DNA of 64,000 nucleotides from an uncultured Bacillota bacterium (GTDB lineage: Bacteria; Sysuimicrobiota; Sysuimicrobiia; Sysuimicrobiales; Segetimicrobiaceae), in NCBI GenBank assembly GCA_963804645.1, contig CAWDRG010000009.1, positions 648,314-712,313 of the forward strand, read 5' to 3'. How positions within the stretch are numbered: the first letter of the stretch is position 1; each line of letters opens with the position of its first letter. Both the position numbers and the translations under genes were made by a program. Positions 1 through 64,000 of the stretch are shown piece by piece. A model generated the notes under the pieces. That model worked only from the letters and a program-made list of their open reading frames with translations. It did no database searches and had not been told where the DNA came from.

Positions 1-559
1 AGGTCTTCGCCCAGATGCGCGCGGTGATGTCGGTCAAGAGCTCCGCCGCCGCGACGTGCGAGAGGAGCCGGTGCACCTCCCGGACGCGCGGGGTCAGGCG
101 GCCGTCGAGCTCGCCGACGTACACCGGCCCCTCGATTACGAATTCGAGGTGTCCCGGGTCGACGTACGCGCCGCCGTAGTCCGGCAGCGCCCCGATGGTG
201 CGCGCCCGGCCGATCACGGACGCGATCACGTCCTCGTTCGCGAGGCCGTTCTGGAGCGAGACGACGAAGCTCTCGGGGCGCAGCAGGTGCTTGATCCCCT
301 CGACGGCCTCGCGCGTGTGCTGTGACTTCACCGACAGAAAGACGCACTCGAGCGGGTCGCGGAGCTCGTCCGGCGTGTACGCCCGCTGGGGTCCGAGCCG
401 CTGATCCCCCCGCCCCCCGTCGATCAGGAGGCCCTGCGTGCGCAGGTGCTCGACGTGCTCGCGGTTGGTGTCGACGAACGTCACGTCCTCGCCGGCCATC
501 GACATCCACGCGCCCGCGATGCCCCCGATCGCGCCCGCCCCTACGATCGTGATGCGCAT
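1..559 (-). CDS. 2-dehydropantoate 2-reductase (ketopantoate reductase, PanE/ApbA family); partial, C-terminus lies beyond the window start
   Basis: Minus-strand translation from ATG (complement 559..557) reads MRITIVGAGAIGGIAGAWMSMAGEDVTFVDTNREHVEHLRTQGLLIDGG, a Rossmann GxGxxG N-terminus. GGAGGG sits 6 nt upstream. It is a paralog of the PanE at 2755..3825. The ORF track missed it because the ORF runs off the window edge. Confidence 0.75.
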   Translation of the reverse strand, partial: MRITIVGAGAIGGIAGAWMSMAGEDVTFVDTNREHVEHLRTQGLLIDGGRGDQRLGPQRAYTPDELRDPLECVFLSVKSQHTREAVEGIKHLLRPESFVVSLQNGLANEDVIASVIGRARTIGALPDYGGAYVDPGHLEFVIEGPVYVGELDGRLTPRVREVHRLLSHVAAAELLTDITARIWAKT

Positions 560-882
560 CGTCGTCCCTCCGGTGTGCGCGGTGACGCTGCGTGGGGATG
601 CGGCGAGCGGCGCCTCGACCGCGCCGCGCAGACCGCACCGACGGCTACTTCTCGCCCGCCGGGCGCCAATACCTCTCGCCGGGGCGGGGAGGAGATCCGG
701 GACGGTGACCAGAAGCACGCGTGCCAGTACGCGGCGGGCTCGACGCGGCACGGGTGGGGCGTGGACACGGTCACCGCCGGCGCAGACGCGCGGCCGTCTC
801 TGGAGGCGGGGCTGAGCGTGGTCGGCGGGGGGGTGCTCGGGATCGTCGCGCGGCCGGCCGGGGCGCCGTGGCGGGACCCGTC

Positions 883-1824
883 GTGACCGTGTTCGTGCTG
901 CGCCGGACGATCGGGCTCATCCCGCTCCTTGTCGGCGTGTCGATCATCCTCTTCTGTCTCCTGCAGTCGATCCCCGGCGGGCCGATCGCGGTCTACCTCG
1001 ATAATCCCTACATCACCGCCAAGGATATCGCGCTGCTCCGCCACCAGTTCGGGCTCGATCAGCCGCTCTACGTCCAGTACTTGCGATGGTTCGGCGCGTA
1101 CGCGGCCGGGCACTGGGGCGTCAGCTACGCGTCGGGGCAGCCGGTCGCCATGCTGATCGCGGGCCGGGTGCCGGCGACGCTCCTGCTGATGGGCACCTCG
1201 TTTGCGCTGGCGCTCGCGTTCGCGCTGACGGCCGGGGTCTACAGCGCGCTCCGGCAGTACTCGGCGGCGGACTACGGGATCACCGTGGTGGCGTTCCTCG
1301 GGATCTCGATGCCGGTGTTTTGGTTCGGCCTGATGCTCCAGCTGGTGTTCGCGGTGCACTTCGGCTGGCTGCCCGTGGCCGGGTTTGGCGGCGGCAGCTG
1401 GGTCGACACCGTGCGGCACCTGGTGCTGCCCAGCGCGGCCCTCGCGATGTTCACGGCCGGGCGGTGGAGCCGGTACACGCGGGCCGGGGTGCTCGACGTG
1501 CTGCGCCAGGACTACATCCGCACGGCGCGCGCGAAAGGCCTGTCGCAGCGGCGGGTCGTCTCCCACCACGCGCTGCGCAACAGCCTGATCCCCGTGGTGA
1601 CGGTCGTCGCCCTGGACCTCGCGGCGCTCGTCTCGGGCGCCGTCGTGACGGAGACCGTGTTCGCGTGGCCGGGGATGGGCAACCTGCTGATTCAGTCGAT
1701 CCGGAACGCGGACTACCCGACGCTCTTGGCGATCCTGATGCTCAGCTCGTTCGCGATCGTGGTCGCCAACCTGGCCGCCGACGTGTTCTACAGCCTGCTC
1801 GACCCGCGGATCGTCTACCGATGA
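883..1824 (+). CDS. ABC transporter permease, DppB/OppB family (peptide/nickel/opine type)
   Basis: Track ORF 721..1824, trimmed to the in-frame GTG at 883 (VTVFVLRRTIGLIPLL...). Multi-pass membrane protein with the binding-protein-dependent transport signature (...YIRTARAKGLSQRRVVSHHALRNSLIPVVTVV...). Confidence 0.9.
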   Translation: MTVFVLRRTIGLIPLLVGVSIILFCLLQSIPGGPIAVYLDNPYITAKDIALLRHQFGLDQPLYVQYLRWFGAYAAGHWGVSYASGQPVAMLIAGRVPATLLLMGTSFALALAFALTAGVYSALRQYSAADYGITVVAFLGISMPVFWFGLMLQLVFAVHFGWLPVAGFGGGSWVDTVRHLVLPSAALAMFTAGRWSRYTRAGVLDVLRQDYIRTARAKGLSQRRVVSHHALRNSLIPVVTVVALDLAALVSGAVVTETVFAWPGMGNLLIQSIRNADYPTLLAILMLSSFAIVVANLAADVFYSLLDPRIVYR

Positions 1825-2696
1825 GCATGCGCGCCGCAGCGCTGCCGCTCCGGCGGTCCGGCCTGTGGCTCGACGCGTGGCGCCGGTTCGCGCGTGACCG
1901 CCTGGCGCTGACAGGCGGCGTGGTGCTGGCGGTCCTCGCGCTCGCCGCCGCGGGCGCGCCGCTGTTCACGCAGTACGCCCCGGATCAGGTCGACCTCCAA
2001 TCGCTGGACGCAGCGCCGTCGGCCGCGCACTGGTTCGGGACGGACGACCTGGGCCGCGACGAGTTCAGCCGGGCGCTGTACGCTGGCCGCGTATCGCTGT
2101 CGATCGGCGTCGCGAGCGCGCTCGTGTCCGCGAGCGTCGGCACCACGGTGGGCGCCGCGGCCGGCTACTACGGCGGGATCGTCGACAGCGCGCTGATGCG
2201 CCTGACCGACGTCGTGCTGTCGATCCCGCCGCTGCCGCTCGTGATCGTGCTGTCGGCCATCGTGAAGCCGTCGCCGCTGACCCTGATCCTGATCATTGCG
2301 GGGATCGGCTGGATGGGGACCGCGCGCCTCGTCCGGGGCGCGCTCTTGACGATCCGGGAGACCGAGTACGTCGAAGCGGCGCGCGCGGTGGGCTGCGGCA
2401 GCCTGCGGGTCATTCTCCGCCACGCGCTGCCGAACGGGCTCGCGCCGGTGATCGTGGCGGCCACGCTGGCCGTCGGCAACGCGATCATCACGGAGTCCGT
2501 GCTCTCGTTTCTCGGCGTCGGCATCCAGCCGCCGACGGCCTCGTGGGGGAACATGCTGCAGAACGCGGAATCGACGATGGCGAGCAAGCCGTGGCTGTCG
2601 GTGTTCCCCGGGGTGTTCATCCTGCTGAGCGTGCTCAGCGTGAACGGGCTGGGGGACGGCCTGCGGGATGCGCTCGACGTGAGGTCGAAGGAATGA
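1821..2696 (+). CDS. ABC transporter permease, DppC/OppC family
   Basis: MSMRAAALPLRRSGLWLDAWRRF... The ATG at 1821 overlaps the upstream stop in an ATGA arrangement. N-terminal OppC-type segment and an EAA-like loop (ETEYVEAARAVGCGSLRVILRHALPN). Confidence 0.9.
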   Translation: MSMRAAALPLRRSGLWLDAWRRFARDRLALTGGVVLAVLALAAAGAPLFTQYAPDQVDLQSLDAAPSAAHWFGTDDLGRDEFSRALYAGRVSLSIGVASALVSASVGTTVGAAAGYYGGIVDSALMRLTDVVLSIPPLPLVIVLSAIVKPSPLTLILIIAGIGWMGTARLVRGALLTIRETEYVEAARAVGCGSLRVILRHALPNGLAPVIVAATLAVGNAIITESVLSFLGVGIQPPTASWGNMLQNAESTMASKPWLSVFPGVFILLSVLSVNGLGDGLRDALDVRSKE

Positions 2697-2754
2697 GGGG
2701 CGGGCCAGCCCGCCGCCGGCCCACGGGGCCGGGCGCAGCGTGAGGAGGGAGCGG

Positions 2755-3825
2755 ATGTCGAAGATCGCGATCGTGGGGTGCGGGGCCATCGGCGGCCTGG
2801 CCGGCTTCTACATGGCCCAAGCCGGGGAGCCGGTGCTGTTCATCGATCAGAACGCGGAGCATGTGCGCGCGATCCGGGAGCGGGGCATCTCCGTGAACGG
2901 GATGTACGGGCCGATGGCGATCGGGCCACAGCGCGCCGTCACGCCCGCAGAGATTGAGGAGCCGCTCGACGGCTTGATCTTCCTCGCGTGCAAGTCGCAG
3001 GCGACGGCCGCCGCGATCCGTGGCATCGCGCCGCACGTCGCCCCGACCGGCTGCGTCGTGTCGCTGCAGAACGGCATGAACGAGGACACGATCGCCGAGG
3101 TCGTCGGCCGCGAGCGCACGATGGGCGCGCTGCCCGACTACGGCGGCGCGTACCTCGATCCCGGCGTGCTCGAGTCCGTCCACGCGGGGGTCGTGTACGT
3201 CGGCGAGCTCGACGGCCGCCTGACGCCCCGCGCGCGCGAGGCGGCGCGCCTCTTGGGAATCGGGAAGAACACGTGCGAGCTGCTGACCGACATCGTCGGA
3301 CGGGTGTGGACCAAACAGGTCTACAACTCGCAGATCGTCGTGACGGCGCTGATCGACTCGGCCGCGGTCCTTGCCGACAAGAAGATCCAGCGGCTGGCGG
3401 GGGCGAACGTGCGCGAGGCGATGCAGGTGTCCGACGCGGCCGGGATTAAGCTGCACGGCGACGAGTGGTTTCACCCGGAGCTGTACCACCCCAAGACGCC
3501 GGCGGACACCGAGAAGCTCCTCGCTTCGTACGACCGGCTCGTCGAGCACCTGTCGGGCCACAAGCTGACGCCGGCGCCCGGAGGCTACCAGTACGTCAAG
3601 AAGGCGAGCGGCATCCACTGGGACATCGTCTACCGGAAGCGGAAGAGCGAGGCCGCCTATCTCACGGTGGTGATGATCGCCGACAGGTACGGGGTCAAGG
3701 TCCCCCTCAACGAGCGGATCGTCGGGATGATCGCGGAGATCGAGGACGGGAAGCGGCAGCTCGGCTATCATAACATCGAGGAAGCGAGCGCGTACGCGGC
3801 GCAGCTCGGAGTCGCCCTCCCGTAG
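2755..3825 (+). CDS. 2-dehydropantoate 2-reductase (PanE/ApbA family)
   Basis: MSKIAIVGCGAIGGLAGFYMAQAG... with GAGGAGGGA 5 nt upstream. Whole-length similarity to ketopantoate reductases. Second PanE paralog in the window. Confidence 0.8.
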   Translation: MSKIAIVGCGAIGGLAGFYMAQAGEPVLFIDQNAEHVRAIRERGISVNGMYGPMAIGPQRAVTPAEIEEPLDGLIFLACKSQATAAAIRGIAPHVAPTGCVVSLQNGMNEDTIAEVVGRERTMGALPDYGGAYLDPGVLESVHAGVVYVGELDGRLTPRAREAARLLGIGKNTCELLTDIVGRVWTKQVYNSQIVVTALIDSAAVLADKKIQRLAGANVREAMQVSDAAGIKLHGDEWFHPELYHPKTPADTEKLLASYDRLVEHLSGHKLTPAPGGYQYVKKASGIHWDIVYRKRKSEAAYLTVVMIADRYGVKVPLNERIVGMIAEIEDGKRQLGYHNIEEASAYAAQLGVALP

Positions 3826-3936
3826 GTGGCGCCCTTGGTGCCCGGCACTCCCGACACGTCACACTCGATGAGGCCCGCAGCATGACGGCCAGCGTGGTCG
3901 GCTGCAGGCCCGCGACTGAGAGAGATGGAGGATAGG

Positions 3937-5103
3937 ATGAGCGTAGAATTGTCAGATGATCAACGGTCGATCCGCGACGGCGTGCGCGATCTGTGCGAGA
4001 AGTTCCCCGATGCGTACTGGCGCAAACTCGACGAGACCGCCGCGTACCCGGAGGAATTCCTCAAGGCGCTCTCGGCGGGCGGCTGGCTCGCCGCGCTCAT
4101 TCCCGAGGAGTACGGCGGGACCGGGCTCGGCATCACGGAAGCGTCGGTCATCCTTGAGGAGATCAACCACTCCGGGGGCAACGCCGGCGCGTGCCACGCG
4201 CAGATGTACATCATGGGGACGGTGCTCAGGCACGGGAGCGAGGAGCAGAAGCGGCGGTGGCTGCCCGAGATCGCGTCCGGGGCCCTGCGCCTGCAGGCGT
4301 TCGGCGTGACCGAGCCGGCCGCCGGCTCGGAGACGACGCGGATCCAGACGACCGCGGTGCGCCGGGACGGCCGCTACATCGTCAACGGCCAGAAGGTGTT
4401 CATCTCCCGGGCCGAGCACTCGGAATTGATGCTCCTGCTCGCGCGCACGACCCCGTACGAGGAACTCAAGGACAAGACGCGCGGTCTCTCGGTGTTCATG
4501 GTGGACCTTCGGGAGGCGGTCGCGCGGGGCACGGTGCAGATCAAGCCGATCCGCACGATGATGAACCACCATTCGACCGAGCTGTTCATCACCGACCTCG
4601 AAATCCCCGCCGAGAACCTGATCGGCGAGGAGGGCCTGGGCTTCCGCTACATCATCGACGGGTGGAACGCGGAGCGGATCCTGATCGCCGCGGAGTCGAT
4701 CGGGGACGGACGCTGGTTCATCGAGCGGGCATCGAAGTACGCGAAGGAGCGCGTCGTGTTCGGGAAGCCGATCGGCGCGAACCAGGGGGTGCAGTTTCCG
4801 CTCGCGCTCGCCCACGCGCACCTCGAGGCCGCGAACTTGATGCGGTTCCACGCGGCGGGCCTGTTCGATCAGGGGAAGCGCTGCGGCGCCGAGGCGAACA
4901 TGGCCAAGCTGCTCGGAGCGGACGCTGCGTGGGAGGCCGCGAACGCGTGCCTCGACGCGCACGGCGGCTACGGGTTTGCCGCGGAGTACGACGTCGAGCG
5001 CAAGTTCCGGGAGACCCGGCTGTACACGGTCGCCCCGGTCAGCAACAATCTCGTGCTCGCCTACCTGGGGCAGCACGTGCTGGGCCTGCCGCGGTCCTAC
5101 TGA
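3937..5103 (+). CDS. acyl-CoA dehydrogenase family protein
   Basis: 389 aa with typical acyl-CoA dehydrogenase architecture: N-terminal helical domain, central beta-barrel (GSETTRIQTTAVRRDGRYIVNGQKVFIS) and C-terminal helical domain (...DAHGGYGFAAEYDVERKFRETRLYTVAP). GGAGGA precedes the ATG at 3937. An alternative ATG lies at 3925. Confidence 0.85.
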   Translation: MSVELSDDQRSIRDGVRDLCEKFPDAYWRKLDETAAYPEEFLKALSAGGWLAALIPEEYGGTGLGITEASVILEEINHSGGNAGACHAQMYIMGTVLRHGSEEQKRRWLPEIASGALRLQAFGVTEPAAGSETTRIQTTAVRRDGRYIVNGQKVFISRAEHSELMLLLARTTPYEELKDKTRGLSVFMVDLREAVARGTVQIKPIRTMMNHHSTELFITDLEIPAENLIGEEGLGFRYIIDGWNAERILIAAESIGDGRWFIERASKYAKERVVFGKPIGANQGVQFPLALAHAHLEAANLMRFHAAGLFDQGKRCGAEANMAKLLGADAAWEAANACLDAHGGYGFAAEYDVERKFRETRLYTVAPVSNNLVLAYLGQHVLGLPRSY

Positions 5104-5122
5104 GGATCCCGAGGCCGCGCCG

Positions 5123-6376
5123 ATGGGGGGCAACCGGATGACGCGCCGAAACACGAAGCAGGCCGACGACCGCAGCGCGGCGCCGACGGCCGGGATCCTG
5201 GGCGGGATTCGCGTCCTCGACCTGACCCGCAACATCGCCGGGCCGTACTGCGCGATGATCCTCGGCGATCTCGGCGCCGACGTCATCAAGGTGGAGCGGC
5301 CGGGGAGCGGGGACGACTGCCGCGAGTGGCGGCCTCCGTCGTGGCACGGGTACAGCACCACGTTCGTCAACTTCAACCGCAACAAGCGCAGCCTGGCCGC
5401 GGACCTCGACAGCGCGGACGGCCAGGAGATCGTGCGCCGGCTCGCCCGGCGGGCGGACGTCGTCGTGGAGAGCTTCCGCACCGGGAGCCTCGCGAAGCGC
5501 GGCCTCGATTACGCGCAGGTGCGCGCCGACAATCCCCGCGTCATTTACTGTTCGATCACCGGGTTCGGCTCGACCGGCCCGCTGCGGAACCGGCCCGGGT
5601 ACGACCCGATCGTCCAGGCCTACTCCGGGATCATGAGCACCACCGGCGAGCCCGGCCGCGCTCCGGCGCGGACGGGTCCGTCCATCGTCGACAACGGCGC
5701 GGGGATGTGGTGCGCGCTCGCGGTGCTCGCCTCGCTGTACGCCCGCGAGCGCACCGGCGAGGGCAGCCGCATCGAGACCAGCCTGCTCGAGACCGGCGTG
5801 GCGTGGATGGGATACCACCTGCTCGGCTATCTGGGCACCGGCCGGGTCCCCGGCCCGGTGGGATCCAAGGCGGTGATGATCGCGCCGTACGAGGGCTTCA
5901 AGACGCGCGAGGGCTACCTGCAGCTCGCGGCGGGGAACGACCAGATCTTCAGGCGGCTCTGCGACGTCCTCGAGGTGCGTGAGCTTCTGTCGGACGCGCG
6001 GTTCGGCACCAACGCGGACCGGGTCACCAATCGCGACGCGCTCCACGAGCTGCTCGAGGCCCGCTTCGTCGCCCGCACCGCGCGGGAGTGGGAGGACATC
6101 CTGCTCGAGCACGACGTCCCGTGCAGCTGCGTACGGACGCTCGACCAGGTGGCCGCCGACCCGCAGGTCGAGGCGCTCGACATGCTGCCCGCGGTGCCCT
6201 ATCCGCCGATCCCGGATCTGCGGCTGGTCAACCAGGCGTTCCAGATCAACGGACAGCGCGCATCCCGCCTGGAGCCGCCTCCGGAATTGGGGCAGCACAC
6301 CGACGAAGTCCTCGCGGAATGCGGCTACACGGCGGATGAGATCGCGGTCCTGCGGCGGGAGAACGTCGTCGGCTGA
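5123..6376 (+). CDS. CoA-transferase family III (CaiB/BaiF/Frc-like)
   Basis: GIRVLDLTRNIAGPYCAMILGDLGADVIKVERPGSGDDCREW... matches the family-III CoA-transferase N-terminal signature, with the typical interlocked-dimer length of about 415 aa. Sits 20 nt downstream of the acyl-CoA dehydrogenase. Confidence 0.85.
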   Translation: MGGNRMTRRNTKQADDRSAAPTAGILGGIRVLDLTRNIAGPYCAMILGDLGADVIKVERPGSGDDCREWRPPSWHGYSTTFVNFNRNKRSLAADLDSADGQEIVRRLARRADVVVESFRTGSLAKRGLDYAQVRADNPRVIYCSITGFGSTGPLRNRPGYDPIVQAYSGIMSTTGEPGRAPARTGPSIVDNGAGMWCALAVLASLYARERTGEGSRIETSLLETGVAWMGYHLLGYLGTGRVPGPVGSKAVMIAPYEGFKTREGYLQLAAGNDQIFRRLCDVLEVRELLSDARFGTNADRVTNRDALHELLEARFVARTAREWEDILLEHDVPCSCVRTLDQVAADPQVEALDMLPAVPYPPIPDLRLVNQAFQINGQRASRLEPPPELGQHTDEVLAECGYTADEIAVLRRENVVG

Positions 6377-6394
6377 GGGCTGAGGCGCGCGCGG

Positions 6395-7390
6395 CTACGC
6401 GGCGCCGCCCCAGCGGATCGTGCACGCGCCCCACGTGTAGCCGGCCCCGAACGCCACCATCACGCCGAGGTCCCCGGGCCGCACGCGGCCGGCCTCGATC
6501 GCCTCGTACAGCGCCACCGGGATCGACGCCGACGACGTGTTGCCGTACCGCTGCACGTTCACGAAAAACTTACTCTTCGGCACGCCCAGCCGGACCGCGA
6601 CGGAGTCGATGATCCTGAGGTTCGCCTGGTGCGGAATGACGAAGTCCACGTCGTCCGCGGTGAGGTGGGCGCGGCGCAGCGCCTCGCCGACGGCTTTCGG
6701 CATCTGCTGGACCGCGAACTTGTAGACCTCCGTGCCGTTCATCGCGAGAAAGTGCTCCCCGCGCTCGACCGTCTCGAGCGACGCCGGCGAGCGGCTGCCG
6801 CCGGCGCGCATGTGCAGGTGGTGCCGCCCCTCGCCGTTGCCGCCCAGCACGAATGACAGGAATCCGGACCCCGCCTTGGCGGGCCGGACGACGGCCGCGC
6901 CCGCCGCGTCGCCGAAGAGCACGCACGTCGACCGGTCGCGCCAGTTGGTGATGCGGGAGAGCGTGTCGGCGCCGACCACGAGGACGGTCTCGGCCTGGTC
7001 GGACATGATCGCGCCGTGCGCGGCGCTCAGCGCGTAGACGAAGCTCGAGCACGCGGACGACACGTCGAGACAGCCCACGGTGCGCGCGCCGAGCCGCTCC
7101 TGCAGCAGACACGAGACGTTCGGGAACGACGTGTCCGGGGTCGCCGTGCCGACGATGATCAGGTCGAGGTCGCTCGCGCCCACGCCCGCCGCGGCGAGCG
7201 CCTCGGTCGCCGCCCCGAAGGCCAAGTCGGAACTCGCCTCCTCGGGCGCCGCGATCCGGCGCTCCTGGATGCCGGTGTGGCTCCGGATCCATTCATCGGT
7301 GGAGTCGATCGTTGGGGCGAGCTCGGCGTTCGTGACGACCCGTGCGGGGACATACCGTCCCATGCCCACGATCGTGGATCCGCTGTGCAT
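6395..7390 (-). CDS. fabH: 3-oxoacyl-[ACP] synthase III (KAS III / FabH family)
   Basis: MHSGSTIVGMGRYVPARVVTNAEL... The catalytic Cys context (LDVSSACSSFVYAL) and the HQAN and NTSSAS motifs are conserved. The track ORF starts 27 codons earlier; it was trimmed to the Met that fits FabH N-termini. Confidence 0.85.
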   Translation of the reverse strand: MHSGSTIVGMGRYVPARVVTNAELAPTIDSTDEWIRSHTGIQERRIAAPEEASSDLAFGAATEALAAAGVGASDLDLIIVGTATPDTSFPNVSCLLQERLGARTVGCLDVSSACSSFVYALSAAHGAIMSDQAETVLVVGADTLSRITNWRDRSTCVLFGDAAGAAVVRPAKAGSGFLSFVLGGNGEGRHHLHMRAGGSRSPASLETVERGEHFLAMNGTEVYKFAVQQMPKAVGEALRRAHLTADDVDFVIPHQANLRIIDSVAVRLGVPKSKFFVNVQRYGNTSSASIPVALYEAIEAGRVRPGDLGVMVAFGAGYTWGACTIRWGGAA

Positions 7391-7701
7391 CTCGCTGCCC
7401 TCGTCGTCGGTTCGTATGCGGCGCGTCCTGTCCGGCGGGTCGTGCGCGGGCACACGTGAACCCAGCACCACACTCCCGGCAAGGATGACTGAGGCCGCCC
7501 GGCGTCAGGCCCCGAGGCCAGCTCGGCTTCCCCGTCTACTTCGAGACGGACGGGCCGGACCCTCCGCGCGGGCGCGTCTACTTGTTAATGCCCGCGGGGG
7601 CGGAGGACCGGCGCGCCACGCGCCCGAATCCTACGCCCGCCGGCCCGGCCGCGCCGCGCGCCGCCGGGCCGGTCGAGGACCGCACGCGGGAGGATGAGCC
7701 G

Positions 7702-8154
7702 GTGAGCCTGTACTACGAGGACGTGGAGATCGGGACGGTGTACGAGAGCCCCGGCCGCACCATCACCGAGTCGGACGTCGTCGCGTTCGCCGCGCTGTCG
7801 GGCGATTGGAACCGGATCCACACCGACGCGGAATACGCGAAGACGACGCCGTTCGGGCAGCGGATCGCCCACGGACTGCTGGGCATCGCGATCGCCTCGG
7901 GCCTGGCCGTGCGGCTCGGAACGTTCGCCGACACCACGATCGCCATGCTGGGGGTGGAGTGGACGTTCCGCGCACCGGTATTCATCGGGGACACCGTGCA
8001 CCTGCGCATCCGCGTCGTCTCGAAGCGCCGCACGTCCCGCGGCACCCGCGGGCTCGTCGTGCGGCGCCTCGAGCTCCTGAACCAGCAGGGTGCGGTGGTG
8101 CAGGACGGCACGATCTCCCTGATGGTCACGGCGCGCTCGGCGGAGGGTGAATGA
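7702..8154 (+). CDS. MaoC-like (R)-specific enoyl-CoA hydratase / hot-dog dehydratase
   Basis: GTG start with GGGAGGA upstream. VSLYYEDVEIGTVYESPGRTITESDVVAFAALSGDWNRIHTDAEYAKTTPFGQRIAHGLL is a canonical MaoC hot-dog motif. Transcribed divergently from fabH. Confidence 0.8.
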   Translation: MSLYYEDVEIGTVYESPGRTITESDVVAFAALSGDWNRIHTDAEYAKTTPFGQRIAHGLLGIAIASGLAVRLGTFADTTIAMLGVEWTFRAPVFIGDTVHLRIRVVSKRRTSRGTRGLVVRRLELLNQQGAVVQDGTISLMVTARSAEGE

Positions 8155-8900
8155 TGGATCCCCTGCTGCGCGCGCGGCACGCGCTGGTGACGGGCGGCGG
8201 ATCCGGGATCGGCCGGGCGATCGCGCTGCGCTTCGCGGAGGAGGGCGCGCACGTCTTCATCCTCGATCTGAACGACGAGGCCGCGCGGGAAACCGCGGAC
8301 GCGGTGGCCGCGCTGGGGCGCACGTCCGGGTGGGCCCGCGCCGACGTCGCCGACGCGCGGCAGGTCGCCGCGGGGGTCGAGGCTGCGGAGGCGCGGCTCG
8401 GCCACCTCGACACGCTGGTGAACAACGCCGGGATCACGCGGGACGCGACGATCGCGAAGCTTGCCGAGGCGGACTGGGACCTCGTGCTTGGCGTCCACCT
8501 CAAAGGCACGTTTCTCTGCACCCAGGCGGCGGCGCCGCGCCTGCGCGCGGCCGGGGGCGGCGCGATCGTCAACATCTCGTCGATCTCCGGCAAGATCGGC
8601 AACTTCGGCCAGGCGAACTACGCGTCCGCGAAAGCCGGGATCGTGGCCCTGACCAAGGTGACGGCCCGCGAGTACGCCCGCTACGGCGTGCGCGCGAACG
8701 CGATCCAGCCTGGGCTGGTCGACACGGCGATGACGCGCGTCATGACGCCGGAGATGATCGCCCAGCGTGTCAAGGACACCCCGCTCGGCCGCATCGGGAA
8801 ACCGGAAGACATCGCCAGCGTCGCGCTGTTCCTCGCGAGCGACCTCGCCGCGTTCGTGACGGGCGCGGTCATCGAGGTGACCGGCGGGCGGTTTATGTGA
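8151..8900 (+). CDS. SDR family oxidoreductase, FabG-like 3-oxoacyl-ACP reductase
   Basis: TGGGSGIGRAIA cofactor motif, NNAG, and catalytic YASAKAG (YxxxK). The ATGA overlap with the MaoC gene indicates translational coupling. Confidence 0.85.
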   Translation: MMDPLLRARHALVTGGGSGIGRAIALRFAEEGAHVFILDLNDEAARETADAVAALGRTSGWARADVADARQVAAGVEAAEARLGHLDTLVNNAGITRDATIAKLAEADWDLVLGVHLKGTFLCTQAAAPRLRAAGGGAIVNISSISGKIGNFGQANYASAKAGIVALTKVTAREYARYGVRANAIQPGLVDTAMTRVMTPEMIAQRVKDTPLGRIGKPEDIASVALFLASDLAAFVTGAVIEVTGGRFM

Positions 8901-9055
8901 CCACCCGGCCCGCGGCGGCGACAGGGACCCGTGCCGCCCCCGGAGAATCCGCGAGAGGTGCCTGACCCCTGCCGCTCGGTGAGCGGTTGACTTCCGATTC
9001 CCCGACTCCAGCCAAGCCCGTTCCACCGCCATCGCCCGCGGGCGGCGCGGCCCAC

Positions 9056-10222
9056 ATGCACACGCTGCTCACGGTCAACAACGCGCTGTCGGCGGCGTCA
9101 TCGGCCGCGATGGCGATCGTGACCCCGTTCGTGCCGCTCGACATCGCCGCCCAGGGCGGATCCGACATCGTGATCGGGATGGCGGTCGGCGCCGCCGGCC
9201 TGCTGCCGCTCCTGCTGTCGGTCCACGTGGGCGCGCTGGTGGACGAGCGCGGCGTCGTCTTCGTGTCGAAGGCGGCGGTCGTGATCTATGTCGTCGCCGG
9301 CGTGCTCCTGGTCGCCGGGCACAGCATCCCCGCGGTCACGGTGGCGTACGCGCTCATGGGGGTCGGCAGCATCGCGATGGTCGTCGCCACCCAGACCGTG
9401 ATCGCCGCCGTCAGCGATCCATCCTCGCGCATCCGAAACTTCGGCTACTATTCGGTGTGGAGCGCGGCCGGGTCGATCATTGGGCCGGTCGGCGGCGGCT
9501 TCGTCGCCCAGCAGTGGGGGTTTCAGGCGGCGTTCGCGCTGGTGCTGGTCTGCATGGTGCCGGCCTATCCGCTCGCGGCGCTGATGCGGTCGGCGCCCAA
9601 GGCGCCGCGGCACACGGTGTCGCTCGCGACGGCGCACACGCACACGGGCACCGTGTGGCGGCAGGCCGGGGTGCCCGCGATCCTGATCATCTGCTTCATC
9701 GTCGTGTGCGGCCAAACGCTGAAGCAGTCGTTCTTCTCGATCTATCTGCAGAAGGTCGGGCTCTCGGCGACCCTGATCGGGCTCGCCTACGCCGCGGACA
9801 GCCTGTGTCAGGTGGTGGTGCGCCCGGCGCTCGGCCCGAACGTGGTGCGGTTCGGCTACGGGACGCTGCTCGTGGCCGCCACCGCGATGTCGGCGGTCGC
9901 GCTCGGGGTGACGCCGCTCCTGCACACGTTCTGGCCGCTCGTGCTCGCGTCCGGGCTGATGGGAGTGAGCACGGGCGTGACCCAACCGGCGACGATGAGC
10001 ATGATGGCCGAGGCGGTCGGCGCGGAGTTCTGGGGGCTCGCGATGGGCATCCGCCAGGTCGCGCAGCGCTCGGCGTCCGTGCTGAGCCCGATCGTGTTCG
10101 GGGTGATCATCAATGTGTCGGGCATCGAGGCCGCGTTTTACGTCGGCGCCGCGGTGCTGGCGGGCAGCGTACCGATCGTCGGCAGCCTGACGCGGCAGTT
10201 TGGGGCTGAGCGGAGGGACTAG
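9056..10222 (+). CDS. MFS transporter
   Basis: About 12 predicted TM helices with G/A/V-rich hydrophobic segments. The track ORF begins at 8987; the internal Met at 9056 is preferred. The N-terminal extension is Pro-rich. Confidence 0.75.
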   Translation: MHTLLTVNNALSAASSAAMAIVTPFVPLDIAAQGGSDIVIGMAVGAAGLLPLLLSVHVGALVDERGVVFVSKAAVVIYVVAGVLLVAGHSIPAVTVAYALMGVGSIAMVVATQTVIAAVSDPSSRIRNFGYYSVWSAAGSIIGPVGGGFVAQQWGFQAAFALVLVCMVPAYPLAALMRSAPKAPRHTVSLATAHTHTGTVWRQAGVPAILIICFIVVCGQTLKQSFFSIYLQKVGLSATLIGLAYAADSLCQVVVRPALGPNVVRFGYGTLLVAATAMSAVALGVTPLLHTFWPLVLASGLMGVSTGVTQPATMSMMAEAVGAEFWGLAMGIRQVAQRSASVLSPIVFGVIINVSGIEAAFYVGAAVLAGSVPIVGSLTRQFGAERRD

Positions 10223-10273
10223 TTCTTGCCCGGCCGGTCGCGCGGCAGACAGGCCGGGGCGCCCACTGACTCG

Positions 10274-10318
10274 CGCGCCGCCAACACGCCCGGCGTCACA
10301 TAGGCGTGTTGGCGGCGG
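10274..10318. terminator. bidirectional stem-loop terminator between convergent genes
   Basis: Perfect 15-bp inverted repeat CGCCGCCAACACGCC ... GGCGTGTTGGCGGCG with a 13-nt loop. It lies between the MFS gene end (10222) and the minus-strand small ORF end (10328). Confidence 0.5.
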
Positions 10319-10327
10319 AGATTCCTG

Positions 10328-10486
10328 TCAGCGCGCGGCTTTGCGTACGGTCCGCGTGGCCTTTCGCGCCGTGCGACGCACCTTGCGTGTGGTCACCCGT
10401 GCGACCTTGCGTCCGGTGCGGCGTACAACGCGCTTGACTTTGCGGGCAGTGCGGCGAACCGTTCGGCTCGGTGAGGTATCGGTCAT
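10328..10486 (-). CDS. small arginine-rich heptad-repeat protein (52 aa), hypothetical
   Basis: Minus-strand ATG at 10486 preceded by AAGGAGA at 6-nt spacing. Translation: MTDTSPSRTVRRTARKVKRVVRRTGRKVARVTTRKVRRTARKATRTVRKAAR, 24 of 52 residues R/K, five xRxxRKV/A-like repeats. Below the track size cut-off. The overlapping MKH frame has a poorly spaced RBS and was not preferred. Confidence 0.4.
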   Translation of the reverse strand: MTDTSPSRTVRRTARKVKRVVRRTGRKVARVTTRKVRRTARKATRTVRKAAR

Positions 10487-10653
10487 GTTTCATCTCCTTT
10501 TTACGCGAAGTGTGGTTCGTAGTTCCCTTCTTCGGCCGCGCAAGAATTCCTGCGTGCGCGCACGGCGTTGTCCGCGCCGCCGCGCACACAGGGGCCGGCC
10601 GCGCTCCCGCAGAACGCTACAGCAAGGTCGCGGTTTCCCAGGGGTGGGCTTAG

Positions 10654-11835
10654 ATGGATGATCTGAACGCGCTGAAGCGCAGGGTGCGCGGCACCGTGGA
10701 CGAGATGCGGGACGTATTGGTCTCGCTCAGCCGGCGGATCCACGAGACGCCCGAGCTCGGGATGCAGGAGCGCCAGGCGGCGCAGTGGCTGACCGCGATG
10801 TTGCGCGACGCCGGGTTCGAGGTCACGCAGCCGATCGCGGGCATGGAGACGGCGTTCCGGGCCGACGTGCCCGGGTCGGCGTCGCGGCCGCACGTCGCGC
10901 TGCTCGCGGAGTACGACGCGCTGGCCGGGGTCGGGCACGCGTGCGGGCACAACCTGATCTGCATGGCGAGCGTCGGCGCCGCGGTCGCGCTCCACCGCGC
11001 GATTCCGCGGCTGCCCGGCACGCTGACCGTGCTTGGGACGCCCGCCGAGGAGACCGCGGGCGGCAAGGTGCCGATGGTCGAGCAGGGCGTGTTCGACGGC
11101 GTCGACGCCGCGATGATGTTCCATCCGTCGAAGTCCAACTGGTGGGTGCGCGGCGCGTTGGCCGCGCAGGGGCTCACGATCACGTTCCACGGGCGGTCGT
11201 CCCACGCCGCCGCGGCGCCGGAGAAGGGCATCAACGCGCTCAACGCGCTGCTCCTGACGTACCACGCGATCGACTCGCTGCGGCAGCACGTCACGAGCGA
11301 CGTGCGCATCCACGGGGTCATCACGCACGGCGGCGACGCGGCCAACGTGGTGCCGGCGCTCGCGGTCGGGGAGTTTCTCGTGCGCGCGAACACCCAGGCG
11401 GCGCTCGTCGGCGTCATGGCCCAGGTCCAGCGCTGCGCGGAGGGCGCGGCGGTCGCGACCGGCGCGCGCGTCGAGATGAAGACGGGCGCCGTCTACGCCG
11501 AGCGCAACAACAACCGCACGCTCGCCGGACTGTTCGGCGACAACATGCGCGAGGTCGGCGTCGAGGGTGAGGAGCCGGCCGCGTCCGGCGGCGTCGGGTC
11601 GTCCGACATCGGCAACGTCAGCCTCGTGGTACCGACGATTCACCCGTACGTGAAGATCACCGACGACGCGGCCGGGCACACGCCCGAGTTTCGCGAGGCG
11701 TCGGCGTCCGAGCGCGGCTACACCGCGATGCTGAACGCCGCGAAGGGCCTCGCCACGACGGCGCTCGACGTCATGTACCGCCCCGGGGCCGTGGACGAGC
11801 TGTGGGCGGAGTTCCACGCGAGCCAGCGGCGCTGA
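10654..11835 (+). CDS. M20D-family amidohydrolase/peptidase (AbgB / hippurate-hydrolase-like) paralog 1
   Basis: 393 aa. The HACGHN metal-binding motif, GTPAEE, and the dimerisation-domain region are conserved. About 70% identical to the paralog at 24179..25369. Confidence 0.85.
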   Translation: MDDLNALKRRVRGTVDEMRDVLVSLSRRIHETPELGMQERQAAQWLTAMLRDAGFEVTQPIAGMETAFRADVPGSASRPHVALLAEYDALAGVGHACGHNLICMASVGAAVALHRAIPRLPGTLTVLGTPAEETAGGKVPMVEQGVFDGVDAAMMFHPSKSNWWVRGALAAQGLTITFHGRSSHAAAAPEKGINALNALLLTYHAIDSLRQHVTSDVRIHGVITHGGDAANVVPALAVGEFLVRANTQAALVGVMAQVQRCAEGAAVATGARVEMKTGAVYAERNNNRTLAGLFGDNMREVGVEGEEPAASGGVGSSDIGNVSLVVPTIHPYVKITDDAAGHTPEFREASASERGYTAMLNAAKGLATTALDVMYRPGAVDELWAEFHASQRR

Positions 11836-11901
11836 TGTCCCCCGCGCCCGGGACCACGCTCGGATCGACGCTCGCCCGACGCTAGGACAGGAGGAGCCCC
11901 A

Positions 11902-13050
11902 GTGCCGACGGATCCCCGTGACGCAGCACGCTCCGCGCCGGTCGCGGCGCCGGAGCGTGCGGAGGCGCCGCCGTCGCGGCCGCGCCTCTACCAGCCGATG
12001 GTCCTCCGCGGCGTGACGCTGCGGAATCGCATCGTTGTGTCCCCGATGTGCCAGTACTCGTGCGAGGCGCACGACGGCATGGCGACCCCCTGGCACCTGG
12101 TCCATCTCGGCACCCGGGCGGTCGGCGGCGCGGGACTCGTCTTCTCCGAGGCCTCCGCGGTGGCGCCCGAGGGCCGCATCGCACCCGAGGATCTCGGGAT
12201 CTGGTCCGACGCGCACGGCGACGCGCTCGCGCCGATCGCGGCGTTCGTCCGGGCGCAGGGTGCTGCGGTGGGCATCCAGCTGGCCCATGCGGGGCGCAAG
12301 GCCAGCACCGCGCGCCCGTGGGAGGGCGGGAAGGCCGTCCCGGACGACCGCGGCGGCTGGACCCCGATCGCACCGAGCGCGGTCCCCTTCAGTGACACGT
12401 ACCGCGTACCGCATGAGATGACCGAGCGCGACATCGCCGACGCGGTCCGGGCGTTCGCGGCGGCGGCGGCGCGGGCGCGCCGCGCGGGCTTCGACGTGGT
12501 CGAGCTGCACGCGGCTCACGGGTACTTGTTCCACGAGTTCCTGTCGCCGCTCTCGAACCGGCGGACCGACCGCTACGGCGGCGGCTTCGAGAACCGCGCG
12601 CGGTTTCTGCTCGAGGCCGTGGACGCGGTGCGCGCGGCGTGGCCGGACGACCGGCCGCTGTTCGTGCGCCTCTCCGCGACCGACTGGGTCCCCGACGGTT
12701 GGGACGCGGAGCAGAGCGTCGCGCTGGCACGGACGCTCGCTGCGCACGGCGTGGATGTGGTCGACGTCTCGAGCGGCGGCACGTCGCCGGCCCAGCAGGT
12801 CCCGCTCGGGCCCGGGTATCAGGTGCCGTTCGCCGAGCGGATCCGGCGCGAGGCGGGCGTCCCGACGATGGCGGTGGGATTGATCACGTCGGCCGAGCAG
12901 GGGGAAGAGATCCTCGCCCGGGGCCAGGCCGACCTGATCGCGATGGCGAGAGAGCTGCTGCGTAATCCCTACTTCCCGCTGCACGGGGCCCAGGCACTCG
13001 GCAGCCCCGACGCCGCGCCGTGGCCGCCGCAGTACGTGCGCGCGAAATGA
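11902..13050 (+). CDS. NADH:flavin oxidoreductase, Old Yellow Enzyme family (YqjM/NamA-type)
   Basis: GTG start with GAGGAG upstream. LRNRIVVSPMCQYSC... and HAAHGYLFHEFLSPLSNRRTDRYGG are hallmark Old-Yellow-Enzyme TIM-barrel motifs. Confidence 0.85.
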   Translation: MPTDPRDAARSAPVAAPERAEAPPSRPRLYQPMVLRGVTLRNRIVVSPMCQYSCEAHDGMATPWHLVHLGTRAVGGAGLVFSEASAVAPEGRIAPEDLGIWSDAHGDALAPIAAFVRAQGAAVGIQLAHAGRKASTARPWEGGKAVPDDRGGWTPIAPSAVPFSDTYRVPHEMTERDIADAVRAFAAAAARARRAGFDVVELHAAHGYLFHEFLSPLSNRRTDRYGGGFENRARFLLEAVDAVRAAWPDDRPLFVRLSATDWVPDGWDAEQSVALARTLAAHGVDVVDVSSGGTSPAQQVPLGPGYQVPFAERIRREAGVPTMAVGLITSAEQGEEILARGQADLIAMARELLRNPYFPLHGAQALGSPDAAPWPPQYVRAK

Positions 13051-13135
13051 CCGCCGTGCCGGCGGATCAGATCGCGAACATCTCCGGCGTCGCGGCGCTC
13101 GTGCGGCGCGCGATCGGGCCGGCGTAGCACGAGCC

Positions 13136-14095
13136 ATGCCGACGACGGCGACCAGCCTGGACGATATCCGCGCCGCGCGGGAGGTCATCCGGGGGCGGCT
13201 GCACCGCACCCCGATGCTGACCTCGCGCATCCTCGGCGAGCGCGCGGGCGTGCAACTTTTCCTCAAGGCGGAGAATCTTCAGAAGACTGGGGCGTTCAAG
13301 GTGCGCGGCGTCCTGAACAAGCTCCACCACCTGTCGGACGAGGAGAAGCGGCGCGGCCTGATCACGATTTCCGCGGGCAACCACGGCCAGGCGCTGGCCT
13401 ACGCCGCGGGCGTCGAAGGCCTGCGCGCCACGATCGTGATGCCGGGGAACGCGCGGGCGACGAAAGTTGCGGCGTGCAAGACGTACGGCGCGGAAGTGAT
13501 CGTCGGCGGGACCGTGCACGAGGCGTTCGAGACGGTCGAGGAACTCCGGCGGACGCGCGCGCTCACCCTCGTCCACCCGTACAACGATCCATTCGTCATC
13601 GCGGGCCAGGGCACCGTCGGCCTTGAGATCCTGGAGGACGTGCCCGACGTCGACGTCGTCTACGTCGGGATCGGCGGCGGCGGGCTGATCTCGGGGGTCG
13701 CGGCCGCGATCAAGCTGAGCCGCCCCGGCGCGCGGGTGATCGGGGTCGAACCCGAGGGCGCGCCCACGCTCACCGCGGCGCTCCGGGAGCACGCGCCGGT
13801 GCGGCTCGAGACCGTGCACACGATCGCGGACGGCCTGAGCGCTCCCATCGCGGGCGAGCTGACGCTCGCGGCGGTCGAACGGTTCGTCGACGAGGTCGTG
13901 CTGGTGTCCGACGCCGAGATCGCCGAGGCGATGACGCTGCTGCTGCAGTACGCGAAGCTCCTCGTCGAACCGGCCGGGGCCGCGGGGCTCGCCGCGCTGC
14001 TCGCCGGCCGGGGCGCGCCGCCCCGAGGGGGCCGCGCCGTCGCCCTGCTGAGCGGCGGCAACGTCGACCTCAGCCTCCTCAAGGACCTGCTCTGA
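13136..14095 (+). CDS. threonine/serine dehydratase (PLP fold-type II)
   Basis: The PLP-lysine context FLKAENLQKTGAFKVRGV and the glycine loop GIGGGGLISG are conserved. 319 aa, catabolic-type length with no ACT domains. Confidence 0.8.
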   Translation: MPTTATSLDDIRAAREVIRGRLHRTPMLTSRILGERAGVQLFLKAENLQKTGAFKVRGVLNKLHHLSDEEKRRGLITISAGNHGQALAYAAGVEGLRATIVMPGNARATKVAACKTYGAEVIVGGTVHEAFETVEELRRTRALTLVHPYNDPFVIAGQGTVGLEILEDVPDVDVVYVGIGGGGLISGVAAAIKLSRPGARVIGVEPEGAPTLTAALREHAPVRLETVHTIADGLSAPIAGELTLAAVERFVDEVVLVSDAEIAEAMTLLLQYAKLLVEPAGAAGLAALLAGRGAPPRGGRAVALLSGGNVDLSLLKDLL

Positions 14096-14114
14096 GCGGG
14101 CGCACGCGCCGCTG

Positions 14115-15302
14115 ATGAAGATCACCCGCGTCGACTGCCACGTGCTGCTCGATCCTGGGATGGACACGGGCGCGACCAGTTCGGCGCAGGACGACCTCGT
14201 CGTGGAGATCCACACCGACGAGGGTCTCACCGGCCTCGGCGAGACCGACTGCAATCCCTGGATCGCCCGCGCGTGCATCGAGGCGCCGGGCACGCACACG
14301 ATGGGGCTCGGGCTCACCGAGATGCTGGTCGGCGCGGACCCGCTCGCGGTCGAGGCCCTGTGGGAGCGGCTGTACGTGGGCTCGGCGATGAACGGCCGCC
14401 GGGGGGCGCTGATCCACGCGCTCGGCGCGATCGACATCGCGCTGCACGACCTTCGCGGCAAGGCGCTCGGGAAGCCGTGCTGGGAGCTGCTCGGGCCGGC
14501 GCGGGCCGACCCGATCGTGCCGTACGCCTCGCTGCAGCCCGACGTCTCGGGGTTCGACGCGTACGTCGCCGCGGTGGTCGACTGGGCGCGCGACGCGCAG
14601 CGCCGCGGTTTCACCGCGGCGAAGCTGGAGATCACTCCGGCGGGCCCGTACGCGCACAAGGGACTCCGCGCGCCGTACGCACGGATGCGGGAGCCGCTCG
14701 CCGCGGTGCGAGAGGCGGTCGGGCCGGCGTTCACGCTCATGGTCGACGTGCAGTACGCGTTTCCGGACGCCGACACGTGCCTCCGGACGATCCGCGGCTG
14801 GGAGGAGTACGATGTGCGGTTCCTGGAGACTCCGCTGCCGTCCGACGACCTGGACGGGTATGCGCGGGTGAGCCGCGAGCAGCCGATCCCGATCGCCGCC
14901 GGGGAGTGGCTCGCGACCCGGTTCGAGTTTCTCGAGCTGATGGACCGGGGACGGATCGGGGTCGTCCAGCCGGACGTCGGCCGGGTCGGCGGGCTCACCG
15001 AGGCCCGCCGGGTGTGCACCCTCGCCGGGCAGCGCGGTCTCCCGATCGTGCCGCACGCGTGGAAGACCGGGATCTCCATCGCCGCGGCCGCGCACCTGGC
15101 GCGGGCGACGCCGCACTGCGCCTTCATCGAGTTCCTCCCGGCGGAGCTGTGCGAGTCTGCGCTGCGCCGGGATCTCGTGCGGCGGGGCCCGGAGATGGTG
15201 GACGGCGCCGTCCGGCTGCCGGACGCGCCGGGCCTTGGTGTGGAGCTGAACCGGGACGCGCTCGAACAATTCAAGGAGGCGGCCGCACGGCGCGGCCGCT
15301 AG
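14115..15302 (+). CDS. enolase-superfamily enzyme, mandelate racemase / muconate-lactonizing-enzyme family
   Basis: Capping domain followed by a TIM barrel with metal-ligand spacing typical of this family (KLEI, MVDVQYAF, EEYDVRFLETPL). Confidence 0.8.
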   Translation: MKITRVDCHVLLDPGMDTGATSSAQDDLVVEIHTDEGLTGLGETDCNPWIARACIEAPGTHTMGLGLTEMLVGADPLAVEALWERLYVGSAMNGRRGALIHALGAIDIALHDLRGKALGKPCWELLGPARADPIVPYASLQPDVSGFDAYVAAVVDWARDAQRRGFTAAKLEITPAGPYAHKGLRAPYARMREPLAAVREAVGPAFTLMVDVQYAFPDADTCLRTIRGWEEYDVRFLETPLPSDDLDGYARVSREQPIPIAAGEWLATRFEFLELMDRGRIGVVQPDVGRVGGLTEARRVCTLAGQRGLPIVPHAWKTGISIAAAAHLARATPHCAFIEFLPAELCESALRRDLVRRGPEMVDGAVRLPDAPGLGVELNRDALEQFKEAAARRGR

Positions 15303-15342
15303 TCGGAACGCCCGCACCCCGTGCGGGGAGAGAGGAGACGGC

Positions 15343-17343
15343 ATGGACGTCACGCGCACCAAGGCGAAGCCCGCCACGCGGGCGATCACGATCGAGGATC
15401 TCATGGAGTTCCGGATTCCCAACGATCCCCAGATCTCGCCGGACGGGTCCCTCGTGGTCTGTCCGGTGACGGCCGTCGACGCGCCGTCCAACGGGTACCG
15501 GACGCACCTGTGGATCGTGCCGATCGACGGCGCGCCGTGGCAGCTCACGGCGGCGGCGGCGCGCGACGTCAGCCCCCGCTGGTCTCCGGACGGCACGCGC
15601 GTGGCGTTCGTCTCCGACCGCGGCGGCAGCAAGCAGCTGTGGGTGATCGCGGCCACGGGGGGCGAAGCGCGCGCGCTCACGTCCGGGAAGCTGGCCCCGG
15701 GAGAGCCCGTCTGGTCTCCCGACAGCCGGTGGATCGCGTTCGTCGGCAAGCCCGAGCCGGAGGCCGGGCAGGAAGAGAGCGACGTGCGCGTGATCTCGCG
15801 GCTGCGCTACAAGCAGGACGGCGAGGGCTTCTGGGACGGCCGATGGAAGCAGCTGTTCGTCGTGGCCGCGGACGACGGCGCGCCGCGGCAGGTGACGCGG
15901 GGCGAGCACGATCACATCGCCCCGGCGTGGTCGCCGGACGGGCGGTCGCTGGCCTACGCCGGAAACCCCGCACCCGACGCGGATCTGAGCGGCGTGAGCG
16001 ACGTGTGGGTCGTGCCGGTCGACGGCGGGAAGCCGGCGCGGCGGCTGACGGAAGGCGTCGGGCCGGTGCAGCAGCCGGCCTGGTCGCCGGACGGGTCCCG
16101 GATCGCGTACCTCGGGCACGACAACGAGTACTGGGGGGCGACGCACCTGCGGGTGTGGGTCGTGCCAGCGGCGGGCGGGGCGCCAGAGTGCCTCACGCGG
16201 GGATACGAGCGCAGCATCGGACATCATTTGAGCGGCGACGTCCGTCCGATGCCGTCGTCCGGGGGACTCACGTGGGCGCCCGGCGGCGGCCGGATCTACT
16301 TCCTGGTGACGGACGGCGGAAACACCCAGGTGGCGTCCGTCTCGACGGGAAGCGGCGAGGTGCGCCTCGAGACGCGGGGCGACCACGAGCTAGTGGGATG
16401 CTCGCTGGATCGCGCGGCGCGCCGCGTCGCCTGCGTGGAGAGTGATCCGGTGTCGCCGGGTGAGGTGGCGGTCGCCGACCTCGACGGGGCCGAGTCGGGC
16501 GCCGTCCGGCGCCTCACGCGGTGGAACGCGGCGCTCGTCGACGGCCTCGCCCTCAGCCGGCCCGAGCGGTTCGAGTGCCGCGGCGCCGACGGGTGGCCGA
16601 TCGAAGGGTGGGTAATGAAGCCCGCGGGGATCGGGCCCGGCGTGCGCGTGCCCGCGGTGCTCGAGATTCACGGCGGACCGCACAGCACCTACGGCAACGG
16701 ATTCATGCACCAGTTTCAGCTGCTGTGCGCTGCCGGCTACGGCGTGATCTACTCGAACCCCCGCGGCAGCCACGGCTACACGCAGGCGTTTACCGCGGCG
16801 ACTCACCACGATTGGGGCGGCAAGGACTACGAGGATCTCATACTGGCGCTGGATCACGCGCTCGGCGCGCACGCCTGGATCGACCCCGATCGGCTCGGCG
16901 TCGCCGGCGGCAGCTATGGGGGCTACATGGTCAATTGGATGATCGGCCACACCCAGCGGTTTCGGGCCGCGGTGGCGCTCCGCAGCACCTGCGACCGCTA
17001 CAGTCAGTGGGGCACGTCCGACATGGGCATGGAGAACGGACGCTGGGAGTTTCCGGGCGACCCCTGGACCGCGGAGGGCTTTTACCGGGAGCGGTCGCCG
17101 CTCACGTACGTGGCGCAGATGCGGACGCCGCTGCTCTTGACGCACGGCGAGAATGATCTGCGCTGCCCGATCTCCCAGTCGGAGCAGCTCTTCGTTGCGC
17201 TGGTCAAGCAGGGCACGCCGACCGTGTTCGTGCGGTTTCCCGGCGAGAGCCACAACATGTCGAGCGCGGGAAAGCCCAAGCACCGCATCGAGCAGCTCAA
17301 GCACATCCTGGGGTGGTTCCGGAAATATCTGGTCGGCGGGTAG
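15343..17343 (+). CDS. S9-family serine peptidase (prolyl oligopeptidase / acylaminoacyl-peptidase type) with N-terminal beta-propeller
   Basis: Repeated SPDGS/WSPDG propeller blades in the N-terminal half. C-terminal alpha/beta-hydrolase domain with the nucleophile elbow GGSYGG, HGENDLRCP and ESHN. Confidence 0.85.
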   Translation: MDVTRTKAKPATRAITIEDLMEFRIPNDPQISPDGSLVVCPVTAVDAPSNGYRTHLWIVPIDGAPWQLTAAAARDVSPRWSPDGTRVAFVSDRGGSKQLWVIAATGGEARALTSGKLAPGEPVWSPDSRWIAFVGKPEPEAGQEESDVRVISRLRYKQDGEGFWDGRWKQLFVVAADDGAPRQVTRGEHDHIAPAWSPDGRSLAYAGNPAPDADLSGVSDVWVVPVDGGKPARRLTEGVGPVQQPAWSPDGSRIAYLGHDNEYWGATHLRVWVVPAAGGAPECLTRGYERSIGHHLSGDVRPMPSSGGLTWAPGGGRIYFLVTDGGNTQVASVSTGSGEVRLETRGDHELVGCSLDRAARRVACVESDPVSPGEVAVADLDGAESGAVRRLTRWNAALVDGLALSRPERFECRGADGWPIEGWVMKPAGIGPGVRVPAVLEIHGGPHSTYGNGFMHQFQLLCAAGYGVIYSNPRGSHGYTQAFTAATHHDWGGKDYEDLILALDHALGAHAWIDPDRLGVAGGSYGGYMVNWMIGHTQRFRAAVALRSTCDRYSQWGTSDMGMENGRWEFPGDPWTAEGFYRERSPLTYVAQMRTPLLLTHGENDLRCPISQSEQLFVALVKQGTPTVFVRFPGESHNMSSAGKPKHRIEQLKHILGWFRKYLVGG

Positions 17344-17379
17344 AGGCGCACGGGCCGGACGCGCGCCCGCGCCGGCGGG

Positions 17380-17922
17380 TCAGGGCTGTGCGTGCCGCGC
17401 GTACTGCCAGAGCGCCCGGTCGAGCGTCCGCATCGTGATGCCGCACCGCGACGCGGTGCCGCGGCACCACAGCGTGTAGCGCCGCCAGAACTCGAACTCG
17501 TACGTGGAGGGCGGCGACGCGATCCCGGCGGACCAGAGCGCCCGCACGTCCAGGATCGGGTACGGCTGCCGGTGGGTCCAGTGGAGGATCGCCGAGGCGA
17601 TCGGCCAGCCGACGCCCTGCAGCAGCGTGAGGACGGTGATGCGCAGCCGCTCGTTCGGCGTCGACAGCGCGGTCGCGGAGATGGCCCGGATGTCGGCGGC
17701 CTCGTTGCGCGCGCAGAGCGGCTGCGACCGCGGCGTCTTCCACCGCGCCAGCGCGAGGAACTCGGCTTTGGTCAGCCATCCACGCGCGCGCGCGCGGGCC
17801 GCGACGCCGGCTTCGAGCAGGGCGTCCTGCGACGCGTCGAACCGTGCGGCCCACCGCGGGATGTCGCGCGCCGGGAAGCGCAGGGCAAACTCCCACGGGA
17901 CGGCGCGGGTCACGCGACTCAA
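17380..17922 (-). CDS. hypothetical protein with helix-hairpin-helix-like motif
   Basis: 180 aa. LLQGVGWPIASAILHW resembles an HhH (LPGVG..TA..IL) element. No confident family assignment. Last gene of a three-gene minus-strand unit. Confidence 0.45.
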   Translation of the reverse strand: MSRVTRAVPWEFALRFPARDIPRWAARFDASQDALLEAGVAARARARGWLTKAEFLALARWKTPRSQPLCARNEAADIRAISATALSTPNERLRITVLTLLQGVGWPIASAILHWTHRQPYPILDVRALWSAGIASPPSTYEFEFWRRYTLWCRGTASRCGITMRTLDRALWQYARHAQP

Positions 17923-17961
17923 CCGCCTTTGTTCAGCGGTGGGGGGCGATCAGGCCGGCGG

Positions 17962-18754
17962 TCACCCGCGCCCCGCCTGATCGGCCGGGCGCTCCCGCCG
18001 CGGGCGCCGCATGAGCCCCGTGAGGAACCCCGCCGCGACCGCGAGGGTCTGCCGGCGCGCCTGCACCTCGTCCCGCGCGTTGCGCCAGCGCCGGCCGAGC
18101 TCCGTCAGGTCCGCGTCGATCGCCGCCCGCAGTTCCGTCAGATGTTTTTGAGGATCTCGTTGCGCAGCCATTGGATGTCGCTCCTCACCTGGGCGGCGAC
18201 GGCGTGCAAGCGCCGCAGCGTGAACCCGCGTATGCCGATCGCGACCAGCACGGCGATGATGACGAGCGTCCCCGCGAACGTGATCAGGGCGGCGAGCCAC
18301 GGCGGCAGCGTGAGCGCCAGCAGCAGCACCACGGTGAGAAGGATGAGTCCGACCGCGTACACGCCGATGACCGCGGCGAGCCCGATGCACACGAGTCCGC
18401 GGACGATCCCGCGCACCGTCGCGCGCGCCTCGTCCTGGGCGAGGTCGCGTAGGCCCGCGCCATCGCCGCGACGTTCGCCACAAGCCGCTGAATGATTGCC
18501 GCGGCCGACTCGTCGCGCGTCGGCGCGTCTGTGCCGCCGCGTGACGATCCGGTCGGCAGATCGCTGGCCATGCGCGTCACTCCCTCGCTCGGGTGCTGCC
18601 CGGATCTCGTTCCGGGGGTTGTTCGCCGCCCCGGCGCGGATGTCCCGCACCCCGCGCCGCGGGCCCGGCGCCGCCGGCGGCGCGCTATCGCGCTTTGGTG
18701 ATCAGGGCGACGTAGAGCGGTCCGCGCGGCGGCAGAAACCGGGTCGCGGTCCAT
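17962..18754 (-). pseudogene. holin-X-like (actinobacterial holin family III-type) small membrane protein, apparently frameshifted
   Basis: Three minus-strand frames each carry part of a coherent protein: MASDLPTGSS...IIQRLVANVAAMARAY, then ...LRDLAQDEARATVRGIVRGLVCIGLAAVIGVYAVGLILLTVVLLLALTLPPWLAALITFAGTLVIIAVLVAIG (two TM helices), then MAAQRDPQKHLTELRAAIDADLTELGRR.... A small two-TM protein with at least one frameshift near 18440 and 18170. Confidence 0.35.
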
Positions 18755-19416
18755 CCGGTGCCGCGCAGGATCGCCCGCATCTCATCGCGGGACACGAGGA
18801 GATAGTCGAACCACGGCGTCGCGTAGCGCCGGTACCGGACCCTGATCCGCGCCTGCCCCGGCAGTCTGCCGCGGCGCCTGTTCGCGCGGTGATACGCGCG
18901 ATGGGCCGGATTGTCGGTGTCGTGGGGGTCGAGACTCTCCGCGAGAATGCGGGCGTCCGGATCCGTGATCGCGTGCAGCCGCGCGAGCAGCCGCCGCGCC
19001 CGCGCGCGACTTCCAAAGAGCCCGAAGTTGTTGCCGAGCATGAGGACGGTGCCGAACGTCCCGAGCGACGGGCCGACGTCGCCGATGGACAGGACCCTCA
19101 CGTGTCTGAGCCCGCGGCGGCGGCACACCGCGACGGCGAGCGGGGACACGTCGATGCCGAGCACGTCGAGCCCGCGGCGCTGGAGATAGAGGGCGTGCCG
19201 GCCGGCTCCGCAGCCGATGTCCAGCACCCGGCCCCGCGCGAGCCGCACGGCCTGCCGGTGGCGCGGCGGCCAGTCGCGGTACTCGGCGAGGAACTGCTCG
19301 CGTCCGCCCGAGATATCGACGTAGCCGTCGTCGCGCTCGATCACCTCGTACCCGCGGCCACGGCCCCGTAGGTAGTCGCGGAGCGCGTGGCCGAAGGCGT
19401 CGTGCGTGTCGCGCAT
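18685..19416 (-). CDS. class I SAM-dependent methyltransferase
   Basis: VLDIGCGAGRHALYL (motif I) and the following motifs are conserved. 243 aa. Confidence 0.8.
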   Translation of the reverse strand: MRDTHDAFGHALRDYLRGRGRGYEVIERDDGYVDISGGREQFLAEYRDWPPRHRQAVRLARGRVLDIGCGAGRHALYLQRRGLDVLGIDVSPLAVAVCRRRGLRHVRVLSIGDVGPSLGTFGTVLMLGNNFGLFGSRARARRLLARLHAITDPDARILAESLDPHDTDNPAHRAYHRANRRRGRLPGQARIRVRYRRYATPWFDYLLVSRDEMRAILRGTGWTATRFLPPRGPLYVALITKAR

Positions 19417-19449
19417 CCGGAGTCTCGCGTCCTCGGGCGTGTCGGCGGG

Positions 19450-19632
19450 TCAGTCGGGCGGCACGAACCGATAGACGGGCTCGAGCATCCTCGACGCGTC
19501 GTCGGGCCGGAGGCGCGCCATCTGCGCCTTGATCATCGCCACCCGTTCGTAGATCGCGTCGGCGTCGGCGTCGTCGAGGCGCAGGCCCTGCTGCGCGGCC
19601 TCGGCCGCGAGCCACTCGCGCGTGAAGGACGT
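19450..19632 (-). CDS. GatC-like small protein (60 aa), putative small subunit partner of the upstream amidase
   Basis: MTSFTREWLAAEAAQQGLRLDDADADAIYERVAMIKAQMARLRPDDASRMLEPVYRFVPPD. Its ATG overlaps the amidase stop (ATGA). Helix-loop architecture and the ...LEPV... tail resemble GatC/AtzG-type subunits. Confidence 0.5.
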   Translation of the reverse strand, partial: TSFTREWLAAEAAQQGLRLDDADADAIYERVAMIKAQMARLRPDDASRMLEPVYRFVPPD

Positions 19633-21024
19633 CATGCGGTCACCTCCAGGGCGGGACGCCGTGTGTGCCATTCGGTGTGCTGCTCGTACGCGCGGCCGAT
19701 CCGGAGCAGCGTCGTCTCGTCGAACGCCTTGCCGACGAGCTGCATCGCGACCGGCAGCCCGCCGGCCGTAAACCCGCAGGGCACGCTGAGCGCCGGATGT
19801 CCGGTCAGGTTGAAGGGGATCGTGAACTTGCCGATGTCCGCGGGAGGCCCGGCCGCCTCGACCTCCAGCGTAAACGCCGGCGCCGGCATCGTCGGGGTGA
19901 CGATCGCGTCGACGCGCCGGAGCGCCTGCGAGAGGTCCTGACACCACAGGGCGCGGATCTGGGCGGCCTGCTGATACTCCGCGGCGGTGAAGAACGCGCC
20001 CGACGCGATGCGCCGGCGTGCGCGGGGTCCGTACTCCTCCCACTGCCGCCGCATCCGCGGGCGCGTGCACGCCGAACGCCTCCGCGGCGAGCAGCAGCCA
20101 GCCGGCCGGGGCGGCGTCCGCGGCGCGCGGCAGGTCGACGGGCTCGACCCGGGCGCCCAGCTCCTCGAGGCGCGTGAGCGCCGCGCGCACGAGGCGGCCG
20201 ACCTCCGGATCGATCTGGTCGTAGAAGTACTGCGCCGGCACTCCGAGGGTCAGGTCCCGCACGCCCGCGTCGATGTCCGCGGCGTAGTCCGGCACCGGCC
20301 GGCCGGACGCGGTGGGATCGAGCGGGTCCGGGCCTGCCATCGCCCGGAGCAGGACGGCGCAGTCCGCGACCGAGCGGGCCATCGGTCCGACGTGGTCCAT
20401 GCTCCAGCTGAGCGGGAACACGCCGTGCCGGCTGACCCGTCCGTAAGTGGGTTTGAGCCCGACGATGCCGCAGTAGCTCGCGGGCCCGCGGATCGACCCG
20501 CCGGTGTCGGACCCCGTCGCGAGGATCGCGAGCCCCGCCGCGAGCGCGTTCCCGGATCCGGCGCTCGAGCCGCTCGTGTACCGCGACGTGTCCCAGGGAT
20601 TCCGGGGAACGCCGAAGACGTCCGTGCCGCCGGTGGCAAACTCCGTCGTGTTGGTCTTGCCGAGCAGGATCATGCCCGCGTCCGCGAGCCGCCGCACGAC
20701 GGTCGCGTCCGCGTCCGGCACGAAGTCCAAGAGGGTCCGCGAGTGGCACGTCGTCCGGATGCCCCGCGTGAAGATGATGTCCTTCTGGGCGACCGGCAGC
20801 CCGTGCAGCGGGCCCCGCCGGCGGCCGGCGGCGATCTCCCGCTCGGCCTCGCGCGCGTCGCGCAGCGCCGTCTCCCCGCACACCGTGATGTAGCTGTGGA
20901 GCGTGTCGTTGTAGTGCGCGATCCGCTCGAGCAGCGCCGTCACGATCTCGACGGGCGAGAGCGAGCGGCGCTCGATGCGGTCACTGAGCTCGACCGCCGA
21001 CAGGTAGCACAACTCGGAGTCCAT
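19632..21024 (-). CDS. amidase-signature family amidase (GatA-like) paralog 1; reading frame interrupted by an apparent +1 frameshift near 20055-20064
   Basis: N-terminal 350 aa (MDSELCYLSAVELSDRIERRSLSPVEIV...GSDTGGSIRGPASYCGIVGLKPTYG) are in the track frame 19450..21114. The C-terminus (RRQWEEYGPRARRRIASGAFFTAAEYQQA...VGKAFDETTLLRIGRAYEQ) is in frame 19632..20054. Deleting one G in CCGCGGGCGC would join them as ...AFGVHAPAMRRQWEEYGP.... GGGGAGGG lies upstream of the ATG at 21024. Confidence 0.7.
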
Positions 21025-21164
21025 CGAATCCCTCCCCGGGGGCGCGGCGATCCGCGGTGCGTCTTCTCCCGCCGTGATTCTCCTCGCGGCCCCGCGCTTC
21101 CCCCGCCCGCTCACCGTAGGAACGTGCGCGCGCCGCGTGGAACGTCAGGCGGGTTAGCGCGTTC

Positions 21165-21653
21165 ATGTCGTGGGACCCTCGGAGGCGCATCGTGTCCGAA
21201 GTAGAACGAAAGCTCCAGGCGATGGGGTTGACGCTCCCCGACGCTCCGGCGCCGGTGGCCAACTACGTCCGCGCCGTGCAGGTCGGCGACCTCGTGTTCT
21301 TGTCGGGCCACGGTCCGACCAAGGACGGCGCGGCGGCGTATCGGGGCAAGCTGGGTCGGGAATTCTCGGTGGCGGAGGGCTACGAGGCGGCGAAGCTCGT
21401 GATGCTCAACTGCCTCGCGTCGCTCAAAGAGGCGATCGGCGATCTCGACCGGGTCCGGCGCATCGTGAAGCTGCTCGCGATGGTGAACAGCACGCCCGAC
21501 TTCGTCCGGCAGCCGGAGGTGATCAACGGCGCGTCCGATCTGCTGGTCGCCCTCTACGGGGATCGCGGTCGGCACGCGCGGTCGGCGGTCGGCATGGTCG
21601 CGCTGCCGTTTGACATCCCGGTCGAAATTGAGATGATCGTCCAGGTCTCCTAG
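21165..21653 (+). CDS. RidA/YjgF-family protein (reactive-intermediate deaminase)
   Basis: YjgF-fold motifs (VFLSGHGP, ...SAVGMVALPFDIPVEIEMIVQVS at the C-terminus). The start is uncertain (the Met at 21222 is an alternative). Divergent from the amidase. Confidence 0.75.
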   Translation: MSWDPRRRIVSEVERKLQAMGLTLPDAPAPVANYVRAVQVGDLVFLSGHGPTKDGAAAYRGKLGREFSVAEGYEAAKLVMLNCLASLKEAIGDLDRVRRIVKLLAMVNSTPDFVRQPEVINGASDLLVALYGDRGRHARSAVGMVALPFDIPVEIEMIVQVS

Positions 21654-21674
21654 GCCGGCGCGCGCGCGGCGCGA

Positions 21675-22916
21675 TCAGGCGAGGTGCGCGCGGTGCAGGA
21701 CGGCGTAGATCGCCCCCATGAGCTGCCCGATGTGGTCGTCGTTGCGGCCCGGGATCGAGGTGGGCTGGCTGTTGAGGCCCACGGCGATGATCGTGCCGGT
21801 GGTCGGCACGTAGGCGTAGAGCACGCGGTAGCCGAGCGTTTCCCCCTCGTAGAACCACACGGTGCCCGTCTCGGCCGTCGTCACCTGCGCCACCCCGAGT
21901 CCAAAGCCCCGGGGGTCCCGGAGCGTCGTCGTCACGATCGGGGCGCCGGTGTTGGTCGAGACGATGCGCAGCAGCTCGCGGCGCTGCGCGGGGGCGAGCG
22001 CGGGGCCTTCGTACAGCGCCCGGACCCACGTCGTGAGGTCTTCCATGGTCGAGACCATGCCGCCCGCGCCCTGCGCCCACGACAGGCTGAGCGCGCTCAC
22101 GTCCCGGCCGATCAGTGACGCCGCCGGCCGCAGCGACGGATCGTCGTTGAAGTAGTATCCCGCCACCAGGCGCGCCATCACGGCCGGCGGGTAGTGGCTC
22201 GGGCTGTAATACGTCGCCCGCAGGCCGAGCGGCCCGAGCAGCCGGCGGGTCAGCTCGTTCGTGTAGGTGTCGCCGGTGGCCTTCTCGACGATCATCTGCG
22301 CCATGATGTAGTTGGTGTTGGAATAGACCCAGCCCGGTCCCCGAGGCGGCGCCGGTCCGACCGCCGGGTAGGAGAACGCCACGAGCTCCGCGGGCGTCCA
22401 GTCGGTGTCCGGCCCGCTCCCCAGCGCGCTGATGAACTCCGGCGTGTCGTCGTAGGTGGGAATGCGGGTGGTCATGTCGAGCAGGCTCCGGATCGACATG
22501 TCCTTCCACGCCGGGTACTGCGGCAGCCAGCGGCCGAGGTGGTCGTCGATGCGCAGCGTTCCCTCCGCTTCCAGCTGCAGCAGCATCACGGCCGTGAACG
22601 CCTTCGTGTTGCTGCCGATCTGAAAGAGGTCGCCGGGCGCGACCGGCGCCCCGCCGCCGATCCGGGTCCGGCCGGCCGTGACGTTGATGTTCGTCGAGGC
22701 CCCGCGCACGCTGACGCTCAGCGACGCCGCGGAGATGTGCTCGATCGCCGAGCGCGTGGCCAGATAGTGGTCGAGCGTCTGCTGCAGCGCGGGGAGCACC
22801 GCGCGGGTGTCCGCCCCGGCGCCCGAGCTCCGGCCCGGCGCGAGCGTCACCACGAGCAACGCGGCGATCGCGAGCACCGGGGCCAGCGCCCGGCGGTGGC
22901 GCCCGCGGGCGATCAT
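21675..22916 (-). CDS. serine hydrolase of the beta-lactamase / transpeptidase-like family (class C beta-lactamase / D-aminopeptidase type), secreted
   Basis: MIARGRHRRALAPVLAIAALLVVTLAP signal peptide. SxxK active site as FQIGSNTKAF, plus YSNTNY (YxN). The track ORF 21675..23282 was trimmed to M123. Its start overlaps the thrC-like stop. Confidence 0.8.
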   Translation of the reverse strand: MIARGRHRRALAPVLAIAALLVVTLAPGRSSGAGADTRAVLPALQQTLDHYLATRSAIEHISAASLSVSVRGASTNINVTAGRTRIGGGAPVAPGDLFQIGSNTKAFTAVMLLQLEAEGTLRIDDHLGRWLPQYPAWKDMSIRSLLDMTTRIPTYDDTPEFISALGSGPDTDWTPAELVAFSYPAVGPAPPRGPGWVYSNTNYIMAQMIVEKATGDTYTNELTRRLLGPLGLRATYYSPSHYPPAVMARLVAGYYFNDDPSLRPAASLIGRDVSALSLSWAQGAGGMVSTMEDLTTWVRALYEGPALAPAQRRELLRIVSTNTGAPIVTTTLRDPRGFGLGVAQVTTAETGTVWFYEGETLGYRVLYAYVPTTGTIIAVGLNSQPTSIPGRNDDHIGQLMGAIYAVLHRAHLA

Positions 22917-24049
22917 GCAACCCCTCCGAGGGCCAGGCTCTGGATGACCGCGCTCGCCTTGAGGCCCGAGCCGGTGAGGATCAGGACCGTCGCGCCCTCG
23001 AGGGCGCCGTGCGCGCGGCGCAGCTCGGTGAGGCCGGCGTACGCGACTGCGGTGGTGGGCTCGACGAACAGGCCGCGGCGCCCGAGGTCCGCGAGCGCGC
23101 CGGGGATGGCTTCGTCGGCGACGCGGACGATCGTGCCGCCGCTCTCGCGGACCGCCTCGAGCAGCGCCCGCCAGCGCAGCGGCGAGGCGGTCGCGATCCC
23201 CTCGGCGAGGAGGCCGGGCCGCGGCCGCACCGCGGGCAGGTGGTCCAGGTTGCGGTGGAACGCCTCGTAGAGCGGCGCGCACGCGTCGCTCTGCACCGCG
23301 ACGAGCGCCGGCAGCCGATGAATGCGTCCGGACGCGAACAGCTCGCGAAATCCCTTCGCCAGCCCGAGCAGCATCGTGCCCTGCCCGACCGGCAGCACCA
23401 CGCGGGCCGGGGCGCCGTCAAGCTGCTCCGCGATTTCGAACGCCGTGGTCTTCAGCCCCTCGGCGTAGTAGGGATCCCACGCGTGGCTCGCGTAATACGC
23501 GTGCTCCGCGGCCGCGATCGCCGCGTCCCCCACGGCGGTGCGATCTCCGGGAACCGGCACCACCTCGGCCCCGTAGGTCCGCATCTGCGTGAGCTTGGCC
23601 GCGGACGCCGCCGCGGGCACGTAGACGGTGCACCGGATCCCGGCAACCGCGCAGTACGCCGCCATCGATGCGCCCGCGTTGCCCGAGGAGTCTTCGATCA
23701 CGTGCCGGAGTCCGAGATGGCGGAAGCGCGTCACGACGACCGAGGTCCCGCGGTCCTTGAACGCGCCGGTCGGCGCCTCGTACTCGACCTTGGCGTAGAG
23801 GCGGTCGGGTTCCCCGCCCACGGGGACGAGCGGAGAGCCGCCCTCGCCGAGCGAGACCGGCTCGACCCCGTCGGGCGCGGGCACGCTGTCGCGGTACCGC
23901 CACAGGCCCTGGCCCGGGCCGGGCCCTGTGAACCGGACGGTGTGCGCCACGCTCAGGAGGCCGCCGCAGCGGCACCGCCACACGCAGTCCTCGTAATGGT
24001 AGGTGGCGCCGCACGATTCGCACCGGCGGTCCCACCGTGCGTCACTCAT
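22913..24049 (-). CDS. threonine-synthase-like PLP enzyme (fold-type II) with N-terminal Cys4 zinc-ribbon
   Basis: MSDARWDRRCESCGATYHYEDCVWRCRCGG zinc ribbon. PLP lysine context EAPTGAFKDRG. GGAGGAG lies 4 nt upstream of the ATG at 24049. Confidence 0.75.
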   Translation of the reverse strand: MSDARWDRRCESCGATYHYEDCVWRCRCGGLLSVAHTVRFTGPGPGQGLWRYRDSVPAPDGVEPVSLGEGGSPLVPVGGEPDRLYAKVEYEAPTGAFKDRGTSVVVTRFRHLGLRHVIEDSSGNAGASMAAYCAVAGIRCTVYVPAAASAAKLTQMRTYGAEVVPVPGDRTAVGDAAIAAAEHAYYASHAWDPYYAEGLKTTAFEIAEQLDGAPARVVLPVGQGTMLLGLAKGFRELFASGRIHRLPALVAVQSDACAPLYEAFHRNLDHLPAVRPRPGLLAEGIATASPLRWRALLEAVRESGGTIVRVADEAIPGALADLGRRGLFVEPTTAVAYAGLTELRRAHGALEGATVLILTGSGLKASAVIQSLALGGVA

Positions 24050-24178
24050 GTGCTCCTCCACTCGGAACCTGCGCTGCTCCGCCCCGCCCCGCTACTTTCG
24101 CAGGGACGGCGGGGTCTCCTTGGCGAAGCGCATCAGGCCAGCCCGCGGACTCGCGCCATCCTCGTGAGGTGATCGACC

Positions 24179-25369
24179 GTGGACGACCTCAACGCGCTCA
24201 AGGACCGCGTCTGCAAGGAAGTGGACGGACTCAGCGGCGATCTCGTCGCGCTCGGCAAGCGGATCTTCGAGCACCCCGAGTTTCAGTTCGAGGAGCGCCA
24301 GGCCTGCGCGTGGCTGACCGAGTTCCTGAAGGCGGCCGGGTTCGCGATGGAGGGCAACATCGCCGGAATGGAGACCGCGTTTCGCGGGACCGTCCGCGGC
24401 TCGCGGGCGCGCCCGCACGTGGCGCTGCTCGCGGAGTACGACGCGCTGCGCGGGCTCGGCCACGCGTGCGGCCACAACCTGATCTGCACCGCCAGCGTCG
24501 GCGCGGCGGTCGCGCTGCACCGCGCCGTGCCCTCGCTGCCCGGGACGCTGACGATCCTCGGCACCCCCGCCGAGGAGGGCGGCGGCGGCAAGGTGATCAT
24601 GGCCGAGGCGGGCATCTTCGAGGGCATGGACGCCGTGATGATGTTTCACCCGTCGCGCTCGAACTGGTGGGCGCGCGGCGCGCTCGCGTCGCAGCGCCTC
24701 ACGGTCAAGTTCCACGGCAAGTCCTCGCACGCGGCCGCGATGCCGGAGCGCGGCATCAACGCGCTGAACGCCCTTCTCCTCACGTTTCACGCGATCGACT
24801 CCCTCCGCCAGCACGTGACGAGCGACGTGCGCATCCATGGGATCGTCACCAAGGGCGGCGACGCGCCGAACGTCGTGCCCGAGTACGCGGAAGGGCGGTT
24901 CAGCATACGCGCGGCGACGCGCAGCGCCCAGCGGGAGGTCATGGTGAAGGTGAAGCGGTGCGCGGAGGGTGCGGCGATCGCGACCGGCGCCCGGGTGGAG
25001 ATGGAGACCGGCCACACCTACGCGGAGCGCAACAACAGCCCGGTGCTCGTCGGGTTCTTCGGGGAGAACCTCGCCCGGCTCGGCGTCGAGGGCGAGGAGC
25101 CGCCGAAGTCGGGCGGCATCGGGTCCTCGGACATCGGCAACGTCAGCATGATCTGCCCGACGATCCATCCGTACCTCTCGATCGTCGACGGCGACGTGGC
25201 CGGCCACACTCCTGAGTTTCGAGAGGCGGCCGGCTCGGACCAGGGGTACCGCGCGATGCTGAACGCGGCGAAGGGGCTGGCGATGACGACCCTCGACGTG
25301 ATGTACCGGCCGGGCGCCGCCGACACCGCCTGGACGGCGTTTCGGGCGAGCGTCGGCGCGGCGACCTGA
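24179..25369 (+). CDS. M20D-family amidohydrolase/peptidase paralog 2
   Basis: GTG start with GAGGTGA upstream. Same HACGHN / GTPAEE architecture as 10654..11835. Confidence 0.85.
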   Translation: MDDLNALKDRVCKEVDGLSGDLVALGKRIFEHPEFQFEERQACAWLTEFLKAAGFAMEGNIAGMETAFRGTVRGSRARPHVALLAEYDALRGLGHACGHNLICTASVGAAVALHRAVPSLPGTLTILGTPAEEGGGGKVIMAEAGIFEGMDAVMMFHPSRSNWWARGALASQRLTVKFHGKSSHAAAMPERGINALNALLLTFHAIDSLRQHVTSDVRIHGIVTKGGDAPNVVPEYAEGRFSIRAATRSAQREVMVKVKRCAEGAAIATGARVEMETGHTYAERNNSPVLVGFFGENLARLGVEGEEPPKSGGIGSSDIGNVSMICPTIHPYLSIVDGDVAGHTPEFREAAGSDQGYRAMLNAAKGLAMTTLDVMYRPGAADTAWTAFRASVGAAT

Positions 25370-25388
25370 GTCCCGCGGAGCGCACCCG

Positions 25389-26855
25389 CTAGGCGGATCC
25401 GCGCGGCGCCGGCATCGGGGGGCGCCGGGTGTGCCAGTCCGTCGCGTCCTGGAACGCGCGGCCGAGATCGATCAGCGTCGCGTCCTCGAACGGTCCTCCC
25501 ACCAACTGGACCGCGGCCGGCAGGCCCGAGGTGCTGAAGCCGCAGGGCAGCGACAGCCCCGGCAGCCCCGCCAGATTCCCCGCGGGGGTGAGCGCGGCGT
25601 TGCCGCGCGCCGGCGGGAACGCCGGACCGGTGCGGGGCCGTTTGCCCGCGCGCGCCGGCCGCCACTCCGGATCGATCGGCTCGTCGACCCGCGGCGCGGG
25701 ACCCGGACGGGCCGGGGCGAGCAGGACGTCGACCTCGGTGAAGATGTGGGCGAACGCCTCCTGCAGCAGCCGGCGGACGCGCATCGCGTTCAGGTAGTCC
25801 CGGGCGGACACCTCGAGGCCCGCGACGAGGCCGAGCGCCTGCCGCTGGTCGGCCAGGTCCTTGAGGCGCGGGCTGTCGATCAGGTCCTGGAAGATCGTCG
25901 ATCCCTCGGCGCGGATGACGATCCTCGCCGCTGAATCGATCGGCAGCGGCGGGAGCGACACCTGGCGGAGACGCACCCCGAGCCGGCGGAACTCCCGGAC
26001 CGCCCCGTTGAGCGCGTCCCGGATCGACGGGTGGGCGGTCTCGTCGAAGTCCACCGGCGCGTAGCCGACGCGCAGCTCCGACGGTTTGCGGGGTCGCCGG
26101 TGCATCTCGAACCCGCGTCCGGCCGTTCCCGGGTCGCGCGGGTCGCCGCCCGCGATCGCCTCGAGCACGAGCCCGCAGTCCTCCGCGGTGCGGCACATCG
26201 GGCCGATCTTGTCCATCGTCCAGGCAAGCGCCATCGCGCCGTAGCGGCTCACGAGGCCGTAGGTCGGGCGCAGGCCGGTCACGCCGCAACTCGACGACGG
26301 CGAGAGGATCGAGCCCGAGGTCTCCGAGCCGATGCCGAACGGGACCATGCCGCCGCCCACCGCGGCCCCGGTGCCGCTCGAGGAGCCGCCGGTCCAGTGG
26401 TCGCGATTCCACGGGTTGCGCGCCGGTCCCGTCAGCGACGCCGACGGCCACCGATAGCCCCCTCCGCCCGCCAGTTCGATCATCGCCAGCTTGGCAGCGA
26501 GCACGGCTCCGGCACGTCGAAGCGACGTAATCACCGCGGCGTCGTAGTCGAAGATCTGCCGGGCAAATGGCGGCGCCCCCCAGGTTGTCGGGACGCCGCG
26601 GAGCGCCAGCAGGTCCTTCGCGCCGTACGGAATGCCGGTGAGGGGGCCTGCGCCGCGGGCGGCCCGCAGCCGGCGGTCGGCGGCCCGGGCCTCGCGCAGC
26701 GCGTGCTCGGGGAGCATCCGCGCGACGGCGTGGTAGCTCCGTCCCACGGTAGACAGGCGGTCGAGCGCGAGCCGCGTCAGTTCCATGGAGGAGATGCGCC
26801 GGCGCCGGAGCGCGCGGTGGAGCTCGCCGATCGTGGCGTACAGCGGATCGTTCAC
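25389..26855 (-). CDS. amidase-signature family amidase (GatA-like) paralog 2, intact
   Basis: GIGSETSGSILSPSSSCGVTGLRPTYG catalytic Ser-cisSer-Lys region. The full C-terminus (LPAAVQLVGGPFEDATLIDLGRAFQDATDWH) is in one frame. The track ORF extends to 27056 with an unlikely Arg/Pro-rich leader; it was trimmed to the GTG at 26855 (VNDPLYATIGELHRAL). The start is uncertain. Confidence 0.75.
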   Translation of the reverse strand: MNDPLYATIGELHRALRRRRISSMELTRLALDRLSTVGRSYHAVARMLPEHALREARAADRRLRAARGAGPLTGIPYGAKDLLALRGVPTTWGAPPFARQIFDYDAAVITSLRRAGAVLAAKLAMIELAGGGGYRWPSASLTGPARNPWNRDHWTGGSSSGTGAAVGGGMVPFGIGSETSGSILSPSSSCGVTGLRPTYGLVSRYGAMALAWTMDKIGPMCRTAEDCGLVLEAIAGGDPRDPGTAGRGFEMHRRPRKPSELRVGYAPVDFDETAHPSIRDALNGAVREFRRLGVRLRQVSLPPLPIDSAARIVIRAEGSTIFQDLIDSPRLKDLADQRQALGLVAGLEVSARDYLNAMRVRRLLQEAFAHIFTEVDVLLAPARPGPAPRVDEPIDPEWRPARAGKRPRTGPAFPPARGNAALTPAGNLAGLPGLSLPCGFSTSGLPAAVQLVGGPFEDATLIDLGRAFQDATDWHTRRPPMPAPRGSA

Positions 26856-27340
26856 GGCAGCGTCCTGAACACGGAGGCCGGTTCGAGCGCGACCGCGATC
26901 GGGGCCTCGCGCAGGGTCCGGCCGGATAGGCCCTGCAGGCGGATCACCTCGCGGAGTTCTCCGCCCGCGGCGGGCCGCGCGCGGCGCGCGGGTCTGCGCC
27001 TGCGGGTGAGGGGCTTCGGTGCGCGTGAGCGTCGGCGTGTCGTCATGCCGGTTCACTACTACGCCGCGGTGGCGTTGTCCTATGCCCGCGGCTCTGAGCG
27101 TCCTCGGGTGCCGGCGTTCGCGAGACCCTGCGCTATACTGAAGGGTGAATTGACAGCCACCGCGGAACTGTCGTCGTCGAGACCGCCCTCGCCCGCCACA
27201 CGCGAGGCACCCTGCCGCGCTCGGCTGGGTTAGACCCCGTGCCGCTCGCGTCGGCCCACCGACGTCCTCGCGCGCCGCGGGGATCGCGGGGCGCGCCGGA
27301 TCCGCCGTGGGCTGACGCCGGAGAGGAAGGATCCCGAGCC

Positions 27341-28960
27341 GTGGCCATCGCGTGGTACAGGACGAAGTGGTTCCGGGTCGGCGGCATCGTCCTCCTGCTC
27401 GGGCTGCTCGGGGCCGCCGCGGTGCCGTTGCTCGTCCCGGTCGACCGCGTCAGGCCGATGCTGATCCGGACGCTCGAGGCCAAGATTCAACGCCCGGTCC
27501 AGATCGACGCGGTGCGGCTTCATGTGGTGCCGACGGTGTATCTGCAGGCCATCAACGTCCGGATCGGAAACCCGCCGGGATTCCCGCAGGGCGACACGGT
27601 CCTCGTGAAGTCCGTCGATCTCAACCTTGCGCTGCGCGCGCTGCTGTCGCGCGAGCTGGACATCACGTCCATGACCCTGAGCGGCGTGCGCATGAATGTG
27701 CTCCGAGACACGACCGGGCGAACGAACTTGGAGCTGCATCTCCGAGGGGGCCTGCTGAAGCTTGGTCGCGTGGGCGCGATCGCGGTGACGAACGCGGAGA
27801 TCGCCGTGGCCGGCTTCGACGCGCACACGGGGAAGGTCACACCCCTACTCACGGTGAGCGGAGTGAGCGCCAGCGCGCGTCCCATCGATCTGACCGCGCC
27901 CGATCCGACGAAGCAGCTCGACGCGACCGCCGTCCTGCGGGGCGCGCAGATCACGACGCCGTTGCTGGCCGCCCCGGTGCGGTTCGACGCGGGCACCCTC
28001 GTCATCAAGGACGGCGCGGCGCGCGCCACGTTCGCCGCCGCCCTCGGTCCGATGCGCATGACGGGAACGGTCGCGATCGCCGAGCTCGAGCCACTCTCGG
28101 TGATCATGTTCGACGTCGCGGTTCCCGAGCTCGATGTCGCCGGCATGAAGCGGCTCGTGATCCGCGGTGCGCGCGGTGCTTTCGCCGTCGCGCCGGCTCG
28201 GCGCCTCCTCGCGAGCGGTATGATCGCCATTGACCGGGTCGTCCTGTCTCCGCTCGAGGCGACCGGGGTGCGCGGTCGGGTGAGCGTCTACACGAACGAG
28301 ATTCAAGTGGCTCCGTATGCGCTCTCCGCCTACGGCGGGACGATCCGGGGCGCGGCCTCGCTGCAGTATACCGCCGCGGGCCTGCCCGTGGTCGCGACCA
28401 CGACGGTGCGCGGCCTCAACGTGGCACGGGCGGTGAGCGCCCTCTCGGCCGGGGACGCGAGGCTGACGGGGTCGCTCGACGCGGACCTCGGGCTGGCGAC
28501 CGACGCCGGAGGGGATCCCGAGGCGGTCCTGACGGGGGCGGGGACGTTTGCCGTGCGCGACGGCTCGTTCCCGAGACTGGAACTCAAGGGTGCGATGGTG
28601 AAGTTCGCCACGGCGGTGCGCCTGATCACCGTGCCCGCGGGGCCCACGCGGTTCAGCTACCTCGGCGGAGACGTGCGCATCGCGCACCGGCGAGTGTACA
28701 GCAACGCCATTCGCCTCGATGGGGACGGGCTCGAAGGCACGGTCCGGGGCAGCTTCGGCTTCGATCAGACCCTGGATTACTCGGGGACGGGTGCCTTGAG
28801 CACTCCGCCATCGGCCCCGTCGAAGGGCGTCCTCTCGGCGGTGGGGCGGCTGCTGCGCAAGGTTGTGCCGGGGACGTCGGGCGCCGCCGGGAAGCAGGTC
28901 GCGTTCTCGGTGCGGGGGACGTTCGACGATCCCAAGTTCTCGCGGGGCGGCGGGCGGTAG
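27341..28960 (+). CDS. AsmA-family protein (outer-membrane biogenesis, diderm marker)
   Basis: GTG start with an AAGGA RBS. N-terminal TM anchor (WFRVGGIVLLLGLLGAAAVPLLV) followed by a long periplasmic beta-rich domain with repeated ...VR.NV.. segments typical of the AsmA/TamB fold. Confidence 0.7.
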   Translation: MAIAWYRTKWFRVGGIVLLLGLLGAAAVPLLVPVDRVRPMLIRTLEAKIQRPVQIDAVRLHVVPTVYLQAINVRIGNPPGFPQGDTVLVKSVDLNLALRALLSRELDITSMTLSGVRMNVLRDTTGRTNLELHLRGGLLKLGRVGAIAVTNAEIAVAGFDAHTGKVTPLLTVSGVSASARPIDLTAPDPTKQLDATAVLRGAQITTPLLAAPVRFDAGTLVIKDGAARATFAAALGPMRMTGTVAIAELEPLSVIMFDVAVPELDVAGMKRLVIRGARGAFAVAPARRLLASGMIAIDRVVLSPLEATGVRGRVSVYTNEIQVAPYALSAYGGTIRGAASLQYTAAGLPVVATTTVRGLNVARAVSALSAGDARLTGSLDADLGLATDAGGDPEAVLTGAGTFAVRDGSFPRLELKGAMVKFATAVRLITVPAGPTRFSYLGGDVRIAHRRVYSNAIRLDGDGLEGTVRGSFGFDQTLDYSGTGALSTPPSAPSKGVLSAVGRLLRKVVPGTSGAAGKQVAFSVRGTFDDPKFSRGGGR

Positions 28961-29080
28961 CCGAGCCGGGGCCGCGTCCCAGACGATATCCACATCCCCT
29001 CACGCGGGGGCGGCGGACACCACGTACAGACGGCGAGCCGATGTGCGAGACGCGGCGGCGCGGCGCGATGACTGGGGGCT

Positions 29081-30973
29081 GTGATGCCTGGCACAGGATC
29101 TGAGGCTCCCATTCCTTCTCCCCGCGGCGCGACCCTAAGGGCGATGAGCCTCGCCGCCCTGGGTGTCGTGTTCGGCGACATCGGCACCAGCCCGCTCTAC
29201 ACCCTGAAGACGGTGCTGAACCTTACCGGCCCGCACCCCGATCCGCCCGTCATCCTCGGCGCCCTGTCGCTGATCATCTGGACCCTGATCATCGTGACCA
29301 GTCTCAAGTATGTCTCCGTCGCCATGCGGTTCGACAACGAGGGCGAAGGCGGCATTCTCGCGCTCATGGCGCTGCTGGTGCGCAAACGCAACCCCGGGCC
29401 GGTCGTGCTCGCGGTCGGGCTGCTGGGCGCCGCGCTGCTGTACGGCGACGGCGCGATTACGCCGGCGATCTCCGTCCTGTCCGCGGTCGAAGGGTTGAAC
29501 ATCATCGCGCCGTCGCTCGGCGCCTACGTCCTGCCGGCGTCCGTGGTGATTCTCGTCGCGCTGTTTTGCTTTCAGCCTCAGGGCACGGCGCGGATCGGCA
29601 GGGCGTTTGGCCCGATCATGCTGGTGTGGTTCGTGGCGATCGGCCTGCTCGGACTCTGGGGCGTCGCGCAGCATCCGTCGGTGATGCTCGCAATCAATCC
29701 GGCGTACGGCCTGTCTTATCTGTTCTCCCACGGGCGGGCCGGGTTTCTCGTGCTCGGCGGCGTGTTTCTCTGCGTGACGGGGGCTGAGGCGCTGTACGCG
29801 GACATGGGGCACTTCGGTGCCGCGCCCATCCGGCTGGCGTGGTCGGCGCTCGTCTTTCCGAGCCTGGTCCTCAACTACGCGGGGCAGACCGCGGCCGTCC
29901 TCTCGGGCGCGCCCACGTCCGACAACATCTTCTACCGCCTCTGCCCGCCCGCGCTGCTCATCCCGCTCGTTGTCCTCGCGACGGTCGCGACGATCATCGC
30001 CAGCCAGTCGATCATCACCGGCGCCGCGTCGATGACGCGCCAGGCGATCCAGCTCGGGTGGCTGCCGAGGCTGCGCATCACGCAGACGTCCGCGGAAGGG
30101 TACGGGCAGATCTACGTCGGGACCGTCAACTGGATGCTCATGATCGCCACGTGCGGGCTGGCCATCGGATTTGGCAAGTCGGACAATCTCGCGGCCGCGT
30201 ACGGGATCGCCGTATCGGCCACCATGCTGGCGACCGACGTACTCGTGTTTCTCGCGATGCAGGCGGTCTGGGACTGGAGCCTCGCGAAGGCGGGCGCCGT
30301 CGCCGGCGCGTTTGTCGTGGTGGATCTGTCGTATTTCACGGCCAACCTGGCCAAGGTCGCGTCCGGCGGATACGTGCCGCTCGTGCTGGCGCTGTTCGTG
30401 TACGGCGTCATGCTCATCTGGCATCGCGGCGCGCGGGAGGTGACGGCGCGGCTTGGGGAAGTGGTCATTCCCGTCGGCACGTTCTTGGAGAAGGTCGCAG
30501 AGGGTGGCGTCCCGCGCGTGCCGGGCACGGCCGTCTTCCTGACCCGCACCAGCTTGGATGTGCCGCCCGTCATGATCTGGCACGTTCGGCACGACCGGGC
30601 GCTGCACGAGCGGCTGCTGGTGCTGACGGTCAACACGGAGCCGGTTCCCTACATCCGGGACGCCGCGCGGCTGACGTTCGCGGAGATCGCCCCCAACTTC
30701 TGGCGCGTCTCCGCCCGCTACGGCTTCATGGAGCGGCCGGATCTTCCGGGCCTCCTGGCGCAGGCCCGGGCCGAAGGGTGCGCGATCAATTTTTCCGACA
30801 TCACGTACTACGCTGGGTTTGAGACCATCGTGGCGCGCGACGACGGCATGGGAGTCCCGAAGTGGCTTGAGATGCTGTTTGGCTTCATGCAGCGCAACTC
30901 CGTCCACGTGAGCGACTACCTGCGGATCCCGTCGGATTCACTGGTCGAGATCGGCCGCCAGGTCGCGATCTAG
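29081..30973 (+). CDS. kup: KUP/HAK/KT potassium uptake transporter
   Basis: LAALGVVFGDIGTSPLYTLK is the hallmark N-terminal Kup motif. 12 TM helices plus a cytoplasmic C-terminal domain. 630 aa. Confidence 0.9.
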   Translation: MMPGTGSEAPIPSPRGATLRAMSLAALGVVFGDIGTSPLYTLKTVLNLTGPHPDPPVILGALSLIIWTLIIVTSLKYVSVAMRFDNEGEGGILALMALLVRKRNPGPVVLAVGLLGAALLYGDGAITPAISVLSAVEGLNIIAPSLGAYVLPASVVILVALFCFQPQGTARIGRAFGPIMLVWFVAIGLLGLWGVAQHPSVMLAINPAYGLSYLFSHGRAGFLVLGGVFLCVTGAEALYADMGHFGAAPIRLAWSALVFPSLVLNYAGQTAAVLSGAPTSDNIFYRLCPPALLIPLVVLATVATIIASQSIITGAASMTRQAIQLGWLPRLRITQTSAEGYGQIYVGTVNWMLMIATCGLAIGFGKSDNLAAAYGIAVSATMLATDVLVFLAMQAVWDWSLAKAGAVAGAFVVVDLSYFTANLAKVASGGYVPLVLALFVYGVMLIWHRGAREVTARLGEVVIPVGTFLEKVAEGGVPRVPGTAVFLTRTSLDVPPVMIWHVRHDRALHERLLVLTVNTEPVPYIRDAARLTFAEIAPNFWRVSARYGFMERPDLPGLLAQARAEGCAINFSDITYYAGFETIVARDDGMGVPKWLEMLFGFMQRNSVHVSDYLRIPSDSLVEIGRQVAI

Positions 30974-31096
30974 CCACCCCGGCGCGCCGGGCCGTCCACG
31001 CGCGCGCCACCCCGTCGACGAGGATCTGGCGCGCGCGGCGCGAAGAGCCTAGCGCGGCGGCGCGGTCGGCCAAGCGCCGGCGGGAGGGTGACGGCG

Positions 31097-32728
31097 ATGC
31101 GTGAACGCAGTGCGCGACGCGAACGACACCGGTGGTTCGGCGGGGTGCTGGCCGCGGCGGCGATCCTGCTGCTCGGCGGCGCCGGCGTGGGCGCCGCGCC
31201 GGTCCCGGGCGGCACGCTCACGATCGGGCTCGATGTGGATCCGACGACCTTGGATCCCCACCAGTCCGCCGCGGCCGCCTCGTATCTCGTGGGCAGCCTC
31301 AACATCAACGAGAGCCTCCTGTACCAGGATCCCGCCGGCAAGCTCCTGCCGTGGCTCGCCACCCGGTACACCGTGTCGCCGGACGGACGGACGTTCACGT
31401 TCGATCTCCGGACCGACGTGCGCTTTTCCGACGGCGCGCCGTTCGACGCGGACGCGGTCAAATGGAACCTCGACCGCATCGTGAACCCCAACTTCCGGGC
31501 GGGCGGATCCATTACCGCCCTGGTCGGCTACACGGGGACGACGGTCGTCGACTCCCACACCGTCGAGATCAGGTTCAAGGACCCGTACGCGCCCTTCCTG
31601 TCGTACGCCGCCGCCGGCACGCTCGGCATGGTGTCGCCGAAGACGACCGCCACGCAGACGCCGGCCCAGACCGGCCGGGCGCCGGTCGGCACCGGCGCGT
31701 TCATGGCCTCGGAGTACGTGAGCGCCGACCACATCACGATGGTCCGGAACCCGTCGTTCACCCGGCGCGAGCCCTGGAGCGACCACGAGGGCCCAGCGTA
31801 CCTCGATCGCGTGATCTGGAAGATCATCCCGGAGAGCATGACCCGCGCGATCACGCTGTCGTCGGGCGAGACGCAGATGATCTACATCCTCGGCTACGGC
31901 ACGACCACCGGGTCGATTTTGAGCCAGCTGCAGCGGGATCCGCAGATCAAGGTGGACTCGTACCCGTTTCCCGGATCCGCCTACCTGTGGCTGATCAACG
32001 TGCGCAAGCCGCCGACCGACGACGTGCGGGTCCGCCAGGCGATCCTGTACGGCATCAACCGCCGGGCGATCATCGCGGCGATCTACCGGGGGCTCGGCCA
32101 GCCGGCGTGCGGGTACGTCAGCCACATCCTGCTGCCCGACCCGGTGGCGTGCGCGTCGTATCCGTACGATCCGCAGAAGGCCGGCCAGCTGCTGGACGAA
32201 GCGGGATGGAAGATGGGACCCAACCACGTGCGCGTGAAGGACGGCAAGCCGCTGCAGGTGGTCATCAACTCGCTCAACTCGGGCGGCGGCGATCTGCCGG
32301 ACATCCAGCCGGTCCAGGGCCAGCTGCTGGATCTCGGGTTCCAAGCGCAGATCAAGAGCCAGGCGTTCGGCGCCCGGACCCAGGACAACTTCACCTGCGC
32401 GGACAACTTCGGCACGATCTTCCTGCGCGCGAACGATCCCGACACGCTCTACGCGCTGTTCGGATCGGCGAACATCGGCAGCAACTTCAACTGGTCCTGC
32501 TACTCGGACCCCGAGACCGATCGGATGCTGGCCGAGGGGCGCAGCACGCTCGATCCGGCCAAGCGCCGCGCCATTTATCTCCAGCTCGACCGGACGCTGC
32601 TCGACCGCGCGGTCGCGATTCCGATGATGGACGAGCTGGCGGTGTGGGTGCGCCGGCCGAACGTGCAGGGAGTCAAGTACAACTACCTCGTCTACCCCGC
32701 GTTCAGCGACGCCTACCTCGCGAAGTAG
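31097..32728 (+). CDS. ABC transporter substrate-binding protein, family 5 (DppA/OppA/NikA-like)
   Basis: Signal peptide (WFGGVLAAAAILLLGGAGVGAAP), then TLTIGLDVDPTTLDPHQ and ...WNLDRIVNPNFRAGG..., characteristic of SBP_bac_5. Confidence 0.85.
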   Translation: MRERSARRERHRWFGGVLAAAAILLLGGAGVGAAPVPGGTLTIGLDVDPTTLDPHQSAAAASYLVGSLNINESLLYQDPAGKLLPWLATRYTVSPDGRTFTFDLRTDVRFSDGAPFDADAVKWNLDRIVNPNFRAGGSITALVGYTGTTVVDSHTVEIRFKDPYAPFLSYAAAGTLGMVSPKTTATQTPAQTGRAPVGTGAFMASEYVSADHITMVRNPSFTRREPWSDHEGPAYLDRVIWKIIPESMTRAITLSSGETQMIYILGYGTTTGSILSQLQRDPQIKVDSYPFPGSAYLWLINVRKPPTDDVRVRQAILYGINRRAIIAAIYRGLGQPACGYVSHILLPDPVACASYPYDPQKAGQLLDEAGWKMGPNHVRVKDGKPLQVVINSLNSGGGDLPDIQPVQGQLLDLGFQAQIKSQAFGARTQDNFTCADNFGTIFLRANDPDTLYALFGSANIGSNFNWSCYSDPETDRMLAEGRSTLDPAKRRAIYLQLDRTLLDRAVAIPMMDELAVWVRRPNVQGVKYNYLVYPAFSDAYLAK

Positions 32729-32743
32729 GCGCGGGCGCGCCGC

Positions 32744-33370
32744 CTAGCGGCGCTCGACCGCGAGCCGCACGCCGAGGGCGACCATGACGGTGCCGGCCGC
32801 GCCGTCGAGGGCGCGCCGCACCCGTGGGCCGAATCGCGCGGCCGCGCGGGCGACGACGGCGCCGTACAGCGTCAGCCAGGCCGTGACCATGATCACGAAG
32901 GCCGCAGTCATCGCGGCGATGCGGAGCGGTCCGTCCGAGGGCTCGATAAACTGGGGCACGATCGCGATGAAGATGACGCCGGCCTTCGGATTCAAGAGAT
33001 TCCCGAACAGCCCCTGCAGGTAGGCGTCCCGGGCGCCGAGCGGCGCCGGCCGCGCAGGGGCGGGGACCGCGGGCTCCTCGGATCTCCGGGCGGCCGCCCA
33101 GAGGCTGCGGAGACCGAGACACACGAGGAACAGCGCGCCCGCCAGCTTCAGTCCCGCGAACAGCGCCGCGGACGTCGCGAGCAGCGCCGCCAGCCCCAGG
33201 GCCGAGCACAGGCCCCAGCCGAGGATGCCGGTCCCGACGCCGAACGCGGTCGCCCGGGCCGCCCGCGCGCCGCCTTTGAACGCGTTGCGCGCGACGAGGG
33301 CCATATCTGGCCCTGGCGTCACGATCAGCACCGCCGCCACGGCGAGATAGGTCAGAAACCGCGCGTCCAT
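32744..33370 (-). CDS. LysE/RhtB-family amino-acid exporter
   Basis: 208 aa, six TM helices. The N-terminal LTYLAVAAVLIVTPGPDMALV is the LysE-type signature. Confidence 0.8.
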   Translation of the reverse strand: MDARFLTYLAVAAVLIVTPGPDMALVARNAFKGGARAARATAFGVGTGILGWGLCSALGLAALLATSAALFAGLKLAGALFLVCLGLRSLWAAARRSEEPAVPAPARPAPLGARDAYLQGLFGNLLNPKAGVIFIAIVPQFIEPSDGPLRIAAMTAAFVIMVTAWLTLYGAVVARAAARFGPRVRRALDGAAGTVMVALGVRLAVERR

Positions 33371-33486
33371 CGGACCTCCTCTGGGTCGACCCCGCTGGGC
33401 TCGGTGAGGCCAAGCATCGCAGGGCGGATGCGTCCTGTCAACGGCGGCGTCTTGCCCGCGGCCCGCGGGCCTGCCAGAATGAGCGG

Positions 33487-34299
33487 GTGAGCGGCGCCGC
33501 GCACGCCCCGGTCCTGATCGTACCGTTTCGCATCGGACAGCCGATGCCGGTGCCGCGCGTCGACGTCGAGCACGAGGTGCTGCGCCCGTCGCTCCCCGAC
33601 GGGACGCCGCAGGAGCGACTCGGGGTACTCTGCGACGCGATCGCCGCGCGCACGGCCGCGAACCCTGTGCGCGCCGTCTACATCGGCGACTGCGTGCTGA
33701 CGCTCGGCGTGCTTGCCGGACTGCAGCGGCGCGGCGTGGCGCCGGCGCTGATCTGGCTGGACGCGCACGGCGACTTCAACACGTGGGAGACCACGCCCTC
33801 GGGGTTTCTGGGAGGGATGCCGCTCGCCATGGCGGTGGGGCGCGGGGAGCAGACCATCGCGCGCGCGGTGGGCCTCCGGCCGATCCCGGAGGACCGGATC
33901 GTGCTGGTTGACGGTCGAGATCTGGATCCTGGCGAAGCGCGGGCGATCGCGGAGTCGCGGGTGGCTCACGTGACCGTGCCCCGGCTCCTCGAGATGCCGC
34001 TGCCCGCGGGGCCGCTGTACGTGCACCTGGATGTCGACGTCGTCGATCCGGGGGAAATGCCCGCGGTGAGCTATCGCGCCTCGGGCGGACCCTCGGCCGA
34101 GACGGTGCGCGACGCGGTCGCGCGGCTCGCCTCGGCGGGGGACATCGCCGCGTTCTCCATGACGCTCTGGGAGCCCGGGCTCGCCGGAGCGGACCGGTCG
34201 GAGGCCGCGGCGGCGGGGCTCGCGCGGCCGATGCTGGGGAGGGGCGCTACGTCTTCGGCTTCGCCGCCTTCGTCTGGCGCTCGTCCAGCAGGGCCTTGA
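33487..34299 (+). CDS. arginase-family enzyme (arginase / agmatinase / formimidoylglutamase)
   Basis: Binuclear-metal motifs DAHGDFN and HLDVDVVDP (DxDxxDP) plus the SxDxD-like region. GTG start. The C-terminus overlaps the convergent decarboxylase-family gene and may be over-extended. Confidence 0.7.
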   Translation: MSGAAHAPVLIVPFRIGQPMPVPRVDVEHEVLRPSLPDGTPQERLGVLCDAIAARTAANPVRAVYIGDCVLTLGVLAGLQRRGVAPALIWLDAHGDFNTWETTPSGFLGGMPLAMAVGRGEQTIARAVGLRPIPEDRIVLVDGRDLDPGEARAIAESRVAHVTVPRLLEMPLPAGPLYVHLDVDVVDPGEMPAVSYRASGGPSAETVRDAVARLASAGDIAAFSMTLWEPGLAGADRSEAAAAGLARPMLGRGATSSASPPSSGARPAGP

Positions 34300-34636
34300 G
34301 CGTCCCGAACGCGTCATTGACCACGGGATACCCGGCGTAGAGCGCGACCTGCTTAAACATCGCGATCAGTTCCGCGGGCGTGACGCCGATGTTGAGGGCG
34401 CCGCGGAGATGGTTCTCGGCGTTCCGCCCGAGTGCGATGAGCACCGCGCAGGTCATGAGGCTCCGGGTGCGCAGCTCGATGGTCTCGTCGCCGTACACCC
34501 CGCCGTAGGCGTGCTCGGTGATGAAGTCCGCATACCCCGGGTCAAGGGCGCGGAACACCGCGATGCCGCCCTCGCGGTCAGGCCAGAGGCGCCGACGTAT
34601 CGCGCGTCCGCGCTCCAGCAGCTCCTGGTCCGTCAT
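34247..34636 (-). CDS. carboxymuconolactone-decarboxylase-family protein (AhpD-like fold)
   Basis: 129 aa. LRTRSLMTCAVLIALGR...HLRGALNIGVTPAELIAMF is the family core. GGAGGAGGG RBS. Confidence 0.8.
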   Translation of the reverse strand: MTDQELLERGRAIRRRLWPDREGGIAVFRALDPGYADFITEHAYGGVYGDETIELRTRSLMTCAVLIALGRNAENHLRGALNIGVTPAELIAMFKQVALYAGYPVVNDAFGTLKALLDERQTKAAKPKT

Positions 34637-34697
34637 CCCGCCCTCCTCCTGCCCCGGCTCGTCGCGACGCGCACGTGGGCGAGCGCGTGGCCGCCTC

Positions 34698-35159
34698 TCA
34701 GAACAACTGCCGCTTCCCGAGGAGCGCCCGCAGCGTGGTCATCTTGCCGATGTGGTACCCGCGGTGGACGCACGCGCTCACCATCAACTCACCGACGTTG
34801 GAGTAGGAGCGTCCCTCGCTCGGGGTCGGCGTGTCGTAGTCCGCGGTGGCGGCCGCCTTGAGGAGCGCCTCGTGCGTCCGCTCGAATGCCTGCCGCACCT
34901 CGGCGAGCGGCGGGTACTCGGCCCGACCGCCCGTGCCCCGCTTGAAGAGGGTCGCGTACGATCCCGGCAGCTCGACCGGGACCCCCGCGAGCGTGACCCA
35001 CCCGGCCTCGGTCAGCGTGATGTGCCCGAGCTGCCAGATGACCGGCGTGAGCCCGGCGATCACCCGGCCCGCCTCCTCGTCGGTCAGATCCGCCGTGCAC
35101 AGCTGCACGCGCTCGTGCGTGCTGAGAATCCCTCGGGCGGGCATCGAATTGGCGTTCAT
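34698..35159 (-). CDS. DinB_2-family (DinB/YfiT-like, MDMPI-fold) protein, paralog 1
   Basis: LSTHERVQLCTADLTDEEAGRVIAGLTPVIWQLGHIT. Start trimmed to MNANSM with a GGAAAGGACGG RBS. Confidence 0.75.
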   Translation of the reverse strand: MNANSMPARGILSTHERVQLCTADLTDEEAGRVIAGLTPVIWQLGHITLTEAGWVTLAGVPVELPGSYATLFKRGTGGRAEYPPLAEVRQAFERTHEALLKAAATADYDTPTPSEGRSYSNVGELMVSACVHRGYHIGKMTTLRALLGKRQLF

Positions 35160-35214
35160 AGAGTCCCGTCCTTTCCGGCACACGGATGGCCGTGCGTACA
35201 GCCCGGAGTGGAGT

Positions 35215-35676
35215 CTATCCGAACAGCCGCTTCTTCTCGAGGAGCGCCCGCAGCGTGGTCATCTTGCCGATGTGGTACGCGCGGTGGACGCACGCGCCGA
35301 CCAGCATCTCGCCCACGTTCGAGTAGCCGCGGCCTTCGACGGGGGTGGCCAGGTTTCCGGAGGCGGCGATCGTGAGGAGCGCCTGGTGCGTCGCCTCGAA
35401 GGCCGCCCGCACGTCGGCGAGCGGCGGGTACTTCGCCTGTCCGCCCGTGCCCATTTTGAAGAGAGCCTCGTACGACGACGGCACCTCGACCGGGACGCCG
35501 CCCCGTTTCGCGTAGCCTACCTCGGTCATCGCGACGTGCCCGACCTGCCAGATCATCGGCGTGAGTCCGACGACCACGCGCCCCGCTTCTTCGTCGCTCA
35601 GGTCGGCGGTGCACAACTGGACGCGCTCGTGCGTGTTGAGGAGGCCGCGCGTGAGCCCGGCTCTATAGTCGTCCAT
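35215..35676 (-). CDS. DinB_2-family protein, paralog 2 (tandem duplicate)
   Basis: LNTHERVQLCTADLSDEEAGRVVVGLTPMIWQVGHVA. About 65% identical to the upstream paralog, with an identical RBS context. Confidence 0.75.
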   Translation of the reverse strand: MDDYRAGLTRGLLNTHERVQLCTADLSDEEAGRVVVGLTPMIWQVGHVAMTEVGYAKRGGVPVEVPSSYEALFKMGTGGQAKYPPLADVRAAFEATHQALLTIAASGNLATPVEGRGYSNVGEMLVGACVHRAYHIGKMTTLRALLEKKRLFG

Positions 35677-35751
35677 CTGGGTCCGTCCTTTCCGGCACCC
35701 GGGGGTGCCCGTCGACGTGATCGGCGCGCCGAGGGCGGCGGCCGACCCGGC

Positions 35752-36861
35752 CTACTGGACCTGCGCGCGGGCCGCGACGGCCCACGTCTCCTGTACGACA
35801 CCTCCGCGGGCGACGACAAGGCGTTCGGCGAGGTTGACGGTGGGGCAGACGTGCGCGGGCAGGACGTGGACCAGATCCCCGACCCTGAGGCGGCGCGCGT
35901 CCTCGGTCAGCTGCACGCGTCCGTGCTCCTCCCAGAGGCGGTCGATCTGACAGTCCGGGTAATCGAGCAGCATCCCATGGCTCGGGCCTAGGCTGCTGTA
36001 GGGTCCGAACTCGCTCGTCAGCACCTTGCTGCCCGCGTCCAGGACCGCGACGTCGCGGGAGGGACGGCTGATCACGCGGGCGAGCACGGTGAGGGCGCAC
36101 TCGTCAAGCGTGGCCGATCCCCACTGCACCTGCATCGCGTCGTTGAACACGTACGTGCCGGGGCGGATCTCCGTGACGCCCTGCACGCGCGCCGCCGGCC
36201 GGCCGGTCGGCGTGGAGCCGACGCTGACCTCCGCGATCGGAAACCCCGCGGCGCGGAGGCGCTCCGCCTCGCGCACCATGATCTCCCCTTCTTCGCGCCC
36301 CGCCGCGTCCAGATCGGGGAGATACCCGCGGTAGGTGAAGATGCCCGCGATGCGCAGGCCGCGGAGGCGCGCGATCCCGCGGGCCAGCTCCAGCAGCGGC
36401 GCTCCCGGCGCCGCGCCGCAGCGGCCCAGGCCCGAGTCGACCTCCAGCATCACTTCGAGCTCGAGCCCGGCGTGCGCGGCAGCGGCCGCGAGCGGCTCGG
36501 CGCTCTCCAGGCTGTCCACGCCCACGCGGACGCGGATGTCGCGGGCCAGCGCGATCAGGCGCGGCAGTTTGGGGCCGCCGATGATTTCGTAGGCGAGGAA
36601 GACGTCCCGGACGCCGGCGGCGGCCATCACCTCGACCTCCCCGGTCTTCGCGAGCGTGAGCCCGACGGCGCCCGCGTCGAGCTGCCGGCGCGCGATCTCC
36701 ACGCACTTATGCGTCTTGCCGTGCGGACGCAGCTTGACGCCCGCGTCCCTGGCGTACGCCGCCCACCGGGCGATGTTGCGCTCGAGCCGGTCGAGGTCCA
36801 CGACCAGCGACGGCGTGTCGAGCAGGTCTACGCCCCGCGAGGGGGCCGCGACCGCCGGCAT
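35752..36861 (-). CDS. alanine-racemase-N-domain / D-serine-dehydratase-like (DSD1 family, PLP fold-type III) enzyme
   Basis: MPAVAAPSRGVDLLDTPSLVVDLDRLERNIARWAAYARDAGVKLRPHGKTHKCVEIARRQ shows the PLP-lysine HGKTHK context. The track ORF runs to 37368 through the upstream gene; it was trimmed to M170. The TGATG overlap with the nitroreductase gene indicates translational coupling. Confidence 0.75.
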   Translation of the reverse strand: MPAVAAPSRGVDLLDTPSLVVDLDRLERNIARWAAYARDAGVKLRPHGKTHKCVEIARRQLDAGAVGLTLAKTGEVEVMAAAGVRDVFLAYEIIGGPKLPRLIALARDIRVRVGVDSLESAEPLAAAAAHAGLELEVMLEVDSGLGRCGAAPGAPLLELARGIARLRGLRIAGIFTYRGYLPDLDAAGREEGEIMVREAERLRAAGFPIAEVSVGSTPTGRPAARVQGVTEIRPGTYVFNDAMQVQWGSATLDECALTVLARVISRPSRDVAVLDAGSKVLTSEFGPYSSLGPSHGMLLDYPDCQIDRLWEEHGRVQLTEDARRLRVGDLVHVLPAHVCPTVNLAERLVVARGGVVQETWAVAARAQVQ

Positions 36862-37469
36862 CAGCGGGCGGCCCGCGCGCCTTCGGGGCCGGTCATCCAG
36901 ACGGTCTTCGCCGCGCCCGGCGCGCGCTTCCGCTGCGGCACGTCGACCGGGTAGCCGACGTACAGCATGCCGATGATGCGCTGGTCCGGCGTCACGCCGA
37001 GGTACTCCCGGAGCGGGCCGTAGCTGCGAAACTCGCCGGAGCGGAAGTAGGTGCCCACCCCGTCGCTCCAGGCGGCGAGCATCACCGCGTACGCCGCGCC
37101 GAAGGTGGACCAGACGTCTTCTTCGCCGAGCTCCGGATCGCTCGACGGCTTGACGGCGAACACGATGATCGCCCCCACATCGGCGGCGCCCGCGTAGGCC
37201 TTGTCCAGTACGGCCTGCGCCTCCGGCGCGCCAGGGTTCGGGAGCTTCGTACGCTGAAAGTCGCGCCGGAGCTCGGCGAACCTCCGCTTGGCGTCGCCCT
37301 CCAGCACGTAGAACGTCCACGGCTCCGTGACGCGGTGGTTGGGGACCCACACCGCGGCATCGAGCCACTGCTCGATCATCGCGCGGGGCACCGGATCTGG
37401 CTTCATGCGTGAGACGCTCCGCCGGGTGCGGATTGCGTCCAAGACGGTCGCGCTAGCCTGTCGGTCCAT
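36861..37469 (-). CDS. nitroreductase-family protein
   Basis: MDRQASATVLDAIRTRRSVSRMKPDPVPRAMIEQWLDAAVWVPNHRVTEPWTFYVL is a classic nitroreductase N-terminus. 202 aa. Confidence 0.8.
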   Translation of the reverse strand: MDRQASATVLDAIRTRRSVSRMKPDPVPRAMIEQWLDAAVWVPNHRVTEPWTFYVLEGDAKRRFAELRRDFQRTKLPNPGAPEAQAVLDKAYAGAADVGAIIVFAVKPSSDPELGEEDVWSTFGAAYAVMLAAWSDGVGTYFRSGEFRSYGPLREYLGVTPDQRIIGMLYVGYPVDVPQRKRAPGAAKTVWMTGPEGARAAR

Positions 37470-37561
37470 GAGGGCATGACCTCCGTGTGAGGGCGGACGT
37501 GAGAGAGGTTTCGCTGCGGGGGCTCGGGGCGCCTTTCGGGCGCGGTCACGCGGTGGCGCGG

Positions 37562-38944
37562 CTACACGGATGCGGGGTCGCCGACCCCTCGGGCCGGCTG
37601 GTCGCCCGCGTCGATGACGCGGCGCTCGAGCGCGGCGATCGCGTCGGCGTCGAACCGCTCGTCGGCCTCGCGCTTCAGCAAGAAGATCGCGGTGTCCGGC
37701 GGGACCTCCGCGCAGTAGGGCCGCCAGGACGTCATCGCCTCGAAGGTGTCCGCCACGGCCAGCACCCGCGCCTCGGCGCTGAGCTGCGGGCGGGTGAGCC
37801 GCCACGGATACCCGCTGCCGTCGAGCCGTTCGTGGTGCAGCGCGGCCAGCCGCGCGACTTCCTGGAATGCGTCGACACGGGACAGGAGTTCCCACGTCCG
37901 GGTCGCGTGCTCGACGATGGCCTGACGCTCGTTCGCGTTCAGCGGGCCGGGCTTCTCGAGGATGCGGTTCGACACGGCGAGCTTCCCGATGTCGTGCAGC
38001 AGGCCGGCCCGGTAGAGGCGCCGCTGGGCGTCCGCGTCCATGCCGAGCATCTCCGCGATCCCGCGGGCGTACGCGGCGACCCGCGACGAGTGCCCGGACG
38101 TGAAGGCCGTCTTCGCGTCGACGATCTCGGCGAACGATTCGGCGACCCGGTCGAGCTGCGACTCGTCGACGCGCCGCACCGCCTCGGCGGGCTCCGTGTC
38201 GCGCACCATCTCGCGCGCCTCATCGCTCCACGCGCGCGTCCACCACTCGTCGTCCTCGCCCCACCCTGCCAGGGTCTCGACGAGCGCGGGGTCAAACCAC
38301 GTGCCCGACAGCGCGCGGATCGTCTGGAGGGCGGACGGCACGCCGCGGTCCGTCACGATCACCTCCACCGTCTGGGCGAGCCCGACGATGCGCGCGAGGA
38401 GCGGGATCGCCTCCCCCACGAGTCCTTCGGGATGGCCTCGGCCGTCCCAGTGCTCGTCGAGCGCGTGGATCGCCTGGGCCGTGGCCTCGGGAAGTTCGAG
38501 CCGCCGCGCGATCTCGGCGCCCCGCTGCGCGCGCAGCTGGACGAGCTCCCGCGTGTTCCGGGATCCGGTGAGCGCGATCCGGCTCATGTGGCGCACCCGC
38601 TCCGGCAGCGGACGCCCGATGCCAGCCGAGCGAATGCCGGAGATGACGGCATCGGTCTTGCGGGGCCAGTTGAGGGCGCGGAGCCGGCGCTTCACGATAT
38701 GGTCGTCCGATCCGAACAGCGCGGCCATCCGCTCCGCGTTGCTGGATCCGCCGGTATCCTTCAGCAGGACCGCGTAGTGCAGCGCGGAGCGCGTCTCCGC
38801 GTCGAGGCCGACGGCTCCGGCCAGCCGCATCGCGACCAGGCACGATCGGATTGCGTGTCCGGCCGTCTGGCCCTCCGTGAGGTCCAGCGCGTACGACAGC
38901 GAGGCCAGCACGTCTGACAGGCTCACCGCGGCGGTCAACACGCT
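37562..38944 (-). CDS. tandem HD-GYP domain protein (c-di-GMP phosphodiesterase-type; first HD domain degenerate)
   Basis: GTG start with AAAGGAG upstream. The second domain has HSSRVAAYARGIAE, LLHDIGKLAV, HHERLDGSGYP (HD ... GYP). The first domain has HAIRS, LLKDTGG, HWDGRGHPEGL. Confidence 0.75.
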   Translation of the reverse strand, partial: SVLTAAVSLSDVLASLSYALDLTEGQTAGHAIRSCLVAMRLAGAVGLDAETRSALHYAVLLKDTGGSSNAERMAALFGSDDHIVKRRLRALNWPRKTDAVISGIRSAGIGRPLPERVRHMSRIALTGSRNTRELVQLRAQRGAEIARRLELPEATAQAIHALDEHWDGRGHPEGLVGEAIPLLARIVGLAQTVEVIVTDRGVPSALQTIRALSGTWFDPALVETLAGWGEDDEWWTRAWSDEAREMVRDTEPAEAVRRVDESQLDRVAESFAEIVDAKTAFTSGHSSRVAAYARGIAEMLGMDADAQRRLYRAGLLHDIGKLAVSNRILEKPGPLNANERQAIVEHATRTWELLSRVDAFQEVARLAALHHERLDGSGYPWRLTRPQLSAEARVLAVADTFEAMTSWRPYCAEVPPDTAIFLLKREADERFDADAIAALERRVIDAGDQPARGVGDPASV

Positions 38945-39120
38945 CGCTCCTTTACTGCTGTTGTCCAGCGCGTGCCGGGATCACTCGGAGTTGCGATCCG
39001 GCACGCGCGGATCGCCGCGAGGGTTTCGCGATTACCATACCCCCGGGCGGACCGGCACAGACCTTTCGCGGTCATCAGTGCGGCCCCCGTCGGACGTCGG
39101 ACCGTGGCACGCGGCCGCGG

Positions 39121-40455
39121 CTACGCTTTGGCCGGCTGGGGCCGAACGCGGATATGATCGAGATGCTGGCGCACGATCGGCTCCAGCTCCTCCCACTCGA
39201 TCGCCGTCTGGCGGCCGCCGTCGAACTCGTGTTCCATCCAGGCGTGGATCTCGTGGAGTCCCGGGTCGTCCTTCGCCGGCTCGATGCCCATGTGCTGCTT
39301 GATCAGAAAGATCAGGCCGGCGATCCCCGAGTCTTTGGTCAGCGAGACCTCGAGCGGCCGGCCGAGCAGGGTCGGGACGTCAAACGGCGCGTACATCCAC
39401 CAGAACTTGTTGAGTCCGTCGGCGTGGATGCCCGCCCGGGTCCGGTGCGCGTCGCGGCCGTACAGCGGATACTTGGCCGGCAGCGGCTCGCCCATCTCGG
39501 CGTAGAGCGCGGCGAGGTCGTTCAGCGCCGTGAAGTCGGGGCGCGCGGTCGGGAAGTATCCCATCCCGATGAGATGCAGGAGGACTTGCTCGAGCGGCGC
39601 GTTTCCGGTGCGCTCCCCTTTGCCGAGGCACGTGCCGTTGATCGCGCCGCATCCCTCGCGGATCGCGGCCAGACAGTTCGCGACCACGAGGCCGGTGTCG
39701 TTGTGCGGGTGGAACTCCAGGTCCTCGGCCACGAGCCCGGCCTTGCGCATCGCGCGGAAGATCAGCGGGACGCTGCGGGGCAGCGCGACGTCGTCGTACG
39801 GCAGTCCCAGTCCCATCGTGTCGCAGATCCGGAACTTCGGCCGCAGCGAGGGTCCATACGGCGCCGCGGTGTCCATGACGGTCTCGATGAAGGCGAGCAT
39901 GAAGTCCATCGACGCGCGGGTGGCGTCCTCGAGGTGCAGCCGCGGCCGGACGCCGGCCTCCAGGGAGATCTTCACCGCGTCGAGATACGTCCCGGCGGCC
40001 TGCACGCGGCCGCCGGGCTTGAACTTGTGAAAGGTGTGGTAGTCGGAGGCGGACGCCAGCATGCCGGTCTCGCGCATCCCGAGGGTCTTGATCAGCTCGA
40101 CGTCCTTCGGGGTCGCGCGGATCCATGTCGTCGGCTCGATCGGCGCGCCGCTGCGGAAGCGCTCGAGCGCGCCCTGCAGCGCGGCGCGGTCGGAGGCGCG
40201 GTAGACGAAGAACTCCGCCTGCCGGATCGCGCCCGAGGTGCCGGTAAAGCGGCACAAGAGGTCGTAGATCCGGAGACTCTGGCTGGTGGTCAGCGGCAGC
40301 CCGCCCTGCTGCCCGTCCCGGTGTGTCGTTTCGGTCGTCCACGCCTCCTGGGGCAGCGTCGCGGGGCGGTGCGTCCAGATGTACCGCGGGAAGTCATCCC
40401 GCGGGAAGCTCTCGAGGAAATATTCCGGGGCGCTCGGATCGGTGATCTTCGGCAC
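39121..40455 (-). CDS. HMGL-like pyruvate-carboxyltransferase enzyme (homocitrate / 2-isopropylmalate / citramalate synthase family)
   Basis: DRE-TIM metallolyase motifs LEFHPHNDTGLVVANCLAAIREGCGAINGTCLGKGERTGNAPLEQV. The track ORF starts at 40770 with an implausible Cys/Arg/Ser-rich leader; it was trimmed to the GTG at 40455 (MPKITDPSAPEYF) behind GAGGAGGG. Confidence 0.75.
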   Translation of the reverse strand: MPKITDPSAPEYFLESFPRDDFPRYIWTHRPATLPQEAWTTETTHRDGQQGGLPLTTSQSLRIYDLLCRFTGTSGAIRQAEFFVYRASDRAALQGALERFRSGAPIEPTTWIRATPKDVELIKTLGMRETGMLASASDYHTFHKFKPGGRVQAAGTYLDAVKISLEAGVRPRLHLEDATRASMDFMLAFIETVMDTAAPYGPSLRPKFRICDTMGLGLPYDDVALPRSVPLIFRAMRKAGLVAEDLEFHPHNDTGLVVANCLAAIREGCGAINGTCLGKGERTGNAPLEQVLLHLIGMGYFPTARPDFTALNDLAALYAEMGEPLPAKYPLYGRDAHRTRAGIHADGLNKFWWMYAPFDVPTLLGRPLEVSLTKDSGIAGLIFLIKQHMGIEPAKDDPGLHEIHAWMEHEFDGGRQTAIEWEELEPIVRQHLDHIRVRPQPAKA

Positions 40456-40582
40456 GACACCCTCCTCGCTGTCGATCAGCGTGTCCGGCCCCGTGCGACC
40501 GTCGGCCGCGCCCGGACCGGGCCCGCGTCGTGGGCCCAGCGTGTCTAGTATACTGCCGGCGCCGTCCGGCCGCCAGCACCCG

Positions 40583-42182
40583 TTACTCGGCGGATGCGAC
40601 GTCCGACGCGGACACCCGCTGGCCCCGCCGCATGAACAGCACCAGCGGCAGGCACGCAAAAAACACGATGCCGATGACACCGAACGCGTAATCGTATGCG
40701 ACCACGTAGGCCTGCTGGGTGATCCAGGCCTGGAGCGTCGCGAGCGCCTGCATGTGGGCGGTCGTGGCATCGCTGCCGTGCGCGATGAATCCCGCCTGCA
40801 GCAGCTTCCACCACTGCATGAACTGCTGATTGTAGATGGACGCGTACTTCATCAGATTGGCGCTCGCGGTCACGACCTTGTGGTCGACCAGCGTGATCAC
40901 GATCGCGGTGCCCAGGCTGCCTCCCAGCTGCCGGACCAGGTTGTACATCCCGGTGGCGTTCTGCATCTGCGGCCGCGGGATCGTGGACAGCGACGAGGTG
41001 GACAGCGACACGAACATCAGCGAGAACCCGATCCCCTGTAAAAGTTGCGGCACGAGGATCTGCACTTCGCTCGTGTTCAGGTTGAACTGCGCCATCATCA
41101 GCCCGGCGCCGCCGCTCAGCAGCAGGCCGCAGGGCAGCATGATGTACACGCCGAGTCGGTTGTAGAGCATGCCGGCGATCGGCATCATCAGGAGCATGCT
41201 GAGCGATCGGGGGATCAGGGTCACGCCGGCCTGCGTCGCGCTGTAGCCGAGCAGCTGCTGGAAGAACAGCGGCATGAGAATCATGCCGCCCCACAGCGCC
41301 AAGCCGAGCACCCCGATCACGATCGTCCCGGAGGCAAACGACGCGTTCCGCAGCACGCGAAGGTCCACCACGGGGTCCTTCACGCGCAGCTCCCAGAGGA
41401 CGAACACGGTCAGGGCCACGACCGAGACGATGACGAGCGTCGTGATGAACGGGCTCCCGAACCACCCGTCCGTTTCCCCCTGCTCGAGCAGGATCTGCAG
41501 CGAGGCGAGGCCGACCGCCATCAGGCCGATGCCGACGCCGTCGATGCGGCGGATGCCCTGCGCCCGCATGTACGGCGGGTCGATGATGAACAGCGACGCC
41601 ATGAACAGGCCGATGATCCCGATCGGGATATTGACGAAGAAGATGAACGGCCACGAGAGGTTGTCCGTGATCCAGCCCCCGAGGCTCGGCCCAAGCGCGG
41701 GGCCGAGCATGCCGATCATCGCAAACATCCCCATCGCCTGCGCCTGTTCGTTCGGCGGGAACGTCTCGCGCATGATCGCCTGGGAGACGGGCTGGAGCGC
41801 TCCGCCGCCGATCCCCTGGAGGACCCGGAAGGCGATCAGCTCGCCGAGCGTGCGGGACATGCCGCAGAGGGCGGACGCGATCGTGAAGATGGTGATCGAC
41901 AGCATGAACATGCGCTTGCGGCCGAGCACCGACGCCACCCACGCGGTGAGCGGCATGATGATCACGAGGGTGATCAGGTAGGAGGTGCTGACCCACGTCA
42001 CTTCCTGGGTGGTGACCCCGTACGTCGCCTTAATATGGGCGAGCGACACGTTGACGACGCTCGTATCGATCGCGCCCATCATGCCCCCGAACAGGATGGA
42101 GGCGGAGACGACCCACTTGTTGGGCCGCGGCGGGAACGCCGCGTCCGCCGAGGGCCGCCGGGAGGGTCGCGGTCGCGGCCAT
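40583..42182 (-). CDS. MFS drug:H+ antiporter, DHA2 (EmrB/QacA) family; N-terminal region shows a probable frameshift or non-canonical start
   Basis: 14-TM protein. The track frame starts MMGAIDTSVVNVSLAHI at 42082, but the same frame is open upstream and encodes TM1 (...PNKWVVSASILFGG). The only ATG with sensible spacing to the HlyD stop (42182) is one frame off and reads MAATATLPAALGGRGVPAAAQQ.... A 1-nt indel near 42105-42115 (a ccc run) would join them. Confidence 0.8.
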
Positions 42183-42192
42183 TGCGCTCGGC

Positions 42193-43617
42193 CTACTTGT
42201 CCACCCGTCGCGTGTCGATCGCCACCTCGCAGGACAGGCCGACCTGCAGGAGCCGGCCGGGATCCGTGCCCTGAACCAGGGTGATCTTGACGGGGACCAA
42301 TTGGACGACCTTCACGAAGTTGCCGGTCGCGTTATCGGGCGGCAGGAGCGCGACGGACGACCCCGTCGCCGCGCCCAGGCTTTGGACGTGGCCCTGGAAG
42401 ACGCGGCCGCGAAACGCGTCCACGGTGATCCGCACCGGATTCCCGACCTGCACGTTGCTGAGCTGCGTCTCCTTGAGGTTCGCGACGACCCAGATGTCGT
42501 GGGCGATCGTCACCGACAACAGCGGCTCGTTCGGCTGCACGACCATCCCCAGCTCCGCCGTGCGGTTCGTGACCCATCCGTCGGCGGGCGCGCGGATCAG
42601 CGTCCGGTCGAGGTTGACTTGTGCCGTCGTGACCGCCTGCGCGGCCTGCGCGGCCTGCGCCTGGGCCTGGGCCAGCATCTGCGCCTTCTGCTGCACGAGC
42701 GTGTTGCCGGCCTCGGCCTGCGCCAGGGTGCCCCGCGCCTGCGCGATCTCCCCCTGATTCACCGTGATGTTCTGTTCCGCGATGGTGACCTGCTGGAGGT
42801 TGGCCTTCGCCGACACCAGCGCGGATTGGGCCTGCCGCAGGGCATCCTGAGCCGAGAGATACGCCGCCTGCGCGGTCTCGTACGCCGCGTTGTCGGCGTC
42901 GACCTGGGCCTGGGCAATCGCCCCCTCGGAGAGGAGCTGATGGTCGCGGGCGAGCGTCTTTTGCGCCGCATCGGCGTTCGCCTTGGTCGAGGCGATGTTG
43001 GCTTGCGCCGTGGTGACCTGTTCCTGCGCCTGGGAGACCGCGGCGGCCGTCTGCTGCCGTTCCATGTTCAGCTGTGCCTGGGCTTGGGGCAGCTTGGGCG
43101 TGGTCGCCTGGAGCGCGCCGCGCGCGACGCTCAGGCCGGTGCTGTACTCCTCTTGCTGCGCGTTCAGCGCCGCCTGCCCGGCATTGACCTGCGCCTGGGC
43201 GGCCGCGAGATTCGCCCGCGCGGACCCGAGCGCGAGACGGTAGTCCGTGGGATCGATCTGGACCAGGACCTGTCCCGCGCGCACCAGCTGGTTGTCGGTG
43301 ATGTCGAGCTTGACGATCGTGCCCGTGATCAGGGCCGCGACGGGCGCGACATCGCCGGTGGTCTGGGCGTTGTCGGTCTTCACGATCCCGAGGTTCGACC
43401 GCCAGTACGCGAACGCCGCCGCCAGGATGATCAGGACGACCAGGGCGGCCACCGGAAGCGCGAGACTCCGTCGGGACCTGCGGGTCGCAGGAGGCGTCTG
43501 CGGCTCGGGCGCCGGGATGTCACCATCCCGCCCCGAGCCGGTGGGGCGCGTTTTCTCAGCGTCGGCGGCAATCGTCGGGCCAGCCTTCACGTCGACTGCG
43601 CTAGGTGCGTCGTTCAT
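42193..43617 (-). CDS. HlyD-family membrane-fusion protein (EmrA-like)
   Basis: N-terminal TM anchor (LALPVAALVVLIILAAAF), a long Ala/Gln-rich coiled coil, and a C-terminal beta-barrel (...VKITLVQGTDPGRLLQVGLSCEVAIDTR). Confidence 0.85.
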   Translation of the reverse strand: MNDAPSAVDVKAGPTIAADAEKTRPTGSGRDGDIPAPEPQTPPATRRSRRSLALPVAALVVLIILAAAFAYWRSNLGIVKTDNAQTTGDVAPVAALITGTIVKLDITDNQLVRAGQVLVQIDPTDYRLALGSARANLAAAQAQVNAGQAALNAQQEEYSTGLSVARGALQATTPKLPQAQAQLNMERQQTAAAVSQAQEQVTTAQANIASTKANADAAQKTLARDHQLLSEGAIAQAQVDADNAAYETAQAAYLSAQDALRQAQSALVSAKANLQQVTIAEQNITVNQGEIAQARGTLAQAEAGNTLVQQKAQMLAQAQAQAAQAAQAVTTAQVNLDRTLIRAPADGWVTNRTAELGMVVQPNEPLLSVTIAHDIWVVANLKETQLSNVQVGNPVRITVDAFRGRVFQGHVQSLGAATGSSVALLPPDNATGNFVKVVQLVPVKITLVQGTDPGRLLQVGLSCEVAIDTRRVDK

Positions 43618-44141
43618 CGGGTCTCTCCCACTCCTTCGAGTGACGGTGCTCGGCCGGCCGCCTGCTCCTGCAATACCTGCTCGCGTATTCCCCGGAGCCG
43701 AACCAGCCGTTCCTGCAGTTCCTTGTGAAGCTTCGCCAGCCGCGCCGTGCGCTCGTCAACGATGCGCATCTGAGACTGTGCCAGCGCCATGGCCTGATCG
43801 AGCAGCCCGAGGCGCGTCGCCGGATCCGTGGCCTGCTGGTACGCCTCGCGGATTTCCGCGCGCACCGCGTCCGCGTGGAGCGTTTCCTTGATCTCAGCGA
43901 GTGAAATGCCGAGGAGCGACTGCAACTCCTTGATCCTCAGCAGCAGGGCGATCTCCGCCTCGGTGAAGAGGCGAAACCCGCCGGCGGTTCTCCCTGAGGG
44001 GGACAGCAGACCCACTTCTTCGTAGTAGCGAATCGCGCGCGGAGTCAAGCTCGTCCGGCGGACAACTTCTTCCATGCGGTAGTTCGCTTGGGGTCCGGTG
44101 GGATCTTGCTCCTCTGAGATGGGTGCCTGACCGTCCGTCAT
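43614..44141 (-). CDS. MerR-family transcriptional regulator
   Basis: MEEVVRRTSLTPRAIRYYEEVGLLSP is a MerR HTH, followed by a coiled-coil dimerisation helix. Overlaps the hlyD start (ATGA). Likely regulates the emrAB-like operon. Alternative start at 44075. Confidence 0.8.
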   Translation of the reverse strand: MTDGQAPISEEQDPTGPQANYRMEEVVRRTSLTPRAIRYYEEVGLLSPSGRTAGGFRLFTEAEIALLLRIKELQSLLGISLAEIKETLHADAVRAEIREAYQQATDPATRLGLLDQAMALAQSQMRIVDERTARLAKLHKELQERLVRLRGIREQVLQEQAAGRAPSLEGVGETR

Positions 44142-44632
44142 CCGCTCATTCTCCTACCCAAAGCTTAATCAAATAGCGCTTTAGGGATTATAACATACTC
44201 TTCCGTTAACGTGACATTGCCCAAATTACTTCCGTTGTTGCCGCCCGTTTTCGGGGCGCCGGGACCGTCGCCATCCCTTCCGTCACGTAAACGAGAGATT
44301 CTACTCCTGCTCGCCGCCTGCCTTGACTTGCCTAGAATGGTTCGACCTGCCCCCCGAGGCGGTGCTGCCTCGGAAGGCGCCTGGTGACGCGGGTCGAGGC
44401 CGGCACTCACGGGGTGATTCGTCCGTTGAAACTGGCATCGCTTCTTGCTATGCGCCGGCCGGAGCAATCCTGTTCCGGATGCCTATATGTATTCGTATTC
44501 GCCTTCGACGTATAATCGAACACCGGTTCGCGTGGCGAAGGCGGCCGTTGCGCATGCGCGCCTGCGGGTATAAGATTCTCGTTGCCGCCCAAGGCGGCAG
44601 CGCGTGGGGGGCATAGCTGGGGGGATCGCGTC

Positions 44633-45496
44633 GTGCGACCGTCTTGGAGGGGCTACGTCAGCTTCGGGCTCGTGACGATTCCCGTTAAACTGTACACGGC
44701 GACCGAACAGAAAGACGTTCGGTTCCGACTGCTGCACACCGTCTGTCATACGCCCATCAAGAATCAGCGCTTCTGTCCTCACTGCGACCGCGTGATCGAA
44801 TGGGCCGACGTCGTCCGCGGGTACGAGGCGAGCAAGGGTCGCTTCGTGCTCGTGACCGACGAGGAGCTGGAGCAGATTCCGATCGACACCAGCGGCAACG
44901 TGAATATCGCCGGGTTCGTCGAACTCCAGGACATCGACCCGATCTACTACGAGCGGTCCTACTACGTCGCGCCGGACGAGGGCGGAGCCAAGGCGTTTCT
45001 CCTGCTCGAGGAGGCGCTGCGCGAGGCGAACCGGGTGGCGATCGGCAAAGTGGTGATTCGGGAGAAAGAGCAGCTCGTGTCGCTTCGCCCGTATCAAAAG
45101 GCGATGGTGCTGAGCACGCTGTTCTATGCCGACGAGGTGCGGTCGCTGTCCGGTCTGGAAGAACTGCCGGTGGAGGCCACGGTGCATCCCAACGAGCGGA
45201 AGATGGCCGTGCAGCTCGTGGAGAATCTCGCGATGGAGTTCAATGTCGAGGAGTTCAAAGACGAGTACCGTGATGCCCTCATGGCGATGATCAGTGCGAA
45301 GGGTAAGGGCGAGGAAGTCGCCGGGCCGAAAGAGGCGCCCGCCCCGGGCAAGGTCGTCGACCTGATGGAGGCGCTCAAGCGAAGTGTCGAGATGGCGAAG
45401 GGCAGCCATCGGCGGCCGGCGGCCGACGGCAAGAGCGCCCGCGCCGCGGGCCAGCAGCGGCGGGCGGCGGGCGGCATGCACGAGCGTCCGCGATAG
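44633..45496 (+). CDS. ku: Ku protein (non-homologous end-joining DNA-end binding)
   Basis: WRGYVSFGLVTIPVKLYTATEQKDVRFRLLH is the canonical Ku beta-barrel N-terminus. The C-terminal tail is basic. GTG start, trimmed from the track start at 44582. No ligD gene in the window. Confidence 0.85.
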   Translation: MRPSWRGYVSFGLVTIPVKLYTATEQKDVRFRLLHTVCHTPIKNQRFCPHCDRVIEWADVVRGYEASKGRFVLVTDEELEQIPIDTSGNVNIAGFVELQDIDPIYYERSYYVAPDEGGAKAFLLLEEALREANRVAIGKVVIREKEQLVSLRPYQKAMVLSTLFYADEVRSLSGLEELPVEATVHPNERKMAVQLVENLAMEFNVEEFKDEYRDALMAMISAKGKGEEVAGPKEAPAPGKVVDLMEALKRSVEMAKGSHRRPAADGKSARAAGQQRRAAGGMHERPR

Positions 45497-45528
45497 CGAT
45501 CGTCCCCAAGCGCACGCGCGTGACGCGC

Positions 45529-45558
45529 CGAACGGCGGCCCGGAAGGGCCGCCGTTCG
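45529..45558. terminator. bidirectional stem-loop terminator (13-bp perfect stem, GGAA tetraloop)
   Basis: CGAACGGCGGCCC-ggaa-GGGCCGCCGTTCG between the convergent ku (+) and substrate-binding-protein (-) genes. Confidence 0.6.
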
Positions 45559-45586
45559 GACTATCGTCGGAACTGCGCCGGCGCGC

Positions 45587-47197
45587 TTACTTCCAGGTCG
45601 CGTAGATCGCGGCCCACTTCTCGTTTGGCGTCACGCTCACGCCCTGCAGATGGTTGGTCGCGACCATGTAGAAGTCCTGACTCCAGAGGAAGATCCACGG
45701 CGCGTCCTTCCAGATCATCTGCTGCGCTTCCTTATACATCGCCTCGCGCTTCGTTTGATCCGGGACCGTCTGGGCCTGCAGCAACAGGTTGTCGACGTCG
45801 GTGTCCTTGTAGAACGACGGCGCCAGCCCGGTGGGCGGCCACTGCCCCGAGTAGAACTGGCCGAACAGCTCGCCGTCGGCGTCCAGGTACTGCGTCGCCC
45901 ACCCGAGGATGAAGATCTGAAGCGGGCTCTGCGCCAGCGGAGTCACCATCCACTTCACGTACGTCGGCCAGTCGGAGGTCTGGACGTTCGCCTGGATCCC
46001 GACGTTGCTGAGCTGCGCCGCGACCGCCTGGGCGAACTGATAGTCCTGGATGTACCGCCCCGTGGGGGTCCGGAAGTCGAGCTGGAAGCCCTGGGGGTAG
46101 CCGGCCTCCGAGAGCAGCTTCTTCGCCAGCGTCGGGTTGAACGGCCACCCGCCCGCCTGCAGCTTGGTGTATCCAAACAGCGCCGGGGTCGTCGGCGACT
46201 CGAGCACGTGCGCGAGGCCGAACAGCACGCTGTGGATGATCGCATCCTTGTTGATCGCGTAGTTGAGGGCCTGGCGTACCCGGACGTCCTTCAGCGGTCC
46301 GTATTGGTTGTTGAGCCCGATGAAGACGTCGCGGTCGCTCGCTCCGGAGATCACCGTGAGCGTGTTGTCCTTGCGGAGCGTGGGAACGTCCGGGGCGGGC
46401 GGTTCGTATGCCATCTGGACGTCGCCCGCGCGCAGCATGGTCTCGCGCGTGCCGGCGTTCGGCACGACGCGGAAGATCACCGTGTCGAAATACGGCTTCT
46501 TCCCCCAATAGTTCGGGTTCTTGACGAGCGTGATGTGGTCGCCGTGCACCCACTCCTTGAACACGTAGGGACCCGTCCCGGCATCCGTCGGGCCGAGCAC
46601 GATCTTGTCGTTGCCGATCTTCTTGACCGCGGTCGGCGAGAGGATCATCCCCGGCCCCGCGGCCATCCGCTCGAGCAGCGTCGGACTGGTCTGCTTGAGG
46701 TGCAGCACCACCGTATACGGATCCGGGGTGTCGATCCGGGTGGCGTCGATGTCGGTGAAGTAATACCGGTTCGGATTGCGCACGCTGGTGTCGAGCCACC
46801 GCTGGACGTTGAACTTCACCGCGTCCGCGTTGAAGTCGGTGCCGTCCTGGAACTTGACGCCCTGCCGCAGTTTAAACGTGTAGGTCAGCCCGTCGGGGCT
46901 CACCGTCCACGACGTCGCGAGCTGCGGCGTGAGCTTCGTATACTGGGGCTGGCCCGGTTCCACGCCCGAGCGCTCGTCGTTCGGCCAGATGAGCGAGTCG
47001 AACATGTATTCCACCATGTTGGACACGGTGGTGGTCGTCTGCCCTTCGGGGTCGAGCGTGTCGGCGTCGATGCCGACGGCGATCGTCAGGGTGGTCGGCG
47101 CGGCGGCGAATCCTCCCCGGGGGATCACGAGGAGCACCACCGCCACGACGCAGGCCACCAGCAGCGCGACGACGGGACGTACGGCCGATCGGATCAT
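45587..47197 (-). CDS. ABC transporter substrate-binding protein, family 5 (DppA/OppA-like)
   Basis: Signal peptide MIRSAVRPVVALLVACVVAVVLLV, then TLTIAVGIDADTLDP and ...FNVQRWLDTSV.... 536 aa. Confidence 0.85.
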   Translation of the reverse strand: MIRSAVRPVVALLVACVVAVVLLVIPRGGFAAAPTTLTIAVGIDADTLDPEGQTTTTVSNMVEYMFDSLIWPNDERSGVEPGQPQYTKLTPQLATSWTVSPDGLTYTFKLRQGVKFQDGTDFNADAVKFNVQRWLDTSVRNPNRYYFTDIDATRIDTPDPYTVVLHLKQTSPTLLERMAAGPGMILSPTAVKKIGNDKIVLGPTDAGTGPYVFKEWVHGDHITLVKNPNYWGKKPYFDTVIFRVVPNAGTRETMLRAGDVQMAYEPPAPDVPTLRKDNTLTVISGASDRDVFIGLNNQYGPLKDVRVRQALNYAINKDAIIHSVLFGLAHVLESPTTPALFGYTKLQAGGWPFNPTLAKKLLSEAGYPQGFQLDFRTPTGRYIQDYQFAQAVAAQLSNVGIQANVQTSDWPTYVKWMVTPLAQSPLQIFILGWATQYLDADGELFGQFYSGQWPPTGLAPSFYKDTDVDNLLLQAQTVPDQTKREAMYKEAQQMIWKDAPWIFLWSQDFYMVATNHLQGVSVTPNEKWAAIYATWK

Positions 47198-47367
47198 GGC
47201 TCACATCCCTCCTTCTTGCGTATGAGGCTATGCGGCCGGAGCCGCCGATCTGGGCGCGGAGGGTCCCGCGCGACAGGGCTATCTACAGTACGCGCTGCCG
47301 GGGAGGAATTCCTTTGGACGAGGCTTGCGGACTAGGCAGACGACTGCCACCGAAGTAGAATATGCCC

Positions 47368-47460
47368 CGGAGGGGTGCGAGAGCTCGGCTGAATCGGGCG
47401 GTCTCGAAAACCGCTAGGCGGGCAACTGCCTCGGGGGTTCAAATCCCTCCCCCTCCGCCA
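47368..47460 (+). tRNA. tRNA-Ser (anticodon CGA), class II with long variable arm
   Basis: GGAGGGG/CCCCTCC 7-bp acceptor stem, D stem CGA/TCG, anticodon stem GCGGT/ACCGC with loop CU-CGA-AA, long variable arm, T arm GGGGG-TTCAAAT-CCCTC, discriminator G plus encoded CCA. Confidence 0.85.
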
Positions 47461-47654
47461 ACGACCCATGAGTGCCATGGGTCGGCGCACAGGCTTATCG
47501 TCCGAGCTGAAGCGCGTCCCGCTGGAGAAATTGCCGCCGTGTACTACATTGTACTGCGTTGTACCATGTACTTTAGACGACGGAAGAACCAACCCGTTTT
47601 ATTATCAGGTCCGCCGTGTTCGTCCAGCGGAGTGCGTCGATGACTTGATCCTGA

Positions 47655-48065
47655 CTACCGCGGTTGTACGTCGATCGGGGGCCCACTCACGTGCATCTGA
47701 TCGCGGATTCGGCCCGCAAACTCTGCCGCTCCGTAGCAGCGGAACTTGAACTCCGTGCCGTCGCGTAGCGCCACGGTCACGACGCGCGTGCCGATTCCGA
47801 AGCGATCAGTAACCGACGTAATGTCCGCCAGGGGTACGCGACGGCTCATATTGTCTTTGTGAACGAATCGGTTCATTGCATTCGGTCGGAAATCGAGACA
47901 ATCTGGCAAGAGATACATGGTGCCACCGACCCATAAGCCCCTATAGTTTGCCTTGAAAAATTTAAGAGCGATCTTTACTTCCGCGTCCATTGGAAATCCC
48001 AACTCAGCGGATTTGATGAGAGCGTTTACTATCTTTTTGGCAACAATGTTTGCTGGCTCCTCCAT
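47655..48065 (-). CDS. GRAM/PH-like domain protein (hypothetical), in AT-rich island
   Basis: MEEPANIVAKK... behind a strong GGAGGTGA RBS. The C-terminal RVPLADITSVTDRFGIGTRVVTVALRDGTEFKFRCYGAAEFAGRI matches the GRAM/bacterial-PH beta-sandwich pattern. Codon usage and local GC are clearly lower than the flanks. Confidence 0.5.
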   Translation of the reverse strand: MEEPANIVAKKIVNALIKSAELGFPMDAEVKIALKFFKANYRGLWVGGTMYLLPDCLDFRPNAMNRFVHKDNMSRRVPLADITSVTDRFGIGTRVVTVALRDGTEFKFRCYGAAEFAGRIRDQMHVSGPPIDVQPR

Positions 48066-48184
48066 GAATTGTTCACCTCCGTCATCTATGTTAGGCACAC
48101 CATGATTTGCAAGCAATAGGCGCGGTGGAGGACCGGCTCGCGCCCTTGACCATGGAACGTATGCTTGCCGTGATGAGCTGCCTC

Positions 48185-48212
48185 GCGGAGTTCACATCCT
48201 TCCCCTTCGCCA
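48185..48212 (+). repeat. degenerate direct repeat of the tRNA-Ser 3' end (T-arm plus acceptor), putative att remnant
   Basis: GCGGAGTTCACATCCTTCCCCTTCGCCA versus the tRNA 3' end GGGGGTTCAAATCCCTCCCCCTCCGCCA. Followed by the same CCCATG..CATGGG hairpin motif seen after the intact tRNA. Confidence 0.45.
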
Positions 48213-48288
48213 AGAACCCATGAAAGACATGGGTGCGCACGCAGCGCCTCTTGTCCGACTCCGATCGCTTCTCGCGCGAACACTCCGA

Positions 48289-48440
48289 CCATGGTAACCG
48301 CTTGTACTACTCCGTTTCGCTATGGCAGGCCGCCGCGCGGACTCGGACGGATGCCCATTTCGTGACGCGGACGTGATCTGGACCGGCATGGGGCGCGCGC
48401 CCGATATCCTGGTGGCTGTGGGGAGCGTATTCTTTGAATT
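48289..48440 (+). repeat. ~150-bp conserved repeat R, copy 1 (function unknown; element end, promoter or ncRNA)
   Basis: CCATGGTAACCGCTTGT...TATGGCAGGCCGCCGCGCGGACTCGGACGGATGCCC...GACGCGGACGTGATCTGGACCGGCATGGGGCGCGCGCCCGATATCCTGGTGGCTGTGGGGAGC is about 90% identical to 49792..49940. Ends just before the RBS of the DUF900-like gene. Confidence 0.5.
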
Positions 48441-48448
48441 GAGGAGAG

Positions 48449-49531
48449 ATGTCAAAACCTGCAGGGGGATGTGCCGTGTCGACTTACGTCACCGTCCCGA
48501 TCGACGAGAATGGCATCATTTCCGATTTATACCTCCCGTCAATTATCTCCGAGTCAACGCACGACCCGTTCCGATTTTCCGATGTGTTCGTCTACTCGCA
48601 CGGTTGGTGGACCAATGCCGCGCAGGCCATGACGGACTATAACCACTTCGTCGTGGATCTCACAAGATGTCTCCTGCAGATAGCTCCGGCGCCGCCGTCC
48701 GATCTCGCCCTCCCCCGGTCGTCATTTCCGATTGCGCTCCATTGGCCGTCTATGATTAGCGAGGACCCAGGTTCTCTTGCGAACGCTGCGGAACTCGCGA
48801 CCTTTTTCTCAATGGGGAAGCGCGCCGACGTTGTCGGCCAACATGGGGTATCATCGCTCGTGAGAATGCTCTACAACGACTGGAACCCGCCGACGTCGGA
48901 CATGAAGTTGCGCCTCAACTTGATCGGGCACAGCTTTGGCTGCCGTGTGGTATGTTCCGGGTTGGCCACGGCGCTCACGACGATTGCTCAGGAGCAGCGC
49001 CGACTTCCCCAGTCAATCCAGTTGAGAGTGGTACTGCTTGCGCCGGCCTTCAACAGCGATGAGCTCCAACATGACCAGGATTACGCTGCGCTCACCGAAC
49101 CGGAATTGGACCTGCGCATCCTGGCAACCCGTTCCGACGGGGACACATCGCTCTGCACGTGGTATCCGCGGGCCGAAGCGCTGAATTTCTTCGCAAAGGA
49201 GCCCGTGACGGCGTTGGGCGGCGCAGGTCCGAGCGCACAGACTCTTTCTGACTTTGCCTCAAGCGGTACCGGTATTTCGGTGGGCCCCGGGTTTACGTAT
49301 AAAGGGGTCGTCACGAACACCGAGCGCCTCGTCGTCGCAGATCTCAGCGCATTGCATGCCGCGAACCCCGATCATGTGACGAGCAAGTTCGCCGGCCATC
49401 ACTCCGACATTTACTACAACGAGATTTACGAGCTGATCGCGGGATTTCTGTTCACGCGTTATCCGTTGGGGGTCGCGCCGCCTCCGGAATCACGCACCCC
49501 TGTTTTAGAATCGCCGGTGACCGCTCGGTAA
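48449..49531 (+). CDS. alpha/beta-hydrolase-fold serine hydrolase, DUF900-like (putative esterase/lipase)
   Basis: VFVYSHGWWTN, IALHWPSM and the nucleophile elbow LIGHSFGCRV (GxSxG) follow the DUF900 order. The start may be the GTG at 48476. Sits in island 2 between tRNA-Ser fragment repeats. Confidence 0.65.
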   Translation: MSKPAGGCAVSTYVTVPIDENGIISDLYLPSIISESTHDPFRFSDVFVYSHGWWTNAAQAMTDYNHFVVDLTRCLLQIAPAPPSDLALPRSSFPIALHWPSMISEDPGSLANAAELATFFSMGKRADVVGQHGVSSLVRMLYNDWNPPTSDMKLRLNLIGHSFGCRVVCSGLATALTTIAQEQRRLPQSIQLRVVLLAPAFNSDELQHDQDYAALTEPELDLRILATRSDGDTSLCTWYPRAEALNFFAKEPVTALGGAGPSAQTLSDFASSGTGISVGPGFTYKGVVTNTERLVVADLSALHAANPDHVTSKFAGHHSDIYYNEIYELIAGFLFTRYPLGVAPPPESRTPVLESPVTAR

Positions 49532-49660
49532 GCGGGCGCGCCGACAAGCCCCGAGATGCTCGGCGAACGGGACGGCTCGAAGGTGTAAATTCAATCGCCG
49601 GGCCAGAATGTCGAGGACGTTCCGCGAGGTCAATCAAACTGGCACAGCTATGGCGGGCGC

Positions 49661-49715
49661 AAAACTGCTAGGAGGGTAACTGCCTCCGGGGGTTCAAATT
49701 CCTCCCCTTCCGCCA
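49661..49715 (+). repeat. direct repeat of the tRNA-Ser 3' portion (anticodon loop to CCA, 55 bp), putative att site
   Basis: AAAACTGCTAGGAGGGTAACTGCCTCCGGGGGTTCAAATTCCTCCCCTTCCGCCA versus the tRNA AAAACCGCTAGGCGGGCAACTGCCTCGGGGGTTCAAATCCCTCCCCCTCCGCCA. There is no matching 5' half, so it is not a tRNA gene. Confidence 0.7.
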
Positions 49716-49791
49716 ATGCCCCATCAACGACATGGGTCGGCACACAAGCGTGCCCGTTTGATTCGAACCGCGTCTTACCCGAGAACTGCGG

Positions 49792-49940
49792 CCATGGTAA
49801 CCGCTTGTCCTGCTTCGCTTCGTTATGGCAGGCCGCCGCGCGGACTCGGACGGATGCCCCACTTCCTGACGCGGACGTGATCTGGAACGGCATGGGGCGC
49901 GCGCCTGATACCCTGGCGGCTGTGGGGAGCTATTATTTAA
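49792..49940 (+). repeat. ~150-bp conserved repeat R, copy 2
   Basis: See copy 1. Same position relative to the tRNA fragment: about 75 bp downstream of the CCA. Confidence 0.5.
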
Positions 49941-50221
49941 CTTTTGCACGAAATCGATCAGTAGGTGAAAGGTACAGCCGCGGGACGAGAGCCGGAAAAC
50001 GTCGAGGGGCGCATCGCAGTAGGCTTTGGGGAGGTGAACCTACAATGGGCGAGCCGGGTGGAAGCTCAGGGGCACCTGATTACGTGATCCGGCCGCCTGC
50101 TGCATTTCGGCCGGAATGTCCATCAAACTATTGGTGCGACGGAACCGTTAGATCTAACGCCTGCTGCGGGTAGTGGACTGCTCCTCTCGGTCGGTGCCCG
50201 CAGGGTGTGGGTCCGGGGAAT

Positions 50222-50659
50222 ATGTTCCTCTCGATCGGTGCCCTGCTTGTTTTGAGTGCGGGCATTGGGCTCGCCCTCTCGATTCTCATTGCGGTGATCT
50301 TCCGCAAGTATGCGACGCCTGAGCATGCCGTCGCTGACAGCTTCAGTGAGTTTCACACACGCCTGAGCCAGCTGCAAGGTCAGTTCTCGAGCGATTGCGC
50401 CAATCCGGTGGTGCCAAGCGGTGGCTCAGCCGACGCGGCCCGGAGAGAGGTAGGCGAACACCTGCATAGCATCAACAAAGAGCTTCGTCGGAACGGGCTG
50501 CCGTGGGTAAGGGGGACAGGCTATATTAGCCTCTGGGAACGCCTGCACCGTGCCGAAGAAGCCCTCATCGAATTTCAGCCTTCGGGGGCGGTCGTCGCGG
50601 GGGCGATCCTGACGCGCAGCGGCTTCGCGGTTCAAAAATTCCACGCTGCGAAGACGTGA
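50222..50659 (+). CDS. hypothetical membrane-anchored protein
   Basis: MFLSIGALLVLSAGIGLALSILIAVIF forms an N-terminal TM helix followed by a soluble domain. No family recognised. Lies in the degraded island. Confidence 0.3.
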   Translation: MFLSIGALLVLSAGIGLALSILIAVIFRKYATPEHAVADSFSEFHTRLSQLQGQFSSDCANPVVPSGGSADAARREVGEHLHSINKELRRNGLPWVRGTGYISLWERLHRAEEALIEFQPSGAVVAGAILTRSGFAVQKFHAAKT

Positions 50660-50779
50660 TCAAGCAACTGGGGCAGGCTGTCGAGGCCATTGATCCGTCC
50701 GCTCGGAAATACCTTTTTGATCCTCCCACAGCGGCTCTGCCACTAGTCATCAAGAGCCAGCGCAGGCTGGACGACGCAA

Positions 50780-51446
50780 TTGTCGGTGTCACGTGGTTTA
50801 GAAGCTCTCGCGGCGAGCGGGGGCACGCCCCCGTACCATTGGACGTCCGACGACGCGACGCTGCCGCAGTGGGCAATGCTGAGCGATACGGGCGTGGTGG
50901 GCGGCACGCCGCCACGGCAGACGGTGGGGCCATGCGGATTTACTGCTCGCGTGACGGATAGCGCCAGCGTGACGGCCACCAAAGATTTTGCTCTAACTGT
51001 CCGCGAGCTGGAGAATGCGACGCTGCTCGATGCGACGTTGGAAGGGCGTACAAGGGAGTCGGGAATCAGCAAGCGGCGTCCGCATACACGAGTGGTCTGA
51101 TCAAAACTCCTTGCAAGGCGGAGTGGGACTTGCGCGAGAGGGCGTGCTGACCGGCGCGCCGGCGACTGCCGGGATGCTTCGCGTTTCGGCGCGGGTCGAA
51201 AGCGAAGGGCAAGAGATCACCGAAGATGTCACATTAGTTGTGAAGACTCCAGCGGATCGGATTGGTGACAGTGACGCAGATCGAGGCACATTGGCGCGGG
51301 GTGTGTTGCGCACTGTTCGCCTCGTCATCGATGAGTTCGCGACCAAAACTGGAACGCGATCGTGCTCGCCCGCAATCGCCTCGCGGAACTCATGTTTCTC
51401 ACGGGACTGCTTGGGTACGCGTTACTCGCGATTGCCATCGGGGTGA
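50780..51446 (+). pseudogene. fragments of a cell-surface protein with putative-Ig (He_PIG / dystroglycan-type cadherin-like) repeats, in two different frames
   Basis: Frame 1 (50780..51100): GGTPPYHWTSDDATLPQWAMLSDTGVVGGTPPRQTVGPCGFTARVTDSASVTATKDFALTV. Frame 2 (51015..51446): LPxG-like ...GVLTGAPATAGMLRVSARVESEGQEITEDVTLVV. Two consecutive repeats of the same domain type in different frames indicate frameshifting. Confidence 0.4.
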
Positions 51447-52478
51447 AGGCGCAACGGAACTCGAAATTGGCTGCTGCAGCGGTTTTCTATCTGGCTGGTG
51501 CGACAACGGGGCTGCTCAGCCGACTGTACAGTGAGTCCCAAGGATAACGCGGTCGTCGGGAGCATTGATCGGACTATGGTCTTGTGCCGATGCGGGTCTG
51601 ACATGCTGGTAGTGTCCGGTTTGGCGGCAATTTTCGGTGTGGTGTTGGTGGCGATGCTGCCGCAAGCTGTGAGTGCGTTCACGAGCGCGGTTGGGGCGGT
51701 GGTAACGCGACCCAGCATGCCGTCGTTGGCAGATATTCTCGATCTCGAAGGGCACCTCGCTTACATCATTGTGGCGGCGGTTTTTGGCCTGACTCCAGGC
51801 TGTTCTTTAACCGGCTCAGGGCCTGGCCGACACTTTTCAAGAAGGATTTGAAATCCACCAGCGCCCATCAGAACGAGGCGTCGATGCGGCAGGGGCGTCG
51901 GTGTGGGGCGCCAGGGTTCAACGGCGGCCCTTCACCATCGCGGAATAGATTACGCGTTGATCCTTTCCGAGTGTAGGATGTGATTATATCGTTCAGTATG
52001 CCCCCCCACATAATATGGGATTTTGAATGCTCTGCCAAAAAAAGGATAGTTTTGAATTTTTCCGTCGAAGAAATGTTCGATCACCAAGCGGTAAGCGCTC
52101 GGTGCCTACCGCCATGTGCCGACGGTCCACACTGACACCCGCCGGACTGCGGCGGATGACGGTACTCGCTGCGCGGCTGTGCTTCCGGATCGAGGGAACG
52201 GGGGGCAGTCAAATGCGGCGTGGCTGGATGCTGACGGTGCTGATCCTCGGTTGCGTGTAAGGTGTCGACGGCACCATCGCTGGCTGAAATCACCGGCATG
52301 CTCCGCCTGATTAAAGCGTCCACGTTGGCGGATACTTTGGAAGAACAGGGATTTGATGGTCTGAAGATGAAGCCGCAGCGCGGCGGCGCTGCCATCTCGC
52401 GGCGAGGACAGGTGCAGCGTCGCAAGCGGGCGGCAGACAGTTGACGACGTAGTCAATGCAACCCTCCGCGAGGGGGGC

Positions 52479-53268
52479 GTGGAAATGGGGACGCGGCTGC
52501 AAGGGAAGGTGGCCCTTATCACCCGGGCATCTCAGGGAATGGGACGCACCGCGGCGATCTGTTCGCGAAGAAGGGGCGCGTGTCGCGATCGTCGACGTGG
52601 ACGAGGCGCAGGGCGTCGAGGTCGCCGGCATCATCACCTCCGCCGGCGGGGAGGCGCTGTTGGTCCGCGCGGACGTCAGCGACGCCGGGCAGGCCCGCGC
52701 GGCCGCCGATGCGACCGTCGCCCGGTTCGGCCGCCTCGACGTGCTCTTCAACAACGCGGCCGTCCGCGCGAACGGCGCGCTCCACGAAATGTCCGAGGAA
52801 GACTGGGATCGCGTCGTCGCCGTCAACCTCCGAGGCGTGTTCCTAATGTCCAAGTTCGCCATCCCGTATATGATGAAGCAGGGAGGCGGCTCGATCATCA
52901 ACATGTCGTCGGCTGTAGCGTTCGTCGCCATGGAGCGGCGGGCGGCGTATATTGCGACGAAAGGCGCCGTGCTGGCGCTCACGCGCGCGATGGCGACGGA
53001 CTACGCGGACCACCACATCCCCGTGAACGCGTTGTGCCCCGGGACCGTGGCGACACCGCGTCTGGTCGCGTCCCTCCGGCCGCCGGGCGCCGGGGCGCAG
53101 GCAACATACTGCCGGTCATCTACACGTCAGGGGACGCTGGCCCGGCCGGATGAACTTGAGGCCGCGGCGCTGTTTCTGGCTTCCGACGACTCCAGCTTCA
53201 TGACGGGCGCCCCGCTGAACGTCGACGGCGGGTTCATCGCTGGCCGGCGGGCGTGGCCGGCCCAATGA
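52479..53268 (+). pseudogene. SDR-family oxidoreductase disrupted by two 1-nt deletions
   Basis: N-terminus MEMGTRLQGKVALITRASQGMGRTAAI is in frame 52479. The rest (EEGARVAIVDVD...NNAA...YIATKGAV...LASDDSSFMTGAPLNVDGG) is in frame 52456. The intervening 15 nt read LFAK in the third frame, implying two single-base deletions within GCGGCGATCTGTTCGCGAAGAAGGGG. Confidence 0.6.
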
Positions 53269-53638
53269 CCCGCAGACCACCGCGCCGCACCCACGGCGCG
53301 GTCGGGAAAGAGGCGTGAGAGCTGTGGCAACGGTGATCGAGGCTCCGGCGCAGGCACCTACCGCATCGCTGGCCCGGTTCATCGCCGGCCTCGGGGACAG
53401 CCGCTGCACGCATATCGATGAGGCCGCGTGCTGGGCGCCGTCCCCGAAAGCTCGCGGCCAGGAAGCCTGGGCGAGCTCGTCCCTGCGGAAGGCGCGGACG
53501 ACGGATTCGAGCGGTGTGACGCCGCTCTTGAAGAGTCCGCCTCCTCCTAGAGGCCCTTCGCTCCTCCGGCATCAGGTTATGCCGTCACGTGCGGCTTACC
53601 GTCCACTACCTCCCACTACCCGTCTGTTACAAGACGCT

Positions 53639-54275
53639 CTAGCCGTTCCAGCGTGAGGTCGCACAAGAATTAACAACCAGCGTCGCGGAGGAGAAATCAT
53701 TGGTCCGTGTGTGCGCGGTTGGAACGGCGACCACTGGCATTCCAGCATCTCGGGCAGCTAGCACGCCTTTTTCCGCGTCCTCCAGCACCACACATCTGGC
53801 AGGCTCCGCCCCGAGATGTTGAACGGTATGAAGAAACACATCGGGATAGGGTTTGGCGCGCGGGACACTTTCTCTGGTCGCAATCACGTCAAACACACTT
53901 GCAGCACCGATCTTGCGAAGCACGGGGTCGACATCCACCCGAAACGCAGACGTGGCCAGCGCGAGGCGCACGTGTGACCGCAGGGCGTCAATCAGTTCGA
54001 GCGCACACGGCATCGGTTGCAGTTCGGCCTCCAGCAGCGTCGAATAGTAAATCAGCTTGCGTCCTCTCAGCACCTCTGGGTCGCGTCGGACGCCACGGGC
54101 GCGTAGGTAACTCGATGCCACCGGCGCTCGGATCGACAACGCATATCATCAACCGAGCGGCATGCCAATTTCTGCGAGCGTGTCTAGCCAAGACCGGTAA
54201 CGCAGGCCTTCCGTGTCAACGAGAAGTCCGTCAAGGTCGAAAATAACGGCCTGCAGCGCTGCCGCGGATGGCATG
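53639..54275 (-). pseudogene. HAD-superfamily hydrolase (subfamily IA) interrupted by two consecutive in-frame TGA codons
   Basis: Minus strand: MPSAAALQAVIFDLDGLLVDTEGLRYRSWLDTLAEIGMPLG-TGA-TGA-YALSIRAPVASSYL...KPYPDVFLHTVQHLGAEPARCVVLEDAEKGVLAARDAGMPVVAV. The HAD motif I DxD (FDLDG) and motifs III/IV are in the same frame, separated only by TGATGA. Confidence 0.55.
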
Positions 54276-54279
54276 ATCG

Positions 54280-55021
54280 TTAGCGGTACCCGCCGTAGAT
54301 CGCGTGTCCGGCATACATCCAGAAACAGTCAACGATCTGGAATCCGACTTCGCGTAGCCAGTCCAACTGGTCGACGAGGCGAGACGGCTGATCCACCGGA
54401 TCCGGCACATCCAGCCGGTAGTGGTTCCAGCGATCATCTCCAAACCCATCGCGCGCGCGCGCATCGCCGAACCTGCGCAGGCTCCGCTCTTGGACCGCCT
54501 CGTCCCACTGCGAAGCAAAGAGACGCGCCACATGAGGCGTCGCCGCCTCGACGAGATCAGCGACGAGGAGCGCGCCCCCGGGCTCCAAGCGCGCGGCCAA
54601 ATCCGCGAACAGACGCCGTTTCTCAGGCCCAGGGATATGGTGAATCGCAAGCGAGGAGATCACACACCGCAACGATACCGGAAGAGTGGCCCGCCAATCG
54701 TCGGTACTGTGAGCAACATCTGCGTGCTGCACACGTCGCCGAAGATCCGAGCAACCGCCGCTCTCGCTCCAGCATCACGTCGGAACCGTCGAACGCGAGC
54801 ACCTGGCACCGGGGAAATCGCTCGAGCATCTCCTTAGCAAACGTCCCATCGCCCGCAGCGAGCTCGACGATCGTGAACGTTTCGTCAGCGTCAGCCGGGA
54901 TCAGGTCGAGAAGAACGCGCCGCTGCTCTTCGCGTGCAGGAACGTACCCGTCGCCGATCTCGGCGAATCGCTCAGAGTCGGCTTCAGTCCAGCGCGACGG
55001 ATCGCCGGGATTGCGTAACAT
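54280..55021 (-). pseudogene. class I SAM-dependent methyltransferase split by a frameshift
   Basis: N-terminal part (MLRNPGDPSRWTE...ETFTIVELAAGDGTFAKEMLERFPRCQVLAFDGSDVMLERERRLLG) is in frame 54623..55345. The C-terminal part (...VISSLAIHHIPGPEKRRLFADLAARLEPGGALLVADLV...) is in frame 54280..54732. They overlap about 110 nt. Confidence 0.55.
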
Positions 55022-55365
55022 GATCTCGGCAAAATTCGCGATTGTCAGTGATTGCTCCCGCTCTACCAACGGTAGAGGGTGCCACACAAGTGTTTGCTGA
55101 AATGATACATGCCGTTCGCTGAACGTTCGCTGGCGTGCCCAGAGAACGGGACGCCATGAAAGGAGGTGGGTTTTCGGAACGAGGCGATCTCGTGCAAGCT
55201 CGTGTTCGCCTACCGGTGGAAGTCCGGTCCGGGTAAGCGCCAGGGCGCCCGGTAGCAGGCTCCTGGTGCGAGGTGGAAACGCCTGGCACTGAAGCGGAGC
55301 GTCGAAGGCCTGAAGTCGAGGAAGCGACCGCTCAGCCCGTAACATGACGTGAATCCTGCCGCCTC

Positions 55366-56174
55366 GTGAAGTTAACCCCGCAAGGGGACCAGAGGGAGCC
55401 GAGTCGGGTAGTTCGCGACGAAGGCCATGGAAAGCGTGAAGCGCTTGGAGATGCAGCGCTGAAGGACCCTCCGGGGTATGGGGAGCGGGATGAGCGGAAG
55501 GTGGACACGGGAACTGGGGACACCCGCCCCCCGGGTGACGGACCGTTTCCGGCCGTTGTACTTCTCCCCGGCTGTGACGGGAGCTTCGACACGATCAACG
55601 AACACTACTTGGCGCTCTTTCAGCAACAAGGGTACGTCGTACTCGCGCTTGATGTGCACGGGTCGAGACACGTCTGCCCAAACTTGTCGGCGCTTCCTTC
55701 CTTTACCGTAGCGAAAGACGCGATCGGCGCGCACGTCTATCTGCGTTCGCTCCCCTATGTTGACGCGAACCGTATCGCGGTCGTGGGATGGAGCCTGGGA
55801 GGCGAAGCCGCCTCGTCCGCGGGCAACAAGGGATCGATCGTCGGCGCGCTCACTGAGTGGTGCCGGCTGCCTTCGCGTTCTATCCGGATTGCGAGTATCT
55901 TCTGCATTACGCGAAAGATGCTCGCGTCCCCACGCTCATCCTGATTGGGCAGGCGGACGACTGGGATTCGCCTAGCGAGTGCCAGGACGCCGCGCAGGCC
56001 TCGCAGCAGAACGGGCAGCCGGTCACGATCCAGACGTTCCCCGGAGCGCCTCACGCGTTCGACGTGGCTCCGAAACCGATTGTGTATCTGGGGCACAAGG
56101 AGGCGTACGATGCGGCGGCAGCAGCAGTGGCCCAGAGCGCGCTGCTGAGTTTTCTCGGGGACAATTTCAAATAG
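55366..56174 (+). pseudogene. dienelactone-hydrolase-family alpha/beta hydrolase split by a frameshift
   Basis: PAVVLLPGCDG...GYVVLALD...IAVVGWSLGGEAAS (nucleophile elbow) is in frame 55366..55944. The remainder (AAFAFYPDCEY...VPTLILIGQADDWDSP...FPGAPHAFD) is in frame 55857..56174. Confidence 0.55.
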
Positions 56175-56212
56175 CACGGCTATTTCACCACCCAGGTCCT
56201 AGCGGCGGCGGT

Positions 56213-56258
56213 GGGGCCGGCAACTGCCCCGGGGGTTCAAATCCATCACCCTCCGCCA
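56213..56258 (+). repeat. direct repeat of the tRNA-Ser 3' portion (variable arm to CCA, 46 bp), distal att remnant
   Basis: GGCCGGCAACTGCCCCGGGGGTTCAAATCCATCACCCTCCGCCA versus the tRNA GGCGGGCAACTGCCTCGGGGGTTCAAATCCCTCCCCCTCCGCCA. Confidence 0.7.
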
Positions 56259-57054
56259 ATGATCCAGGAACCACGTGGGCTGCGCACGCCGTGTCCGACT
56301 CGAACCGCACCCCAGAATATTAGCCGCCGTGTGATCTCGGGTGAGAATGCAGTGGCTGGCTTCTTTGGGGGGTGTTCGTCGTGCACCGATTCGAACTACA
56401 GGTTCTGCGGCGCCCAACGCGCAATGACGTCGCGGACCTGGACGATCAGATTGCGGCGTTCAACTGCGACGCAACCAACGCCCCGGGACGACCTGGAACT
56501 CGGCATCTTCGTCCGCGGCGGCGATGGCAGCCTCAATGTCGACGGCGAACCTACTTCGTGAAAATCGCGTTCCCATCAACGACCGTCACGAGCCGCCACC
56601 CCTGGGCGCTGAGTGCATTGAGATTGGATGCTGCGGCTGCGCACCTGGATGCGGCGAAATTTAATTGAGCGTTCACGTTGCTCGCCCGGCCCTGGGTGCG
56701 GAGGCTGCTTGGACACCCGTGATTTGACCCAGGGTGAACACGGTGTATTGAATGGACGTCGCGGCGTACGAGGCCGAGTGAGGCGTTCCGATGAGGAACC
56801 CAGCCCGAAGACGGCAAGAACAAATCCTAACAGTGTGCTCCGCACCAAATCACCCCCGGCCTCTGGACGGCACTCGCTTCGGACGGCTCTGGGCGCCCCT
56901 CGCTCGTGCCGTTTCGTCGGGACGATGTTGTTGAGGCCTTACATTGTGGGCGCAACTCTTAATCGTAATAATTGAGTCCACGCGCAGGGACCGGCTGCAG
57001 ACACCGCAAATAAGCGGTTGAAACGAACACACAATGTGCAAAGAGGTGTGGATC

Positions 57055-57393
57055 ATGCGATTTCTTGTGACCGCGGAATACGTCGAAGTGGGCGCGTTGC
57101 TGCCGCCGGAGGCGATCGGCCCGCTGGCGCAGCACGTTATTCTCCCGAGTCTCGAAATGTTGGCGAAGTGGGAGCAGGACGGCAAGATCCGTGGCGGCGT
57201 GCATGCCGGAGAGCGATCCGGCGCCTTCATTGTCGACGCCGCGTCCAACGAGGAAGTTGGAACGCTCCTCGCGAGCCTGCCATTTTGGGGGCTGGTGAAG
57301 TGGGACGTGACCCCGCTGCAGTCCTGGGCGTCCACCGTCGAGCGAGACCGAGGCGCCTTTCAAAGGGCCGCGTCCGGCGTCCCCAAGCGCTGA
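57055..57393 (+). CDS. muconolactone Delta-isomerase-family (MIase-like) small protein
   Basis: MRFLVTAEYVEVGALLPPEAIGPLAQHVILPSLEMLAKWEQDGKIRGGVHAGERSGAFIVDAASNEEVGTLLASLPFWGLVKWDVTPL aligns with the about 96-aa MIase pattern (MLF.V.M.V..P....., W...G......FDV.S..EL...L..LPL.P). AAGAGGTG RBS. Confidence 0.6.
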   Translation: MRFLVTAEYVEVGALLPPEAIGPLAQHVILPSLEMLAKWEQDGKIRGGVHAGERSGAFIVDAASNEEVGTLLASLPFWGLVKWDVTPLQSWASTVERDRGAFQRAASGVPKR

Positions 57394-57640
57394 CTCGGCT
57401 GTGTGAGATGAGCTCCGACCCCGTGCCGGGGCGCCCGTTGGCCCCCGGCGCGGGGGGCAGCGTGGCCAATAGGCCGGCAGGTCCCCTCGACGAACCCGTT
57501 CGGTTCCGCGGACTTTGAGAATCATGAGATCTTCATAGACTCTTGGCGAGTTCTTCTCCCGGCTGCGGGACCCTCAGAAGTGTCAGAACCTTGCGGCCCG
57601 CGACGGCACGGGCACGCAGGGTAGATCCGAGCCTCTGGGG

Positions 57641-57937
57641 TTGATGGTCGTGCTGCGGGCACTGGCAAACGGTCGGGTGGCTCGGTTCGTGGTCTTGAGT
57701 GCGGCGTTTGTCGCGTTGAGCGGACTTCCGGCGTATGCCCAATCGGGCGGACACTACCGGCACAACCAGAGCAGCGAGTCGTGCCAGGCCGGCCGCTGGC
57801 AGCAGGCCAACACGTGTCGGGGTCAGCCTCAGCAGTATCGGGGGCCCGAGTATCAGGCGCCCGCGCAGCCTCAGCCGGATCGGGGCGGGCCCGCGCAGTC
57901 TCCCGCGCGTATTCCAGACGATGGAAGCAGCAAGTAG
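57641..57937 (+). CDS. small secreted Gln/Pro-rich protein (hypothetical)
   Basis: N-terminal signal peptide ending ...LSGLPAYA/QSGG. Mature part is about 65 aa with two Cys and repeated QPQ/PQP. No homolog recognised. Confidence 0.35.
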   Translation: MMVVLRALANGRVARFVVLSAAFVALSGLPAYAQSGGHYRHNQSSESCQAGRWQQANTCRGQPQQYRGPEYQAPAQPQPDRGGPAQSPARIPDDGSSK

Positions 57938-58844
57938 GCGCGCGAACAGGCCTACGGCTCACGCTGAATGAGACGCGGTTTCGCGGACTCCCTCCCGGGC
58001 CGGGTACCCTGGAGGGAGTCCGTTTCCGTCCGCGCCGCGGCGGCGGGACCGATGCTCGGAGTATCGCCCCAGGAGAACACGAGCTGGTCGGTCCCGGCGA
58101 CGTGATAAATCGTCACGAGACGGCCGCCCACGCAGCGCTCGCCCGCCTTCGTCATCGCGCACTTCTCGCTCGCAGGGCCCAAGAACTTCAGCAGTGCTGC
58201 TGACACTTCCCGTATTGATTCCAGAGCGCCGAATTCGAGAGACACTGCGGCTGCTGTGGAAATGCCGCGGCCACCGCATTGTAAACGGCATAACTGGGCG
58301 GCTCGCGGCGAGGACCCCGAACGAGCGCGTCCCCAAGGGGTCCGCCCGCAAAGCGGCACGAAGAAAGTCATCACGAGCGAGCGCATGTTCATCCACTTCC
58401 GCAGGGTCGCCGCGCCGTGTTCGACGCAGGGTGCCGCCGGCCAGCCCGGCCTTGATTCGCGCCCGGTCCGGCCTTTCGTGCGGGGCGGGTTTGGTCCTTC
58501 ACTCTAAAACGTCGCGCCGCACGCGGCGACGGGCCCGAATGCACCGGCTCCTGGCGCCGACGCCCGCGGCACCGTGTCCCTTCGTGTTTGCTGAGTCGCC
58601 GGACTTGTCGATCGAACTGGCCGCGGGGTCCCGCCAGTCCGAATGGCGGCCGATCACGCGTGGTGGTTCAATCGTCAGGCCGGCAGTTCGAGGGGTTCCA
58701 CGGTGCGGGGCGAAACATGGGGAATCTTGCGGGATTGGAGCGCCGCGCGGCGGCAAGGTGTGCGCCGTTCGTCTCCCCGCCGGCGGAGGGGATCCCGACG
58801 ACGACGATCCCCTCCGGATCGGCTCATTCTATGATGGAGCGTGT

Positions 58845-59423
58845 ATGCCGGAACGTGCGTTCCGCATCTTGGGCATCCCGGGCAGCCTGAGGCGGTTTTC
58901 GTGGAATCGCGGGCTGCTCGTGGCGGCGCGAGAGGGCGCTCCCTCAGGAATCGAAATCCACATCGCCGATCTCTCCCCGATTCCACTGTTCAACGAGGAT
59001 GTGGAGGCCGCCGGGGCGCCGCCGGCGGTCGAGGCGTTTCGGCAGGAGATCCGCGCGGCCGATGCGCTGCTGATCGCGGTGCCGGAATACAACTATTCAA
59101 TGCCGGGCGTGCTCAAGAATGCGATCGACTGGGCGGCCCGGCCTTCGCGAGAGAGTGCGCTGCGCCGTAAACCCGCGGCGCTCATGGGGGCGGGCGGCGC
59201 GAGCGGCACGGTGCGCTCCCAGCTCGCTCTTCGACAGGTGTTCGTGTTTACCGAGACCTACGTGCTGCCGAAACCGGAGCTGTACGTGCGGAACGCCGCC
59301 GCCAGTTTCGACGCCGAGGGCCGGTTGACCGACGCCCACGTGCGCGACCAACTGCCGCCGCTGCTGGCCGCGCTCGTCAAGTGGACGCGGGCGGTCGCCC
59401 ACATGAGCGACGACGCGCGCTGA
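58845..59423 (+). CDS. NADPH-dependent FMN reductase (FMN_red family, SsuE/ArsH/YieF-like)
   Basis: MPERAFRILGIPGSLRRFSWNRGLL...LLIAVPEYNYSMPGVLKNAIDW matches the flavodoxin-like FMN_red N-terminus and PEYN motif. GGAG sits 5 nt upstream. The track ORF (58194..59423) carries a long non-coding-looking leader. Confidence 0.8.
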   Translation: MPERAFRILGIPGSLRRFSWNRGLLVAAREGAPSGIEIHIADLSPIPLFNEDVEAAGAPPAVEAFRQEIRAADALLIAVPEYNYSMPGVLKNAIDWAARPSRESALRRKPAALMGAGGASGTVRSQLALRQVFVFTETYVLPKPELYVRNAAASFDAEGRLTDAHVRDQLPPLLAALVKWTRAVAHMSDDAR

Positions 59424-59433
59424 CCCTGTAGGA

Positions 59434-59461
59434 GCGCCGCGGTCCCGCCGTGGCGCGGCGC
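59434..59461. terminator. bidirectional stem-loop between convergent genes
   Basis: GCGCCGCG-(11 nt)-CGCGGCGC lies between the FMN reductase stop (59423) and the cupin stop (59489). Confidence 0.45.
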
Positions 59462-59488
59462 CGCGGAGATACGGCGAGCGGCGTCGCG

Positions 59489-59953
59489 CTATCCCGGCGG
59501 CGGGGCGGGTGTCAGCCCGTGACGGCGCATGATCTCGACCATCTTTGCCCGATCGGGCGGACCCCCGGCCGCGGAGACCATCACCGCCGTCATCTCGCGA
59601 AAGTACTCGGGGCCGAGCACGCCGGGACTGATCACGCAGAGCTGCTTGACGTCCTCGGAGCCGCGATTGTCGAATCGATGGACCGCGCCGCGGGGGATGC
59701 ACAGCGACTGTCCCGGCGCGACGTCAAACGGTGCGCCGTCGACCGTCCAGGTCAAGACGCCGGTGAGGCCATAGACCGTTTCTTCGTACCGGTCATGACT
59801 GTGCGCCGGCGCGGTCAACCGCTCTCCCGCCGGAACGGTCAATTCGAAGAGCGCCGCGCTGCCGTTTGAGTCGGCGCCGGTGACCAAGAAGCGAATCCCC
59901 AACGGGCCGGCCTGGATCATTTCATCCGAGGCATTCACCCGGAGCGATGTCAT
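59489..59953 (-). CDS. cupin-domain protein
   Basis: MTSLRVNASDEMIQAGPLGIRFLVTG...ERLTAPAHSHDRYEETVYGLTGVLTWTVDGAPFDVAPGQSLCIPRGAVHRFDN is a two-motif cupin. Trimmed from the track start at 60061. Confidence 0.7.
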   Translation of the reverse strand: MTSLRVNASDEMIQAGPLGIRFLVTGADSNGSAALFELTVPAGERLTAPAHSHDRYEETVYGLTGVLTWTVDGAPFDVAPGQSLCIPRGAVHRFDNRGSEDVKQLCVISPGVLGPEYFREMTAVMVSAAGGPPDRAKMVEIMRRHGLTPAPPPG

Positions 59954-60120
59954 GCGAGCCCCCTTCTCGGCGCGGCCGCGGAGTCTCTCTGTAGCGCGGG
60001 GTGGAGATTCATCGGCACCGAATCGCGATCCTCCGACGCCGGGCGGCGGTCCGTCCGCCATGCCCGGCGTCGGCGAGCCCGGCTGCTCAACTCAAACCTG
60101 CCCTACTGCTCAGCATTTTC

Positions 60121-60149
60121 TTGACGCGTTCGACCCACCCGCGTATAGT
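60121..60149 (+). promoter_or_regulatory. sigma-70-type promoter driving the B12 riboswitch / btuB-like operon
   Basis: TTGACG (-35) at 60121-60126, 17-nt spacer, TATAGT (-10) at 60144-60149. Sits about 15 nt upstream of the riboswitch 5' end. Confidence 0.45.
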
Positions 60150-60159
60150 CAAAATCAAA

Positions 60160-60370
60160 CTTCATACCGTGCTGGGTGGGTGCCCCCGGTTCGCCGGGGG
60201 TAAAAGGGAAGTCCGGTGCGCGGTCCGCGGGTACGACGCCCGCGGGTGCCGCAACGCCGGCGCGGTCCCGCCACTGTAACGGGGAGCTGTTCCGCAGCGC
60301 CACTGGTCATCTGGGAAGGCGCGGAGCGGCGATGATCCGGAGCCAGGAAACCTGCCCGTCCAGCTGCGTA
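60160..60370 (+). promoter_or_regulatory. cobalamin (adenosylcobalamin/B12) riboswitch
   Basis: Contains the conserved B12 element cores ...GGTGCC..., AAAAGGGAAGTCCGGTG, GCCACTG-GTAA-CGGG and the kissing-loop/3' box AGCCAGGAAACCTGCC, in canonical order. Lies directly upstream of a TonB-dependent receptor. Confidence 0.85.
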
Positions 60371-60488
60371 CGGCGACCTTCGGCCGAAAGGTAAGTACGC
60401 CCGCGGCGCACCGCCGCTTTTGGTCCCCGTGCCTCGATCGTTGGGGCCATTTTATTTTGGGGCGCGTGCCGCGAACGGGGGGATTGGG

Positions 60489-62330
60489 ATGCGGTACCGC
60501 AGTGCACGTGTCTCCGTGTGCGTGTGCGCGTTCGTGGTCTGCCTCAACGGTGTCGCGGCCACCTCCGCTCGCGCGCAGGAGGCGCCGCCCGGTCCTCCGA
60601 CGTTCGAACTCCCGGAGATCGACGTCGCGGGGCAGCGCCCGCAACTGCCGTCGACGACACCGGCGGCCGTCAGCGTCATTACCTCGGACGAGATCGCCTC
60701 GATGGGAGCGCTGACCGTCGGCGACGTACTGCGCGTGCTGCCCGAACTGACAATCAAGTCGAGTGGGGGGCCGGGCTCGCTGACCACCGTGAGCATTCGG
60801 GGATCGTCGTCGACGCAGGTGCTGATTCTCATCGACGGCGTCCCGATCAATCGTCCGGATCAGCCGTCGGTGGACCTCAGCTCGCTTCCCATCCAAGACG
60901 TGGACCACGTCGAGGTGCTGCGCGGCCCGTTCTCGGGGCAGTATGGCAGCAACACGCTGGGCGGCGTGATCAATATCGTGACCAAATCGGCCCCGGAGAC
61001 CACGGCCTCGGCGCGCGGCGGTTCCTACGGCGCGAACGCCGGCATCCTGTCGTACGGTGGGAAGACCGGCAACCTGACGTACCTTCTGCAGGGGATCTCG
61101 AACGGCGACTCGGGGTTCACCACCGACACCGGCTACAACAAGACCACCGAGACGGCAAAGCTCCAATTGGCCACGAGCGCCACTTCCGGGTGGACGCTTT
61201 CGGTCAACCAGTATTCCGGCATGGTGGGCACCCCCGGGCCGCTGCCGGTCGCGACGCAGGACCCGCTGGCGAACACGGTGGAGTCGCGGACGCTCGCGGA
61301 TCTGACGTGGCAGAGCGGGCAGCCCGACGGGCCGGGAACGATGTTTCGCCTCTACAGCCTCGACGACGGGGTGGGGTTCAACTCGCCGGGGATCGCGTAC
61401 CAATCGTTCGACGAGGCCGATCTGTGGGGGGCGCAGGCGCAGGCGGTGCTGGCGGCGGGCCACAACAACCTGGTCACGCTCGGTGCGCAGTTCCAGGGAC
61501 AGAGCGTCGCGCACACCGACAACGCTCCCACGGAGTTCAACGACGTCGGCAACGACCTCGGTCTGTACATCGAGGACAACTGGCAGATCGGATCGGCGGC
61601 GTTGATCACGGTCGGCCTGCGGGACGACATCTTTCAGCTGTACGGCACGCAGGCGGATCCCTGGGGCGGCGTGGTCATCCTTCTCAGCGACCGGGCGTCG
61701 CTGCGATTCGCGGCCGGCCGGTCGTTTCGGGCGCCGAGCTTCGATGAGGTGGCGCCCGCGTTCAATGGAAACCCCAATCTCCAGCCCGAGATCGCGTGGC
61801 AGTACGAGATGGGCTTCGATTATACGCTCTCGCCCAATCTGGCCGTACACCTCAGCGGGTATTACACGAACGCGGTCAACTTGATCACGTCCGTGCCGCC
61901 CCTGTTTGTCCCCCAGAACGTCGGTCATGCGATCGTGACCGGCGGATCGATCGAGGTCGTGGGCCGGGTCACCGACCGCCTGTTCTTGCGCGCGAACTAC
62001 ACGGATCAGATCGCGACCGACGAGTCCACCGGGCTCAACGTGATCTACGTGCCGAAGCAGATGGCGAACTTCGAGGTGATCTACAGCCTGTCCCAGGCGA
62101 CCCGCGTCGACGTCACGGTGAGCTACGTGGGGGACCAGTTCAACGACCCGGCAAACACGCAGCTGGTGCCCGGGTATTGGCTGACGTCGCTGACGGTCAA
62201 TCAGGCACTCGCCGCTGGCTGGGGGCTGCAGGTCGGGATCGCCAACGTGTTCGATGTGCCGTATCAGGCGACGCTGAACTATCCCGAGCCCGGCAGGACC
62301 TTCTTCGCCACGGTGACAAAGAGTTTCTAA
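60489..62330 (+). CDS. TonB-dependent outer-membrane receptor (BtuB-like, cobalamin/corrinoid uptake inferred from riboswitch)
   Basis: Signal peptide (MRYRSARVSVCVCAFVVCLNGVAATSARA), TonB-box region (DEIASMGALTVGD), plug domain (SIRGSSSTQVLILIDGVPIN), 22-strand barrel, C-terminal ...TFFATVTKSF with terminal Phe. Confidence 0.85.
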   Translation: MRYRSARVSVCVCAFVVCLNGVAATSARAQEAPPGPPTFELPEIDVAGQRPQLPSTTPAAVSVITSDEIASMGALTVGDVLRVLPELTIKSSGGPGSLTTVSIRGSSSTQVLILIDGVPINRPDQPSVDLSSLPIQDVDHVEVLRGPFSGQYGSNTLGGVINIVTKSAPETTASARGGSYGANAGILSYGGKTGNLTYLLQGISNGDSGFTTDTGYNKTTETAKLQLATSATSGWTLSVNQYSGMVGTPGPLPVATQDPLANTVESRTLADLTWQSGQPDGPGTMFRLYSLDDGVGFNSPGIAYQSFDEADLWGAQAQAVLAAGHNNLVTLGAQFQGQSVAHTDNAPTEFNDVGNDLGLYIEDNWQIGSAALITVGLRDDIFQLYGTQADPWGGVVILLSDRASLRFAAGRSFRAPSFDEVAPAFNGNPNLQPEIAWQYEMGFDYTLSPNLAVHLSGYYTNAVNLITSVPPLFVPQNVGHAIVTGGSIEVVGRVTDRLFLRANYTDQIATDESTGLNVIYVPKQMANFEVIYSLSQATRVDVTVSYVGDQFNDPANTQLVPGYWLTSLTVNQALAAGWGLQVGIANVFDVPYQATLNYPEPGRTFFATVTKSF

Positions 62331-62349
62331 CGGCGATTCGGAGCGGAGC

Positions 62350-63228
62350 GTGGCGGTGCGCGTAGTTCGGCTGCTCGTGATAGGATTGGCCGCTGCGGTG
62401 GCCCTCGGCGGCGCCGCGATGCTGTGGCGCCATCAGGCGGCTCCGGTCCCGCCGTCAGGGACACGCGTGCCCGCCGGCCTGTCCGGTCCGACCGCGCAGC
62501 AGGAGGGCGATGTGCTTTCCCAAGGGGCGCCGTCCGCCTCGCTTCCGGCGCCGCGGGTGCCGCGAGCCGCACCGCGCCCGGTCGTTCCCTCAACCGAGAC
62601 GCCCGGCCCCGTTCCCCGGCCGCCGCGCGATGCGGCCGTGCCGCCCGACAGGGCGCGACTCGGCCAGGCTGCCCCGCCGCCGGCGGCATCCCCACGCGAC
62701 CGCGCGTCGCGTCCGGAGAGATCATCCGGCAGGTCGTCACCGGATGAGTCGGCCGCGTCGCAGGGATCGGCCGCGGCCGGGTCACCGCAGGCGCCCGCAG
62801 CGCCGCAGGGAGCCGCGGATGCCGCGGGCGGTGGAGCAGGCGGGACGACCGGGTCCGCGATCTCCGGCTCTGGTCCGCCGCTGGCCGCCGCGGCTCCGGC
62901 GCCCGTCCCTCCGGTCATCAGCCCGCCGCGCGTGCTGTCCACCGGGACCATGGAATATCCAGGAGATGCGCTTCAACTGACCCTCAAGCGTCAGGATCTG
63001 GGCGCCTCGCTCACGATCGTGGCGCCGGACGGTGTGGTGCGGCTTCGCGCGCTGGTGCTGGCCGACGGCAGCGTGCGCAGCGTGGACGTGGTCGGGACGT
63101 CCGGCTCGAACACGCTGGACCGCTCGGCCGCGGACGCTGTGCGGCACTGGCAGTTTGCTCCGGCGACGCGGGATGGGACGCCGATCGACGCGTACGTGAC
63201 GCTGAGGATTCGCTACGTGGTTCGCTGA
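62350..63228 (+). CDS. TonB-family energy-transducer protein
   Basis: N-terminal TM anchor (VVRLLVIGLAAAVALGGAAML), a long Pro/Ala-rich periplasmic linker, and a C-terminal TonB domain (...GSVRSVDVVGTSGSNTLDRSAADAVRHWQFAPATRDGTPIDAYVTLRIRYV). Confidence 0.75.
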   Translation: MAVRVVRLLVIGLAAAVALGGAAMLWRHQAAPVPPSGTRVPAGLSGPTAQQEGDVLSQGAPSASLPAPRVPRAAPRPVVPSTETPGPVPRPPRDAAVPPDRARLGQAAPPPAASPRDRASRPERSSGRSSPDESAASQGSAAAGSPQAPAAPQGAADAAGGGAGGTTGSAISGSGPPLAAAAPAPVPPVISPPRVLSTGTMEYPGDALQLTLKRQDLGASLTIVAPDGVVRLRALVLADGSVRSVDVVGTSGSNTLDRSAADAVRHWQFAPATRDGTPIDAYVTLRIRYVVR

Positions 63229-63857
63229 GCGGTTGCGGTCAGGGGACGGGCGAGGCGGGCGGCGGCGTCGTAGACGCCGAAAAATGCGAGCGAGTAGATG
63301 AGATCGCTCGCCACGGTGTTGCGGAAGAACGGGATCCCCGCGAGGTAGGACGCCCAGAGCCCGTTCAGGCCGTGCGGATACAGCGGTCCGAGCCACTCTC
63401 CGAAGTTCGTGACCAGGAAGAACAAGACCGACGCGGCGAGCGACGTGGCGATGATCCGAACCGGCGTCCGGCCGCGCCGCAGCGTGAGCCCCAGCAGCCC
63501 GATCAGAACGAAGCTGCCGTAGACCCACACGAACCCGGGATAAAAGCCGAGGACCGCGTCGGACAGGGCAAGCGCGGCGAGCGGCACGACGAGTCCCATC
63601 CCCCGCGGCAGCACCGCCCCGCCGAACAGAGCCATGGCGCCGATCGGCGCGAAGTTCCACGGGTGCGGCACGACGCGCAGCACGGCCCCGATCCCGATCA
63701 GCGCGTACGGGATCGCGTCGAACCAGCCAGCGTCGTGGGCCCGGGGGCGTTCGCTCCTCACAACCGCGACCGTTCTCCGGGAGACGCGGAGATCCCTTGT
63801 GGGGATGGGCCCACGGGCCGTGCTCGGCGGGGCAGGAAGGCGCCGCGTTCGGGACAA
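63213..63857 (-). CDS. polytopic membrane protein (hypothetical; possible small-solute/vitamin transporter component)
   Basis: Five or six TM helices (PHPWNFAPIGAMALFGGAVL, LIGLLGLTL, IIATSLAASVLFFLVTNF, IYSLAFFGVY). The N-terminal 50 aa of the track ORF are Arg/Pro-rich and probably not translated. Convergent with tonB. Confidence 0.45.
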   Translation of the reverse strand: MSRTRRLPAPPSTARGPIPTRDLRVSRRTVAVVRSERPRAHDAGWFDAIPYALIGIGAVLRVVPHPWNFAPIGAMALFGGAVLPRGMGLVVPLAALALSDAVLGFYPGFVWVYGSFVLIGLLGLTLRRGRTPVRIIATSLAASVLFFLVTNFGEWLGPLYPHGLNGLWASYLAGIPFFRNTVASDLIYSLAFFGVYDAAARLARPLTATAQRTT

Positions 63858-63868
63858 ACTCGTACCGC

Positions 63869-64000
63869 GTGCCGTTTATCTGCGTGGTCACGGATCACGA
63901 CTATCTGACGTTCGAGCCCGAGGAGCGCGTACTGCGCCCCGTCGGCGTCGAGCTCGTGGTGGCGGGCCGAGAGCGCGCCGCGCTGCGCAAGGCGTTTGCC
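63869..64000 (+). CDS. partial CDS (N-terminus only), possibly a 2-hydroxyacid-dehydrogenase-like enzyme
   Basis: GTG start. VPFICVVTDHDYLTFEPEERVLRPVGVELVVAGRERAALRKAFA resembles the N-terminal substrate-binding domain of D-isomer-specific 2-hydroxyacid dehydrogenases. Only 44 codons lie in the window. Confidence 0.3.
   Translation, partial: MPFICVVTDHDYLTFEPEERVLRPVGVELVVAGRERAALRKAFA

Follow-up and report, generated by a model that had tools for sequence, protein, structure and literature searches.

The stretch of DNA analyzed here (64,000 nucleotides, or 64 kb, from an uncultured Bacillota bacterium; referred to below as the window) carries a 52-codon, arginine-rich open reading frame (ORF) on the minus strand of an intergenic spacer, which raises the question of whether this ORF is a gene and, if so, how it reached its present place and what its product might do. 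A preliminary description of the locus had placed the ORF between an MFS transporter gene and an M20 hydrolase gene, and both neighbors were confirmed, the second as an M20 peptidase gene. Translation of the minus strand at 10328-10486 likewise reproduced exactly the 52 amino acids given in that description. The features of the locus that are considered below are the following.

8987..10222, plus strand: MFS transporter gene (Pfam PF07690), convergent with the mini-gene
10223..10546: lineage-specific insertion holding the entire mini-gene (324 nt; GC 66%), directly past the MFS stop codon
10223..10236, plus strand: left inverted repeat TTCTTGCCCGGCCG, which pairs with 10533-10546 at 13/14 positions
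10229..10258: second hairpin, with 11-nt arms that are 91% complementary; located between the MFS stop codon and the first hairpin
10276..10317, minus strand: first hairpin (perfect 15-bp stem, 12-nt loop), a putative terminator without a U-tract, beginning 11 nt past the stop codon of the mini-gene
10328..10486, minus strand: ORF of 52 codons plus stop codon, MTDTSPSRTVRRTARKVKRVVRRTGRKVARVTTRKVRRTARKATRTVRKAAR (GC3 0.70; coding signature; helix predicted by AlphaFold2)
10493..10499, minus strand: Shine-Dalgarno sequence AAGGAGA, 6 nt before the ATG of the mini-gene
10533..10546, minus strand: right inverted repeat TTCTTGCGCGGCCG (minus-strand reading)
10549..10592: hairpin right next to the insertion, within the ancestral MFS-M20 spacer; its sequence includes the decamer GTGCGCGCAC
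10654..11835, plus strand: M20 peptidase gene (PF01546, PF07687), divergent from the mini-gene

Architecture and coding signature of the 52-codon ORF

The Shine-Dalgarno (SD) site, ATG, 52 codons, stop codon and two hairpins form a self-contained mini-gene, all of which lies within the insertion. The start signal was found just as it had been described (i.e., AAGGAGA at 10499-10493, followed by 6 nt and the ATG) and, as an in-frame TGA is located 2 codons upstream, the ATG at 10486 represents the first possible start. Motifs of the AGGAGG/AAGGAG type were also found upstream of several long ORFs with high GC3 in the 64-kb window, which indicates that this organism uses Shine-Dalgarno sites. 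Based on base composition, we estimated that an SD site with an ATG and an ORF of at least 52 codons would be expected by chance approx. 0.3 times per window; an ORF of 52 codons is in itself trivial at 69% GC, and dozens of spurious Arg-rich ORFs are listed in the window. A scan for promoters revealed no promoter-like site for the mini-gene, and none was convincing by eye. The expectation that an ORF of this kind would go unannotated held only in part, as the ORF had been annotated by IMG gene callers on four peat-soil metagenome contigs from JGI, all of which encode the exact peptide (with 100% identical DNA), while the ORF is present and uncalled on two further contigs.

According to the preliminary description, the ORF was built from tandem DNA repeats of ~21 nt, which encoded five imperfect heptad units with 46% Arg and Lys. 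The measured frequency of Arg and Lys is 22/52, or 42% (49% over residues 8-52), and tandem repeats were not recovered at the DNA level, with Tandem Repeats Finder (TRF) reporting 0 rows at a minimum score of 30. Direct DNA repeats within the ORF are weak (68-86% identity; spacings of 45, 33, 66 and 24 nt). Five heptad units can be recognized in the peptide (VRRTARK, VRRTGRK, ARVTTRK, VRRTARK and ATRTVRK); the spacings of their R-K motifs are 11, 8, 7 and 7 residues, rather than those of a pure heptad repeat. The polybasic coding frame that had been proposed was retained, with its repetition confined to the peptide level.

These internal paralogous units were used for a coding test. The pairwise differences among the five heptad units numbered 12, 21 and 47 at codon positions 1, 2 and 3, respectively, and the first and fourth units (both VRRTARK) differ at 6 of 21 nucleotides, all 6 differences being synonymous. 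A self-comparison of the ORF at shifts of 21, 33, 45, 66 and 78 nt, which involves no hand-picked units, gave identities of 0.43 to 0.84 at codon positions 1 and 2, as compared to 0.21 to 0.42 (i.e., about random) at position 3. Moreover, the entropy of the first two codon bases was 2.31 bits, as compared to 3.21 +/- 0.09 bits in dinucleotide-preserving shuffles (0/5000), and the Lys codons are AAR in all six cases. The DNA of the units has thus drifted apart with the amino acid repetition preserved, as expected of a sequence that evolved as coding. All copies found have identical ORFs and no diverged homologue was found, and the comparison therefore covers the internal units. Overall, the divergence of the units, biased towards the third position, together with the SD site and ATG, the stop codon followed by a hairpin, and the exclusive use of AAR for Lys make it most likely that the ORF truly encodes a polybasic helical peptide. 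Comparisons of internal repeats by codon position may in this way separate orphan small ORFs from spurious Arg-rich ORFs in high-GC genomes.

A plus-strand frame with coincident wobble positions (in the ORF at 10200-10661) necessarily shows an equal period-3 signal. This frame was rejected as coding on its context, as it has no SD site or start within the insert, crosses both hairpins and ends in ancestral DNA; furthermore, all AAN codons of the minus frame are AAR (6/6), and no homologues of the plus-strand frame were found.

With both genes read in their coding direction, codons 18-25 of the mini-gene (KRVVRRTG, 10414-10435) match codons 8-15 of the M20 gene (KRRVRGTV, 10675-10696) at 17/22 bases, and 10675-10696 is the sole local sequence that resembles a repeat unit of the mini-gene. 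This likeness is probably due to chance among GC-rich Arg codons; an origin of the mini-gene from the 5' end of the M20 gene was rejected, as a 22-nt match at 77% is unexceptional among many GC-rich matches.

A 324-nt insertion past the MFS stop codon

In two related lineages, L050 (MFS protein 95% identical) and L051 (83% identical), the MFS gene is followed by the M20 gene with the segment absent. After in silico deletion of 10223-10546, the distance from CAGTTT to CACAGGGG is 60 nt, as compared to 59 nt in L050 and 47 nt in L051. As these two diverged relatives share the short form, which is mutually alignable, the long form is derived and represents an insertion directly past the MFS stop codon. 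Replacement of the MFS C-terminus by the insert was ruled out, as the distance from CAGTTT to the MFS stop codon is exactly 21 nt in all three lineages and excision restores the spacing. The termini of the excised 324 nt form a 14-nt inverted repeat (TTCTTGCCCGGCCG / CGGCCGCGCAAGAA), which lies exactly at the edges of the indel as seen by comparison with L050 and L051; 10223-10236 and 10533-10546 are the sole 0-mismatch matches in the window. No target-site duplication was recognizable in the flanks (left, ...GGGACTAG; right, TTCCTGCG...), and neither the 64-kb window nor the ~55 fetched loci yielded a second copy of the unit.

ORF-bearing MITEs and small mobile intergenic repeats of bacteria have been described previously (Delihas, PMC2759123; PMC3184786). 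The unit resembles these elements in its size of a few hundred bp, its terminal inverted repeats, its stem-loops and its ORF, in having no room for a transposase (its sole coherent ORF, of 52 aa, has no transposase domain), and in its intergenic insertion right at the end of a gene. It differs from them in the single copy seen in the data examined, in showing no recognizable target-site duplication, and in carrying an ORF with full gene architecture and a strong coding signature. We infer from these features that the unit is MITE-like and was mobile. An origin as an IS630-derived MITE was rejected, as the ends of the unit are unrelated to the IS630 copy of L001-L004.

Other mobile DNA was also observed at this site. 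The CTAG at 10219-10222, at the MFS stop codon (TAG), represents an empty IS630 target in the window and is occupied in sibling peat-metagenome strains, in which an IS630-family element of ~1.1 kb (HTH + DDE_3) lies in the TA of CTAG with the TA duplicated; this insertion point is 2 nt from the 324-nt unit. L001 has a 178-aa IS630 HTH ORF followed by an ISL3 transposase gene (1038-2276) rather than by the DDE_3 ORF, which suggests that ISL3 is nested in the IS630 copy. In L052, an extra TAATT (read TA+ATT+TA) changes the MFS stop codon from TAG to TAA and resembles the footprint of an excision. In L005 (2657-5182; M20 81% identical), the closest GTDB genome and a relative even more distant than L050 and L051, an SDR gene is directly followed by the M20 gene; as the MFS gene is absent there, it represents a variable part of this catabolic cluster.

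Conservation of the frame, which the preliminary description had proposed as a check, was assessed among all carriers of the segment. The ORF is 100% identical in L001-L004, L052, L054 and L055, including L052 with 98.8% identity over 661 nt, while the diverged L050 and L051 are without the segment. These comparisons suggest that the mini-gene is restricted to one lineage of a peat-soil bacterium, and that it is a young or imported orphan rather than a conserved component of the cell. Its GC3 of 0.70, as compared to 0.91-0.97 in six neighboring genes, is not that of host-typical codon usage and is similar to the GC3 of the lower-GC island genes in the window (0.69-0.84). The codon usage of the mini-gene thus appears foreign to the host, which points to evolution elsewhere in a context of lower GC3.

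We consider the chances about even that the ORF encodes a genuine small protein and was brought in on a 324-bp unit with inverted repeats at its ends. The frame would then have evolved in its former context as a true protein-coding one, and would be so even now or would have been until very recently. The 324-bp unit with its 14-bp inverted repeats would then have entered one high-GC peat-soil lineage, and would have landed directly past the MFS stop codon in the short MFS-M20 spacer. If the peptide is made, the locus would represent an example of the gain of a bacterial small protein by way of a complete promoter-to-terminator mini-gene in an intergenic spacer, on a carrier unit too small for its own transposase.

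A less probable, though serious, alternative is that the ORF is untranslated and lies on a non-coding mobile insertion, either a MITE or a fragment introduced by illegitimate recombination; the period-3 signal would then be a relic of a donor gene, and the hairpins and the string resembling an SD site would belong to the element or be due to chance. The strain-specific presence of the segment, the inverted repeats at its edges, a codon usage unadapted to the host, a promoter scan without detections, the searches without a homologue (see below), the skipping of the ORF by two gene-call sets and the commonness of ORFs of this length at 69% GC would all agree with a relic. On the other hand, a relic should gather stop codons or frameshifts, the coding-type divergence between the repeats is very strong, and the insert contains a full gene architecture (i.e., an ideally spaced SD site, an ATG, repeats that end at the stop codon and a hairpin 11 nt further on). 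If the peptide is not made, the locus would be a caution that a good SD site, ATG and hairpin may ride on a mobile fragment.

The importation of a genuine gene could also be taken further, in that the unit might belong to a class of minimal mobile cassettes not described before, with the gene of a polycationic single-helix peptide as sole cargo, which would be moved in trans by a transposase of the host or of an IS; nucleic acids would be the target of the peptide, which might, for example, bind the nucleoid or RNA selfishly, serve as a toxin or help to maintain the element. This extended version appears unlikely.

Predicted peptide and possible mode of action

If the mini-gene is a genuine imported gene, its product is a peptide composed of R16, T10, V8, A6, K6 and S2, with M, D, P and G once each and no L, I, F, W or Y. 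There is one acidic residue only, and the net charge is ~ +21. Arg and Lys recur with a period of ~3.7 residues (3.6-3.8), with a power peak at 95-100 degrees (0/20000 shuffles), and AlphaFold2 predicted one helix from the single sequence (residues 6-51, mean pLDDT 89.6). In this predicted helix of ~12 turns, Arg and Lys form a stripe along one face, with Val, Thr and Ala on the other. The R/K periodicity and the predicted helix thus characterize the peptide as a putative amphipathic helix, with unit lengths of 11, 8, 7 and 7 residues.

Database searches revealed no relatives of the peptide. No family was matched in Pfam (even at E = 10), NCBIfam, PHROGs or PADLOC; in the PDB, the best E-value was 1.4 (phosphate-loop protein 6c2u), and the other four weak matches were designed helical proteins. 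No homologue was found among 5.8 billion clusters searched by word index (E <= 1 and E <= 10), in an exhaustive phmmer search of 1.84 billion representatives, by tblastn against plasmids and phages, by blastn against plasmids, or in viral contigs. According to a local sensitivity control for the exhaustive search, a self-hit would have an E-value of 8e-18 and variants with 30% of residues substituted would still pass 1e-3; the reach of this search is ~65-70% identity. As the exact protein is itself missing from the collection and small ORFs are under-sampled, the absence of homologues is weak evidence. Judged from these searches, the peptide appears to be an orphan that belongs to no known family.

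The peptide alone should not form a stable free helix; it should be disordered, and should fold upon a polyanion. Its hydrophobicity is too low for membrane insertion. Judging from its composition alone, the peptide probably binds nucleic acid; RNA or DNA would be the first candidates for its polyanion target, with polyphosphate or an acidic coiled-coil partner as conceivable alternatives. Translation in the present host, which we infer, would yield an amphipathic alpha-helix of ~45 residues with this charge, and the helix may fold on RNA or DNA and neutralize it electrostatically, by analogy with arginine-rich motifs or protamines. The preliminary description had put forward nucleoid or RNA binding, association with the ribosome and antimicrobial-like activity as functions; roles in the ribosome core or at the membrane are less likely, given that the mini-gene is strain-specific in its presence and that L, I, F, W and Y are all missing from its product.

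Arginine-rich-motif (ARM) RNA-binding peptides include those of lambda N and HIV Rev/Tat, and protamine-like proteins condense DNA. The predicted peptide would be like these in its high Arg content, its helical propensity, its expected folding on a polyanion and its purely electrostatic surface. On the other hand, it has no sequence relationship with them, and its length is much greater and its periodicity strict, with a single basic stripe that continues over ~12 turns; unlike ARMs, which are motifs inside larger proteins, the peptide is a free-standing protein of 52 aa. In the model, a charge of +21 on ~12 turns with an unbroken Arg/Lys stripe and no large hydrophobic residues would make an unusually clean natural design for binding polyanions.

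Tiny R/K-rich ribosomal proteins (bL34, bL36, bS22, bL37 and eL41) are 25-50 aa long with R/K contents >40%, and eL41 is a single helix. The peptide falls in the same class of size and R/K content (>40%), and is predicted to be a single helix like eL41. These ribosomal proteins, however, are conserved universally or clade-wide, are encoded at core loci and show the codon bias of their hosts, whereas the mini-gene is absent where the MFS protein is 83-95% identical, has a GC3 of 0.70 as compared to 0.93, and gave no NCBIfam or Pfam match. Small (~50 aa) arginine-rich bacterial proteins that are widespread and conserved are also known from the DUF1127 family (PMC11707872, PMC12501420). The peptide is similar to these in length and Arg content; unlike them, it is an orphan with no Pfam match at E = 10.

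It is decidedly improbable that the unit represents a selfish or toxic peptide module, similar to type I toxin-antitoxin systems or to antimicrobial peptides, the polycationic product of which would harm the cell or its competitors when over-expressed. Type I toxins are typically hydrophobic membrane peptides, and their loci are compact small-ORF cassettes of 0.3-0.6 kb with a patchy distribution by strain. The mini-gene is likewise a compact (~0.3 kb), self-contained, stand-alone cassette with a small ORF that is variably present among strains; its site also takes IS630 and ISL3 insertions, and its product would be a cationic amphipathic helix. The absence of L, I, F, W and Y, however, leaves this helix without a hydrophobic face or any large hydrophobic residue, unlike the hydrophobic transmembrane helix of known type I toxins and unlike helical antimicrobial peptides, and neither a signal peptide nor a leader is present. 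Nothing was matched in PADLOC or PHROGs; an antisense RNA was not identified, and no Rfam family reached its gathering score in the mini-gene region.

Hairpins and genomic setting

The hairpin at 10276-10317 is the longest perfect hairpin of the 64-kb window, in which three stems have at least 11 bp, and the 3' region of the mini-gene has a folding energy of -69.7 kcal/mol (z = -3.7). This hairpin had been described as a perfect 15-bp terminator. The hairpin itself is present as stated; its terminator status was not borne out, as it is followed by CGCGAGUCAG with no U-run and the terminator scan found 0 sites. Hairpins without a U-tract can terminate transcription in some high-GC bacteria and, by analogy, the hairpin at 10276-10317 may act as a terminator. 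Its loop differs by one SNP in L052. Membership of the hairpin in a REP-like repeat family was rejected, as the number of matches with <=3 mismatches equals the chance expectation, and so was membership in a known RNA family (BTH_s1 was sub-threshold on the hairpin, at 15.7 bits vs. a gathering score of 74).

The decamer GTGCGCGCAC (10554-10563), to which the preliminary description had drawn attention as a self-complementary sequence upstream of the M20 gene, is in itself unexceptional, with 193 perfect palindromes of 10 nt counted across the window as compared to ~134 in shuffles; it is part of the stem of the hairpin at 10549-10592. This hairpin may be the ancestral MFS terminator, which is now located upstream of the mini-gene. 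In L050, a possible 7-bp stem (CGCGCCG/CGGCGCG) matches the position of this hairpin, as seen by eye in the alignment, without folding.

It is very improbable indeed that the segment is a non-coding repeat or regulatory region, in which RCYTTGCG (plus strand) at intervals of 21-33 nt (i.e., 2-3 helical turns) would form an iteron-like array of protein-binding sites or would serve the neighboring promoters, with the ORF incidental: weak direct repeats at spacings of 21-45 nt and the intergenic location near the M20 promoter would be compatible with such sites, but TRF found no repeats, the identity of the repeats is low with mismatches at every third base rather than in spacers (which is a coding pattern), and relatives have MFS and M20 without the segment, which is therefore dispensable for M20 regulation.

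Elsewhere in the window, a perfect 14-bp hairpin with a GGAA loop (45528-45559) is located 28 nt downstream of an SBP_bac_5 gene (45587-47197, minus strand) and represents a second example of a long GC-rich hairpin at a gene end. The region from ~44000 to 62000 has a GC content of 57-67%, as compared to ~72% elsewhere, and adjoins a tRNA-Ser(CGA) gene (47369-47460); the GC3 of its genes is 0.57-0.84. Its content includes a match to group II intron D1-D4 RNA (55210-55347), a Ku gene (44582-45496) and assorted hydrolase and reductase genes, and the region looks like a genomic island. The host has an outer membrane and, in spite of its 69% GC, is therefore no actinobacterium, as indicated by a TonB-dependent receptor gene (60420-62330; Plug and beta-barrel domains), directly upstream of which lies a cobalamin riboswitch (60161-60373; 94.7 bits).

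Follow-up and report, generated by a model that had tools for sequence, protein, structure and literature searches.

The locus lies on the minus strand of a 64,000-nucleotide stretch of DNA from an uncultured bacterium (hereafter, the window, meaning the whole stretch that was analysed), and comprises an amidase-signature gene (21024..19632) with one frame change and a short ORF (19450..19635) that overlaps its stop codon. Beyond the short ORF lie, on the same strand, an intact SAM-dependent methyltransferase gene (18685..19416; syntenic with the contigs L002 and L023) and a Phage_holin_3_6-family gene of 144 amino acids (18141..18571), which is frameshifted in the window, one base being missing at about 18446-18450 according to the alignments. 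On the other side, a RidA/YjgF-family gene (21192..21653, plus strand) is divergent from the amidase gene, and L010 and the close relatives share this conserved neighbour. A second amidase gene (paralogue 2; 25389..26855, minus strand) is 34% identical to amidase 1. The initial annotation had described paralogue 2 as having no GatC-like partner, and this holds within the window: in the six-frame translation, the HMM of the small-protein family found only the copy at 19450-19635 (E = 7e-26; next best match, 0.65). An rRNA operon was considered as an explanation for the low-GC region at 47-52 kb and dismissed.

The amidase gene was read in two segments: the 5' segment (20059..21024, minus strand; assigned by translation, Pfam PF01425 and tblastn) covers codons 1-322 (MDSELCY...GVHAP), and the 3' segment (19632..20057, minus strand; assigned by translation and tblastn) covers codons 323-463 and the stop codon (RMRRQWEEYG...ALEVTA*). 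Translated as they stand, the first frame (21024..20056) gives MDSELCY...AEAFGVHAPA and the second (20054..19632) gives MRRQWEEYGPRARRRI...ALEVTA*; with the L002 orthologue as the tblastn query, residues 1-322 were found in frame -2 and residues 322-463 in frame -3. A single frame change near 20055-20064 had been proposed earlier, and the translations do place one change there, within 20058-20063; the repaired peptide proposed with it (...HAPAMRRQW...) was off by one residue, as the orthologues show ...GVHAPRMRRQW.... In the DNA alignments, the change appeared as a surplus single base (20058..20063, minus strand; CACGCGCCCGCGGATG in the window, CACGCCCCGCGGATG or CACGCGCCCCGGATG in the relatives), which can be placed anywhere in 20058-20063 according to the natural allele taken as the reference. 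Owing to this shift, the N-terminal part of the amidase, an out-of-frame stretch and the small protein (in frame) are joined in the longest ORF (19450..21114; 554 amino acids), which gene callers could output as a false fusion. Exact searches with the small ORF of the window, its RidA protein and the shifted product of 524 amino acids matched no record.

The repaired amidase matched the Pfam Amidase family (PF01425) over profile positions 1-445 of 445 (E = 2.2e-119; 399.9 bits, cut-off 27). K81, S153, S154 and S177 did not vary among 66 homologues, and the sequence contains the amidase motifs ...AQKD..., ...SGSSAGS... and ...TGGSIR...; Lys81, Ser153-154 and Ser177 are presumed to be the catalytic residues, the triad being assigned by homology. 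The best PDB matches were GatA (4wj3_A, E = 9e-90) and then AtzE (6c62_A, E = 2.5e-59; 34% identity), and AtzE was also among the best matches in the structural comparison (TM 0.91, normalised to AtzE). The amidase scored under the cut-offs of the gatA equivalog TIGR00132 (365.4 bits; cut-off, 481.1) and of the AtzE families TIGR02715 (305.4 bits; cut-off, 425.75) and NF006631 (317.7 bits; cut-off, 461), and the GatA insertion SSNLxRxDGxRYG (about 20 residues) was absent from it in the pairwise alignments. Many of the homologues carry the JGI name 'amidotransferase subunit A'. Intact 463-residue orthologues are encoded in L002, L003, L020, L022, L006 and others, and P0083, an intact amidase present in three independent assemblies, is identical to the repaired window protein at 461 of 463 residues, with two residue differences against seven synonymous changes.

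The short ORF (19450..19635, minus strand; MTSFTREWLAAEAAQQGLRLDDADADAIYERVAMIKAQMARLRPDDASRMLEPVYRFVPPD) translates as MTSFTREW...LEPVYRFVPPD*, that is, 61 amino acids and not the 60 given initially; its assignment as similar to the GatC N-terminal domain was based on family conservation, hhalign, a structural model with Foldseek, and an excess of changes at the third codon position. The ATGA overlap between the amidase stop codon (19634..19632) and the ATG of the small ORF (19635..19633), which had been noted at the outset, was reproduced in the minus-strand translations, and a GGAGG Shine-Dalgarno sequence (19643..19647, minus strand) was read within the last amidase codons, 7 nt 5' of the ATG. 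Note that the window alone carries a compensating -1/+1 indel pair and one substitution in this ORF (19487..19497, minus strand; DNA alignments), by which the conserved ...DD(G)VETLEPV... becomes ...DDASRMLEPV...; E48 of the small protein is at least 90% conserved within the close family.

The small-protein family comprised 17 close homologues and, more broadly, 43 clusters at 50% identity (58-96 amino acids, mostly about 60), with the motif EWLRAEAxRQGLxLxDxDLxAI...LEPxYRF. Changes at the three codon positions numbered 92/109/210, an excess at the third position. Every named member is labelled 'hypothetical protein', and the family has no Pfam or NCBIfam model. Searching the genome and metagenome contigs for patterns of the small protein added just 1 and 5 loci, and the broad alignment of the family was too variable for use in contig scans. 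In all the contexts examined, the small ORF lay directly 3' of an Amidase gene of 461-479 amino acids, the spacing lying between a 32-nt overlap and a 14-nt gap, and in P0162 (574 amino acids) the small domain is fused onto the C-terminus of the amidase. The surrounding genes vary from locus to locus (Opp/Dpp-type binding proteins and permeases, M19, M20, M55 and S58 peptidases, aminotransferases, hydantoinase, and RidA), and gatB was found in none of the amidase/small-ORF contexts examined. The hosts are uncultured 'bacterium' entries and Armatimonadota MAGs, not Proteobacteria. The small ORF thus represents a real gene family that is conserved and translationally coupled to the amidase; the suggestion that a downstream, coupled small gene is an unusual arrangement was borne out, the amidase-first order being constant and the reverse of gatC-gatA and atzG-atzE.

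The direct profile searches of the small protein were negative or at the level of noise. The window protein had no match to Pfam GatC (PF02686) at E <= 1, none to Pfam AtzG-like (PF13318), and none in the NCBIfam scan; in the Pfam scan of 46 family members, GatC (E = 0.036) and AtzG-like (E = 0.13) were each reached by a single member at noise level, and a weak match to an unrelated helical family (Hda_lid, E = 0.001) was also obtained. In the HMM searches of PDB, the narrow family profile found no GatC or AtzG, and the broad profile found Aquifex GatC at E = 0.23 only. A resemblance to GatC and AtzG had been proposed from the helix pattern and the tail of the ORF, together with a profile comparison against both, and such a comparison with hhalign supported it: the small family was aligned with five PDB GatC sequences at a probability of 92.8% (P = 3.9e-7, score 41.3), with family columns 1-59 colinear with GatC 1-58, including the ...(D)xE(G)(V/L)EPxY motif, against control scores of 11.7 for the reversed query and 12.9 for the best of 60 column shuffles. 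The match to AtzG with a DUF4089 protein was at P = 7e-4 over only 31 columns, and that to a single AtzG sequence (E = 0.11) was uninformative; as a benchmark, GatC against AtzG themselves gave only P = 7.5e-3. The small protein was modelled with AF2 (pLDDT 84; helices 6-15 and 22-42), and in a Foldseek search of this model against 350,542 PDB chains the top five matches were all GatC (9a62_B, 2f2a_C, 2dqn_C and 2df4_C) or AtzG (6c62_C, the second-best match), with individual E-values of 0.5-1.3, each of which alone is not significant. In the predicted structure of the fused P0162, the small domain had a pLDDT of 68-79 and the LEPPYRF tail one of about 47; since MAFFT failed to align the small proteins with this region, the model had no alignment depth there, and the result for the domain is no more than suggestive. 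On these profile and fold comparisons, we regard the small protein as homologous to the N-terminal approximately 58 residues of GatC.

Taken as a whole, the locus is likely to be a two-gene unit of an amidase and a GatC-like small subunit in which the frameshift is an assembly error. The unit would consist of a 463-residue amidase-signature hydrolase, of which the nearest solved relatives are GatA subunits, and the translationally coupled 61-residue GatC-like protein. The precedents of GatC/GatA and AtzG/AtzE suggest that the latter is most likely a non-catalytic structural subunit; it may bind the amidase in a physical complex and be needed, in a chaperone-like role, for its folding or solubility. 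AtzE needs AtzG to be soluble, and GatCA is considered the likely source of AtzEG (PMC6219798); GatC has likewise been proposed as a requirement for the folding of GatA, and is held to be needed for its stability (PMC4027206). Thus, as AtzG is for AtzE, the small protein is probably a structural partner of the amidase. The varied neighbourhoods would be consistent with catabolism of imported small amides or peptides. That the small protein is instead independent of the amidase (a regulator, say, or an adaptor that serves some other partner) and that its gene just accompanies the amidase gene is suggested by the failure of the GatC and AtzG sequence HMMs to detect it and by the few members that weakly match unrelated helical families (Hda_lid); we consider this improbable, given the strict linkage to the amidase in spite of very different neighbourhoods, the gene overlap that translational coupling predicts, the fused homologue, and the specificity of the hhalign and Foldseek matches for the two known amidase-binding mini-subunits. 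Still less probable, to a degree that leaves it little weight, is that the pair is the genuine GatCA of the organism, with a shortened GatC, as part of a tRNA-dependent amidotransferase. The best PDB matches are GatA subunits and many homologues are named accordingly by JGI, but the TIGR00132 score (365 bits) is under the cut-off (481), the amidase lacks the SSNLxRxDGxRYG insertion of about 20 residues, and the neighbourhoods are catabolic. Since the C-terminal half of GatC has no counterpart in the small protein and gatB is absent from the contexts examined, the preferred two-gene unit would work as a catabolic amidase by itself and not as a tRNA amidotransferase.

As for the frameshift itself, it is probably a consensus error of this assembly. 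The surplus base is missing in L001, L002, L003, L006, L018, L019, L020, L023, L024, L025 and L029, among which are five near-identical independent contigs (L018, L023, L024, L025 and L029; 99.0-99.65% identity); three of these five encode an intact 463-residue amidase, and none has any of the window indels within its coverage. The window contains five private single-base indels, all within 18450-20062 (1.6 kb), of which one breaks the holin-like gene and two form the compensating pair within the small ORF, and the other 12.5 kb of the alignment of the window with L023 contains none. At nearly all of the substitution differences, the outgroup allele is on the window side; therefore, the private changes of the window lineage are almost only indels (five in 5.3 kb, against at most four substitutions). 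Where the indels lie, the window reads as a hybrid, on a 10-nt scale, of two alleles found together in a single sample. The neighbouring S9 peptidase is also present, in identical form, on a contig of more than 1 Mb, which suggests a long-read source. A real and very recent inactivating 1-bp insertion, with the damage to the small ORF and to the holin-like gene marking the ongoing loss of a dispensable catabolic module, was judged a possible but clearly less probable account. It is conceivable as a strain-specific lesion because a nonsense allele of the same gene (GAG>TAG, amidase codon 349) is replicated in the independent sister-population contigs L018 and L029, which are 99.8% identical to the intact L023; therefore, natural null alleles exist. 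Another nonsense change (TCG>TAG) was found in L011, the twin of which (L010) is intact. Moreover, twenty other genes of the window looked intact, so assembly errors are not pervasive, and in a non-exhaustive search for further frameshifts, by GC3 frame analysis and by Pfam coverage, each of the 10 suspicious ORFs nearby proved to be intact. Against such a lesion stands the excess of private indels over private substitutions, when in natural decay substitutions far outnumber indels; inactivation would also need to be extremely recent, with the amidase at only two residue differences from P0083, and the -1/+1 pair 7 nt apart with an adjacent mismatch and the fine-scale allele hybrids have the look of a consensus artefact. 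A programmed +1 ribosomal frameshift regulating amidase synthesis, which had been offered as a third option alongside error and recent inactivation, is effectively refuted by the orthologues and retains a negligible probability: only the otherwise intact state of both halves in adjacent frames speaks for it, whereas the site is not conserved, the 99%-identical contigs and all the orthologues that span it are single-frame at the junction, and the zero frame shows neither a stop nor any other pause signal close to the site and stays open for about 200 codons, to the stop of the small ORF. The frameshift that we attribute to the assembly thus matters as a caution only, against a false 554-residue 'fusion' ORF and a false pseudogene call.

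We lean slightly towards regarding the pair as an undescribed lineage of 'vestigial' GatCA-derived heteromeric amidases, nearer to GatCA by sequence than AtzEG is, in which the mini-subunit has moved to a place downstream of the enzyme and is sometimes fused to it. Amidase-signature enzymes are a frequent target of mining for biocatalysis and bioremediation, and the lesson of AtzE is that some amidases are insoluble without a tiny GatC-like partner missed by annotation pipelines. The small family would carry this principle into another clade, in which the gene order is reversed, and its sequence profile could be used to flag amidases for co-expression with the partner. If the reading as a separate lineage is true, the GatC N-terminal domain would have kept its function as a scaffold or chaperone of the GatA fold more than once outside translation, and many 'insoluble' or 'orphan' metagenomic amidases may require an unannotated 60-residue partner; the pair would be a data point on the recruitment of GatCA from translation into catabolism.

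Among the known systems, the yeast GatFAB complex (GatF, PDB 4N0H) also has a small non-catalytic subunit that scaffolds the GatA fold (PMC4027206). GatF is, however, a larger, fungal protein that belongs to a true tRNA amidotransferase, and its chain (4n0h_F) was at rank 37, among the weaker Foldseek matches of the small-protein model. For the GatCAB tRNA-dependent amidotransferases (PDB 2DF4, 3H0L, 4WJ3, 3KFU and 3AL0), the likeness lies in GatA, the closest solved relative of the amidase (E = 9e-90), and in the colinearity of the small protein with GatC residues 1-58. Full-length GatC has about 95 amino acids, and its C-terminal part contacts GatB; unlike GatCAB, the present pair has no GatB, its small protein has no counterpart of the C-terminal approximately 40 residues of GatC, its amidase lacks the GatA-specific insertion and is under the gatA equivalog cut-off, its gene order is A then C in place of C-A-B, and its genomic context is catabolic. 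The other comparison is with AtzE-AtzG, the 1-carboxybiuret hydrolase of Pseudomonas sp. ADP (PDB 6C62/6C6G); the AtzG-like family is Pfam PF13318 (formerly DUF4089). There, atzG is upstream of atzE (the order in pADP-1 and a P. aeruginosa plasmid is atzG/DUF4089, atzE, hpxZ), but in the present family the small gene follows the amidase gene in every case and no atzH/hpxZ neighbour is present; the amidase is 34% identical to AtzE and under the AtzE family cut-offs; PF13318 misses the small protein, for which hhalign gives a better match with GatC (P = 4e-7) than with AtzG (P = 7e-4); and the pair comes from uncultured 'bacterium' and Armatimonadota MAGs and not from Proteobacteria. What the two systems share is an amidase-signature enzyme with an adjacent gene for a non-catalytic, GatC-related mini-protein of 60-70 amino acids (here assigned by homology), with no GatB and in a setting of nitrogen-compound catabolism.

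By translation of the minus strand, the 5' part of the amidase runs in frame A from the ATG at 21024 for 322-323 residues (MDSELCY...AEAFGVHAP), and its 3' part, in another frame, extends from 20057/20054 as far as the stop codon at 19632-19634 (141 residues, (R)MRRQWEEYGPRARRRI...ALEVTA*). The joined halves matched the Pfam Amidase profile over its full length (positions 1-445 of 445, E = 2e-119), and the invariant Lys81, Ser153-154 and Ser177 of the amidase family are present. The amidase stop codon overlaps the start codon of the small ORF as ATGA (61 codons, 19635..19450, minus strand; MTSFTREW...LEPVYRFVPPD), and GGAGG lies within the last amidase codons, 7 nt 5' of the small-ORF ATG. The initial annotation, which described a shifted amidase with an ATGA-coupled small ORF, was thus borne out, with two minor amendments: the small ORF has 61 codons, not 60, and the repaired junction reads HAPRMRRQW, not HAPAMRRQW. 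Because the amidase frame is shifted, the longest ORF (19450..21114, minus strand; 554 aa) is a false fusion that passes from the N-terminal part of the amidase through an out-of-frame stretch to the small protein in frame.

The small ORF is a genuine gene linked to the amidase, with which it forms a conserved, translationally coupled pair. Seventeen close homologues (70-87% identical, 60-69 aa) were obtained, whose differences fall mainly on the third codon position (92/109/210 for positions 1/2/3). An exhaustive profile search gave 43 clusters at 50% identity, all of 58-96 aa except for two repetitive proteins, with the consensus EWLRAEAxRQGLxLxDxDLxAI...K/RxxLAxxRPxxTExLEPxYRF; the members carry no Pfam domain and are named only "hypothetical protein". 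In all contexts retrieved, the small ORF lies directly 3' of an Amidase gene (461-479 aa), the order that had been pointed out as uncommon. At the junction, the two genes overlap by 4 nt in most loci and by 32 nt in L012, and they are separated by 1 nt in L014 and by 14 nt in L016. Neighbouring genes encode RidA and a methyltransferase (the window and the related loci L001, L002 and L023), Peptidase_S58 and SpoVR (L006), RidA, a lyase, PALP and M20 (L010), an M19 peptidase, isochorismatase, SBP_bac_5 and aminotransferases (L012), an aminotransferase and SBP_bac_5 (L014), or hydantoinase, SBP_bac_5, Opp permeases and an M55 peptidase (L016). In the homologous amidase P0162 (574 aa, on a Logan contig of 2152 nt), the small domain is apparently fused to the C-terminus via a linker of about 30 residues. 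The window holds a single copy of the family, and the second amidase (25389-26855) lacks a partner, as had been noted. The window also has two PALP enzymes and two M20 peptidase paralogues (10654-11823 and 24179-25369, plus strand), to which the L001 M20 protein is 70% and 94% identical, respectively; with the two amidases, these pairs indicate that the catabolic gene set is partly duplicated.

The small protein is homologous to the N-terminal domain of GatC. It had no match among the Pfam and NCBIfam sequence HMMs, an HMM scan of all 46 members gave single noise-level matches (GatC, 0.036; AtzG-like, 0.13), and in a PDB profile search Aquifex GatC aligned colinearly from residue 1, at E = 0.23. 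The HHpred-type comparison proposed earlier was performed with hhalign, using a GatC profile built from five PDB GatC sequences (that of S. aureus verified as 2df4_C, the others taken from printed alignments). Family positions 1-59 aligned with GatC 1-58 (58 columns, score 41.3, P = 3.9e-7, probability 92.8%), as against 11.7 (P = 0.24, 11 columns) for the reversed family and 12.9 (P = 0.081) for the best of 60 column shuffles. The score against AtzG plus one DUF4089 protein was 23.3 (P = 7e-4, 31 columns), and that of the benchmark, GatC against AtzG, was 18.6 (P = 7.5e-3, 37 columns); thus, the family is nearer to GatC than AtzG is. The AF2 model of the window protein (pLDDT 84) has helices at 6-15 and 22-42, and its five best fold matches among 350,542 PDB chains were GatC (9a62_B, 2f2a_C, 2dqn_C, 2df4_C) and AtzG (6c62_C), followed at lower ranks by more GatC and GatF chains; the E-values are individually weak (0.5-1.3), as expected at 61 residues, and the ranking counts as the evidence. 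The proposed GatC/AtzG likeness is thus upheld by both profile and fold.

The enzyme itself is homologous to GatA. Its nearest solved relatives are GatA (4wj3_A, E = 9e-90), then peptide amidase and AtzE (6c62_A, 2.5e-59, 34% identity), and the fold search with the fused homologue agreed. A true GatA was rejected: the score is 365 bits against an equivalog cut-off of 481, the SSNLxRxDGxRYG insertion is absent, gatB is not nearby, and the small partner lacks the C-terminal half of GatC.

Among the related loci, retrieved via the small protein and the amidase, the amidase frame is intact at the same length (463 aa) in L002, L003, L020 and L022, and at 471 aa in L006, 462 aa in L010 and 473-476 aa in L012, L014 and L016. 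In the DNA alignment, the window has a surplus base (GCGCCCgCGGATG vs GCGCCC-CGGATG in relatives). The repaired amidase is identical at 461 of 463 residues to P0083, which three independent assemblies encode in intact form (JGI Ga0311301_10024090 and the NCBI MAGs GCA_035297025.1 and GCA_036824425.1). Compared with the five contigs that are 99.0-99.65% identical (L018, L023, L024, L025 and L029), the window has five private single-base indels: +1 at 20062, which shifts the amidase; -1 at 19497 and +1 at 19490, 7 nt apart, which compensate within the small ORF and change the conserved (G)VET to ASRM; +1 at 19427, intergenic; and -1 at 18450. The last shifts the adjoining 144-aa Phage_holin_3_6 gene (18141-18571, minus strand, next to the methyltransferase), in which one base is missing at about 18446-18450, as confirmed by tblastn and orthologue translation; the gene is intact in L002, L018, L023, L024 and L029. 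The rest of the alignment with L023 (12.5 kb) is free of indels. The window and L023 show 49 differences, 39 of them in 16100-21200 (about 0.8% divergence, vs 0.06% in 21.2-29 kb), which suggests a recombination tract or strain switch in one lineage.

Where substitutions distinguish the contigs in 16.1-21.2 kb, the window nearly always shares the outgroup allele (L001, L002, L003, L004, L019 and L020); therefore, its private changes are almost exclusively indels, a pattern of indel-prone consensus calling, unlike the spectrum of natural decay. At the indel sites, the window is a hybrid, on the scale of 10 nt, of L002-type and L023-type alleles: CAC GCG CCC GCGG ATG corresponds to the gap-union of GCG CCC CGG and GCC CCG CGG, and TAC GC GAC to the gap-intersection of TAC GCC GAC and TAC CGC GAC. 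L002 and L023, which represent the two types, are contigs of one JGI sample. An identical adjoining S9 peptidase is recorded on a contig that exceeds 1 Mb, which would be compatible with a long-read source. We consider the frameshift an ordinary one, and probably an artefact, which is the most likely of the three origins proposed initially, the near-identical contigs being free of the indels.

A real, recent lesion is possible but rather unlikely, given the predominance of indels. In its favor, 20 other window genes proved intact when checked, 10 of them for complete coverage of Pfam profiles and the others by comparison with orthologues or Pfam, and nonsense alleles of the same amidase in L018, L029 and L011 indicate that natural null alleles exist. 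GAG>TAG at codon 349 segregates as a null allele in the sister population, where it occurs in two independent JGI contigs (L018:1672 and L029:5089, equal to window 19979) that share 99.8% identity with L023, whose gene is intact. The MAG contig L011 (GCA_037024435.1) has TCG>TAG at codon 140 (L011:3034), whereas its 99.94%-identical Logan twin L010 has an intact gene. Sequencing error is suggested, since three of their four other differences lie together in a poly-G-like stretch. The L001 amidase (4615-6004; ENA contig ..._np1212) has two frameshifts (frames 1, 3 and 2 in turn) between intact flanking genes. A programmed shift is untenable, since no orthologue conserves the site and no stop codon lies near it in the zero frame.

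Elsewhere in the window, 44000-58000 has 59-65% GC (about 72% in the remainder) and few long ORFs. It contains a tRNA-Ser(CGA) gene (47369-47460) and a match to group II intron D1-D4 (55210-55347), and has the look of an island that entered at a tRNA gene. The 636-aa ORF at 60420-62330 is preceded by a cobalamin riboswitch (60161-60373, plus strand; Rfam RF00174, 94.7 bits).

From the precedents of AtzE/AtzG and GatA/GatC, the small protein would bind the amidase as a non-catalytic structural subunit, which the enzyme may need to fold or to stay soluble. AtzE needs AtzG to be soluble, and GatCA is regarded as the origin of AtzEG (PMC6219798); GatC has been proposed as a requirement for GatA folding (PMC4027206). 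In the model of the fused homologue, the small domain reaches no more than medium confidence (pLDDT 68-79, the tail about 47), at an alignment depth of zero. The peptide-type ABC transporters, peptidases, aminotransferases, hydantoinase and RidA in the gene contexts suggest that the enzyme may hydrolyse an imported small amide or peptide-like nitrogen compound.

Apart from AtzG and GatF, a full-text search of the literature gave no paper describing a GatC-like amidase partner. The closest known systems are AtzE-AtzG and GatA-GatC, which share with the window pair an amidase with the GatA fold and a GatC-derived mini-protein of about 60 aa, a small partner for which no catalytic role is expected. 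However, the Pfam GatC and AtzG-like models do not recognise the small family, its amidase scores under the GatA and AtzE family cut-offs, and the pair lacks atzH/hpxZ, unlike AtzE-AtzG, and gatB, unlike GatCAB. Its hosts are MAGs labelled Armatimonadota or uncultured "bacterium" instead of Proteobacteria, and the small gene is downstream and occasionally fused, whereas it is upstream in the known systems.

Follow-up and report, generated by a model that had tools for sequence, protein, structure and literature searches.

The 3' end of the tRNA-Ser(CGA) gene in the 64-kb stretch of DNA analysed here (the window) was probably targeted in series by a family of related integrative elements, which subsequently decayed. 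This attachment site would lie between a solute-binding-protein (SBP) gene and an operon with a cobalamin riboswitch and a TonB receptor. Every integration would restore the tRNA and shift the previous 3' end, with all that lies behind it, downstream. In the resulting tandem (accreted) array, the tRNA would be followed by islets 1 to 4, each with a tRNA fragment on its right (eroded after islet 4), and then by older variable genes and the riboswitch. Each junction would retain a tRNA-derived core and the adjoining element arm, in which a 17-nt palindrome, 4 nt past CCA, precedes two conserved blocks and, 75-100 nt downstream, short direct repeats. Recombinase genes and most of the cargo would later have been deleted or degraded, leaving integrase-less remnants of 0.7-6.5 kb that resemble cis-mobilizable elements (CIMEs). 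The present differences between strains could be due to whole islets having been lost, replaced or reshuffled at the junctions, either by a recombinase encoded elsewhere or by recombination between the repeated junctions. We infer both the order of the integration events and a tyrosine integrase as the maker of the junctions.

ARAGORN, run as the earlier note had advised, found no tRNA in the 64 kb other than the intact tRNA-Ser(CGA) at 47369-47460 (+ strand), near which a promoter scan placed a promoter-like site (47333-47361). Together with similarity searches, this bears out the description of a single intact gene followed by three direct repeats of its 3' end. Copy 2 (48178-48212, +) corresponds to tRNA positions 58-92 (30/34 aligned nucleotides identical), copy 3 (49652-49715, +) to positions 29-92 (56/63 identical), and copy 4 (56215-56258, +) to positions 49-92 (40/44 identical). 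The repeats measure 35, 64 and 44 nt instead of the 28, 55 and 46 bp first given, and the copy 2 end is TTCGCCA, an exception to the claim that each repeat ends in TCCGCCA. All three are in direct orientation and 5'-truncated, never 3'-truncated; the truncation points fall in the anticodon stem (copy 3, which starts there and misses one anticodon base) or in the variable-arm region (copies 2 and 4). Copy 2 serves islet 1 as attR and islet 2 as attL core. For the 25-nt pattern of the tRNA-Ser 3' end, shuffled controls gave an expectation of 0 matches, and no further tRNA-Ser copy was found in the 64-kb window by sensitive blastn and a profile search. The tRNA copies are only 67-90% identical, which counts against serial integration, and the exact crossover core is therefore not definable.

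It is scarcely credible that the fragments are decayed tandem tRNA duplicates or artefacts of metagenome assembly, even though a long-read MAG is the probable source of the window, and two loci from one ENA assembly (L176 and L082) differ from it by many small indels. The junctions recur across assemblies of independent origin: JGI short reads (L165, L155, L175), ENA (L082, L176, L177, L181) and NCBI (L001); duplicates are contradicted by the absence of full-length or 3'-truncated fragments and by cargo that is unrelated between islets.

In all copies the similarity extends past the tRNA end into a junction module, in which CCCAT-N7-ATGGG is followed by GTCCGA..CCGCG, CCCGAGAA, and TGTAC or GGTAACC direct repeats. 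The palindrome CCCAT-N7-ATGGG has three sites in the window, all at tRNA-end junctions (0.02 expected by chance). The earlier note had placed CCCATG-N5-CATGGG after three of the four tRNA ends; the three junction sites stand, but the one that follows copy 3 carries a single mismatch between its arms (CCCATC...CATGGG). Module 1 (47461-47580, +), which is attL-arm-like, contains the palindrome CCCATGAGTGCCATGGG at 47465-47481, then GTCCGAG..GCGCGTC, GGAGAA, and four TGTAC repeats (47540-47572) spaced by 10, 10 and 7 nt. In module 2 (48213-48430, +) the palindrome occupies 48217-48233, GGTAACC and TGTACTAC lie near 48293-48310, and a stretch of ~140 nt is almost identical to module 3 (49716-49930, +), where the imperfect palindrome (49720-49736), TCGAACCGCGTCTTACCCGAGAA, and GGTAACC are found. 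Altogether, copies 2 and 3 share ~215 nt more beyond the tRNA end (48213-48430 and 49716-49930), with 83-92% identity in gap-free blocks. Folding of both strands gave no significant RNA fold in module 3 (module 2 equivalent). The weak junction module of islet 4 (56259 to ~56330) comprises a degenerate palindrome, TCCAGGAACCACGTGGG, and then GTCCGACTCGAACCGC.

The module is common to all copies in the window and to L001, L155, L176, L177 (four copies), L181, and L082. When a profile of the tRNA end plus module was applied to 183 loci, full-length matches were confined to this clade, beside the tRNA-Ser 3' end or its fragments. The module looks like an attL arm, the direct repeats being putative arm-type integrase-binding sites; past the opposite end of the fragments, the expected place of a P arm, inspection by eye revealed no conserved sequence, a point against serial integration. 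Because the module is common to the copies, one related element family is indicated, not several integrases as had been deduced from the differing repeat lengths.

The length of the similarity at the junctions, 100-270 nt past the tRNA and far longer than a typical att core, speaks for an unlikely alternative without site-specific integration, in which the tRNA 3' end and the sequence downstream of it serve as portable homology for RecA-dependent single crossovers (Campbell-type), islets being lost by repeat recombination. This alternative agrees with the absence of an integrase and with the copy-3 module of L176, which over its first ~100 nt is nearer to module 2 than to module 3 of the window, suggesting exchange between copies. 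However, over the first 100 nt past the tRNA end, the junction copies are only 64-73% identical, little more than random pairs (61 on average, 70 at most), with few long perfect stretches, and are therefore a poor RecA substrate. Moreover, 5' truncations at differing tRNA positions are the classic integrase sublocation pattern, and an integrase-bearing element occupies the same tRNA in relatives.

Islet 1 (47461-48177, 717 bp) is AT-rich, as first described (GC ~0.50-0.56 against ~0.65-0.70 in the flanks). With 10 homologs in a set of 5.8 billion proteins, the family of its gene (47655-48065, - strand, 136 aa) is rare. The label GRAM/PH-like was not confirmed, as the product has no Pfam or NCBIfam match and an AlphaFold pLDDT of 42. 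The islet is present in L165 (a locus that itself stops at 48271), L082, L177, and, without the left junction module, in L181. Compared with L177, a sister species with 86-88% core identity, islet 1 shows ~88% identity, i.e., divergence at the level of core genes; the array is hence old, and islet 1 is ancient, not recent. Given this divergence, the present islet polymorphism may stem from losses rather than integrations. The cargo of islet 2 (48449-49531, +, 360 aa) is a DUF900-type alpha/beta hydrolase, in agreement with the original annotation (Pfam PF05990, E = 1.1e-4); its homologs are labelled DUF900, the nearest two having 96% and 80% identity and the others <=55%.

Islet 3 (49716-56214, 6.5 kb) had been described as a run of disrupted genes. 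This is true of a He_PIG fragment (50780-51100, +), a HAD hydrolase with an in-frame double stop (~53639-54246, -), a truncated methyltransferase (54623-55345, -), and a frameshifted dienelactone hydrolase (DLH; 55366-56174, +), but the short-chain dehydrogenase (SDR; 52456-53268, +) is intact. A group II intron D1-D4 fragment is also present (55210-55347, +). L176 (94.7% identity across 10.8 kb) has intact versions of all four broken genes (He_PIG, HAD, methyltransferase, DLH), a sign of gene decay in the window; part of the islet 3 frameshifts could be errors of long-read assembly.

To the three islands of the earlier note a fourth can probably be added on the right, spanning 56259 to ~57510 and containing a MIase-like gene (57034-57393, +). 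Its right boundary is eroded in the window, with a doubtful remnant, CCCCTCGACGAACCC, near 57484-57498; in L177 a 43-nt tRNA fragment lies just past the MIase-like gene, and in L175 a 12-nt tRNA end is located ~47 nt ahead of the point where homology to the window resumes (~57510-57515). Segment 57515-60157, which includes an FMN-reductase domain gene (ORF 58194-59423, +) and a cupin gene (59489-60061, -), is kept in close relatives (L175, L181) and missing here in distant ones, homology to L154, L162, L146, L170, and L151 restarting at 60156-60158. The flank is at ~57.51 kb for close relatives and at 60.16 kb for distant ones, rather than at 57.0 kb. The conserved right flank (60161-62330, +) consists of the cobalamin riboswitch (60161-60373) and the TonB-dependent receptor (60420-62330); on the left are the family-5 solute-binding protein (45587-47197, -) and Ku (44582-45496). 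The GC content falls to ~0.56-0.63 across most of 47.4-57.2 kb from ~0.65-0.70 in the flanks, in the composition check that had been suggested, with the exception of 52.4-53.5 kb (up to ~0.70). We take this drop as foreign composition.

The region 3' of tRNA-Ser(CGA) is hypervariable across 34 metagenome loci. The comparison with empty sites proposed earlier revealed two near-empty ones: in L154, the tRNA is 97% identical, with the same 3' half, and only ~150 nt lie between it and the ortholog of the window sequence from 60158 on, and in L162, the SBP gene and tRNA are separated from that ortholog by 1.6 kb. In L155, the SBP-tRNA region is 99% identical and the intact tRNA abuts the copy-2 module, islet 1 being missing. 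L175 has the DUF900 islet, the 12-nt tRNA end and then the 57515 flank, islets 3 and 4 being missing; L001 is 97% identical, yet has a different sequence downstream of the tRNA. The sister species L177 has its own array with three tRNA fragments, in part made up of other islets: after the tRNA come a GRAM-like islet with a 25-nt fragment behind it, a Ymh islet with a 54-nt fragment and a MIase islet with a 43-nt fragment. These near-empty sites, the junction polymorphism and the L177 array, as well as an integrase at the same tRNA (see below), support the serial-integration reading. Some strain differences with breakpoints away from tRNA fragments count against it: divergence of L175 starts directly after the DUF900 stop codon, and an isochorismatase segment in L082 is without a right-hand tRNA fragment.

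The same loci could be read as an active, tRNA-anchored cassette system of the integron type, whose mostly single-gene units each carry an attP-like module made up of a tRNA 3' end, a palindrome and arm repeats, and are inserted, excised and reordered by a recombinase encoded elsewhere. Islets 1, 2, and 4 are indeed 0.7-1.5 kb long with one gene each, the order varies (GRAM, DUF900, III, MIase in the window; GRAM, Ymh, MIase in L177; SCO4226, GRAM in L181), the conserved module is confined to the junctions, islet 1 is precisely missing from L155, and every array is without an integrase of its own. Nevertheless, such a system is distinctly unlikely: a candidate recombinase was not seen, circular forms are not evidenced, the core-level divergence of islet 1 implies vertical inheritance and not recent exchange, islet 3 extends over 6.5 kb as a multi-gene tract of pseudogenes, some breakpoints lie away from the junctions, and the junction copies, copy 2 above all, are degenerate.

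Six-frame Pfam scans of 47461-57000 detected no integrase, recombinase, transposase or reverse transcriptase, in line with the earlier report of no integrase or transposase ORF. The related arrays likewise lack an integrase, transposase or reverse transcriptase, and phmmer with the L160 integrase, IS110 transposase and group II reverse transcriptase as queries gave no match at E <= 1. That no junction-acting integrase was found in any of the seven related arrays or fragments, nor in the 64-kb window, counts against serial integration. L160, L156 and L158 have identical sequence directly 3' of the same tRNA-Ser 3' half, and L160 encodes there a tyrosine integrase of 390 aa (PF00589 at 7.7e-17 and a SAM-like N-terminal domain in the translation), matched by an ORF in L156. 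The integrase ORF ends ~110 nt past the tRNA 3' half, with a direct-repeat pair (TTTTCCTAACA x2) in between; this layout is the expected anatomy of an intact member. However, the arm sequence differs, and the L160 element is therefore not of the same family as those in the window. In L178, L179 and L180 a homolog of the islet-1 gene adjoins a 93-aa Phage_integrase fragment.

The locus thus represents a known type of mobile-DNA footprint, tandem accretion of decayed CIME-like islands, with a few unusual details. As here, integration of integrase-bearing tRNA-linked islands occurs at the 3' end, and the displaced 3' fragment, which becomes attR, typically starts at the anticodon stem/loop or more 3'. 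Such islands and prophages reportedly prefer particular integration positions within the tRNA (Williams in 2002; the Islander and TIGER surveys). The window array differs from them in missing the defining integrase, and the L160-type element is a true tRNA-linked island at the same tRNA in relatives, but with unrelated arm repeats. Integron cassette arrays similarly have mostly single-gene units, imperfect repeats with a small palindrome, and combinations varying by strain; the window array, in contrast, has neither an intI gene nor an attI site, begins at a functional tRNA gene, and its repeat is a tRNA 3' end with arm, not attC, followed by a conserved leader of 100-215 nt.

The route from integration through decay to a CIME and then accretion is described in section 2.3 of PMC5704250, exemplified by ICESt1-related elements of Streptococcus thermophilus (Pavlovic et al., 2004; Bellanger et al., 2011). 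As presented in that section, CIMEs likewise have no integration and transfer genes, keep attL and attR, and undergo integration, decay and further integration. Unlike them, the window and related arrays have no integrase-bearing partner (ICE or IME), the single-gene islets are much smaller (0.7-1.5 kb), the host is an uncultured soil lineage with relatives labelled 'Bacillati bacterium ANGP1', and mobilisation of the islets is putative. A close parallel is provided by the ssrA islands of Dehalococcoides (PMC3146451). There the target is tmRNA, the serine recombinase DsiB is encoded in 16 islands, and the repeats are uniform (20 bp), whereas the arrays analysed here have tRNA-Ser(CGA) as their target, degenerate repeats (12-64 nt) and no recombinase. 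Both have tandem islands 3' of a small-RNA gene and bounded by its 3'-end repeats, added conservation around the repeats, strain-specific sets, some without an integration module and proposed to be cis-mobilizable, and older, fixed variable genes past the last repeat; in the window, 57515-60157 may hold genes of this kind, as an early component of the variable zone that has become fixed.

The small gene islands (islets 1-4) to the right of the tRNA-Ser(CGA) gene were probably formed by integration, decay and accretion, which left remnants resembling cis-mobilizable elements (CIMEs). The tRNA gene itself (47369-47460, plus strand), the only one found in the window by ARAGORN, has a predicted sigma-70-like promoter just upstream (47333-47361). 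Three direct copies of its 3' part follow, numbered 2-4 after the intact gene: 48178-48212 (tRNA positions 58-92, 30/34 identical), 49652-49715 (positions 29-92, 56/63 identical) and 56215-56258 (positions 49-92, 40/44 identical). The copies were recovered consistently by repeat finding, by pattern searches run against shuffled controls, by blastn and by aligning the sequences in pairs; the chance expectation for tRNA 3' fragments in the shuffled controls was zero, and no further copy was found in the 64 kb by blastn or an nhmmer profile. Thus the single tRNA-Ser(CGA) with three repeats of its 3' part, described in an earlier note, was confirmed by ARAGORN, blastn and the alignments. The coordinates given there were close, although the copies are somewhat longer; the claim that every repeat ends in TCCGCCA did not hold, as copy 2 ends in TTCGCCA. 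GC content in the array is 0.50-0.63 versus 0.65-0.70 in the flanks, except between 52.4 and 53.5 kb, where the short-chain dehydrogenase (SDR) gene lies. The three copies lack only 5' sequence and keep the CCA-proximal end, and the DNA between them is unrelated cargo, which argues against tandem duplication of the tRNA; an artefact is opposed by the recurrence of the junctions in independent short-read and long-read assemblies. Either explanation is highly improbable.

The similarity of the four tRNA ends runs past the CCA into a common junction module, consisting of a palindrome starting 4 nt after the CCA, an GTCCGAnTCGAACCGCGTC-form block, CCCGAGAA, and short direct repeats 75-100 nt downstream. 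The palindrome, previously reported after three of the four tRNA ends, is present there, albeit with one mismatch after copy 3; the pattern CCCAT-N7-ATGGG occurs in the window only at 47465, 48217 and 49720, against 0.02 occurrences expected by chance. The direct repeats are TGTAC in module 1 (four copies at 47540-47572, with spacings of 10, 10 and 7 nt, about one helical turn); modules 2 and 3 have GGTAACC and TGTACTAC instead. About 215 nt are common to the latter two modules (48213-48430 and 49716-49930), which have a nearly identical core and are a 1-nt indel apart. This indel, together with the absence of a conserved ORF, ruled out a coding function. Module 3, the sole copy folded, showed no significant fold, attC-like or other, on either strand (z = 0.75 and 0.40 versus shuffled sequences), and Rfam matched nothing except the tRNA; the module is therefore not a gene, and not evidently a structured RNA. 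The arrangement, a core beside the tRNA end followed by phased direct repeats, could represent the attL arm of a tyrosine-integrase element, the palindrome being a candidate core site for crossover. In L155, a close relative, the first 11 nt after the CCA match copy 1, and the remainder matches copy 2 or copy 3 of L176, another close relative; other junction alleles share this start, which makes the L155 match uninformative on the crossover position.

Full-length matches to an nhmmer profile of the tRNA end plus module, searched against 183 loci, were confined to this clade and to these junctions. When the junction was compared with phages and plasmids by BLAST, the tRNA part alone was matched (Caulobacter phage tRNA-Ser genes and one Acetobacter plasmid). 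The tRNA end joined to TCGAACCGC found nothing in the viral-contig and metagenome scans, and the module was present neither in the 58 loci of the viral scan with the tRNA 3' end nor in the 23 low-GC chance matches of the scan with the TGTACTAC repeats. Over the first 100 nt the junctions share 64-73 identical positions, the random mean being 61 and the maximum 70. Such weak identity argues against RecA-driven exchange with the junctions serving as portable homology, as does the strict 5' truncation of the fragments, and we consider this explanation unlikely.

Islet 1 (47461-48177, GC about 0.50-0.56) contains a single 136-aa gene on the minus strand, which has only 10 homologs among 5.8 billion proteins and whose product has no Pfam or NCBIfam match. 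It had been described as GRAM/PH-like; the predicted structure, with strands followed by a C-terminal helix, is compatible with that but proves nothing, and at a pLDDT of 42.5 the model was too poor to search for related folds. Distant homologs (contexts P0125 and P0126) lie in ordinary chromosomal neighbourhoods, which are uninformative. Islet 2 (48213-49651) carries a DUF900-type hydrolase gene. Islet 3 (49716-56214) contains a He_PIG fragment, an intact SDR gene, a HAD hydrolase gene with an in-frame double stop, a truncated methyltransferase gene, a 138-nt group II intron fragment, and a frameshifted dienelactone hydrolase (DLH) gene. Genes for an MIase-like protein, an FMN-reductase-domain protein and a cupin are found at 56259-60157. 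The intron fragment (55210-55347, plus strand) matches the full 138-nt D1-D4-4 model (RF02003, 90.9 bits), lacks domain V/VI, has no reverse transcriptase gene close by, shares sequence with the 5' end of the methyltransferase ORF (opposite strand) and lies just upstream of the DLH gene. The L176 alignment has no large gaps across this region, and in L171, from another lineage, an intact group II reverse transcriptase/maturase is located about 1.7 kb from the same tRNA.

L176 corresponds to window 48218-58856 at 94.7% identity, copies 3 and 4 included. The genes for He_PIG, HAD, methyltransferase and DLH are all unbroken in L176, whereas those for DUF900 and SDR are disrupted. Over 49.5-58.9 kb, mostly islet 3, the window is short by 188 nt relative to L176, mostly in gaps of 1-2 nt; in islet 2, L176 is short by 15 nt relative to the window, and it is there that its DUF900 gene is broken. 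The small indels are thus strongly one-sided, with the 188-nt shortfall of the window falling where its genes are broken. This pattern would fit deletional decay of unmaintained genes, or else long-read assembly error.

No integrase, recombinase, transposase, excisionase-type domain or reverse transcriptase was detected at E <= 0.05 in a six-frame Pfam search of 47461-57000, and no site-specific recombinase was found among the ORFs of 56.3-60.2 kb. Nor was any window ORF matched by phmmer when the integrase of the relative L160, an IS110 transposase and a group II reverse transcriptase served as queries, so that both methods agree with the earlier reading of islands devoid of integrase, excisionase and transposase. 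More widely, a recombinase gene is absent from every module-type array, and no integrase-bearing partner was found in the window, L176, L177, L155, L181, L082 or L175. An integrase is present at the same tRNA 3' half in other relatives. L160, L156 and L158 have identical sequence directly downstream of it, which in L160 encodes a 390-aa tyrosine integrase (PF00589, 7.7e-17; N-terminal SAM-like domain). Its ORF is read towards the tRNA and ends about 110 nt after it, with a pair of TTTTCCTAACA direct repeats in between. Judging by sequence, the L160 element has the intact anatomy expected at a tRNA-Ser att site; its arm is unrelated to the window module. A homolog of the islet-1 gene (78% identical) lies beside a 93-aa Phage_integrase fragment in L178, L179 and L180, which belong to another lineage.

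An IS110-family transposase gene lies a few hundred nucleotides downstream of a tRNA-fragment junction in L155 (847-2082 of the oriented copy) and in L177 (3645-4802); the L155 insertion immediately precedes the DUF900 ribosome-binding site. A link between IS110 elements and the junctions was rejected, as the two proteins are unrelated and the association looks coincidental. Past the last fragment of L177 there are, in addition, genes for IS481-like and Mu-like transposases.

Under integration, decay and accretion, related integrative elements would have entered repeatedly at the 3' end of tRNA-Ser(CGA), every entry displacing the previous 3' end. Recombinase genes and much of the cargo would later have been lost, while the att core and arm would have been kept in the CIME-like remnants. 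Islets 1-3 have tRNA-derived repeats at both ends and the conserved arm module on the left of each, with no recombinase found; given these predicted att repeats and the missing recombinase, they would be classed as CIMEs. A three-step history of integration, decay and accretion has been described (PMC5704250, section 2.3). A very similar multi-island array is known at ssrA in Dehalococcoides, in which some islands lack an integration module and the last repeat is followed by a variable region that has become fixed (PMC3146451). The finding as it stands is therefore ordinary biology, well documented elsewhere; it provides a clean multi-genome case of tRNA hotspot evolution in an uncultured soil lineage, with accretion, recombinase loss, deletional decay of cargo and islet reshuffling.

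The age of the array can be judged from L177, a sister species that is 86-88% identical to the window over core genes. Its array consists of the tRNA, an islet-1 homolog, a 25-nt fragment, a 1.8-kb islet with a Ymh-family gene, a 54-nt fragment, an islet with a homolog of the MIase-like gene (window 57043-57479), a 43-nt fragment, and IS elements. The module with TGTACTAC repeats is present at three of the four L177 junctions, the third fragment being followed by a palindrome-like start alone. The 88% alignment to L177 that spans the SBP (family-5 solute-binding protein) and Ku genes of the left flank also covers islet 1 and copy 2, and this core-level divergence indicates that both predate the split between the L177 and window species. 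Right of the MIase-like gene of the window (about 57484-57515), the matching junction keeps a tRNA fragment in L177 and in the close relative L175; the segment from 56259 to about 57510 is thus probably a fourth islet, whose right repeat is eroded in the window. Blastn and the nhmmer profile found no extra degenerate tRNA fragment or module at 56.3-60.2 kb, with one doubtful remnant near 57484-57498. In L181 (about 87-88% identical), the tRNA-plus-module is followed by an SCO4226-like gene, the islet-1 gene and then the 57515 flank. The earlier proposal of serial integration producing three islands is supported as an interpretation, with the correction that there are probably four islets, of wider extent and greater age, derived from related elements.

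Islet content is also variable among closer relatives. L165, from an independent JGI sample, matches window 40774-48271 at 99.4% and ends inside module 2, and L082, which begins one base after the tRNA, has islets 1 and 2 at 99.7%. In L155, with an SBP-tRNA region at 99.2%, the intact tRNA is joined straight to module 2 (90.7%), islet 1 being absent. In L001 (97% identical, with an identical SBP protein), a module-like start leads into a different sequence. The DUF900 gene of L175 (96%) is followed by a spacer of its own and then by a 12-nt tRNA end, CCCCCTCCGCCA; islets 3 and 4 are absent, and homology to window 57510-60229 starts about 47 nt past this end. Overall, L155, L175, L177, L181 and L001 differ from the window by presence or absence at junctions, some of the breakpoints lying away from the repeats.

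The islets occur in varying combinations and orders, and L155 precisely lacks islet 1; both features could also be produced by an active tRNA-anchored cassette platform, in which a recombinase acting in trans would insert, excise and reorder mini-islets in an integron-like manner; the units, often single-gene, would each carry an attP-like module (tRNA-Ser 3' end, palindrome and TGTAC repeats). However, islet 1 is of core-level age, the junctions are decayed and there is no candidate enzyme, so this reading appears improbable. If it were true, integrons would gain a tRNA-based counterpart. Unlike an integron, the array is headed by a tRNA gene, without intI and attI, and preceded by SBP, Ku and MerR genes, and the searches for a tyrosine recombinase found none. 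Its units are separated by tRNA 3' fragments, each with a 17-nt palindrome after it, whereas the structured imperfect palindromes of 55-140 nt typical of integron attC sites are absent.

Several short- and long-read assemblies break exactly at the junction repeats. L082 starts next to the tRNA, L165 ends in module 2 and the L001 contig ends about 310 nt past the tRNA; these three independent assemblies all have an end no more than about 300 nt from the tRNA or a junction module, so the repeated junctions fragment metagenome assemblies of this locus. The tRNA fragments with the conserved module are practical markers of island boundaries in the MAGs of the clade. L082 (2366-3774) shares only short collinear patches with window 49938-58858. 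One of them (41/42 nt, window 54697-54738) lies within an intact isochorismatase gene, on the strand opposite to the window methyltransferase ORF. By eye, the last 350 nt of L082 are nearly identical to L175, an independent short-read contig; the right half of L082 may be either a true mosaic recombinant or a consensus chimera.

The organism comes from an uncultured soil lineage, and the genome records nearest to it are MAGs that bear the label 'bacterium' or 'Bacillati bacterium ANGP1'. In metagenomes, a scan for the tRNA-Ser(CGA) of the lineage yielded 34 loci, and the sequence after the tRNA differs in almost every sub-lineage, which identifies this gene as a hotspot. The search for empty sites found two near-empty ones. 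In L154, a 97%-identical tRNA with the same 3' half is followed by about 150 nt and then by an ortholog of window 60158-62322; L162 has the SBP gene, the tRNA, 1.6 kb and the same ortholog. The gap between tRNA and ortholog is 1.8 kb in L146 and L170 and 3.7 kb in L151. The conserved flank thus does not resume at 57.0 kb, as had been suggested, but at 60158 in distant relatives and at about 57.51 kb in close ones. In many other relatives the tRNA is directly followed by one other conserved gene, its start aligned across L003, L144, L148, L150, L159, L167, L169 and L174, which we took to be putatively DinB-like. Just upstream of the SBP gene are a Ku-domain gene (44582-45496, plus strand) and a MerR-family regulator gene (43614-44141, minus strand), in an order kept in L177 and L181.

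Sequence similarity to distant relatives starts again at the very 5' end of a cobalamin riboswitch (60161-60373, plus strand; RF00174, 94.7 bits). Together with the near-empty sites, its position outlines a deeply conserved frame of the SBP gene, tRNA-Ser, a variable region (12.7 kb in the window), and the riboswitch with its receptor gene. The riboswitch precedes genes for a TonB-dependent receptor (60420-62330, Plug and beta-barrel domains) and a protein with a TonB C-terminal domain (62350-63228). A receptor of the outer-membrane type is noteworthy here, the relatives of the lineage being labelled 'Bacillati'.
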